In this document: in pieces, positions 1 through 38,184 of the stretch | Numbering within the stretch: position 1 is the first letter of the stretch | Layout of the letters: every line of letters starts with the position of its first letter | Virus record (IMG/VR): IMGVR_UViG_2531839529_000007 | DNA from: a virus | Lineage: Duplodnaviria; Heunggongvirae; Uroviricota; Caudoviricetes | Length of the DNA: 38,184 bases | Strand: one strand, 5' to 3' | Notes under the pieces: model-generated | Databases searched by the model: none | The model's input: only the letters and a program-made list of their open reading frames with translations | Told to the model about the DNA's origin: nothing | Program-made: the position numbers and the translations under genes

Positions 1-1254
1 ATGCTGGAACAAATGGGCATTGCCGCGAAGCAAGCCTCGTATAAATTAGCGCAACTCTCCAGCCGCGAAAAAAATCGCGTGCTGGAAAAAATCGCCGATG
101 AACTGGAAGCACAAAGCGAAATCATCCTCAACGCTAACGCCCAGGATGTTGCTGACGCGCGTGCCAATGGCCTTGGCGAAGCGATGCTTGACCGTCTGGC
201 ACTGACGCCCGCACGGCTGAAAGGCATTGCCGATGATGTGCGCCAGGTGTGTAACCTCGCCGATCCGGTGGGGCAGGTAATCGATGGCAGCGTACTGGAC
301 AGCGGCCTGCGTCTTGAGCGTCGTCGCGTGCCGCTGGGGGTGATTGGCGTGATTTATGAAGCGCGCCCGAACGTGACGGTTGATGTCGCTTCGCTGTGCC
401 TGAAAACCGGTAATGCGGTGATCCTGCGTGGTGGCAAAGAAACCTGTCGCACTAACGCGGCAACGGTGGCGGTGATTCAGGACGCCCTGAAATCCTGTGG
501 CTTACCGGCGGGTGCCGTGCAGGCGATTGATAATCCTGACCGTGCGCTGGTCAGTGAAATGCTGCGTATGGATAAATACATCGACATGCTGATCCCGCGC
601 GGCGGGGCTGGTTTGCATAAACTGTGCCGCGAACAGTCGACAATCCCGGTGATCACAGGTGGTATAGGCGTATGCCATATTTACGTTGATGAAAGCGCAG
701 AGATCGCTGAAGCATTAAAAGTGATCGTCAACGCGAAAACTCAGCGACCGAGCACATGTAATACGGTAGAAACGTTGCTGGTGAATAAAAACATCGCCGA
801 TAGCTTCCTGCCCGCATTAAGCAAACAAATGGCGGAAAGCGGCGTGGCATTACACGCAGATGCAGCTGCGCTGGCGCAGTTGCAGACAGGCCCTGCGAAG
901 GTGGTGGCGGTTAAAGCCGAAGAGTATGACGATGAATTTCTGTCATTAGATTTGAACGTTAAAATCGTCAGCGATCTTGACGATGCCATCGCCCATATTC
1001 GTGAACACGGCACACAACACTCCGATGCGATCCTGACCCGCGATATGCGCAACGCCCAGCGTTTTGTTAACGAAGTGGATTCGTCCGCTGTTTACGTTAA
1101 CGCCTCTACGCGTTTTACCGACGGCGGCCAGTTTGGTCTGGGTGCGGAAGTGGCGGTAAGCACACAAAAACTCCACGCGCGTGGCCCAATGGGGCTGGAA
1201 GCACTGACCACTTACAAGTGGATCGGCATTGGTGATTACACCATTCGTGCGTAA
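1..1254 (+). CDS. proA: Gamma-glutamyl phosphate reductase
   Basis: 417-aa ORF matching my recollection of E. coli ProA along its whole length; followed by thrW as in the enterobacterial proBA-thrW locus. Confidence 0.95.
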
Positions 1255-1368
1255 ATAAAACCGGGTGATGCAAAAGTAGCCATTTGATTCACAAGGCCAT
1301 TGACGCATCGCCCGGTTAGTTTTAACCTTGTCCACCGTGATTCACGTTCGTGAACATGTCCTTTCAGG

Positions 1369-1444
1369 GCCGATATAGCTCAGTTGGTAGAGCAGCGCAT
1401 TCGTAATGCGAAGGTCGTAGGTTCGACTCCTATTATCGGCACCA
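1369..1444 (+). tRNA. thrW: tRNA-Thr (anticodon CGU)
   Basis: 76-nt sequence GCCGATATAGCTCAGTTGGTAGAGCAGCGCATTCGTAATGCG...GGCACCA with clear cloverleaf elements, CGT anticodon and 3' CCA; a known phage integration target. Confidence 0.95.
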
Positions 1445-1458
1445 TTTAAATCAATAAG

Positions 1459-2622
1459 TTACACATCATTAGTACCTTCCTTATTTTTTGACTGGGACAA
1501 ATTTGGGACCGATGGGTTCAGGATCGAGTCTATTTGCCGTGCGTGTTCGGTAAGGTGATTAGGTGCAAGGTGAGCATATCGACGAACCATTTCGATAGAC
1601 TCCCAGCCTCCCATTTCCTGTAACACTGACAACGGGACTCCGGCTTGAACCAGCCAGCTTGCCCAGGTGTGTCTCAAGTCGTGAAATCTGAAATCATCAA
1701 TACCAGCCCGTCTCAGCGCCGCTTTCCAGGCTGTGTTTGCGTCATACCGCATCTTCCTGACCGTTGGCGCTTTCGTTCCGTCTGGTTTGGTACAGCTTTC
1801 CTTGTACACAAATACCCAACGGTGATGATTCCCGATTTGTTTTTTCAATACGCGACATGCAGTATCATTCAGCGCAACGCCAATTGCGCGGTTTGATTTA
1901 CTCTCTTCCGGGTTTATCCATGCCACCCGGCGCTGCATGTCTATTTGTTGCCATTCAAGGTTGATGATGTTCGAGCGTCTTAAGCCTGTTGCCAGTGCAA
2001 ATTCAACAACAGACTTTAATGGCTCCGGACATTCATCAATCAGCCTTTGTGCTTCATGGGGCTCCAGCCAGCGGATCCGTTTATTCTTTGGTTGAGGCAC
2101 TTTAATAATTGGTGCCTTATCCAGCATTTTCCATTCACGCTCTGCGGCTCTTAGTAGGGCCTTTATAAATGAAAGATGCGTAGCCTTCGTTGCAACGGAC
2201 GCTGGTTTTGGCGTGTATTCTGGAACAGGTTTCCCTTTTTTTCTGCATGCTTCTGCCCTGAGTTTCCAGTTTTCCTCATGACGCCGGTTCGTCATTTTCT
2301 GCATTGCTGAATAAATTTTTGATTCAGTAATGTCTCTTAGTTGCATTCCTGCGAAATGTTGAAGCCAAAATCCGATCCGGCTTTTGTCATCGTCCAGTGA
2401 TTTTTTATGTGCTTTCTCTTCAAGCCACCTGACACACGCTTCCTCGAACGTTATATCAGGTATTTCACCAAGTTTGCTGACCCGCCATGCTTCAGCCTTT
2501 AGCTTGTCATGGAGTTCTGTCGCCTGCCTTTTGTCCTTTGTTCCAAGAGACTGTTTAAATCTTTTACCGTTCGGCAATGTGAAACTGGCGTACCATATTT
2601 CACCTCTGCGGAAGAGTGACAT
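1459..2622 (-). CDS. int: Tyrosine integrase, P22-like
   Basis: 387 aa, very close to my recollection of phage P22 Int (conserved HDLRHTWAS...VRRYAHL C-terminal catalytic region); stop codon 14 nt from the thrW 3' end, typical attL-proximal position. Confidence 0.93.
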
Positions 2623-2849
2623 TTTCTTTCCTCTGTTATGCCATCACCCGCGCTCACCTGGACAGTATGCAGCGGAGACTGAAGAGCCGCAATGCAGGCT
2701 TGTCGTGTTGTGAGGTAAGGAGATTTATTCTTAGTGGGATCTTTGCGTGTTGCCTGAAGACGCCCTGTGCGTATCCAGTTAATGGCAGTCGGTCTGGATA
2801 TCTTGAGAAAATGACAGGCCTCATCGAGTGTGAGGCTGTATGGCTCCAT
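2499..2849 (-). CDS. xis: Excisionase, P22-like
   Basis: 116 aa from the internal ATG ([21 protein letters not shown]...), matching P22 Xis; 3' end overlaps the int 5' end as in P22 and lambda. The longer 144-aa track ORF is an upstream extension. Confidence 0.85.
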
Positions 2850-3193
2850 TATTTCACCTCTTGCTGTGACATTGTTGAAAAATGGATACCAGCTCGTTGC
2901 TGCCAGACGATCCAACCGAGAGTCATATCCCATGCCATGTATTCGTTATCGCCGTTTTTTGCTCTCCGACGATCGACTGTTTTACCGAAACGCTTTTCCA
3001 TAAATAATTCATAGGCTGCGCGTTCATCTGGCTCAACTTCCAGAGATGCCAGTGCAATCCGTGCCAGTTCTAAATCATTTTCAAGCTCAGCGCGAATCTC
3101 AGCGAATGCACTCTGTGTTAAGGCGAACTCAATGCTCTGCACTTTATTCCGTGCGCGCTCAAGCAGTGCATGGTAGTTAATTTCGGTTGTCAT
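2849..3193 (-). CDS. Hypothetical early-left (ea-region) protein
   Basis: 114-aa ORF translationally coupled to its neighbours (ATGA overlap upstream, 1-nt overlap with the xis start); no recognised domain. Confidence 0.55.
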   Translation of the reverse strand: MTTEINYHALLERARNKVQSIEFALTQSAFAEIRAELENDLELARIALASLEVEPDERAAYELFMEKRFGKTVDRRRAKNGDNEYMAWDMTLGWIVWQQRAGIHFSTMSQQEVK

Positions 3194-4068
3194 ACCCCTA
3201 CCTCTTCGAATTCCAATTCCAATTGATCACCCCAGATTTCACATGACTCTGAACACGAGCCGGTATCGAATCGCCTGGCCTGTACCATCGCCTGATACAA
3301 ATTTCTGTAGTCGCTGTTGGCAGACATTCTGGCAATTCCGTCAAGCGTCAGGTGACCACGGTACATAATGTCTTTACCTGTTCTGCGATGACCATCCCTG
3401 ACGTGTTTGCCTGTAACCAGCTCATTAAAAACTCGCATCAGACCTGGTTCGTCTTTACATGCAAGCCCCAGCTTTTGCGTTGACTTTTTGATGCAGAAAA
3501 CACAGTTCCCGAGATGCTCCGGGATTTGCAAATCAAAAGGTTGTTTTCGCCACCACCGGATAACATCCGACTTATCAAAATCTGACAGCTCGGCAAGATA
3601 CCGGACGCCCGATTTCGGTTTCAGCCTACGGGGTTCGTCTGCACGAATACCCAGCCATGTGATGTAATTACCTCGCCCGAAATGGTTATCGCAGTATTTC
3701 GTGAAAGGGATGAGTTTTAGCCTGTCAGTACAGAACGCGCCGCCGATGTATGGCGTGCCGTACTTTTTAACCATGTCCATAAACGGTTTAAGCACCGGCA
3801 TTCGTGTCTGAATATCCTTTGGCTCCCATTCTGTATAACCATTTGGCTGCCCAAGCTCAGGATTTATATCGACCTGTAACACAGTTAGTGGTATGTCCCA
3901 GAACTTCACAACCTCCCGGATAAAGCGGTATGTCAGCGGATGTTCGCAACCGGTATCCATAAAGATGTAGCAGACGTTATTGCCAGCCTTTCTTTGTTCT
4001 TCCATCAGGTGAACAAGATATGCGGATGTTCTCCCGCCAGAAAAACTAACTACATGAGTTATGCACAT
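3190..4068 (-). CDS. Phosphoadenosine phosphosulfate (PAPS) reductase family protein
   Basis: PP-loop motif VVSFSGGRTSAYL near the N-terminus. Start placed at the internal ATG (MCITHVV...) because the track's longer start at 4185 would overlap the upstream gene by about 126 nt. Confidence 0.75.
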   Translation of the reverse strand: MCITHVVSFSGGRTSAYLVHLMEEQRKAGNNVCYIFMDTGCEHPLTYRFIREVVKFWDIPLTVLQVDINPELGQPNGYTEWEPKDIQTRMPVLKPFMDMVKKYGTPYIGGAFCTDRLKLIPFTKYCDNHFGRGNYITWLGIRADEPRRLKPKSGVRYLAELSDFDKSDVIRWWRKQPFDLQIPEHLGNCVFCIKKSTQKLGLACKDEPGLMRVFNELVTGKHVRDGHRRTGKDIMYRGHLTLDGIARMSANSDYRNLYQAMVQARRFDTGSCSESCEIWGDQLELEFEEVGV

Positions 4069-4595
4069 TTGCGTAATTCCGATAACTCGTTGAAGCGTTC
4101 CATAAACATCCCGTAGGCATGGCCCGGTGCCAGTGGAATAACTTTGAACATCTCTGTTGCCGGGATACCTTCCAGTACAGGCCATAAAGAGCCATCATCA
4201 AGCCCGAGATCACGGCGTTCGGTTGCCAGCATGATGAGATCGGCATATTTCACAGGCGTGCTCATAACCGGGGGCAACTCGTATTTCTCACGGATTACTG
4301 CATCTATTTTTTCTTCCATCCGTTTATAGTCAGGAAGAAGGCGTTTCAGTGGCGCCGGGATGTCCTGGCAATACGCTTCTGTTGCATCATGCATTAACGC
4401 TTCAAAAGCAAATTCCTGCGGTACCAGCTGGCTGCAAAGAACCGCATGTTGGGCGACGCTGTAGAAGTGCGAAAGATGACCGGCAAAGCGACAGATATTT
4501 GAAAGGGAAACCGCGATATCGTTAATATCGATGTCGTCTTTATTTATCCTGTCATAATAAAAATGCTTCCCGGAAAAAGTTTTAATAAATGACAT
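4059..4595 (-). CDS. yfdR: HD-domain phosphohydrolase (YfdR-like)
   Basis: 178 aa from ATG at 4595 preceded by a GGAG SD; HD motif (LMHDATEAY); size and sequence resemble the CPS-53 prophage YfdR family. The track's 4622 start is a GTG extension. Confidence 0.7.
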   Translation of the reverse strand: MSFIKTFSGKHFYYDRINKDDIDINDIAVSLSNICRFAGHLSHFYSVAQHAVLCSQLVPQEFAFEALMHDATEAYCQDIPAPLKRLLPDYKRMEEKIDAVIREKYELPPVMSTPVKYADLIMLATERRDLGLDDGSLWPVLEGIPATEMFKVIPLAPGHAYGMFMERFNELSELRKCA

Positions 4596-4722
4596 TTTGT
4601 TCTCCACGTATATGCGCTGCACCGCGCTGAATTCTGGTAAAAAGAATCCCTAACCATCCGGCGATTATTGAGTAAATTACGTTTCCATAAATGCCCCCGC
4701 AGGGGCATTTGCAGTAATGAAA

Positions 4723-5547
4723 TCAGGCGGTGAAAGTACCAATAAAGGTTTCTACTTTGCTGTCCTTGAATTTCTCAACAAGCAGATCACGAAATTCGTT
4801 AGCCATTTCTTCCTGCACCGCCTCCAGCTGAATAATGCGCAGAACCAGTACCGGACGATCGCCAGTGATAATGCTGAGGCGTAATTTAAACGGACGTTCT
4901 TTCAGACCTTCAAACGGAATGCATTTAAATTCAAATGCCACTGGCATAATGTCTTTGGTCTTCGCTTCGACAGACTCCATCAGGGAGCGTTTGCCGCTGA
5001 AGTCATTATCTTCAAAATCAGCGGTCTGGTTTGCTTCAATCGTGATTTTACGGACCGCCGCAGCCGCTTTTGTTGCCTGAATGGTGTCACCATTAGCATC
5101 AAAGCCCACAAGGTAGTCGGCCCAGTCTTCAATCCATTCTGCCAGTGATTTCTGGGAGTTACGCTCGCCATTAACAGACAACAGAGCAGAGAACGGTGCT
5201 GTCTTTTTCAGTTTGAGAGTGGCGGTGTTATCTGCGTGACCTGGTTCATCAATAGTACCCAGGTTAAGCACACTGACGGCACGCATATTATCAGCATCGA
5301 TAAAGCAGCGGGTGCCTTCATCTGCAAGATCTTTAGAATAACGGGTAAAGTCATCGATGCTGGCAGTGGAAAGCGCACCACGGAAACGGAAGCGATTTAA
5401 ATTAAATTTTTCCAGATCATGAATGCGGAAATTCTCAGGCAATGCCACAGCATCGGCACCAATCTTACTGATAATTTCATTAACACCCTGAGCAGAAATA
5501 AGGGCATGGATTTGATTAATTGCGGTTGCGTCTAAGTTCTGAGACAT
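4723..5547 (-). CDS. yfdQ: DUF2303 / YfdQ family prophage protein
   Basis: 274 aa with a GAGGA SD upstream; length and sequence consistent with the YfdQ family of lambdoid prophages. Confidence 0.75.
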
Positions 5548-5612
5548 AATAAGTCCTCACTATATAAAGATATTCAGTGATGAGATAAATAATCAGTTAA
5601 TTAAGAACGATA

Positions 5613-5975
5613 TTAATGACCTGCTGCGCGGAGTTTTCCGTCAGGTTCACCGGCAAGAGTCAGTAATTGTCCCTGGTCTTCCTGCAGAATAGTCAGGCGA
5701 CCACCGCGATTGACATACATCGGCGTTTCGGTGGTGTCTTCTTCGGAAATTTTCCCGCGGTTAGTCGGGCGAACATATGAGAGTTTGTGTTTGATTTTCA
5801 CACGGTTCTCATCAAATGGTTCGATTTCCAGGTTGAGTGAGACCTTACCTTTGGTTTTCGTGTTCATCACACCGGAAGCGACTTCACTGAGAACTGCGCC
5901 GATTTTGGTTTCAAATACGCCGCCGTCCAGCTCCCCGATAAATGCCTGCACATCAGTACTGCGTTCGCTAGCCAT
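5613..5975 (-). CDS. Hypothetical prophage protein (YfdP-like)
   Basis: 120 aa from the ATG at 5975, which has an AGGAG SD 7 nt upstream (MASERSTDVQAFIGELDGG...). The track's 226-aa ORF is an unlikely N-terminal extension through GC-rich intergenic DNA. Confidence 0.6.
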   Translation of the reverse strand: MASERSTDVQAFIGELDGGVFETKIGAVLSEVASGVMNTKTKGKVSLNLEIEPFDENRVKIKHKLSYVRPTNRGKISEEDTTETPMYVNRGGRLTILQEDQGQLLTLAGEPDGKLRAAGH

Positions 5976-6023
5976 TTTGCTGCTCCTCATCATATCGACC
6001 CTGCAAGGCCGATTAGTTTCTCC

Positions 6024-6112
6024 ACAAAACAGAGAAGAACACCTGCGGTAGCAGCCGCCCGGATGGATTGGGTTATGAGCCCGTCGTCCGGTGATGCTCT
6101 TCTCTGTTTTGT
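6024..6112. repeat. Perfect 15-bp inverted repeat enclosing a 59-nt GC-rich segment
   Basis: 6024-6038 (ACAAAACAGAGAAGA) is the exact reverse complement of 6098-6112; the enclosed loop has further internal complementarity (GCGG..CCGC, CCGGA..TCCGG). Lies in the divergent intergenic region. Confidence 0.4.
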
Positions 6113-6412
6113 AAAAAGGACGGTACCAGCCGGAAGCAAGGGTACAAACTGGTACCGCCAGGACTACACACAGCATAAAGTTGTGGTGCCGGGTGCCTCC
6201 CGGTGCCTGGCGAAGGTTGCACACCAGACGGGTGGGTATCCACAGAAGGTCGACTGTCAGCCTCAACCTTAACCCGCGTGCGCTGAGCCGCATTCACCAC
6301 AACGCTAAGGATTCTCTTTGGTTGAAAATACTTAGCTGTTATGTGCCTGTCTTTTCACCACTTCAGGCTCGGTGGTATCCTTTTAAGCCCGTATACATAA
6401 AAGGAAAATCAA

Positions 6413-6641
6413 ATGACTTTTGATGAAAAAGAACTTGATAATGCAATTAATAAAATCATCGTAACGTCGCTCTTTTCCTGTCTCAGCGACACTCAGCAGA
6501 AACAGTTCTACGAATCGGCTTTCAACATGATCGAGCGTTGTTGTTTCTGCGATGCCGACGAGTTACCTGAAAAAATCAGGAAACAGTTGGCTGATGCTCT
6601 TCGAGTGCGACTTTCTGACCAATTTTCTGAAATGTGCTCTC
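6413..6641 (+). pseudogene. Hypothetical gene truncated by IS911 insertion
   Basis: ATG at 6413 with an AAGGA SD; reading frame runs straight into the IS911 terminal inverted repeat at 6642 (...SEMCSL then IS sequence). Confidence 0.55.
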
Positions 6642-6671
6642 TGAAGTGGTCAACAAAAACTGGCCACCGAG

Positions 6672-7157
<486 letters not shown>

Positions 7158-7180
7158 CTATTTCCCTGCCTCTCCTCCCC

Positions 7181-7214
7181 GAACCGGACGTGCACCTTTC
7201 AGCGCATCCGGCTC
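7181..7214 (-). ncRNA. Group II intron domain V (catalytic hairpin)
   Basis: Minus strand GAGCCGGATGCGCTGAAAGGTGCACGTCCGGTTC: 34-nt hairpin with AGC triad region, bulge and GAAA tetraloop, followed by a domain VI-like hairpin and the 3' splice site. Confidence 0.8.
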
Positions 7215-7219
7215 TCCAT

Positions 7220-8743
7220 TTAAATGCTGGCGAACGCCATTGCCACTTCTGTAAAGCGCGATGTATACGTGTTTCTGGTCTCCGTCCTCAGATAGGGATT
7301 ACCTTCGGGTAGCCGCCAGCGGAACAGCTTCTTGCCTTGCCCCACCAACCGGTACAGTATTTCGCCGCTGAGCTTGCCGTGATTGGTTTTACCAAATAAA
7401 ACCCACGTTTTGCTCTGACCCGGTTTCGGTGATTTACACCACCACCTCATCAGGGAAGCGATACCTGTACGGTATTTGCGGGCCAGCCAGTGAGCCAGCT
7501 TCCAGAACACGACACGGTCGATATAACTGAAGACTTTGGCCTTAAAATCAACGAACTGATAGAACATGGCCCAGCCTTTCAGTTTTCGGTTGAGTTGTTC
7601 AGCCATATCGACTTTGCTTTCACTGTAGTTGCCTGATAACAGTGCTGTCAGCGATGCGGCGAAGTTTCTGGCTTTCTCCTGCGGGATCGTTGAGACCACT
7701 CGCATCTCGCCATAACGACTGCGTTTGCGAATGATCCTGTGCCCCAGAAAGATAAAGCCGTCATTAACATGGGTGATTTTAGTCTTATCCATGTTCAGCC
7801 TGAGTTTCAGACTGCCTTCGAGCACACCCCGACACTCCTCCCTGATGGCTTCCGCCTGTGCTTTGGTGCCTTTGACGATGAGGACAAAATCATCGGCATA
7901 GCGGCAGTACGCCACCGCGGGTTTCCACTGCCAGTTTTCTCTGACCGCCGTACTTCGGCCCCGTTGGATACTGTTATTCCAGTACCACCGATCTTTTCTG
8001 GCTTTCCCGCTCAGGTAGCGCTCATGCAGGTATTGATCGAACTCATTCAGCATGATGTTCGATAATAGCGGCGATATAACACCGCCCTGTGGCACACCTT
8101 CACTGGCCGCCCGAAAGAGACCGACATCGATATGTCCCGCCTTGATGGTTTTCCACAGCAGAGTCATGAAACGTGCGTCACTGATCCTGCGGCGTACAGC
8201 CTTCATCAGCAGTCGATGATGTACGGTGTCGAAGTAACTGGACAGGTCGCCTTCAATCACCCAGCGTCCCCGGGTTTCACCACAGTCTGTGAGCTGTAAT
8301 TTCACCGTGCGGATAGCGTGGTGGACACTGCGCTCAGGCCGGAAGCCATATGAGAGCGTATGAAAATCACTCTCCCATATCGGCTCCATCGCCATCAGCA
8401 TGGCCCGCTGAACAATACGATCCCGCAACGCGGGGATACCCAGTGGTCGCAGTTTGCCGTTGCTTTTAGGGATGTAAACCCGTCTGGCGGGCAAGGGCTG
8501 GTAGTGGCCTGAGAGTAATTCATCCCTGAGGATTTGCAGCTCAACAGCTAGTCTGGCCTGTAGCATTGTTTTGTTCACGCCATCAACGCCGGGGGTATGG
8601 GCCCCCTTTGATGAAAGCGTGATCCGCGCCGCTTCAGCCAGCCATTCTGGTTGTGTTATCAGACGCAGCAGCCGTTGAATCCGTAGGGACGGATCGGTGA
8701 CTGCCCATGTGGCAAGCTTGCGTTGCATTTCGCTGATTATCAA
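7220..8743 (-). CDS. Group II intron-encoded reverse transcriptase/maturase
   Basis: 507 aa with RT motifs (GVPQGGVISPLLSNIMLNEFD; YADDFVLIV) and a C-terminal maturase-like region; no obvious HNH endonuclease domain. Confidence 0.9.
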   Translation of the reverse strand: MIISEMQRKLATWAVTDPSLRIQRLLRLITQPEWLAEAARITLSSKGAHTPGVDGVNKTMLQARLAVELQILRDELLSGHYQPLPARRVYIPKSNGKLRPLGIPALRDRIVQRAMLMAMEPIWESDFHTLSYGFRPERSVHHAIRTVKLQLTDCGETRGRWVIEGDLSSYFDTVHHRLLMKAVRRRISDARFMTLLWKTIKAGHIDVGLFRAASEGVPQGGVISPLLSNIMLNEFDQYLHERYLSGKARKDRWYWNNSIQRGRSTAVRENWQWKPAVAYCRYADDFVLIVKGTKAQAEAIREECRGVLEGSLKLRLNMDKTKITHVNDGFIFLGHRIIRKRSRYGEMRVVSTIPQEKARNFAASLTALLSGNYSESKVDMAEQLNRKLKGWAMFYQFVDFKAKVFSYIDRVVFWKLAHWLARKYRTGIASLMRWWCKSPKPGQSKTWVLFGKTNHGKLSGEILYRLVGQGKKLFRWRLPEGNPYLRTETRNTYTSRFTEVAMAFASI

Positions 8744-9399
8744 AGGTCTTCACCTCGTTAGGTCAGTTAATTCACGTCGCAAACACATTCAAACTGCTTC
8801 CCTTCGCCATGTAATGGGCTTTCCCCATCGCGGACTACTACGGAAGCTCCGCCAGCCAGCGCGTCATCGGAGCCATGCCCCCTTAACATCCGTCGCTGAC
8901 CTTCCCCGGTTTACCTGCCTGGACTCAGGCATACTGAGGAGGCTGCCCGTCGCACTCTTTATCCTTGCTTGCCGCAAGTTGGCAGAAGTCAGCAACGCAA
9001 GCGTGATAGACGCTGCTGCCCCGGTGTTTCGCATACATGTCAAAACACCTTCGACCGGCAGTGCTTACGTATCACTGCCAGTTCCTCCTGCACGGCCTGT
9101 CAGATCACGTAGGCCGTGGTGACGTTTTCAACCCACAGAGGCGGATTAACGGGTTCATGTTCTTCAGCCTTTCAGTACTTAACCTTGAGGATCATCTCGG
9201 CTTAGTGATCTCGCCTCAATCCCCGTTGTCAGCGGGTTACATCACCCTGCGGGCATGCCGCAGGTCACTGCCGCTCAGGTTCTCCACCGTCACACCCGGT
9301 GGGATTGTTGGGTTTCTCATCGTGAGTTACCGGTTCAATATTCCAGACAGACTCGCGGTTCATTTAAGCATCCATGTCCGCCCTGAACTCCGGGCACAC

Positions 9400-10089
<690 letters not shown>

Positions 10090-10211
10090 TATGGCACCTG
10101 TGTTGTTCTGAGGTGAGCATATCACCTCTGTTCAGGTGGCCAAATTCAGTAAACCACAACAGTTTCCTCAATTTGCACCTGCTGTATCAGCGAGGTGAGA
10201 GATAACTACAA

Positions 10212-10538
10212 ATGCCTCATAACCCAAATACCTGGCTGGAGTTGGTCCAGAGCTGGTGGCGTGGAGACACACCGCTGGGCGCAGTGATTATGTCGATCGT
10301 TATGGCTGGTTTACGTATTGCCTATTTTGGCGGCGGTGGCGGCTGGAAACGAAAAACACTCGAAATTTTGCTCTGTGGCGCTCTGACGCTGACATTTGCA
10401 TCCGCTCTTGAGTATGTCGGATGGCCTAAATCACTTTCTGTTGCCATTGGTGGTGGTGTTGGGCTGATCGGTGTCGATGCTATTCGTGGGGCAGCAATGC
10501 GAGTAATCGGTAACAAATTTGGTAGCTCGAAGGAGTAA
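10212..10538 (+). CDS. Holin (lambda S-like class)
   Basis: 108 aa with hydrophobic segments and a lambda S-like pattern, immediately upstream of the endolysin gene. Only about 50 bp separate it from the IS end, so no room for a late promoter. Confidence 0.7.
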   Translation: MPHNPNTWLELVQSWWRGDTPLGAVIMSIVMAGLRIAYFGGGGGWKRKTLEILLCGALTLTFASALEYVGWPKSLSVAIGGGVGLIGVDAIRGAAMRVIGNKFGSSKE

Positions 10539-10541
10539 TTT

Positions 10542-11018
10542 ATGCAGGCACTAAATTCCCAGCGTAAAGCTTTCCTTGATATGGTGGCATGGTCAGAAGG
10601 AACGGATAACGGGCGACAACCGACACGTAACCACGGTTATGACGTTATTGTTGGTGGTGAACTGTTTACTGATTACTCCGATCACCCTCGCAAACTTGTC
10701 ACGCTAAACCCCAAACTCAAATCAACAGCCGCCGGACGTTATCAGCTTCTTTCACGCTGGTGGGATGCTTACCGTAAGCAGCTTGCTCTGAAAGACTTCT
10801 CTCCGAAAAGCCAGGATGCTGTGGCATTGCAGCAGATTAAGGAGCGTGGCGCTTTACCGATGATTGATCGCGGTGATATTCGTCAGGCAATTGACCGTTG
10901 CAGCAATATCTGGGCTTCACTGCCGGGCGCTGGTTATGGTCAGTTCGAGCATAAGGCTGACAGCCTGATTGCAAAATTCAAAGAAGCAGGCGGAACGGTC
11001 AGAGAGATTGAGGTATGA
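10542..11018 (+). CDS. R: Endolysin (lambda R-type lytic transglycosylase)
   Basis: 158 aa, near-identical over most of its length to my recollection of lambda R ([22 protein letters not shown]...); AAGGAG SD. Confidence 0.92.
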
Positions 11019-11476
11019 GCAGAGTAACCGCGATTATTTCCGCTCTGGTTATCTGCATCATCGTTTGCTTGTCATGGGCTGTTAATCATTACCGCGATAA
11101 CGCCATTACCTACAAAGCCCAGCGCGACAAAAATGCCAGAGAACTGAAGCTGGCGAACTCGACAATTACTGACATGCAGATGCGTCAGCGTGATGTTGCT
11201 GCGCTCGATGCAAAATACACGAAGGAGTTAGCTGATGCGAAAGCTGAAAATGATGCTCTGCGTGATGATGTTGCCGCTGGTCGTCGTCGGTTGCACATCA
11301 AAGCAGTCTGTCAGTCAGTGCGTGAAGCCACCACCGCCTCCGGCGTGGATAATGCAGCCTCCCCCCGACTGGCAGACACCGCTGAACGGGATTATTTCAC
11401 CCTCAGAGAGAGGCTGATCACTATGCAAAAACAACTGGAAGGAACCCAGAAGTATATTAATGAGCAGTGCAGATAG
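11015..11476 (+). CDS. Rz: Spanin, inner-membrane subunit (Rz)
   Basis: 153 aa with N-terminal TM segment, lambda Rz-like; ATGA overlap with the R stop. Confidence 0.88.
11235..11417 (+). CDS. Rz1: Spanin, outer-membrane lipoprotein subunit (Rz1), embedded in Rz
   Basis: 60 aa in the +1 frame inside Rz; lipobox (LVVVGC) and proline-rich body as in lambda Rz1. Confidence 0.85.
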
Positions 11477-11507
11477 CGCTGCCCATATCGATGGGCAACT
11501 CATGCAA

Positions 11508-11801
11508 TTATTGTGAGCAATACACCCGCGCTTCCAGCGGAGTATAAATGCCTAAAGTAATAAAACCGAGCAATCCATTTACGAATGTTTGCTGGGTTTC
11601 TGTTTTAACCACATTTTCTGCGCCGCCACAAATTTTGGCTGCATCAACAGTTTTCTCCTGTCCAATTCCCGAAACGAAGAAATGATGGGTGATGGTTTCC
11701 TTTGGTGTTACTGCTGTCGGTTTGTTTCCAACAGTAAACGTCTGTTGAGCACATCCTGTAATAAGCATTGCCAGAGCGGCAGAAAACAACATTTTTTTCA
11801 T
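11508..11801 (-). CDS. bor: Bor lipoprotein (serum-resistance-associated)
   Basis: 97 aa from MKKMLFSAALAMLITGC..., matching lambda Bor; lipoprotein signal peptide; GGA SD. The track ORF has a 16-aa upstream extension. Confidence 0.88.
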   Translation of the reverse strand: MKKMLFSAALAMLITGCAQQTFTVGNKPTAVTPKETITHHFFVSGIGQEKTVDAAKICGGAENVVKTETQQTFVNGLLGFITLGIYTPLEARVYCSQ

Positions 11802-11981
11802 CTTATTATCCTGCATTGTTAAAAACGGCAGAATCCTATGTGACAACAATTAAACGATAGTTAAATGGATTGATGAAAATTAAAACTATATAGGTGTACG
11901 GTCAGACTATTGGAGGTAGTCAGGATTTGAATGTCAGTCTGTTGTCGGCATTCTGGCAATGCAATTTGGATAAAGCGGGGA

Positions 11982-12104
11982 TTAAAAAGATAGAGGCGAG
12001 CCGGTCAGGTAGAAATGAATCAGGCTCAAAGTGAAGCGGAAAAGGTCTGTGGTACAAGCTGATGCAGCCATAATTACAGCCTGATGATTTGTGGAATGAA
12101 ACAT
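11982..12104 (-). CDS. Candidate small protein (40 aa), partly hydrophobic
   Basis: ATG at 12104 preceded by a perfect AAGGAGG SD 6 nt upstream; encodes MFHSTNHQAVIMAASACTTDLFRFTLSLIHFYLTGSPLSF; upstream of and co-oriented with bor. Below the 60-aa track cut-off. Confidence 0.35.
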   Translation of the reverse strand: MFHSTNHQAVIMAASACTTDLFRFTLSLIHFYLTGSPLSF

Positions 12105-12184
12105 GTTGAACCTCCTTAATTGATGTTATTCGAGTGATGAAGGCATTCTGTCCTTCTATAGTGTCCAGTAAATCAAACAGGAAA

Positions 12185-12206
12185 CTTGTCCAACGTGTTG
12201 GACAAG
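12185..12206. promoter_or_regulatory. Perfect 10+2+10 palindrome (possible operator or terminator), followed by a second hairpin at 12221-12241
   Basis: CTTGTCCAAC-GT-GTTGGACAAG is self-complementary; GAGTTGT-ATTGATC-ACAACTC follows 15 nt later; both lie in the AT-rich region between bor and the HNH gene. Confidence 0.3.
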
Positions 12207-12326
12207 CCTCTCCATTAGTGAGTTGTATTGATCACAACTCTACAAAGAATTCATTACTGGGTAGATGAAAATAGTTTCACGATGAATGGAGGAGGCTATG
12301 TCGGTGGCTTCTTCATTGGAGTACAT

Positions 12327-12677
12327 ATGCCATCACGAATCCCAAAAGCCTGCCGTGTTCGTGGCTGCCGCCATACCACCACAGACCCGTCAGGCTATTG
12401 TGAAAGCCACAAAAGCGAAGGCTGGAAGCAATACAAGCCAGGACAATCCCGTCATCAGCGCGGTTATGGTTCGAAGTGGGATGTTATCCGCGTGCGTGTG
12501 TTGAAGCGTGACAAAGGACTGTGCCAGTTGTGCCTGCGTGCCGGTGTGGTGCGTGAAGCGAAAACCGTTGATCACATCATCCCTAAAGCGCATGGCGGCT
12601 CTGATGCCGACAGTAATCTGCAGAGCCTGTGCTGGCCGTGTCATAAGGCGAAGACGGCCCGTGAACGGCTGAAGTAA
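12327..12677 (+). CDS. HNH endonuclease (terminase-associated, HK97 gp74-like)
   Basis: 116 aa from MPSRIPKACRVRGCRH... with CxxC/HNH-type motifs (DHIIPKAHGG, CWPCHKAK); GGAG SD; immediately upstream of the terminase genes. Confidence 0.85.
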   Translation: MPSRIPKACRVRGCRHTTTDPSGYCESHKSEGWKQYKPGQSRHQRGYGSKWDVIRVRVLKRDKGLCQLCLRAGVVREAKTVDHIIPKAHGGSDADSNLQSLCWPCHKAKTARERLK

Positions 12678-12703
12678 GAACCAGTTCCCACTGCCAGAGG
12701 GGA

Positions 12704-12766
12704 GGGGCGGGTCAAATCCCTGTGGCCTGACGTCTTCCGGACTGCCCGCCCCATCGTTTTTTTATA
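12704..12766 (+). terminator. GC-rich inverted repeat plus T-tract; intrinsic terminator and/or part of the cos region
   Basis: GGGGCGGG (12704-12711) pairs with CCCGCCCC (12745-12752), followed by ATCGTTTTTTTATA; lies in the 125-bp gap between HNH and terS where cos sites sit in HK97-like phages. Confidence 0.4.
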
Positions 12767-12802
12767 CCCGCGAAAAATGAAATTTAACCAGGAGTGCCGC
12801 AT

Positions 12803-13297
12803 ATGGCTGGAACGGCGGGGCGTTCCGGGCGTCGCCCTAAGCCAACGGCGCGCAAGGCGCTGGCCGGAAACCCCGGCAAGCGAGCCCTGAACAAAGATGA
12901 ACCTGTTTTTACGCCCATCAAAGGTGTTGAGCCACCGGAGTGGTTCGCTGAAGAAGAGCTTCCTCTCGCCACGATCATGTGGCAACTGACAACCAAAGAA
13001 CTCTGCGGTCAGGGCCTGCTGTGCGTGACTGACCTCGCAGTGCTTGAGCGGTGGTGCGTGGCCTATGAGTTCTGGCGACGTGCCGTGAAAAATATTGCCA
13101 GACAGGGCAACACCATCACCGGTGCAATGGGCGGCATGGTCAAAAATCCGGAGCTGACCGCCAAGAAAGAACAGGAGTCCGAGATGAGCAGCACGGGGGC
13201 AATGCTCGGACTCGACCCCAGCAGCCGCCAGCGTCTGATTGGCCTGGCGGGGCAGAAGAAAGCCACTAACCCGTTTCTGAAAATCATCGAATCATGA
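12803..13297 (+). CDS. Terminase small subunit (P27/HK97-like)
   Basis: Start taken at the ATG at 12803 with an AGGAG SD 8 nt upstream ([15 protein letters not shown]...); family-typical sequence; overlaps the terL start. Confidence 0.85.
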
Positions 13298-15027
13298 GCC
13301 GGAAATCTTACCCCAACGTAAATGCTGCCAATCAGTATGCCCGTGATGTCGTGCGCGGAAAGATTGTGGCCTGCCAGTTTGTGATTCAGGCCTGCCAGCG
13401 CCATCTTGATGACCTGATGGCGGAAAAAAGTAAGTCGTTTCGTTACCGCTTCGACAAGGTCCTGGCTGAACGGGCCGCCAAATTTATTCAGCTGTTGCCG
13501 CACACCAAGGGTGAGTGGGCATTTAAACGGATGCCCATCACGCTGGAGCCGTGGCAGCTATTTGTGATCTGCTGTGCGTTTGGCTGGGTCAATAAAGGCT
13601 CCCGATTGCGCCGCTTCCGGGAGGTGTATACCGAAATCCCCCGTAAGAACGGCAAATCGGCAATCTCTGCCGGTGTTGCCCTGTATTGTTTTGCCTGTGA
13701 TAACGAGTTTGGCGCGGAAGTGTATTCCGGTGCCACGACGGAGAAACAGGCGTGGGAAGTCTTTCGTCCGGCACGACTGATGTGTAAACGCACACCCATG
13801 CTGACGGAAGCGTTCGGGATTGAGGTTAACGCCTCAAACATGAACCGTCCGGAGGATGGTGCGCGTTTTGAACCGCTGATCGGTAACCCTGGTGATGGTT
13901 CATCACCCCACTGTGCGGTGGTGGATGAATATCACGAGCACGCCACAGATGCGCTTTACACCACGATGCTTACCGGGATGGGGGCGCGACGTCAGCCACT
14001 GATGTGGGCTATCACTACCGCCGGGTACAACATTGAGGGGCCGTGCTACGACAAACGGCGGGAAGTCATCGAGATGCTCAACGGTTCGGTACCCAACGAT
14101 GAACTGTTCGGGATCATCTATACCGTTGATGAAGGTGACGACTGGACCGACCCGCAGGTGCTGGAAAAAGCCAATCCAAATATTGGCGTGTCGGTTTATC
14201 GCGAATTTTTGTTAAGTCAGCAGCAGCGTGCGAAAAATAACGCCCGTCTGGCAAACGTCTTTAAAACAAAACACCTCAATATCTGGGTGTCGGCGCGTTC
14301 GGCGTATTTCAACCTGGTAAGCTGGCAGAGCTGCGAGGATAAATCACTGACCCTTGAGCAGTTCGAGGGGCAGCCGTGCATTCTGGCCTTTGACCTGGCG
14401 CGTAAGCTGGATATGAACAGCATGGCGCGACTTTATACCCGCGAGATTGACGGTAAAACGCATTACTACAGTGTGGCCCCGCGTTTCTGGGTACCGTATG
14501 ACACGGTGTACAGCGTCGAGAAAAATGAAGATCGACGGACAGCCGAACGCTTTCAGAAATGGGTGGAAATGGGCGTCCTGACCGTTACCGATGGTGCAGA
14601 GGTGGATTATCGCTACATCCTCGAAGAGGCCAAAGCGGCGAACAAAATCAGCCCGGTCAGCGAGTCACCCATCGACCCCTTCGGGGCGACCGGGCTCTCA
14701 CATGACCTTGCTGATGAAGACCTGAACCCCGTCACCATCATTCAGAACTACACCAACATGTCCGACCCGATGAAAGAGCTGGAAGCGGCAATTGAATCGG
14801 GGCGCTTTCATCATGATGGCAATCCCATCATGACCTGGTGTATCGGCAACGTGGTCGGCAAAACCATTCCGGGTAACGATGATGTGGTGAAGCCCGTCAA
14901 AGAGCAGGCGGAAAACAAAATCGATGGTGCAGTTGCGCTGATTATGGCGGTTGGCAGAGCCATGCTGTACGAGAAAGAAGACACGCTGTCTGACCACATT
15001 GAATCCTATGGGATCCGCTCGCTTTAA
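13294..15027 (+). CDS. Terminase large subunit
   Basis: 577 aa with ATPase and nuclease regions typical of HK97-type large terminases. Confidence 0.9.
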
Positions 15028-15038
15028 CTGAGGTAATT

Positions 15039-15221
15039 ATGATCATGCTGATTCTCGCGCCTCTGGTGGGCGTGCTGGGTGCGCTTTTGCTGGCGTATGG
15101 TGCCTGGCTGATTTATCCCCCGGCGGGGTTTGTTGTTGCCGGGGCGCTGTGCCTGTTCTGGTCGTGGCTGGTGGCGCGATATCTCGACCGTACACATCCG
15201 TCTGTCGGCGGAGGTAAATAG
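15039..15221 (+). CDS. Small membrane protein (60 aa)
   Basis: ATG with a GAGGT SD; two predicted hydrophobic helices ([46 protein letters not shown]); between the terminase and portal genes. Confidence 0.5.
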
Positions 15222-16462
15222 TGTTCTTTTCGGGATTATTTCAACGAAAAAGTGACGCACCGGTGACCACGCCAGCAGAGCTGGCGGATGCTATCGGGCT
15301 GTCATATGACACCTATACCGGAAAGCAGATCAGCAGCCAGCGGGCCATGCGACTGACGGCGGTTTTTTCCTGCGTCAGGGTGCTGGCGGAGTCGGTCGGG
15401 ATGTTGCCCTGCAACCTGTATCACCTGAACGGCAGCCTGAAACAGAGAGCCACCGGCGAACGTCTGCATAAACTGATCTCCACGCATCCCAATGGCTATA
15501 TGACGCCGCAGGAGTTCTGGGAGCTGGTGGTCACCTGTCTGTGCCTGCGGGGAAACTTTTACGCCTACAAAGTGAAAGCATTTGGCGAAGTGGCTGAACT
15601 GCTGCCCGTCGATCCCGGCTGTGTGGTACCGAAGCTTAACAGTAGCTGGGAGCCGATCTATCAGGTCACATTCCCGGATGGCTCCACGGATGTACTGAGC
15701 CAGGAGGATATCTGGCATGTGCGCACGCTGACGCTGGACGGACTGGTGGGGCTGAATCCCATCGCCTATGCCCGCGAGGCAATATCGCTGGCAGCTGCGA
15801 CCGAAGAGCACGGGGCCAGACTGTTCAGCAATGGCGCGGTGACGTCGGGTGTGTTGCGTACAGAGCAGACGCTGTCAGATCAGGCTTATGAGCGCCTGAA
15901 GAAAGATTTTGAGGAGCGTCACACCGGGCTTGGCAATGCTCACCGCCCGATGATCCTTGAGATGGGGCTGGACTGGAAGTCGATGGCGCTGAACGCCGAG
16001 GACAGCCAGTTCCTGGAAACCCGCAAGTTTCAGCTTGAAGAAATCTGTCGTCTGTTCCGGGTGCCGTTGCACATGGTGCAGAACACCGATCGCGCCACCT
16101 TCAACAATATCGAAGAGCTGGGGCTGGGATTTATCAACTATTCACTGGTGCCGTATCTGACCCGCATCGAACAGCGGATCAACACCGGACTGGTACGAAA
16201 AAGTAAGCAGGGCGTTTATTACGCCAAATTTAACGCCGGGGCGTTACTGCGCGGGGATATGAAGTCCCGTTTTGAAGCCTACGCCACCGGGATCAACTGG
16301 GGAATTTACTCTCCCAATGACTGCCGCGACCTGGAAGATATGAATCCGCGTCCCGGTGGTGATGTCTATCTCACACCGATGAACATGACCACGAAACCCT
16401 CCGATGGCAGTAAAGCCGGTAAGCAGAAGGATAACGCCAATGCAGACGAAACAACGTCTTGA
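15221..16462 (+). CDS. Portal protein (HK97 family)
   Basis: 413 aa; GTG start with a GGAGG SD 7 nt upstream; position and size typical of HK97-type portals. Confidence 0.85.
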   Translation: MFFSGLFQRKSDAPVTTPAELADAIGLSYDTYTGKQISSQRAMRLTAVFSCVRVLAESVGMLPCNLYHLNGSLKQRATGERLHKLISTHPNGYMTPQEFWELVVTCLCLRGNFYAYKVKAFGEVAELLPVDPGCVVPKLNSSWEPIYQVTFPDGSTDVLSQEDIWHVRTLTLDGLVGLNPIAYAREAISLAAATEEHGARLFSNGAVTSGVLRTEQTLSDQAYERLKKDFEERHTGLGNAHRPMILEMGLDWKSMALNAEDSQFLETRKFQLEEICRLFRVPLHMVQNTDRATFNNIEELGLGFINYSLVPYLTRIEQRINTGLVRKSKQGVYYAKFNAGALLRGDMKSRFEAYATGINWGIYSPNDCRDLEDMNPRPGGDVYLTPMNMTTKPSDGSKAGKQKDNANADETTS

Positions 16463-17090
16463 TGTACCGCTGAGTCTGAAATCTGTCAGTGACTCCGGTG
16501 AGTTTGAAGGGTATGGCTCCGTCTTTGGTGTAAAGGACAGCCACGATGATGTGGTGATGTCCGGGGCATTTGCTGCTTCCCTGCGGGCGTGGAGTGACAG
16601 AAAAGCGTTACCTGCGCTGCTCTGGCAGCACCGCATGGATGAACCCATCGGTGTTTACACCGAAATGAAGGAAGACGATGTCGGGCTTTACGTCAGGGGA
16701 CGGTTGCTTATTGATGATGATCCCCTCGCAAAACGCGCACATGCACACATGAAGGCCGGTTCGTTAACCGGCCTTTCTATTGGGTACGTCCTGAAAGACT
16801 GGGAATACGACCGGAGCAAAGAAGCCTTTCTGCTGAAAGAAATCGACCTCTGGGAAGTCAGCCTGGTGACGTTCCCGTCTAACGACGAGGCGCGGATCAG
16901 CGACGTCAAGAACGCACTGGCCCGCGGGGAAATCCCCGAACAGAAAAAAATCGAAAGAGTCCTGCGTGATGTCGGACTCTCCCGCACCCAGGCCAAAGCA
17001 TTCATGGCCGGGGGCTATAGCGCACTGTCCCTGCGCGACGCTGAGGATGTGGGCTCTGCACTGAATGCACTGAAAAATCTGAACTTCTAA
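16440..17090 (+). CDS. Prohead protease (HK97 family, S78-like)
   Basis: Start taken at the ATG at 16440 with an AAGGA SD (MQTKQRLDVPL...); conserved prohead-protease region; overlaps the portal 3' end. Confidence 0.85.
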   Translation: MQTKQRLDVPLSLKSVSDSGEFEGYGSVFGVKDSHDDVVMSGAFAASLRAWSDRKALPALLWQHRMDEPIGVYTEMKEDDVGLYVRGRLLIDDDPLAKRAHAHMKAGSLTGLSIGYVLKDWEYDRSKEAFLLKEIDLWEVSLVTFPSNDEARISDVKNALARGEIPEQKKIERVLRDVGLSRTQAKAFMAGGYSALSLRDAEDVGSALNALKNLNF

Positions 17091-17104
17091 TCAGGAGAAA
17101 TACG

Positions 17105-18310
17105 ATGGCGGTTGATATTAAAGATGTCGAACAGGTCGCGCAGGAGCTGCAGCAGAAGTTTGACGACTTCAAAGCAAAGAACGACAAGCGCGTGGATGCG
17201 ATTGAGCAGGAAAAAGGCAAGCTTGCCGGGCAGGTGGAAACCCTGAACGGGAAACTCAGCGAGCTGGAAAATCTCAAAAGCGACCTTGAAAAAGAGCTGC
17301 TTGAGCTGAAACGTCCGGCTGGTGGAGCGCAAAATAAACTGGCCACCGAGCATAAAGAGGCGTTTGTGGGCTTCCTGCGTAAAGGCCGTGAAGACGGTCT
17401 GCGCGATCTGGAGCGTAAGGCATTGCAGGTGGGTACCGATGAAGACGGTGGCTACGCCGTGCCGGAAGAACTGGATCGCAACATTCTTAACCTGCTGAAA
17501 GATGAAGTGGTGATGCGTCAGGAAGCCACGGTGATCACCGTTGGCGGTTCCGACTACAAAAAACTGGTGAATCTGGGCGGTACGGCTTCCGGATGGGTGG
17601 GAGAAACGGATACGCGATCCCAGTCTGCCACCTCCAGACTGGAGCTGATTGAACCTCTCATGGGGGAAATTTACGGCAACCCGCAGGCTACCCAGAAAAT
17701 GCTGGACGATGCCTTCTTCAACGTGGAGGCCTGGATCAACAGCGAGCTGGCAACCGAATTTGCCGAACAGGAAGAAATTGCCTTTACCTCAGGCGATGGC
17801 ACCAAGAAGCCGAAAGGGTTCCTGGCGTATGAATCCACTGATGAAACCGACAAGGTCCGGGCGTTCGGCAAACTTCAGCATATTGTATCCGGCGAAGCGA
17901 CCGCGGTGACCGCAGACGCCATTATCAAACTGATTTACACGCTGCGTAAGGCACACCGCACTGGCGCGAAGTTCATGATGAACAACAACAGCCTGTTTGC
18001 CATCCGTCTGCTTAAAGACAGCGAGGGTAACTATCTGTGGCGTCCGGGGCTGGAACTGGGGCAGCCGTCCTCTCTGGCGGGTTACGGTATCGCTGAAAAC
18101 GAACAGATGCCGGATATCGCCGCTGATGCGAAAGCCATTGCATTTGGTAACTTCAAACGGGGTTACACCATCGTTGACCGTATCGGCACCCGCATTCTGC
18201 GTGACCCGTACACCAATAAACCGTTTGTCGGTTTTTATACCACCAAGCGCACCGGCGGGATGCTGGTCGATTCGCAGGCCATCAAACTGCTGAAGATTGC
18301 AGCGGCGTAA
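17105..18310 (+). CDS. Major capsid protein (HK97 fold)
   Basis: 401 aa with N-terminal coiled-coil delta-domain-like region and an HK97-family body; followed by the stem-loop GGCGCGG-AA-CCGCGCC. Confidence 0.9.
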   Translation: MAVDIKDVEQVAQELQQKFDDFKAKNDKRVDAIEQEKGKLAGQVETLNGKLSELENLKSDLEKELLELKRPAGGAQNKLATEHKEAFVGFLRKGREDGLRDLERKALQVGTDEDGGYAVPEELDRNILNLLKDEVVMRQEATVITVGGSDYKKLVNLGGTASGWVGETDTRSQSATSRLELIEPLMGEIYGNPQATQKMLDDAFFNVEAWINSELATEFAEQEEIAFTSGDGTKKPKGFLAYESTDETDKVRAFGKLQHIVSGEATAVTADAIIKLIYTLRKAHRTGAKFMMNNNSLFAIRLLKDSEGNYLWRPGLELGQPSSLAGYGIAENEQMPDIAADAKAIAFGNFKRGYTIVDRIGTRILRDPYTNKPFVGFYTTKRTGGMLVDSQAIKLLKIAAA

Positions 18311-18359
18311 TCACTCAAGGGCGCGGAACCGCGCCCCCTGTTCTGACGGGTGAAGAATC

Positions 18360-18560
18360 ATGATCCTGAAACAAGATCTGAAATGGTCACCGGACGGTAT
18401 GCGTGTTGAGGTCATTCGGGCCGGTGAGTATGACGACGGGGCACTTCCTGCCCGGGTGCAGGAGATTGCACTTCAGGCCGGGTTAGCAGAGCGCGGAATC
18501 AGTGCAAAAAGCAGTAAAGCGGCAAAAGAGAAAAAAGCCACGACCAGTAAAGAGGGCTGA
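18360..18560 (+). CDS. Hypothetical small head-module protein
   Basis: 66-aa ORF with ATG start between the capsid and connector genes; lysine-rich C-terminus. Confidence 0.45.
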   Translation: MILKQDLKWSPDGMRVEVIRAGEYDDGALPARVQEIALQAGLAERGISAKSSKAAKEKKATTSKEG

Positions 18561-18562
18561 GT

Positions 18563-18886
18563 ATGCTTCTGACAATGGAAGAGATTAAAGCCCAACTCCG
18601 GCTGGATGAGGATTTCGATGCTGATGACCGCCATCTGCAACTGCTGGCCTGTGCGGCACAAAAGCGGACGGAAACGTATCTGAACCGGAAACTCTATGCA
18701 CCGGATGAAACCATTCCGGACAGCGATCCGGACGGGCTGCACCTGCCGGATGATATTCGTCTGGGGATGCTGATGCTTATCAGCCATTTTTACGAAAACC
18801 GCTCGTCGGTTACGGAAGTGGAGAAACTCGACATGCCGCAGAGTTTTGGCTGCCTTGTCGGCCCGTACAGGTACTTTCCGCAATGA
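18563..18886 (+). CDS. Head-tail connector protein (gp6-like)
   Basis: 107 aa; position and family-typical sequence. Confidence 0.75.
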   Translation: MLLTMEEIKAQLRLDEDFDADDRHLQLLACAAQKRTETYLNRKLYAPDETIPDSDPDGLHLPDDIRLGMLMLISHFYENRSSVTEVEKLDMPQSFGCLVGPYRYFPQ

Positions 18887-19293
18887 AAATTCGTCAGGCG
18901 CAGACCAGCGCAACCTACATTCTGCCGGACCCCGGTGAACTGAATAAACGCGTCCTGATCCGCCAGCGGGTGGATATGCCCGCGGATAACTTTGGCGTGG
19001 AGCCTCAATACCCGGTTACGTTCCGGACATGGGCGAAGGTTATCCAGACCAGTGCCACCACCTGGCAGGAAACCGCGCAGACCGGGGACGCCATCACCCA
19101 TTACATCACCATTCGTTACCGCCGGGGGATCACTGCTGATTATGAGGTGGTCTGTGATGACAGTGTGTACCGGGTGAAACGTCAGCGTGATCTGAACGGG
19201 GCGCGGCGCTTTCTGCTGCTGGAGTGTACGGAGCTGGGCGAATGTAGGCAGAGTCACGGAGGCAGCAATGGCGACTCCCTTTTTTCACGTTGA
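18883..19293 (+). CDS. Head closure / head-tail adaptor protein
   Basis: 136 aa; start overlaps the upstream stop; position in the head-completion cluster. Confidence 0.7.
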   Translation: MKIRQAQTSATYILPDPGELNKRVLIRQRVDMPADNFGVEPQYPVTFRTWAKVIQTSATTWQETAQTGDAITHYITIRYRRGITADYEVVCDDSVYRVKRQRDLNGARRFLLLECTELGECRQSHGGSNGDSLFSR

Positions 19294-19774
19294 TGTTCAG
19301 CAGCCCGCCGAGATGCGCTTTAACCGCGCCCGTGTCCGGCGGGCGTTTGTCACGATTGGGCAGCGTCATATGCGTGATGCCCGTCGGCTGGTGATGCGCC
19401 GTGCGCGGTCGGCACCGGGTGAAAACCCCGGTTATCAGACCGGACGCCTGGCTTGTTCGATTGGTTATATGGTGCCGAGAGCCAGTAAAAAGCGAGCCGG
19501 TTTTATGACACGCATTGCCCCTAACCAGCGCAACGGGAAGGGGAACCGGATGATCTCTGGTGACTTCTATCCGGCGTTTCTGTTTTTTGGTGTCCGGGGA
19601 GGAGCAAAACGTCGTCGTAGTCATCATCGTGGTGCATCCGGTGGCAGCGGCTGGCGACTGGCTCCACGTAATAACTTCATGGTGGAAACTCTTGAAAAGA
19701 ACCGCAGCTGGACACGCTATTTTCTGGCGCGGGAATTGCGTAAATCACTGAAGCCGGAGCGACGACACAGATGA
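19268..19774 (+). CDS. HK97 gp10-like tail-component protein
   Basis: 168 aa, arginine-rich; position after the head-closure gene. Confidence 0.65.
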   Translation: MATPFFHVDVQQPAEMRFNRARVRRAFVTIGQRHMRDARRLVMRRARSAPGENPGYQTGRLACSIGYMVPRASKKRAGFMTRIAPNQRNGKGNRMISGDFYPAFLFFGVRGGAKRRRSHHRGASGGSGWRLAPRNNFMVETLEKNRSWTRYFLARELRKSLKPERRHR

Positions 19775-20331
19775 AACTGACGCCTGTTATTGCTGCGCTG
19801 CGTGCCCGCTGCCCGTATTTTGAAAACCGGGTGGCAGGCGCGGCCCAGTTCAAAAATCTGCCGGAGGTCGGAAAGCTGAGACTCCCGGCGGCGTATGTGG
19901 TACCGGGTGATGACTCTCCGGGAGAAAACAAAAGCCAGACCGACTACTGGCAGGAGCTGAAAGAGGGCTTCTCCGTGGTTGTCATACTGAGTAACGGGCG
20001 TGATGAGCGCGGTCAGTTTGCCTCGTATGATGTGGTGGACGATGTCCGGCAGATGCTCTTTAAGGCCCTGCTGGGCTGGAACCCGGAAGCGTGCGGTAAC
20101 CCGATTACCTATGACGGCGGCACGCTGCTGGATCTGAATCGTCATGAACTGATTTATCAGTTCGATTTTTCGGTCATCAGCGAGCTGACTGAAGACGATA
20201 CCCGCCAGCAGGATGATCTGAACAGTCTGGATGAACTGCAAACGCTGGCGATTGATGTTAATTATCTCGAGCCCGGTAACGGGCCTGACGGCGATATCGA
20301 ACATCACACCGAAATAACCCTTCCTTCCTGA
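19771..20331 (+). CDS. Tail terminator / completion protein (Mu gp37-like)
   Basis: 186 aa immediately upstream of the sheath cluster. Confidence 0.6.
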   Translation: MKLTPVIAALRARCPYFENRVAGAAQFKNLPEVGKLRLPAAYVVPGDDSPGENKSQTDYWQELKEGFSVVVILSNGRDERGQFASYDVVDDVRQMLFKALLGWNPEACGNPITYDGGTLLDLNRHELIYQFDFSVISELTEDDTRQQDDLNSLDELQTLAIDVNYLEPGNGPDGDIEHHTEITLPS

Positions 20332-20339
20332 GGATCCTC

Positions 20340-20510
20340 ATGTTTGTCAAACCTGTTAAAGGGCGGTCAGTTCCTGACCCTGCCCGCGGCGACCTTTTGC
20401 CCGCCGAAGGGCGAAATGTTGACGAGAACAACTACTGGCTGCGCCGTGAAGCAGCGGGTGATATCCGGCGCGTGAATAAAAAGGTGAATACCGATGACGA
20501 TAAGCTTTAA
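20340..20510 (+). CDS. Small Mu-like tail-module protein (DUF2635-like)
   Basis: 56-aa ORF (MFVKPVKGRSVPDPARGDLLPAEGRNVDENNYW...) overlapping the sheath start by 17 nt; not in the ORF track (under 60 aa). Confidence 0.55.
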   Translation: MFVKPVKGRSVPDPARGDLLPAEGRNVDENNYWLRREAAGDIRRVNKKVNTDDDKL

Positions 20511-21990
20511 CACCATTCCGTCGAATACGCTGGTTCCGCTGTTTTATGCGGAAATGGATAACCAGGCTGCGAATACTGCACAGGACAGCGGAGCATCGCT
20601 GCTGATTGGTCATGCCAGTAACGGTGCAGAGATTGTTGCCAACAGTCTGGTGCTGATGCCGTCGGCAGACTATGCACGCCAGATTTGTGGTGCGGGAAGT
20701 CAGCTGGCGCGTATGGTCGAGGCTTATCGCCAGACCGACCCGTTTGGTGAGCTGTATGTGATTGCCGTTCCGGAAGCCACAGGCGCGGCGGCAACGGTTA
20801 CGCTGACGGTGACCGGGGAAGCAACCGAAAGCGGCACGGTGAATGTCTATGTGGGACGTACCCGCGTGCAGGCTCCGGTGACCAACGGCGATAACGTCAC
20901 GACGATTGCCAGCAGTATCAAAGATGCCATCAATGCCGTTCCGGCCCTGCCGTTTACGGCTTCATCTTCGGCAGGTGTGGTCACACTGACCGCGCGTCAT
21001 AAGGGGCTTTGCGGGAATGAAATTCCTGTCAGCCTCAATTACTACGGCTTTGGTGGGGGCGAAGTGCTGCCAGCGGGCGTACAGATTGCCGTGGCGACGG
21101 GTACCGCCGGAACGGGTGCTCCGGTTCTCACCGGCGCGGTGGCTGCAATGGCGGATGAGCCGTTTGATTATATCGGCCTGCCGTTCAACGACACGGCCTC
21201 CGTTAACACGCTGGTGACCGAGATGAACGATACCAGCGGTCGCTGGAGCTATGCGCGTCAGCTGTATGGTCATGTGTATACGGCAAAGATCGGCACGCTG
21301 TCAGAACTGGTGACCGCAGGTGACCAGTTTAACCAGCAGCACATTACCCTGGCGGGGTACGAAAAAGAGACCCAGACGCCTGCCGACGAACTGGCGGCAA
21401 GCCGTACCGCCCGCGCAGCGGTGTTTATTCGCAACGATCCGGCACGTCCCACGCAGACCGGTGAGCTGGTGGGTATGCTGCCTGCGCCGAAGGGGAAACG
21501 GTTCACGATGACCGAACAACAGACCCTGCTGTCTCATGGCGTGGCAACGGCGTATGTCGAAAGCGGGGTACTGCGCATTCAGCGTGATGTCACCACGTAC
21601 AGGAAAAACGCTTACGGGGTTGCGGATAACAGCTACCTCGACAGTGAGACACTGCATACCAGCGCGTATGTACTGCGCAAACTGAAATCCGTCATTACCA
21701 GTAAGTACGGGCGTCACAAGCTTGCCAGTGACGGTACCCGCTTTGGTCCCGGTCAGGCGATTGTCACCCCGGCGGTGATCAAAGGGGAACTGCTGGCAAC
21801 CTACCGTCAGCTTGAGCGTGCGGGGATCGTGGAAAACTACGAACTGTTTAAGCAGTACCTGGTTGTGGAGCGTGATGCCAGCGATCCGAACCGCCTGAAC
21901 ACGCTGTTCCCGCCTGACTATGTTAACCAGTTGCGTGTCTTTGCCGTGGTTAACCAGTTCCGTCTTCAGTATTCAGAGGAGTCTGCATAA
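20494..21990 (+). CDS. Contractile tail sheath protein (Mu gpL-like)
   Basis: 498 aa; followed by a TAATG-coupled tube gene. Confidence 0.88.
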   Translation: MTISFNTIPSNTLVPLFYAEMDNQAANTAQDSGASLLIGHASNGAEIVANSLVLMPSADYARQICGAGSQLARMVEAYRQTDPFGELYVIAVPEATGAAATVTLTVTGEATESGTVNVYVGRTRVQAPVTNGDNVTTIASSIKDAINAVPALPFTASSSAGVVTLTARHKGLCGNEIPVSLNYYGFGGGEVLPAGVQIAVATGTAGTGAPVLTGAVAAMADEPFDYIGLPFNDTASVNTLVTEMNDTSGRWSYARQLYGHVYTAKIGTLSELVTAGDQFNQQHITLAGYEKETQTPADELAASRTARAAVFIRNDPARPTQTGELVGMLPAPKGKRFTMTEQQTLLSHGVATAYVESGVLRIQRDVTTYRKNAYGVADNSYLDSETLHTSAYVLRKLKSVITSKYGRHKLASDGTRFGPGQAIVTPAVIKGELLATYRQLERAGIVENYELFKQYLVVERDASDPNRLNTLFPPDYVNQLRVFAVVNQFRLQYSEESA

Positions 21991-22346
21991 TGGCCCGTAT
22001 CGGGGGAACCTGTTATTTCAAAATTGACGGTCAGCAGCTATCGCTGACCGGCGGCATTGAGGTGCCCATGAACAGGACGGTCAATGATGACATCATCGGC
22101 CTGGACGGTTCAGTGGACCGCAAGGAAACTCACCGTGCGCCCTATGTCAAAGGGACCTTCAAGGTGCCGAAGAATTTTCCGGTGAGCAAAATCACCTCGT
22201 CTGATGAGATGACCATCACTGCCGAGCTGGCGAACGGTCAGGTCTATGTACTGTCGTCTGCCTGGCTGCACGGCGAAGCGAACCATAATGCCGAAGAAGG
22301 CACGGTTGATCTTGAGTTCCACGGTGAAGAAGGGGATTACCAGTAA
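21990..22346 (+). CDS. Tail tube protein (Mu gpM-like)
   Basis: 118 aa; position between the sheath and chaperone genes. Confidence 0.85.
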   Translation: MARIGGTCYFKIDGQQLSLTGGIEVPMNRTVNDDIIGLDGSVDRKETHRAPYVKGTFKVPKNFPVSKITSSDEMTITAELANGQVYVLSSAWLHGEANHNAEEGTVDLEFHGEEGDYQ

Positions 22347-22615
22347 TGAAAGAGCTTGAGTTAAAGAAACCGATTACTGCTCATGGCGAGACACTCTCCG
22401 TACTTGAGTTTGATGAGCCCACCGGGAAAGATGTCCGCGAGTTGGGGTATCCCTACCAGATGAATCAGGATGAGTCAGTCAGACTTCTGGCGCATGTGGT
22501 ATCGAAATACATTGTGCGGCTGGCGAAAGTGCCGCAAAGCTCTGTCGACCAGATGTCTCCGGCAGACCTGAATGCAGCGGCGTGGCTTGTGGCTGGTTTT
22601 TTCCTCCAGGCCTGA
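22346..22615 (+). CDS. Tail assembly chaperone (short form)
   Basis: 89 aa directly upstream of the tape-measure gene; ends shortly after a slippery heptamer. Confidence 0.8.
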   Translation: MKELELKKPITAHGETLSVLEFDEPTGKDVRELGYPYQMNQDESVRLLAHVVSKYIVRLAKVPQSSVDQMSPADLNAAAWLVAGFFLQA

Positions 22616-22764
22616 CGGCTGAATACCTCACTGATCGCTTCTTTGACTGCGCCAGCTACTGGCGCATTAATCCCTTCGAATTGCTGAATATGCCGATCAG
22701 TGAAATTCCCTTGCTGGTCAGTCAGGCAAACAGGATAGAGCAGGAGAAACGCACACATGGCTGA
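22346..22764 (+). CDS. Tail assembly chaperone, -1 frameshift extended form
   Basis: Slippery heptamer T-TTT-TTC at 22597-22603 in the zero frame (GGT TTT TTC); a -1 shift continues into the overlapping ORF (...FFPPGLTAEYLTDRFF...) that ends at the tape-measure start. Confidence 0.6.
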
Positions 22765-24589
22765 ATTTGAGCTTAAGGCGTTGATCACCGGTGTCGACAG
22801 GCTTTCTCCCGCGCTGTCGAAAATGCAAAAGAAAATCCGGGGATTTAAACGCCAGGCGGAAGAAGCGTCACAGGGTGGGCTGGCGCTTGGTGGCGGACTG
22901 GCTGCGGGTCTGACGCTTTCCCTGAAATCTTATGCCGATCAGGAAAACGCCGCCACCGGGCTGAAAGTTGCCATGATGGATGCGAACGGTGAGGTCGGAA
23001 AGAGCTTTCAGGACATCAATAAACTGGCTATTGGCCTGGGTAACCAGCTACCCGGTACAACGGCTGATTTCCAGAACATGATGCAGATGCTGGTGCGTCA
23101 GGGGATCCCGGCAGAAAACATTCTGGGTGGTGTGGGTAAAGCGACAGCTTATCTTGCGGTACAACTGAAAAAAACACCGGAAGCGGCTGCCGAGTTTGCC
23201 GCAAAGATGCAGGATGCTACCGGAACGGCCTCAGAAGACATGATGGGGCTGTTCGACACAATTCAGAAGGCGTTTTATCTGGGCGTTGACGACACCAACA
23301 TGCTGTCATTCTTCACTAAAACCAGCTCTGTTCTGAAGATGGTGAATAAGGACGGTCTTCAGGCTGCACAGAGTCTTGCCCCCATCAGTGTCATGATGGA
23401 TCAGATGGGGATGAACGGGGAGTCGGCAGGTAATGCCCTGCGAAAAGTTATCCAGTCCGGATTAAGCGTTAAGAAAATCAGGGACGTCAATAAAATCATG
23501 GCCCGCCAGAAACTCGGGGTACAGCTCGATTTTACTGATGGCAAAGGGAGTTTTGGCGGTCTTGATAACATGTTCAGGCAACTGGCAAAGCTGCGAAAAC
23601 TGACCGACGTTAAGCGAACCGGTGTACTTAAGGCAATATTTGGTGATGATGCCGAAACCCTTCAGGTGGTCAATGCTCTGATCGATAAAGGAAAGGATGG
23701 TTACGATCAGATCCAGCAGAAGATGCATAAACAGGCCAGCCTGAATAAACGTGTTCAGGCACAGCTTGGTACGCTGTCCAACCTGTGGGAGGCAATGACG
23801 GGGACCGCAACTAACGGCCTTGCGGCTATTGGCGGCGCATTTTCTGGTGACGCCAAAAATATCACGCAATGGCTGGGGGAGTTGGGGGAAAAATTCACGA
23901 AGTTTGCGGATGAAAATCCCCGGGTTATTCGCGGCGTCGTCGGGCTTGCTGCCGGTCTTGCGATTCTGAAACTGGGATTGATGGGCGTGGGCAGTGCCAT
24001 CAGCATTGTCAGCAGGATCATGTCGATGACGCCGATTGGCATGATTGCGACGGCGATAGCCCTGGCTGCGGGATTAATTATCACTAACTGGGATGTTGTC
24101 GGACCTTATTTCAAGAAGCTCTGGGAAACCATTGGTCCTTATTTTGAGGCTGGCTGGGAACTCCTTAAGAAAGTTTTTGCCTGGTCGCCGATGGGGATGG
24201 TGATCAATAACTGGGGGCCGGTTGTTAAGTGGTTTCAGGATATGTGGGACAAGCTGAAGCCAATTATTGAGTGGTTTACCGACAGTTCCGGTGACACGGT
24301 CGATGCCATTAACTCTGCGCAGTGGGGCGCGGGTGCTTATGATGCTTATGGGACGGGAATACCGGCACGGGGATACACTCCTTATCCGGCGGTGGATCCG
24401 GCTCAGGCAAACAACGCCTCCGATGCCACAGGCTCGAATCCCTTCATGATTAATAAAGCTACCGCGCCAAAAGTTGATGGTGAGATCAAGGTATCATTTA
24501 TAAATATGCCACCAGGTATGCGGGTTACGGAAACACGCTCCAGTGGCATTGATATAAATCACGATGTTGGCTATACCCGATTTTGGTAG
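22757..24589 (+). CDS. Tail tape measure protein
   Basis: 610 aa, alanine/glycine-rich with hydrophobic central segments; position after the chaperone pair. Confidence 0.88.
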   Translation: MAEFELKALITGVDRLSPALSKMQKKIRGFKRQAEEASQGGLALGGGLAAGLTLSLKSYADQENAATGLKVAMMDANGEVGKSFQDINKLAIGLGNQLPGTTADFQNMMQMLVRQGIPAENILGGVGKATAYLAVQLKKTPEAAAEFAAKMQDATGTASEDMMGLFDTIQKAFYLGVDDTNMLSFFTKTSSVLKMVNKDGLQAAQSLAPISVMMDQMGMNGESAGNALRKVIQSGLSVKKIRDVNKIMARQKLGVQLDFTDGKGSFGGLDNMFRQLAKLRKLTDVKRTGVLKAIFGDDAETLQVVNALIDKGKDGYDQIQQKMHKQASLNKRVQAQLGTLSNLWEAMTGTATNGLAAIGGAFSGDAKNITQWLGELGEKFTKFADENPRVIRGVVGLAAGLAILKLGLMGVGSAISIVSRIMSMTPIGMIATAIALAAGLIITNWDVVGPYFKKLWETIGPYFEAGWELLKKVFAWSPMGMVINNWGPVVKWFQDMWDKLKPIIEWFTDSSGDTVDAINSAQWGAGAYDAYGTGIPARGYTPYPAVDPAQANNASDATGSNPFMINKATAPKVDGEIKVSFINMPPGMRVTETRSSGIDINHDVGYTRFW

Positions 24590-24617
24590 CCAGGATTCCC
24601 CTCACATGTATTGCTGG

Positions 24618-24645
24618 TTGTAAGTCATAAATAGAGTGATAGAAT
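24618..24645 (+). promoter_or_regulatory. Sigma-70-type promoter for the tail-module moron
   Basis: -35 TTGTAA (24618-24623), 16-bp spacer, extended -10 TGa-TAGAAT (24637-24645), about 35 nt upstream of the moron ATG. Confidence 0.5.
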
Positions 24646-24680
24646 TAATGCACATTTAGAAAAATGTTAATAGGCGAAAA

Positions 24681-25211
24681 ATGAAAGGCTATATCACAGC
24701 AAGTGTAATTCTTGGAGCAGCGGCTATTTTTTCATCTCTCATAATCTCTGGCAACATCTCCTTTAAAGATGAACATATTATTCAGTTATCTGGAGGAGCC
24801 ATAAAACTTGGTGATGTTTATAAAGAAAATAAATTGATAAGTGCAAAGATTATTTTTCCAGATAATCAGGGTGAACAGATTCTTGTTGTCGACGGCAATC
24901 CTGAAAACTTTAAGGAGGATTTTCAGGAGAAATTAAATAAAGTAATAAAAACTTTAAATGCGTCAAAGAAAAAAGATGAAGAGAAAGTTAGCCTGGATAA
25001 TTTAAGTGTTATTGAAGAGTCTAAACTAGAGCTCGTTTCTGCGGTGCGTTACTCTGCTCAGTATGTTCCTATGTTTACTCTGACGCTGGACAAAAAAGAA
25101 ATTACCATGCCTAAAAATACGGTAATATTTCCATTTGCCAGCGATGAAACAGCTAAGTATTTAAATGAACAACAGCAAAAGTATAAAGATTCGTTGTTTC
25201 TGACTCGCTAA
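24681..25211 (+). CDS. Membrane-anchored hypothetical protein (low-GC moron in the tail operon)
   Basis: 176 aa; N-terminal hydrophobic anchor (ITASVILGAAAIFSSLIISG) and a lysine-rich body; markedly AT-rich compared with flanking tail genes; own promoter and terminator. Confidence 0.7.
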   Translation: MKGYITASVILGAAAIFSSLIISGNISFKDEHIIQLSGGAIKLGDVYKENKLISAKIIFPDNQGEQILVVDGNPENFKEDFQEKLNKVIKTLNASKKKDEEKVSLDNLSVIEESKLELVSAVRYSAQYVPMFTLTLDKKEITMPKNTVIFPFASDETAKYLNEQQQKYKDSLFLTR

Positions 25212-25231
25212 TTAATAAAATTCATTACAAG

Positions 25232-25263
25232 GCCACCTTCTAATAGGTGGCTTTTTTATTTTC
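25232..25263 (+). terminator. Rho-independent terminator after the moron
   Basis: GCCACCT-TCTAAT-AGGTGGC stem-loop followed by TTTTTTATTTT. Confidence 0.75.
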
Positions 25264-25266
25264 GGA

Positions 25267-26601
25267 GTGTATATGACGTGGAAAGACAGGCTTCAGGATG
25301 CGTCATTTCGAGGTGTGCCGTTTAAGGTTGAAGAAGAAAGTGCGGGAACCGGTCGCCGTGTGGAAACACATGAATACCCGAACCGCGACAAGCCCTATAC
25401 CGAAGATCTGGGAAAAGTCACTTTCCGCCCGTCCATCACAGCTTATGTGGTGGGAGATGACTGCTTTGACCAGCGCGATCGCCTGATTGAAGCGCTGAAT
25501 AAACCCGGTCCCGGCACGCTTGTCCACCCGACATATGGTGAGCTGAAAGTCTGTGTTGACGGGGAAGTTCGGGTCAGCACATCGAAAAGTGAAGGGCGTA
25601 TTGTCCGCTTTGACCTGAAGTTTGTCGAAGCAGGAGAACTCTCTTACCCCACATCAGGTGCGGCGACGGCGCAGACGCTGATGTCATCCTGTTCTGCACT
25701 GGATGACTGCATCAGTGACAGCTTCAGCGGTTTCAGTATCGATGGTGTGGCGGATTTCGTGCAGAACGACGTTATCGGTAATGCCAGCATAATGCTGGGG
25801 TATGTTTCTGATGCGATGAAAGTGGTGGATTCTGCCGTATCGGATGCTGCCAGGCTGTTGCAGGGGGATATCTCGGTACTTCTGCCGCCGCCATCGTCAG
25901 GCAAAAATTTCGTTGAGCAGGAGCAGAAAATGTGGCGTACCGGGAAACGCCTTTATGGTAACGCCAGCGACCTGGTCACCATGATCAAAACGCTTTCCGG
26001 TGTCAGCCTCGGCAGCGATCTGCAACCGCGCGGCGTCTGGAAAACGGACAGTAAAACCACCGCCACGGCTACGCAGCAGCGTAATGTGGTTACCAGCACC
26101 CTTCGTACGACCGCAATCAGCGAAGCGGCGTATGCCGTCACCCGATTGCCTGCGCCAACAACTTCCGCGGTGATGCAGAATGCCGCAGTGGGGCAGGCAA
26201 CAACACCTGCGCAGAGCACTGGCTGGCCTTCCGTCACGCATCCGGCACTGAACAATGCACCGGCGGTGAAAAACACGGTTGACCTGCCGACGTGGGAAGA
26301 ACTGACTGACATTCGCGACACACTGAATACGGCAATTGATAAGGAGTTGTCCCGTACAACCAGTGATGCGCTGTTTCTGGCGCTGCGCCGGGTGAAAGCA
26401 GATCTGAATGCGGATATCAACACGCGCCTTGAACAGTCTGCACGGATCATTCAGCGCACACCGGATGAGGTTTTACCCGCGCTGGTGCTGGCGGCGACCT
26501 GGTTTGATAACGCGGCGCGTGACGCGGACATTATCCGGCGTAATGCCATTACGCATCCCGGCTTTGTGCCGGTGATCCCTCTGAAGGTGCCAGTGCAATG
26601 A
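25267..26601 (+). CDS. DNA circulation protein (Mu gpN-like)
   Basis: 444 aa; GTG start; N-terminal TWKDRLQDASFRGVPF... typical of the Mu N family. Confidence 0.8.
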   Translation: MYMTWKDRLQDASFRGVPFKVEEESAGTGRRVETHEYPNRDKPYTEDLGKVTFRPSITAYVVGDDCFDQRDRLIEALNKPGPGTLVHPTYGELKVCVDGEVRVSTSKSEGRIVRFDLKFVEAGELSYPTSGAATAQTLMSSCSALDDCISDSFSGFSIDGVADFVQNDVIGNASIMLGYVSDAMKVVDSAVSDAARLLQGDISVLLPPPSSGKNFVEQEQKMWRTGKRLYGNASDLVTMIKTLSGVSLGSDLQPRGVWKTDSKTTATATQQRNVVTSTLRTTAISEAAYAVTRLPAPTTSAVMQNAAVGQATTPAQSTGWPSVTHPALNNAPAVKNTVDLPTWEELTDIRDTLNTAIDKELSRTTSDALFLALRRVKADLNADINTRLEQSARIIQRTPDEVLPALVLAATWFDNAARDADIIRRNAITHPGFVPVIPLKVPVQ

Positions 26602-27677
26602 ACGATAACGTCACGCTACGGGTAAATGGCCGGGAGTGGAATGGCTGGACATCGGTGCGTATTGGTGCCGGCATTGAACGGCTGGCGCGGGATTTCAGCG
26701 TGGAGATCACCCGCCAGTGGCCGGGGGATGAGGGTATAACCACACTTCAGCCGCGCATTAAAAACGGTTCAAAAGTGGAAGTGCTGATTGGTGATGAGCT
26801 GGTGATCACTGGCTGGGTGGAGGCGACCCCCGTTCGTTACGATGCCCGTTCGGTCAGCACCGGTATTGCCGGGCGTAGTCTGACTGCTGACCTGATTGAC
26901 TGTGCAGCCGAACCGACACAGTTTAACGGACGATCGCTGGTACAGATTGCGCAGGCGCTTGCTGCGCCTTTCGGCATTGAGGTGGTGAACAGCGGTGCGC
27001 CGTCGGGTGTTATTCCTGACGTCCAGCCTGATCACGGCGAAACGGTGATTGAGGTGATCAACAAAATACTCGGTCAGCAGCAGGCGCTGGCTTATGACGA
27101 CCCGCACGGCAGGCTGGTGATTGGTGGTATTGGCTCAACGCGGGCACATACCGCGCTGGTACTCGGGGAAAACATCCTTTCCTGCGATACGGAGAAGAGT
27201 ATCCGGGAGCGGTTTTCTGTTTACCAGGTGGCGGGGCAGCGTGCCGGAAACGACGATGATTTCGGTGAGGCCACCACCACCGCGCTGCGGGCCCGCACAG
27301 AGGACGCATTTATTGCCCGTTACCGTCCGATGTATATCAGGCAGACAGGGCAGGCTACGGGGGCAGGCTGTATTGCCCGTGCGGACTTTGAAGCCCGACA
27401 ACGGGCGGCGCGGACGGATGAAACCACCTATGTGGTGCAGGGCTGGCGACAGGGTAACGGTACGCTGTGGCAGCCCAACCAGCGGGTGATTGTCTTTGAT
27501 CCGGTCTGTGGTTTCGACAATACCGAACTGCTTGTTTCGGAAGTCACGTTTACTCAGGACCAGAACGGCACCCTGACGGAAATCCGTGTCGGCCCACCTG
27601 ATGCTTATCTGCCTGAACCCGAAGCCCCCGGCGCGCGGAAAAAGAAAAAAGCCAGAGTACAGGAGGATCCGTTCTGA
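26598..27677 (+). CDS. Baseplate hub protein (Mu gpP-like)
   Basis: 359 aa; ATGA overlap with the upstream gene; order within the Mu-like baseplate cluster. Confidence 0.8.
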   Translation: MNDNVTLRVNGREWNGWTSVRIGAGIERLARDFSVEITRQWPGDEGITTLQPRIKNGSKVEVLIGDELVITGWVEATPVRYDARSVSTGIAGRSLTADLIDCAAEPTQFNGRSLVQIAQALAAPFGIEVVNSGAPSGVIPDVQPDHGETVIEVINKILGQQQALAYDDPHGRLVIGGIGSTRAHTALVLGENILSCDTEKSIRERFSVYQVAGQRAGNDDDFGEATTTALRARTEDAFIARYRPMYIRQTGQATGAGCIARADFEARQRAARTDETTYVVQGWRQGNGTLWQPNQRVIVFDPVCGFDNTELLVSEVTFTQDQNGTLTEIRVGPPDAYLPEPEAPGARKKKKARVQEDPF

Positions 27678-28225
27678 TGAGGACGATTGAAGCCATGCAG
27701 CGACAACTCCTCGGCCTGATTGGGCGGGCCGTGGTGAAAAGCATCAGTGCCGCCACGAAATGTCAGACCGTGGATGTGTCCCTGATTGCCGGTGAACCCA
27801 AAGCCGGGATTGAACATCTTGAACCCTACGGTTTTACCGCAAGGGCAAACAGCGGTGCGGAAGCGGTGGTGTTGTTTCCGGATGGCGACCGTTCTCATGC
27901 GGTGGTTGTTACGGTGTCGGACCGTCGCTACCGCCTGAAAGGGCTGCAAACGGGGGAGGTGGCTGTCTATGACGATCAGGGGCAGTCCGTGACGCTGACC
28001 CGGGAGGGGATCGTGGTGGACGGTGCAGGTAAAACGATCACGTTTCGCAATGCGCCCAGAGCACGTTTTGAAATGGACCTGGAAGTGACCGGACAGGTGA
28101 AAGGCCTGTGCGACTCCGGCGGCACCACCATGTCAGCGATGCGGCTTGCCTATAACGGGCATCGTCACAGAGAGAACGGTCAGGGCAGTAACACCGACAA
28201 ACCTGATAAAGCGATGGAGGCATGA
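27677..28225 (+). CDS. Baseplate assembly / spike protein (Mu gp45-like)
   Basis: 182 aa; position and family resemblance. Confidence 0.75.
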   Translation: MRTIEAMQRQLLGLIGRAVVKSISAATKCQTVDVSLIAGEPKAGIEHLEPYGFTARANSGAEAVVLFPDGDRSHAVVVTVSDRRYRLKGLQTGEVAVYDDQGQSVTLTREGIVVDGAGKTITFRNAPRARFEMDLEVTGQVKGLCDSGGTTMSAMRLAYNGHRHRENGQGSNTDKPDKAMEA

Positions 28226-28650
28226 TGGAACTGTGGCTGACGGTGAACGGTAAACGCACCTGCGCCAGCGCACCGCTGGATCCGCTGACCCGCGCTGTGG
28301 TGATTTCCCTGTTCACCTGGCGGCGGGCGGAGCCTGATGACAATGCCGACGTCCCGATGGGATGGTGGGGGGATACCTGGCCTGCGGTACAGAATGACCG
28401 TTACGGCTCCCGGCTGTGGCTGCTTCAGCGCAGCAAACTGACCAATCAGCTGGTGCTGACGGTAAGGGGGTATATCCGCGAATGCATGCAATGGATGATT
28501 GATGACGGCGTGGTGTCCCGTATTGATCTGGATATCCGCCGCACCGGGATTAATGAACTGGGTAACAGTATCACTCTCTGGCGTCGTGACGGACCGGTAA
28601 TGATTTCTTTTGATGATCTGTGGAGTGCGATAACGCATGGCGGACAGTGA
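28222..28650 (+). CDS. Baseplate protein (Mu gp46-like, GP46 family)
   Basis: 142 aa; translationally coupled within the baseplate cluster. Confidence 0.75.
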   Translation: MMELWLTVNGKRTCASAPLDPLTRAVVISLFTWRRAEPDDNADVPMGWWGDTWPAVQNDRYGSRLWLLQRSKLTNQLVLTVRGYIRECMQWMIDDGVVSRIDLDIRRTGINELGNSITLWRRDGPVMISFDDLWSAITHGGQ

Positions 28651-29695
28651 ATTTCAGCGCCCGACGCTGGCAGAAAATATCAGTATGCTCCGTAACGATT
28701 TATTCGCCAGGCTGGACGTCAGCGACACGCTCCGGCGCATGGATGAAGACGTGCGGGCAAAGGTGTATGCGGCGGCGCTGCATACGGTTTACGGGTACAT
28801 CGATTATCTGGCAATGAACATGCTGCCTGACCTGTGCGATGAGTCCTGGCTGGCGCGACATGCTGCGATGAAACGGTGTCCGCGCAAGGGGGCCACGGCT
28901 GCCAGCGGGTATATGCGCTGGGAAGGTGTCAGCGATGGCCTGAAGGTGACTGCCGGGAGCGTGATTCAGCGCGATGACCTGGTTCAGTACACGGCAACTG
29001 CCGATGCAACCAGCTCCGGTGGTGTCCTGCGTGTGCCGATCACTTGCTCAACTACAGGCGCGGTCGGTAACGCTGACGACGGTACGGCATTAATCCTGGT
29101 CACGCCGGTGAATGGTCTGCCGTCTTCCGGTGTTGCAGATACCCTGACTGGCGGATTCGATACTGAAGATCTGGAAACGTGGCGCGCCCGCGTCATTGAG
29201 CGGTATTACTGGACGCCGCAGGGCGGGGCTGACGGGGACTATGTCGTCTGGGCTAAAGAAGTGCCCGGCATTACCCGCGCATGGACATACCGTCACTGGA
29301 TGGGAACGGGAACTGTCGGTGTGATGATTGCCAGCAGTGACCTGATTAATCCCATTCCGGAAGAATCAACGGAAACGGCGGCAAGACAACATATCGGGCC
29401 ACTGGCCCCGGTGGCAGGCTCTGATTTGTATGTGTTCAGGCCGGTGGCGCATAAAGTGGATTTTCATATCCGCGTGACGCCGGACACACCGGAAATACGG
29501 GCTGCCATCACCGCCGAGTTGCGTTCGTTCCTGCTGCGTGATGGTTATCCGCAGGGAGAACTGAAGGTGTCGCGTATCAGTGAGGCGATTTCCGGTGCGA
29601 ACGGGGAATACAGCCATCAGTTGCTTGCACCGGCAGACAATATCTCCATTGCAAAAAATGAACTGGCGGTACTGGGGACGATTTCATGGACGTAA
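28637..29695 (+). CDS. Baseplate J-like protein (Mu gp47-like)
   Basis: 352 aa; position and family resemblance. Confidence 0.8.
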
Positions 29696-30270
29696 CAAAC
29701 GATGATTACATCCGTCTGTTGTCGGCACTGTTGCCCCCCGGTCCGGCGTGGTCAGCCAGCGATCCGGCGATTGCCGGAGCGGCACCGTCATTAACCCGCA
29801 TTCATCAGCGTGCGGATGCCCTGATGCGGGAGCTGGATCCGCGCACCACCACCGAACTGATAAATCGCTGGGAGCGTCTGTGCGGCCTGCCGGATGAATG
29901 TATTCCAGCGGGAACGCAGACCCTTCGCCAGCGTCAGCAACGACTGGATGCGAAGGTTAACCTGGCGGGCGGCATCAACGAGGATTTTTATCTTGCACAG
30001 CTTGCTGCCCTGGGCAGACCAGATGCCACCATCACGCGATACGACAAAAGCACGTTCACCTGCTCATCGGCCTGTACTGACGCGGTGAATGCGCCGGAAT
30101 GGCGGTATTACTGGCAGGTCAACATGCCAGCCACCACCAACACCACCTGGATGACATGTGGCGATCCCTGTGATTCCGCACTGCGTATCTGGGGTGACAC
30201 CGTTGTCGAGTGTGTGCTTAACAAACTCTGCCCGTCGCATACCTACGTAATTTTTAAATATCCGGAGTAA
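29686..30270 (+). CDS. Tail protein, DUF2313 / YmfQ-like (Mu gp48-like)
   Basis: 194 aa; directly upstream of the tail fibre gene, as in e14-type prophages. Confidence 0.75.
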
Positions 30271-30273
30271 TCC

Positions 30274-30924
30274 ATGCATCGTATAGACACGAAAACCGCG
30301 CAGAAGGATAAGTTCGGCGCGGGTAAGAACGGTTTTACCCGTGGTAATCCCCAGACTGGTACGCCTGCCACCGATCTGGATGATGACTACTTTGACATGT
30401 TGCAGGAGGAGCTTTGCAGCGTTGTGGAGGCATCCGGTGCCAGCCTGGAGAAGGGGCGGCATGACCAGTTGCTTACCGCACTTCGCGCACTGCTGTTAAG
30501 CCGCAATAATCCGTTTGGTGATATCAAATCGGACGGCACGGTACCAACGGCTCTCGAAAACCTTGGTTTGGGAGAAGCGGCGAAAAGGGATGTGGGTACA
30601 GGAGAAAATCAGATACCGGATATGTCAGCCTGGAAAAGAAATCCGAGTTCTAATCGCTGGAGAAAATTGCCTGATGGAACCATCATTCAAATGGGAATAT
30701 CAGCATCAGGGCCATTAGGCTCACCTGTAAATATCACCCTGCCGATATCTTTCAGCAATACCAATTATTGTGTTGTTGCATCGTACGATAATGCACGGTC
30801 AGGTGTGTCAACAATGGTTAGTTTTGCAGCATTACCTGTTTCACCATCGCAATTTTCCCTGATGTCATCTGTGACTGAGCAAGGAATAAATCCTTTTGCT
30901 TACTGGATTGCTTTTGGAGATTGA
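30274..30924 (+). CDS. Tail fibre protein (constant N-terminus plus currently expressed variable C-terminus)
   Basis: 216 aa; a 26-bp crossover site inside the gene (30551-30576) separates the constant part from the invertible variable part. Confidence 0.85.
30551..30576. other. Invertase crossover site (hix/gix-like), left
   Basis: CTCTCGAAAACC-TT-GGTTTGGGAGAA: imperfect 12+2+12 palindrome; its right half-site is identical to the reverse complement of the half-site at 32368-32379. Confidence 0.8.
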
Positions 30925-30927
30925 TAA

Positions 30928-31347
30928 ATGGACAGATACTTCTATTCACAAAAAGAAAATGGTTTTTTTACCGATTTAAATAAAGCACCTTCAGATGCTG
31001 TTGAGATAACCACGGATGAATGGCTATCACTACTGGATGGTCAGGATAATGGCATGAAAATAGTCAGCAATCAGGAGGGATATCCGGTTTTGACAGAGCA
31101 ACCACCTTTATCAAAAGAAAACCTTATTGCATTGGCAGAGTTGAAAAAAGGAAAACTTATTAATGAAGCCAACGAGCACATGAACAGCAGGCAATGGCCT
31201 GGTAAAGCGGCTATTGGTCGTCTGAAAGGTGAGGAACTGGCGCAATATAATTTGTGGCTGGATTATCTGGACGCACTGGAACTGGTTGATTCCTCCAGTG
31301 CGCCAGATATTGAATGGCCTACGCCTCCGGCAGTTCAGGCCAGATGA
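30928..31347 (+). CDS. Tail fibre assembly protein (currently expressed orientation)
   Basis: 139 aa directly after the tail fibre gene. Confidence 0.8.
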   Translation: MDRYFYSQKENGFFTDLNKAPSDAVEITTDEWLSLLDGQDNGMKIVSNQEGYPVLTEQPPLSKENLIALAELKKGKLINEANEHMNSRQWPGKAAIGRLKGEELAQYNLWLDYLDALELVDSSSAPDIEWPTPPAVQAR

Positions 31348-31921
31348 CATCCGGCGCGGTGCTGGTATCTGTTGCCGTCACCGCGTCAATGTAATCCAGC
31401 ACAGCGTTAAGTCGGGTGGTTTCTGCCTGCGTCAGCTTCCGTCCGGCCTGTAGTTTCAGTTGAATCAGACTAATGGAAGCCATTGCTGCATCAATAAGTG
31501 ACTGGCGCAGTGCTTCTGCCGCGTCTACTGCGGCATTATGCTGTGCCTCAGTATCTGTCACCCATTTCTCACCATCCCATTTATCGTATGGCGTTAACGG
31601 GGCGATAGTGGTTGTATTATCAGGGTAATCACCCGGAGCTGTGATTTCTTTTGATTCTCCTGTTTCGGTGCTAAAGACGATTTCACCGCGATGGTCTGGC
31701 ACATATTCCCATGAGTTAAAATCTGCAGATCGGCAGATTGCATAACCAGTTTTGTATGAGCCAGGAGCATCTAAACAGGAACATGCCGGAATGCCGACAC
31801 CCACAGCAAGATATTCAGTTGATGTGAAAATATATTCCCGTGTTTCACCATCATAGTTATAAACCGTAATATTTCCTGCCTGGGTGGCGATAAATTCGTT
31901 ATTTAATACAGCGTAATCCAT
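31319..31921 (-). CDS. Alternative tail fibre assembly protein (inverted orientation)
   Basis: 200 aa on the minus strand, TAATG-coupled to the alternative fibre C-terminal segment; converges on the plus-strand tfa. Confidence 0.8.
   Translation of the reverse strand: MDYAVLNNEFIATQAGNITVYNYDGETREYIFTSTEYLAVGVGIPACSCLDAPGSYKTGYAICRSADFNSWEYVPDHRGEIVFSTETGESKEITAPGDYPDNTTTIAPLTPYDKWDGEKWVTDTEAQHNAAVDAAEALRQSLIDAAMASISLIQLKLQAGRKLTQAETTRLNAVLDYIDAVTATDTSTAPDVIWPELPEA

Positions 31922-38184: not shown

Follow-up and report, generated by a model that had tools for sequence, protein, structure and literature searches.

A prophage at thrW whose central control region was probably lost by an IS-associated deletion

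Introduction

The Shigella phages SfIV, SfII, SfV and SfI are serotype-converting lambdoid myoviruses that integrate at thrW. Lambdoid prophages are also known in cryptic form, as in E. coli K-12 (CPS-53/KpLE1, DLP12, Rac and e14). SfII, SfIV and SfV are without N, cII and cIII, and in the UV-inducible SfIV the cI/Cro genes, the replication module and Q map to a segment that is missing from the prophage described here (PMC3851460). IS3-family elements are documented to cause deletions that leave no duplication, by adjacent deletion or by recombination between two IS copies; IS150 in Lenski's long-term lines is an example (PMC11708052). The intron E.c.I4 homes into IS911-type transposase genes, its published target range covering IS629, IS911, ISEc16 and ISEc31, and tandems of IS and intron that exceed 3 kb have been proposed to promote recombination (PMC3522654).

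Here we analyse a window of 38,184 nucleotides (the whole stretch of DNA studied, IMG/VR record IMGVR_UViG_2531839529_000007), which very probably holds a lambdoid myovirus prophage of the SfIV/SfII/SfV group, lying at thrW in an E. coli strain, whose central control region was lost by an IS-associated deletion. It was compared with SfIV and with the thrW prophages of E. coli FDAARGOS_1277, L1PEag1 and others.

Results

At the left end of the prophage proA and then thrW precede int, and the left arm comprises:

1369 to 1444, plus strand: tRNA-Thr (CGT), thrW, the integration target (ARAGORN; Rfam RF00005)
1399 to 1447: attL core, 48-49 bp (exact-repeat search in two relatives)
1459 to 2622, minus strand: intact tyrosine integrase, 387 aa (Pfam Phage_integrase; 100% identical to SfIV Int)
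2499 to 2849, minus strand: xis-like HTH_17 protein (Pfam; annotated in relatives; SfIV excisionase at the same position)
2849 to 5975, minus strand: early-left accessory genes, whole block
2849 to 3193, minus strand: hypothetical early-left gene
3190 to 4068, minus strand: PAPS-reductase-like gene (PAPS_reduct)
4059 to 4595, minus strand: yfdR (YfbR-like)
4723 to 5547, minus strand: yfdQ/DUF2303
5613 to 5975, minus strand: yfdP
6413 to 6641, plus strand: first 76 codons of an 81-codon ORF (intact 81-aa ORF in two relatives; translation)

The integrase, of the P22/SfIV type and about 90% identical to the Int of a P22-like Salmonella phage, adjoins the 3′ end of thrW, from which the att core is duplicated. 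Homology to SfIV starts at 1399, the core in thrW is the same, and the early-left cluster equals SfIV orf30-34; its yfdP, yfdQ and yfdR homologues are genes of CPS-53. Positions 1-6645 are 99.2% identical to E. coli WEM25. In relatives the core recurs as attR (exact-repeat search) some 650 bp past the point that corresponds to the last gene and end of the window, and nothing phage-like lies beyond it in any of eight contexts; the 38-kb window itself holds no second copy of the core, attR being outside it. The ORF at 6413, described in the initial annotation as truncated, is indeed cut at 6641, but the extent is small, with 5 of 81 codons lost and the frame running on into the IS as far as 6796.

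To the right of the IS lie the lysis, virion and cargo genes:

10212 to 11476, plus strand: lysis cassette, all intact (100% amino acid identity over full length to FDAARGOS_1277)
10212 to 10538, plus strand: holin
10542 to 11018, plus strand: endolysin
11015 to 11476, plus strand: Rz
11511 to 11801, minus strand: bor/iss lipoprotein moron (Pfam Lambda_Bor, 6e-31)
12327 to 12677, plus strand: HNH endonuclease
12803 to 13297, plus strand: small terminase
13294 to 15027, plus strand: large terminase
15039 to 30270, plus strand: head and contractile-tail genes (tblastn, 0 gaps, 92-100% identity)
24681 to 25211: 176-aa moron, within the head/tail block
30274 to 33002: tail fibre with Pin-invertible segment, and pin (inverted repeats 30554-30577 and 32367-32390)
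32448 to 33002: pin
33064 to 38184: right-end cargo, the last genes before attR in relatives

Portal, protease, capsid, connectors, sheath, tube, tape measure and baseplate genes are all full length in the head/tail block, and every lysis, head, tail and cargo protein aligns to relatives over its full length and gaplessly, bearing out the earlier view that the structural, tail and lysis genes look intact. The late genes thus combine an HNH endonuclease and P27-type terminase with HK97-type portal, protease and capsid and a Mu-like sheath, tube and baseplate, an organisation shared with SfII, SfI, SfIV and SfV at about 97% nucleotide identity over about 18 kb; the lysis cassette has about 93% nucleotide identity to that of SfIV. 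Unlike in the Shigella Sf phages, the tail fibre is Pin-invertible and beside attR lies a defence-type cargo block comprising a PD-T4-3 GIY-YIG protein, an M78 peptidase with an XRE HTH protein (CapP/CapH-like), a BRO-N protein and a trypsin-like peptidase. Also unlike them, it has no gtr serotype-conversion genes, and their cI, Cro, orf39-45, Q and moron are absent.

Comparison with the thrW relatives, which had been proposed as the means of defining the deleted segment, places a control region of 8.3-10 kb between the breakpoints. The FDAARGOS_1277 prophage is co-linear with 4061-6641 and 10162-24588 and carries 8,348 bp in between; the corresponding breakpoints enclose 10,045 bp in SfIV and about 9.5 kb in L1PEag1. 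The intact prophages of FDAARGOS_1277, L1PEag1 and ET979 are co-linear with the whole window at 97-100% identity, right-end cargo and 176-aa moron included, but differ in carrying a central region of 8.3-9.5 kb with no IS there. In relatives the segment encodes an S24 repressor, Cro, a CP76 regulator, replication genes, RusA, KilA-N, DUF968, Q and defence cargo, and the order of these central genes is conserved around the identical holin in 9 of 10 contexts and around the identical PAPS-reductase-like gene in 8 of 10. When 30 central-region proteins were searched against the whole 38-kb window (tblastn, E<0.001) only a 26-aa remnant at the breakpoint was found. No cI/Cro switch, replication module or Q lies between the early-left and lysis genes, and the prophage is therefore a defective derivative and not a complete member of the SfIV/SfII/SfV group. 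Given lambdoid mosaicism, we infer the exact content of the segment in the strain's ancestor from these relatives.

The order first reported, int-xis and early-left genes, then the IS, then holin, is confirmed. Its list of missing modules stands for immunity, replication, Q and the late-promoter region; N and Red-type recombination came from a generic lambda list and do not belong on it, no Red-type genes being seen in the relatives.

The central region is replaced by a mobile element that had been named IS911. An IS911-like IS is present, but it is not plain IS911; it is a composite split by an intron:

6642 to 10161, minus strand: composite mobile element, 3,520 bp, IS911-like IS (ISEc52) plus group II intron
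6642 to 7129, minus strand: IS 3′ part, with the orfB 3′ end and IRR (spliced-IS comparison)
7130 to 9399, minus strand: group II intron, 2,270 bp, sense inside orfB, 5′ GTGTG and 3′ CTAC
7220 to 8728, minus strand: intact intron-encoded reverse transcriptase/maturase (ltrA), 502 aa
9400 to 10161, minus strand: IS 5′ part, with IRL, orfA, A6G frameshift site and orfB 5′ part
9787 to 10089, minus strand: orfA, 100 aa (Pfam HTH_Tnp_1)

Removal of 7130-9399 gives a 1,250-bp IS that is 100% identical to natural intron-less copies of ISEc52 (the PGAP name); the intron boundaries are proven, because the host IS is restored exactly. The intron ends fit 5′ GUGYG and 3′ AY, and Rfam RF00029 (domain V/VI) scores 64.9 bits (gathering score 40) at its 3′ end (7130-7216, minus strand). 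The ltrA ORF matches Pfam RVT_1 (1.5e-34) and GIIM (1.3e-10). In the spliced IS the A6G −1 frameshift site is found at position 324, and an open orfB has rve and rve_3 in its 3′ fragment (precomputed Pfam matches); the termini are TG...CA, with imperfect inverted repeats in which 24 of 40 terminal positions agree. Going by the published target range of E.c.I4 the intron appears E.c.I4-like. As in the E.c.I4 insertions reported in IS3-family transposase genes (PMC3522654), a full-length intron with its RT/maturase lies in sense orientation at a defined orfB site, in a composite of more than 3 kb that is widespread on plasmids; unlike in those reports the host IS is an ISEc52 variant. The whole element is 100.0% identical, with identical ends, to a copy on IncF plasmid NZ_CP035833, in which the same ORF is named ltrA.

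Homology to relatives breaks off at 6641 and picks up at 10162, so that each breakpoint falls, to the base, at an IS terminus:

6639 to 6641: left flank CTC, with no repeat on the opposite side
10162 to 10211, plus strand: 50-bp remnant upstream of holin, starting GTT and containing the RBS

The IS ends at 10161 and the holin ATG follows 50 bp later, at 10212, the distance noted at the outset. Also as first noted, the flanks do not match, CTC facing GTT (10162-10164), while the identical plasmid copy, which serves as a positive control, has a perfect 3-bp duplication, TAT/TAT. This mismatch marks the IS copy as a likely deletion or recombination junction. It also bears on the idea that the central region was lost earlier, or was never present, independently of an IS that landed at the junction later. 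Family members with deletions of their own but without this IS do occur (one relative; NCTC9066), and WEM25 is without the entire late region. Even so, simple insertion would have given a 3-bp duplication, as on the plasmid, and breakpoints coinciding with both IS termini would be an unlikely coincidence unless the IS caused the deletion directly or mediated it. We consider such IS-independent loss highly improbable.

Unmatched flanks are also expected if two direct copies had inserted independently at the CTC and GTT sites, with the central region still between them, and been collapsed by the assembler. This is the main caveat to the deletion reading: contig AQFF01000002.1, which matches the window at 100% identity, belongs to a draft assembly (GCA_000355175.1) with at least one more copy of the element, at the end of contig AQFF01000018.1, showing that the repeat was not always resolved. 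That second copy, though, differs at 6 of 3,474 positions and is distinguishable, the IS lies deep within a 104-kb contig, and one and the same variant would have had to insert twice, independently and in a single orientation, less than 8 kb apart. An assembly artefact is therefore unlikely, and the two-copy structure would in any case be a direct precursor of the deletion. Among 5,426 complete E. coli genomes none has either junction. Since the junctions are absent there and the plasmid carries a 100% identical copy of the IS, the best reading is of a recent, strain-specific, IS-associated deletion.

Discussion

From the anatomy of the locus, with its two breakpoints, missing gene set and intact remainder, a probable order of events and deletion mechanism can be proposed. 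The composite of ISEc52 and E.c.I4-type intron would have entered the prophage, probably from an IncF plasmid. Either an adjacent deletion from one IS end would then have removed the DNA between two sites or, alternatively, two direct-repeat copies at the CTC and GTT sites would have undergone homologous recombination, and both routes would leave a single IS copy with unmatched flanks. Some 8.3-10 kb would have been removed, comprising the S24-type repressor/Cro genes with their divergent promoters, CP76 regulator, replication module, RusA, KilA-N, DUF968, the Q antiterminator with the late promoter region and the cargo between Q and holin. A lone IS at a deletion junction without target-site duplication is likewise seen in the IS150 deletions of the Lenski lines (PMC11708052).

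The initial annotation considered the element probably cryptic and unable to induce on its own, and the loss relative to its relatives of immunity, replication, Q and late-promoter region favours that view: at the sequence level the functions for induction, replication and late transcription are gone. A stable, non-inducible prophage is to be expected, because nothing is left to sense DNA damage/SOS, to replicate, or to transcribe the late operon. The 23-kb lysis and virion block is wholly intact but apparently promoterless; a consensus scan, weak evidence for silence, found no sigma-70-like promoter upstream of holin. In the remaining 34 kb int/xis and the early-left, lysis, packaging, head, tail and right-end cargo genes are intact. 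Even so, expression as morons (bor/iss, PD-T4-3) would be open to its genes, as would rescue through recombination with an incoming relative.

Continued regulation or mobilisation of the prophage, either through the XRE-HTH and M78 proteins (an HTH/ImmA-IrrE pair, 34528-35412, minus strand) acting as a substitute ImmR/ImmA-type immunity switch or through a resident helper phage that provides Q, replication and induction in trans, would be in keeping with the intact int, xis, packaging and virion genes. Complete relatives, however, have this pair alongside the canonical S24 repressor, Cro and Q. It also accompanies lambda-type tails of unrelated kind and matches defence regulators (CapH/CapP), and for these reasons is cargo and not the phage switch. 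A helper's Q would find no target, as the late promoter (placed by position) was deleted along with the Q gene, and no replication origin region is left for a helper phage. We regard retained regulation or mobility as very doubtful.

There is a small chance that the deletion, beyond disabling the prophage, also created a stable arrangement of a new kind. The promoterless early-left operon (yfdP-yfdQ-yfdR-PAPS reductase-xis-int) shares its direction with the transposase and intron genes of the IS, and no terminator-like site was found between them, so that read-through might give constitutive, repressor-independent early-left expression while the 23-kb block might act as a recombination reservoir for incoming SfV-like phages. 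On the preferred reading, of a defective prophage left by an IS-associated deletion, the locus is a base-resolved case in which a single event turns a temperate phage into a locked-in prophage in one step, with switch, replication and late activation lost and every structural, lysis and cargo gene spared. The strain would retain bor/iss and the defence cargo and no longer run the risk of induction, at the price of superinfection immunity. Annotation tools that score prophages as 'intact' by structural-gene count would miscall this one.

This is an ordinary route of prophage decay and implies no new mechanism or family. Like the K-12 cryptic prophages the element is defective and retains useful genes. 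Unlike in these and the IS150 cases an unusually large part survives (34 of about 42 kb), without late-region pseudogenes, and the IS has an intron. In the P22-like prophage of E. coli AH21I008 an independent ISEc52, of the same family and likewise oriented, has taken the place of the replication-to-Q segment immediately before a lambda-family holin, sitting between a truncated replication gene and holin; that prophage is of another phage type at another site, retains repressor, Cro and cII, and its IS is intron-less.

A prophage at thrW interrupted beside the holin gene

Beyond proA and thrW the window holds a single prophage, whose left part is laid out as follows.

1-1254: proA, at the window start
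1369-1444: tRNA-Thr(CGT), thrW
1448 to window end: the prophage
1459-2622, minus strand: integrase gene int, 387 aa
listed next, in order: xis-like HTH_17; hypothetical; PAPS-reductase-like gene; yfdR; yfdQ (DUF2303); yfdP
listed between yfdP and the small ORF: pseudogene, frameshifted in all relatives
from 6413, plus strand: small ORF, 81 codons in intact relatives
6642-10161, minus strand: composite element, an IS carrying a group II intron

Int is 100% identical to that of Shigella phage SfIV and ~90% identical to the Int of a P22-like Salmonella phage, and the late region (10162 to ~30600) shares ~97% nucleotide identity with the Shigella serotype-converting myoviruses SfII, SfI, SfIV and SfV. 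Because its record contains chromosomal genes, e.g. icd, 'Escherichia phage vB_EcoM-689R6' was set aside and SfIV served as the functional standard. Homology to relatives ends at 6641 and restarts at 10162, 50 bp before the holin ATG at 10212; the small ORF retains 76 codons, its frame running on into the IS, and the 3-bp flanks of the composite are CTC (left) and GTT (right). The initial annotation, which had described int-xis and early-left genes followed by a truncated ORF, an IS with non-matching flanks and, within 50 bp, the holin gene, was correct on each of these points. The PAPS-reductase-like gene (3190-4068, minus strand), which has weak SspD/BrxP-like PADLOC matches, stands where SfIV and other relatives have yfdS/yfdT-type genes, a mosaic swap lying between 3058 and 4061.

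The missing central region

Comparison with relatives at thrW defined the deleted segment, 8,348 bp by reference to E. coli FDAARGOS_1277 and ~9.5 kb by reference to E. coli L1PEag1.

Lengths between homologous breakpoints in three co-linear comparators and the window
E. coli FDAARGOS_1277 thrW prophage: 8,348 bp
E. coli L1PEag1 thrW prophage: ~9.5 kb
Phage SfIV (UV-inducible, isolated): 10,045 bp
Window: 3,787 bp, of which 3,520 are IS

The relatives carry here, in order:

1: S24/LexA-type repressor, Cro
2: CP76 (YmfL) regulator, DUF4222
3: HTH_36 replication protein, PerC
4: Dam, in some relatives only
5: LexA_DNA_bind protein, RusA, KilA-N, DUF968
6: Q antiterminator
7: variable cargo from Q to holin (Kiwa, Thoeris-like, KAP NTPase, others)

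This gene order recurs in 9 of 10 contexts of an identical holin and 8 of 10 of an identical PAPS-reductase-like gene, and in SfIV cI/Cro are orf37-38, replication orf41-45 and Q orf46 (PMC3851460). When 30 central-region proteins were compared with the whole window by tblastn, none matched better than E=0.008, apart from 26 residues left over at the left breakpoint. The modules originally listed as missing are thus only partly the right ones: what has really gone is the repressor switch, together with replication, the nin-type genes (RusA), Q and the region of the late promoter, but SfII, SfIV and SfV are without N, cII and cIII (PMC3851460), and 'recombination' and N therefore never belonged to this phage group. 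The gap between Q and holin in the intact relatives (~8000-9700 in each of the fetched loci L006-L015) is a variable defence-cargo hotspot containing Kiwa KwaA/KwaB, ThsB_TIR with a caspase-like C14 protein, KAP NTPase, NA37 and SDH protease; this cargo slot is part of the segment deleted in the window prophage.

The composite IS-intron element

The element between the breakpoints had been called IS911, and it is IS911-like, but it is not a plain IS: it measures 3,520 bp against 1,250 bp. Rfam places group II intron domain V/VI at 7130-7216 (minus strand, 64.9 bits), and a 502-aa ORF (7220-8728, minus strand) has RVT_1 and maturase (GIIM) domains. Excising 7130-9399 (5' GTGTG ... CTAC 3') leaves exactly 1,250 bp with TG...CA ends, a 100-aa OrfA, an A6G frameshift site and an open orfB, the spliced junction of which joins GACCTATA to TCTGGACG. 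Natural copies that lack the intron, e.g. in ETEC H10407, match this spliced IS at 100% identity; PGAP names them 'ISEc52 family', and the earlier label is therefore only approximate. The full-length intron (7130-9399, minus strand), which the initial annotation did not mention, lies in sense orientation in orfB, adjoining the first D of the DDE motif. The E.c.I4 intron homes into transposase genes of IS629, IS911, ISEc16 and ISEc31 (PMC3522654), and the window intron is probably of this kind, as judged from that published target range.

The whole composite is carried by at least 258 plasmids. IncF plasmid NZ_CP035833 has a 100.0% identical copy with the same ends and a perfect 3-bp duplication (TAT/TAT), a positive control showing that simple insertion makes the duplication which the window copy is without. 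That the IRL tip (TGTTGTGGTTT...) might be a truncated or damaged IS911 end was ruled out, as identical full-length plasmid and chromosome copies share the tip and have a proper 3-bp duplication. In the source lineage the composite is a multi-copy repeat that is active or was so recently: draft assembly GCA_000355175.1 has a second copy at the end of contig AQFF01000018.1 (fetched as L040), adjoining a voltage-gated chloride-channel-family (Voltage_CLC) gene, and GCA_000356625.2 (prefix AQFE, adjoining AQFF) has at least two, at contig ends (L042, L043).

Deletion mechanism

Both homology breakpoints coincide to the base with the IS termini and there is no duplication, which points to IS-associated deletion as the most likely cause of the loss of the central region. 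Two routes could have led there, adjacent deletion from one inserted copy, as is known for IS3-family elements (PMC11708052), or homologous recombination between two direct-repeat copies, one at the CTC site and one at the GTT site. The final structure is compatible with both, though the size of the 3.5-kb IS-intron tandem, argued to favour recombination (PMC3522654), would favour the second. That the deletion came first and the IS landed later is very improbable, as this would leave unexplained both the absent duplication and the exact match of breakpoints to IS termini.

The same sequence would result if the assembler had merged two flanking composite copies, predicting 'IS end-CTC-CGAATTTGG...' at one junction and '...CATGAT-GTT-IS end' at the other. 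The source is indeed a draft with at least one further composite copy, at the end of AQFF01000018.1, but that copy is 99.83% identical to the window's (6 differences over 3,474 positions) and the window IS sits deep in a 104-kb contig, so we consider such a collapse unlikely. Look-up found neither a contig with the central region in the source assembly nor the thrW locus of the sister assembly. Contig AQFF01000002.1 of GCA_000355175.1 is 100% identical to the window over 21,734 bp, both IS junctions included; neither junction occurs in 5,426 complete RefSeq E. coli genomes, a scan of one genome per species gave no exact match to the right junction, and a record look-up for the 127-aa junction fusion ORF returned none. 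The event, by the preferred explanation an IS-associated deletion, is recent: the late genes are undecayed, the IS is identical to one on a plasmid, and none of the complete genomes contains the junction.

Consequences for the prophage

The remainder is well preserved. Aligned full-length to relatives, 37 proteins (lysis cassette, bor/iss, HNH, terminase, head, tail, baseplate, fibre, Pin and cargo) are 89-100% identical with no gaps or frameshifts, the exceptions being those of the tail fibre and of fibre assembly, which are mosaic (74% and 57%, with indels); the structural, tail and lysis genes are, as initially described, intact. Adding back 8.3-9.5 kb and taking out the IS gives ~42 kb, the size of the L1PEag1 prophage and of SfII (41.5 kb). 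Within 30274-33002 lies a Pin/Gin-type invertible tail-fibre segment with 24-nt inverted repeats (30554-30577 and 32367-32390), alternative fibre C-termini (Gp53-like_C or Collar), two tail-fibre assembly genes and the pin invertase (32448-33002). A 176-aa moron of low GC (~43%; 24681-25211, plus strand), which gave no match in Pfam or PADLOC, separates the tape-measure gene from the DNA-circulation gene; it is also in L1PEag1, whereas FDAARGOS_1277 has an OB-fold gene on the opposite strand instead.

The deletion would leave no SOS-sensitive repressor, PL/PR promoters, replication, Q or late promoter, and with these lost the late block should be silent and the prophage non-inducible. A promoter scan of the 50 bp before the holin gave no promoter-like site, which is weak negative evidence. 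The proposal of a cryptic prophage unable to induce on its own thus draws support from the lost segment, while morons that have signals of their own (bor/iss, PD-T4-3, others) can presumably still act.

No attR copy of 12 bp or more lies within the window; relatives have an attR core of 48-49 bp, the same sequence as window 1399-1447, ~650 bp past the trypsin-like peptidase gene that ends it. As to whether the missing modules could lie beyond this point, the peptidase gene was followed in 8 of 8 contexts by the integrase of a different island, an IS or chromosomal genes, and by nothing phage-like. Adjoining attR is a conserved cargo block (33064-38184), common to SfV-like and lambda-like prophages at thrW, which may be a CapH/CapP-regulated defence unit. 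It contains:

PD-T4-3 GIY-YIG defence gene (PADLOC 8e-140)
two tiny ORFs
M78/ImmA peptidase and XRE HTH (CapP/CapH-like)
divergent BRO-N protein and trypsin-like peptidase

The XRE-HTH and M78 pair (34528-35412) was rejected as replacement immunity or a substitute switch, since it co-occurs with canonical repressor, Cro and Q in L1PEag1, also accompanies lambda-type tails or prophages, and matches CapH/CapP defence regulators. A helper-dependent or alternatively regulated element is accordingly a highly doubtful reading: that pair is cargo, and the segment with Q and, by position, Q's target late promoter is lost.

Related decay

Every component is of a known kind: an SfIV-type prophage at thrW, an ISEc52/IS911-like IS, an IS-homing group II intron, and IS-junction deletions creating cryptic prophages. 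Related decay is common in the SfIV-type thrW family, where the central genes of NCTC9066 are partial, the late region is missing entirely from WEM25, and one further relative (L009) has two other deletions. The window prophage is a new strain-specific case of a well-known process, unsurprising but a clean and useful example. A P22-like prophage of E. coli AH21I008 (locus L033, 11221-12842) has its own, independent ISEc52-family IS, with a truncated replication gene on one side and a lambda-family holin on the other, which looks like a convergent IS-linked loss of the replication-to-Q segment.

Follow-up and report, generated by a model that had tools for sequence, protein, structure and literature searches.

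T5 Llp, Cor of phi80, N15 and HK022, Imm and Sp of T4, and Ltp of TP-J34 are small phage proteins tethered to the envelope, where they arrest later phages at receptor binding or at DNA entry. Gene 15 of HK97 is reportedly presented as a moron by Juhala et al. in 2000 and by Cumby et al. in 2012. [quoted passage not shown] The exclusion protein Cor is also described in that paper. Genome entry is likewise blocked by P22 SieA (PMC10883804).

Here we describe a locus of comparable organization in an SfV-type E. coli prophage, which is integrated at thrW and carries a Mu-like tail. The window, i.e., the whole stretch of DNA that was analysed, is 38,184 nt long. We propose that positions 24590-25266 form a moron cassette that is expressed in the lysogen and encodes a putative inner-membrane superinfection-exclusion protein. 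Taken as a whole, this explanation is tentative, with a little less than even odds, and is favoured over each of the alternatives considered below. The initial annotation had placed a 176-aa ORF between the tape-measure and DNA-circulation genes, and the PHROG assignments of the two neighbours agree with this placement (Table 1). No competing ORF of at least 40 aa was present on either strand of 24590-25266. We refer to the 176-aa ORF as the cargo gene.

Table 1. Coordinates of the cargo gene, its signals and its flanking genes in the window
Feature	Position	Strand	Details
Tail tape-measure protein gene (left flank)	22757-24589	+	phrog_28/17727
Sigma-70-like promoter candidate	24618-24645	+	-35 TTGTAA 24618-24623, 16-nt spacer, TG 24637-24638, -10 TAGAAT 24640-24645
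Weak Shine-Dalgarno AGG	24672-24674	+	6 nt 5' of cargo ATG; read from sequence
Cargo CDS	24681-25211	+	ATG start, 176 aa; RefSeq WP_000679479.1 'hypothetical protein'; phrog_5485
Cargo residues 2-23, predicted single TM signal-anchor helix (N-in)	24684-24749	+	Kyte-Doolittle, AlphaFold, charge bias
Cargo residues 33-171, compact alpha/beta domain, predicted periplasmic	24777-25193	+	AlphaFold2
Intrinsic terminator	25229-25262	+	stem-loop 25229-25254 (10 bp, 6-nt loop, ~-15 kcal/mol) and T-run to 25262
GGAG ribosome-binding site (25264-25267) and Mup43/DNA-circulation/baseplate-hub gene (right flank)	25264-26601	+	phrog_184, phrog_17109

Its sequence and comparison with relatives give good support to reading this segment as a classical phage moron, an accessory and autonomous cassette. 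The moron signature recognized in the initial annotation was largely recovered: the insert is AT-rich and has its own terminator and a promoter-like site. It is also extra DNA that is absent from between the same genes, or replaced there, in close relatives. GC content of the cargo ORF is 34.3% (GC3 29.9%), whereas the tape-measure gene has 51.6% and Mup43 has 55.7%, in line with the earlier remark that it is far more AT-rich than the flanking tail genes. It is the lowest-GC stretch of the window, with a z value of -4.7 relative to the structural-gene region. In E. coli, H-NS may silence an island of such low GC content (34%).

The terminator is as clean as first described (10-bp stem, T-run), with the caveat that the empty site of SfII also has a hairpin followed by a T-run. 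An equivalent hairpin and T-run were detected 3' of every homolog in the tail slot and of an orphan chromosomal copy (see below). We also considered a non-coding RNA at this position and rejected it; a permissive Rfam search gave only sub-threshold leader-like matches on the terminator hairpin. The extended -10 promoter proposed earlier (TTGTAA-16-TGaTAGAAT) is present exactly as described. It matches 9 of 12 consensus positions in addition to the extended -10, whose end lies 35 nt before the ATG. Three promoter-type matches were observed in the 1.8-kb region against 3.1 expected from shuffling, and the motif alone is thus not above chance. TTGnnA occurs at the aligned position in diverged Leclercia-type and Lelliottia cassettes, followed by a variable -10 that is poor (CGCAAT) in one Leclercia cassette. 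We regard the site as promoter-like on the basis of its position and its partial conservation in diverged cassettes, not of its motif score.

On either side of the cassette, adjoining genes have stop and start codons that overlap or directly follow one another (at 21990, 22346, 26598 and 27677), so that the two translationally coupled blocks noted previously could be recognized. For Mup43, the RefSeq annotation, read from the identical locus in E. coli S51, starts at an ATG at 25273, and the ORF list gave a GTG at 25267 that overlaps the GGAG ribosome-binding site. In S51, the segment corresponding to 24590-25266 has 100% identity to that of the window. Alignment of the junctions with SfII, SKA5, SfIV and 720R4 showed that similarity to cargo-less relatives stops in the last one or two codons of the tape-measure gene and picks up again at the terminator T-run. 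Neither direct nor inverted repeats bracket the cassette, and transposition and site-specific insertion were rejected. Most likely, cassettes are swapped by homologous recombination between related prophages via their conserved flanks. Elsewhere in this prophage, the early region looks short and contains a group II intron.

The insertion had been expected to vary among related prophages, and it does. The slot is empty in SfV, SfI, SfII, SfIV and 689R6, and in other prophages it holds different cargos, even where the flanks are 95-98% identical to those of the window; the gene is not a conserved structural component of all related tail modules. When the flanks alone served as the query, the slot turned up in 1093 (about one in five) of the 5426 complete E. 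coli genomes. It spans 855 bp when empty and approximately 1475 bp when occupied, and most of 60 sampled spans were empty. The cargo of the window was found in 179 of the 5426 genomes, in E. coli from many hosts and sources, and two other types, SKA5-type and OB-fold type, were found in 85 and 79 genomes, respectively. Altogether, we identified at least seven unrelated cargo types including that of the window, with GC content of 31-42%. Two are on the opposite strand and must therefore carry their own promoters. Six of the seven are predicted envelope proteins, with a signal peptide, a lipobox or a TM segment.

This pattern resembles the variable hotspots for accessory genes known from P2-like prophages and from P4 satellites (PMC9122126), where unrelated cargos are also replaced at a fixed backbone position among close E. 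coli prophages. The present slot differs in phage group and position, and each of its cargos is one small gene, in most cases for a predicted envelope protein; none matched a PADLOC defence model. Among the listed results of keyword searches (titles and abstracts), no paper described this slot as a hotspot.

On sequence and model grounds, the cargo product is supported as a bitopic inner-membrane protein with a predicted N-in/C-out topology. A hydrophobic helix occupies residues 5-23 (Kyte-Doolittle 2.1; helix 2-23 in the AlphaFold model), and all 57 family members examined had a single hydrophobic segment and none had a second one. Mean net charge across the family was +1.95 in the N-flank and -0.61 in the C-flank, the N-flank being the more positive in 52 of 57 members. 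In three members (P0090, P0096 and P0102), an extension of 45-115 aa precedes the hydrophobic segment, which therefore cannot be an N-terminal signal peptide in these proteins. Both the N-in charge bias and these members with a cytoplasmic extension favour the N-terminal signal-anchor suggested in the initial annotation. In the window protein, I-x-S23 fits the -3/-1 rule and Ser23 is invariant; signal peptidase may conceivably cut after this residue and release the anchor. The protein body had also been called lysine-rich. Its lysine content is indeed 11.9%, yet acidic residues prevail overall (pI 5.95, or 5.6 without the anchor).

The AlphaFold2 model, built from a 57-sequence alignment, had pLDDT of 92.1 and pTM of 0.77. 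In this model, a linker of approximately 9 residues connects the anchor to a domain of approximately 140 residues, which is composed of a beta-hairpin (33-42), strands 46-58 and 65-72, a helix (74-93), strands 114-126 and 132-143, and a helix (149-171). Two motifs are conserved, G39-x-x-x-L43-G44-x-x-Y-x-E49 and Y124...P130-x-F-x-L134. Invariant or nearly invariant residues are Gly, Leu, Tyr and one Glu, and judging from their identity this alpha/beta domain looks non-enzymatic. With so short a linker, the domain is unlikely to mask an outer-membrane receptor without being released, and the inner membrane would be a better fitting site of action. A comparison of the fold with PDB found no match.

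By its sequences, the cargo protein belongs to a small unannotated family with a conserved anchor-linker-domain architecture, represented by 77 sequences of similar length. Database searches did not suggest a function. No Pfam match was obtained at E<=10 (and hence none to YebO), nor any NCBIfam or PADLOC match, and the only PHROG matches, phrog_5485 and phrog_34391, are both of 'unknown function'. Pfam, PHROG, PADLOC and structure comparison revealed neither sequence nor fold match to known exclusion proteins, those of the YebO/gp15, Imm and SieB types included. A tblastn search with the cargo against 50,697 phage records gave no match, a similar search with a distant family member (P0072) gave only chance-level matches, and WP_000679479 was mentioned in no paper found.

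Leclercia-type and Edwardsiella prophages carry homologs of 41-55% identity at this very position, and the insertion is therefore not recent. A search for related loci with a sequence alignment found one species-representative genome, that of an Edwardsiella. The cargo has diverged further than Mup43, sheath and Mup44 (68-82% identity) and does not track the tape-measure allele. Among the diverged homologs dN/dS was 0.04-0.08. In Lelliottia, an orphan cassette lies beside icd with a 41-codon stub of the tape-measure gene, and other phage genes are absent; dN/dS between this orphan and a prophage copy was 0.04. Together with the 77 representatives and the confident fold, these values show that the cargo is a real gene under purifying selection. 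More distant members (21-24% identity) occur in small integrase/resolvase islands of marine Pseudomonas. A 180-aa gene upstream of the island copies was considered as a possible tandem paralog, but it is unrelated to the family and this idea was rejected. In addition, protein CNR37_00111 of the lytic Pseudomonas phage ventosus is a remote homolog (Foldseek E 7e-7, probability 1.0; hhalign E 4.7e-5). It is a lipoprotein, and its domain begins 3-4 residues past the lipidated Cys.

How close is this cassette to the described systems? Like HK97 gp15, it is located in a tail operon beside the tape-measure gene, has deviant GC content and its own terminator (its promoter being a candidate), and encodes a small predicted inner-membrane protein whose homologs are not confined to prophages, with YebO as the example for gp15 and the Lelliottia orphan and the Pseudomonas islands as the examples for the cargo. 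On the other hand, no sequence relationship between the two proteins could be detected. The HK97 gene is upstream of the tape-measure gene of a siphovirus, whereas the present cassette follows the tape-measure gene of a contractile, Mu-like tail module. gp15 is described as 'small', with an N-terminal region resembling YebO (PMC3594210), and the cargo has a predicted periplasmic domain of some 140 residues. Moreover, exclusion was demonstrated for gp15, and we infer it for the cargo by analogy, as our best functional guess. P22 SieA has no sequence similarity to the cargo in Pfam or PHROG and is directed at podovirus ejection proteins, in contrast to the contractile-tail setting here; sieA also has a different genomic position, which the P22 paper (PMC10883804) does not describe as a slot among tail genes. 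Llp, Cor, Imm, Sp and Ltp also lack a sequence or family match to the cargo in Pfam, PHROG, NCBIfam or PADLOC. Llp and Cor act at outer-membrane receptors, which the short inner-membrane tether makes unlikely for the cargo. The lipoprotein form of the fold in phage ventosus parallels anchoring of the Llp/Ltp style.

In the proposed scheme, the cassette would be transcribed from its own promoter in the lysogen, and late phage transcription would read through its terminator, presumably with the help of a Q-type antiterminator. The SfV group has a Q antiterminator (PMC3851460); a search for a Q-like protein in the window gave no PHROG match at E<=1e-5 for the ORFs at 8697-10024. The tethered periplasmic domain may then bind a component that the incoming phage delivers to the inner membrane, such as a tape-measure, ejection or hub protein, or alternatively a host inner-membrane factor needed by that phage. 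Binding would block genome entry, as is the case for HK97 gp15 and P22 SieA. A broader proposal is that the family represents a new group of periplasmic proteins, tethered to the membrane, which would halt contractile-tail phages at the inner membrane during genome delivery by binding the incoming tape-measure or hub complex or a host factor located there, that it has spread as a mobile cassette into prophage slots, islands, a lytic phage (as a lipoprotein) and, as a domesticated orphan, a chromosome, and that the slot is an undescribed hotspot for envelope-acting anti-phage cargo. We consider this proposal possible but doubtful.

Several other functions can be envisaged for a gene with these properties. 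The cargo might be a lysogenic-conversion factor, comparable to lambda Bor and Lom, that benefits the host in ways unrelated to phages, e.g., in envelope physiology, stress tolerance, colonisation, or colicin or serum resistance. Moron anatomy and envelope location would be the same in that case, non-defence roles of moron products are well documented (PMC3594210), and the broad range of hosts and sources of the E. coli carriers is also compatible with such a role. Retention of the orphan in the Lelliottia chromosome after loss of other phage genes, at low dN/dS, points in the same direction, but a defence function would preserve this copy equally well. Exclusion or take-over makes more sense than host benefit for the remote homolog in a strictly lytic Pseudomonas phage, and neither Pfam nor NCBIfam revealed similarity of the cargo to Bor, Lom or known virulence families. 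Host benefit is a serious contender, but an unlikely one. A membrane abortive-infection or sensor-effector protein, which senses phage at the envelope and kills or arrests the cell (e.g., by membrane depolarisation), could also be encoded by a lone prophage gene at a variable hotspot, and the divergence of the cargo relative to its neighbours is compatible with an arms race. This function is quite improbable for a protein that has one TM helix, all 57 members lacking a further hydrophobic segment, and neither a pore-forming nor an enzymatic signature nor a PADLOC match.

The position of the cargo inside the late operon, in the same orientation as the tail genes, raises the question of whether it serves the phage itself. 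It could be a non-essential lytic-cycle accessory that is co-transcribed with the tail genes and acts late at the envelope, by stopping injection of progeny into lysing cells or debris or by modulating lysis or tail maturation. The weakness of the promoter evidence, the exact conservation of the slot among homologs in different genera and the homolog in a lytic phage are consistent with this idea. However, most related functional phages do without the gene, including SfV, SfI, SfII and SfIV, which were isolated and form plaques. Two alternative cargos are on the opposite strand and thus are not late-operon genes, a strong terminator separates the cargo from the downstream tail genes, and neither the orphan nor the island copies are found among phage genes. 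The prophage also has a set of holin, endolysin and Rz-type spanin elsewhere (phrog_13 for the Rz-like spanin), encoded at 10212-11476, about 13 kb from the cargo. The periplasmic domain of i-spanins is typically coiled-coil; an Rz-type i-spanin was rejected for the cargo, which lies outside the lysis cassette and has a predicted globular alpha/beta domain. An accessory role in the lytic cycle thus appears improbable, if less so than abortive infection. Location in the tail operon could finally suggest that the cargo is an ordinary part of the Mu-like tail structure or serves its assembly, or else is a spurious ORF in an AT-rich spacer. We rejected both, and either is extremely improbable: a tail component would hardly be absent from most related tail modules, carry a membrane anchor and occur outside tail modules and phages, and purifying selection, the size of the family and the confident fold all indicate a real gene.

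Morons adjacent to the tape-measure gene yielded the first prophage-encoded inner-membrane exclusion protein, HK97 gp15, and few of them have a known mechanism. The cargo described here, a single gene of 176 codons whose confidently predicted fold matches no solved structure, is a tractable candidate, for which isogenic-like prophages with the slot empty or holding another cargo provide natural controls. The slot itself could be mined in the way of the P2/P4 hotspots, for envelope-acting functions at the level of phage entry that are outside the PADLOC catalogue. Should the cargo have no anti-phage effect, the retained Lelliottia orphan would point to a role in host physiology.

The cassette at 24590-25266, consisting of a promoter-like site, a 176-aa cargo gene and a terminator, lies in the junction (slot) between the tape-measure (TMP) and Mup43 genes of an SfV-type prophage, and is very probably a moron. 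The initial annotation had proposed an AT-rich ORF with its own promoter-like site and terminator inside a Mu-like tail operon. All of these elements were found where it placed them, and the operon reading was correct: sheath, tube, chaperones, TMP and Mup43 are followed by Mup44-48 homologs. No competing ORF of at least 40 aa was present on either strand of the cassette region. GC content of the cargo ORF is 34.3% (GC3 29.9%) versus 51.6% for TMP and 55.7% for Mup43, making it the lowest-GC stretch in the window (z = -4.7 relative to the structural region). The promoter-like motif by itself is not above chance, because three matches were observed in the region and 3.1 were expected from shuffles. 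The protein had been called lysine-rich; Lys indeed accounts for 11.9% of residues, but the protein is net acidic (pI 5.95).

Features of the prophage and the cassette
Feature	Position	Strand	Details
proA-like aldehyde-dehydrogenase-family gene	1-1254		window start
tRNA-Thr(CGT), thrW	1369-1444
Tyrosine integrase	1459-2622	-
Group II intron catalytic domain RNA	7130-7216	-	Rfam RF00029, 64.9 bits
Group II intron reverse transcriptase/maturase ORF	7220-8743	-	PF00078, PF08388
ORF in low-GC patch	11508-11849	-	113 aa
TMP	22757-24589		phrog_28
Promoter-like site	24618-24645		TTGTAA-16-TGaTAGAAT
Cargo ORF	24681-25211	+	176 aa
Terminator	25229-25262		10-bp hairpin, about -15 kcal/mol, and T-run
Mup43/DNA-circulation/baseplate hub	3' of cassette		phrog_184
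Gp53-like tail-fibre gene	30274-30924
Tail-fibre/assembly ORFs, opposed orientations	30928-31347; 31319-31921, 31921-32376	+; -, -	PF02413
Gin/Pin-type serine invertase	32448-33002		PF00239, HTH_7
LEM-3-like GIY-YIG nuclease	33061-33885	-
M78/ImmA-type peptidase and adjoining small ORF	34525-35439	-
Bro-N protein	35746-36507
Trypsin-like peptidase	37138-38184		extends past window end

The region around the cassette is 94-99% identical to SfV, SfI, SfII, SfIV and several Escherichia phages (megablast). The expectation that the insert varies among related prophages was borne out, as it is missing from SfV, SfI, SfII, SfIV and the relative 689R6. The flanks are about 620 bp closer together in SfV, SfI, SfII and 689R6 than in the window, and in SfIV, with its different TMP allele, Mup43 lies directly 3' of TMP. 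In junction alignments, homology to cargo-less relatives ends within the last 1-2 TMP codons and restarts at the T-run just 5' of the Mup43 ribosome-binding site. The cassette is an insertion relative to these relatives. A separate hairpin with T-run, annotated as a terminator, also occurs at the empty SfII site; thus, a terminator-like element 5' of Mup43 is constant in the slot, and the stem differs from cassette to cassette, each bringing its own. No repeats bracketing the cassette were found, so homologous recombination through the conserved flanks would be the simplest mechanism of exchange.

With the two flanks alone as query, 1093 of 5426 complete E. coli genomes proved to carry the slot, and 863 of these had both flanks. 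In 60 rows spread down the ranking, the flank-to-flank span was mostly 855 bp (empty); other spans were about 1475, 1381, 1288, 1613 and 1295 bp. Retrieved span classes and two phage records yielded seven distinct cargos, which were mutually unrelated by BLASTP save for one truncated copy of the OB-fold gene. Their GC content is low throughout (31-42%), and for six of the seven an envelope location is predicted. The six cargos other than the window protein (loci L019-L023, L001 and L004, from E. coli chromosomes and phages SKA5 and 720R4) had no PADLOC match. Different cargos occur between flanks 95-98% identical to those of the window, implying replacement in situ. Among the results listed by keyword searches of titles and abstracts, none described this slot.

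Cargos found in the TMP-Mup43 slot
Cargo	Length (aa)	Envelope feature	Strand relative to tail operon	Genomes
Window protein	176	N-terminal transmembrane anchor (predicted)	same	179
SKA5 type	170	signal peptide (predicted)	same	85
720R4 type	162	signal peptide (predicted)	same
tRNA_anti-like OB-fold (PF12869)	148	N-terminal transmembrane segment (predicted)	opposite	79
bPH_1 (PF08000)	125	no hydrophobic segment	same
MEI2B type	225	lipoprotein (lipobox LLGGC, predicted)	same
CUWW06 type	145	two hydrophobic segments (predicted)	opposite

The window protein (WP_000679479.1) is "hypothetical" in all sources, a literature search found no paper naming the accession, and its exact sequence occurs in at least 1000 contigs. 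A word-indexed search returned only E. coli copies (about 99%) and Leclercia/Lelliottia proteins (52-58% identical), and when 1.84 billion representatives were searched exhaustively with a profile, the family came to 77 members at E<=1e-3, almost all of them 165-200 aa long. An alignment of 57 sequences revealed a conserved N-terminal hydrophobic helix, a juxtamembrane motif (N-h-h-x3-G-x-V-x-L-G-x-V-Y-x-E) and a second motif (V-x-Y-x-S-E-x-x-P-x-F-x-L). The invariant or near-invariant residues (Gly, Leu, Tyr and one Glu) do not look catalytic. AlphaFold was unconvincing with 14 sequences (pLDDT 62); with 57 (pLDDT 92.1, pTM 0.77) it predicted helix 2-23, linker 24-32 and a compact alpha/beta domain with a beta-hairpin, four long strands and two long helices. 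Flank charges fit the positive-inside rule (N side +1.95, C side -0.61), and in 52 of 57 members the N side is the more positive one. Every member has one hydrophobic segment only, some carry 45-115 aa cytoplasmic-type extensions N-terminal to it, and a lipoprotein variant sets the same domain beside the membrane on the periplasmic side. Together, these features indicate that the domain is likely periplasmic, with a tether of about 9 residues separating it from the inner membrane. Cleavage of the anchor after invariant Ser23 is possible.

Homologs 53-55% identical to the cargo occupy the same slot in Leclercia-type prophages and metagenomic contigs, and a 41% identical Edwardsiella anguillarum homolog lies in exactly this position. 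Each slot homolog is followed by a hairpin and T-run, and 5' of most of them lie promoter-like hexamers with a -35 that aligns to the one in the window. The association of family and slot is thus old, and the insertion is not recent. Neighbors are less diverged than the cargo (Mup43 68%, sheath 75%, Mup44 82%). One Leclercia locus (L005, 6147-7931) has a TMP 36% identical to that of the window and another (L010, 6141-7931) one that is 77% identical, with the cargo at 53-55% in both; the cargo does not track the TMP allele. Sheath, Mup43 and Mup44 identities are equal in these two loci, whose tail modules are otherwise similar, and the TMP gene itself is mosaic. Both loci also contain two extra genes (about 503-507 aa and 94 aa; no Pfam match) between Mup43 and Mup44 (L005 10013-11808, L010 10012-11819); in the window, Mup43 and Mup44 overlap directly (26598-26601). 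This junction is a second variable position of the same tail module.

Outside the slot, Lelliottia amnigena (JBPJUX010000018.1, locus L009, 7810-8581) has an orphan cassette of about 770 bp directly 3' of icd. It comprises the last 41 TMP codons, promoter region, gene and terminator, ends at the exact point where Mup43 would begin, and has no other phage genes within 16.5 kb. Its ORF is intact (dN/dS 0.04 versus a Leclercia prophage copy), and the cassette resembles a domesticated moron or a final remnant left by prophage decay. Members with the lowest identity (21-24%) reside in small islands of marine Pseudomonas with a resolvase, integrase or DUF5906 gene. The divergence of the cargo, the orphan and the island copies imply that the family behaves as mobile accessory cargo, not tail hardware. 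Among three diverged cargo copies dN/dS was 0.04-0.08, so the gene is functional and evolves under purifying selection. Pseudomonas phage ventosus (MG018930), a lytic 97-kb phage, encodes the domain in lipoprotein form (CNR37_00111; L026 1995-2429, minus strand) among early or middle genes far from the lysozyme gene; its GenBank annotation is merely hypothetical protein.

An attachment site is readable in 1-2622, where the proA-like gene, thrW and integrase form the thrW attachment region at which phages of the Shigella flexneri SfV/SfI/SfII group integrate, papers on SfI and SfIV being a source for this thrW usage. The SfV group, by contrast, carries gtr serotype-conversion genes beside the integrase, which are absent here. 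The early region, which harbors a group II intron (7130-8743, minus strand), looks short where it runs from a putative repressor pair (5613-6796) to the lysis genes (starting at 10212); ORFs at 8697-10024 had no PHROG match, and it is possible that this prophage no longer has replication or Q functions. A low-GC patch (39%, 11501-12300) that directly follows the Rz-type spanin gene and precedes the HNH endonuclease and terminase genes may be a second moron. Positions 30274-33002 form a Mu G-segment-like invertible tail-fibre region. Past the invertase, a second, much larger AT-rich block (33061-38184; GC down to 34-35%) might represent an island of cargo or defence genes at this end of the prophage.

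The moron reading of the initial annotation is upheld by the defining features that can be assessed in silico, with the candidate promoter at the frequency seen in shuffles. The cargo would be transcribed in the lysogen from this promoter, as supported indirectly by opposite-strand cargos in the slot, which must be autonomous. Antiterminated late transcription would read through the cassette terminator; the SfIV paper reported a Q antiterminator in this phage group (PMC3851460), and none was identified in the window.

In functional terms, HK97 gp15 is the nearest precedent. This element, to which the name moron was first given, is encoded in the tail operon adjoining the tape-measure gene; the protein inserts in the inner membrane, and its block on genome entry depends on the tail of the incoming phage (PMC3594210). 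[quoted passage not shown] The cargo may work like either, although by sequence it belongs to neither family nor to other known exclusion-protein families. Superinfection exclusion or receptor masking had been suggested; the short tether favors action at the inner membrane over masking of outer-membrane receptors. By analogy, inner-membrane superinfection exclusion ranks first, as a tentative assignment. A host-fitness envelope factor ranks next; the lytic-phage homolog favors a phage-versus-phage role and argues against one in host virulence. A late lytic-cycle accessory ranks third and an abortive-infection sensor fourth.

The kind of element, a moron, is classical; the protein family and the hotspot are new. 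The former is uncharacterised, and its confidently predicted fold has no counterpart among solved structures. The latter is previously undescribed; its cargos are enriched for envelope proteins, and the prophage group in which it lies is carried by about 20% of complete E. coli genomes.
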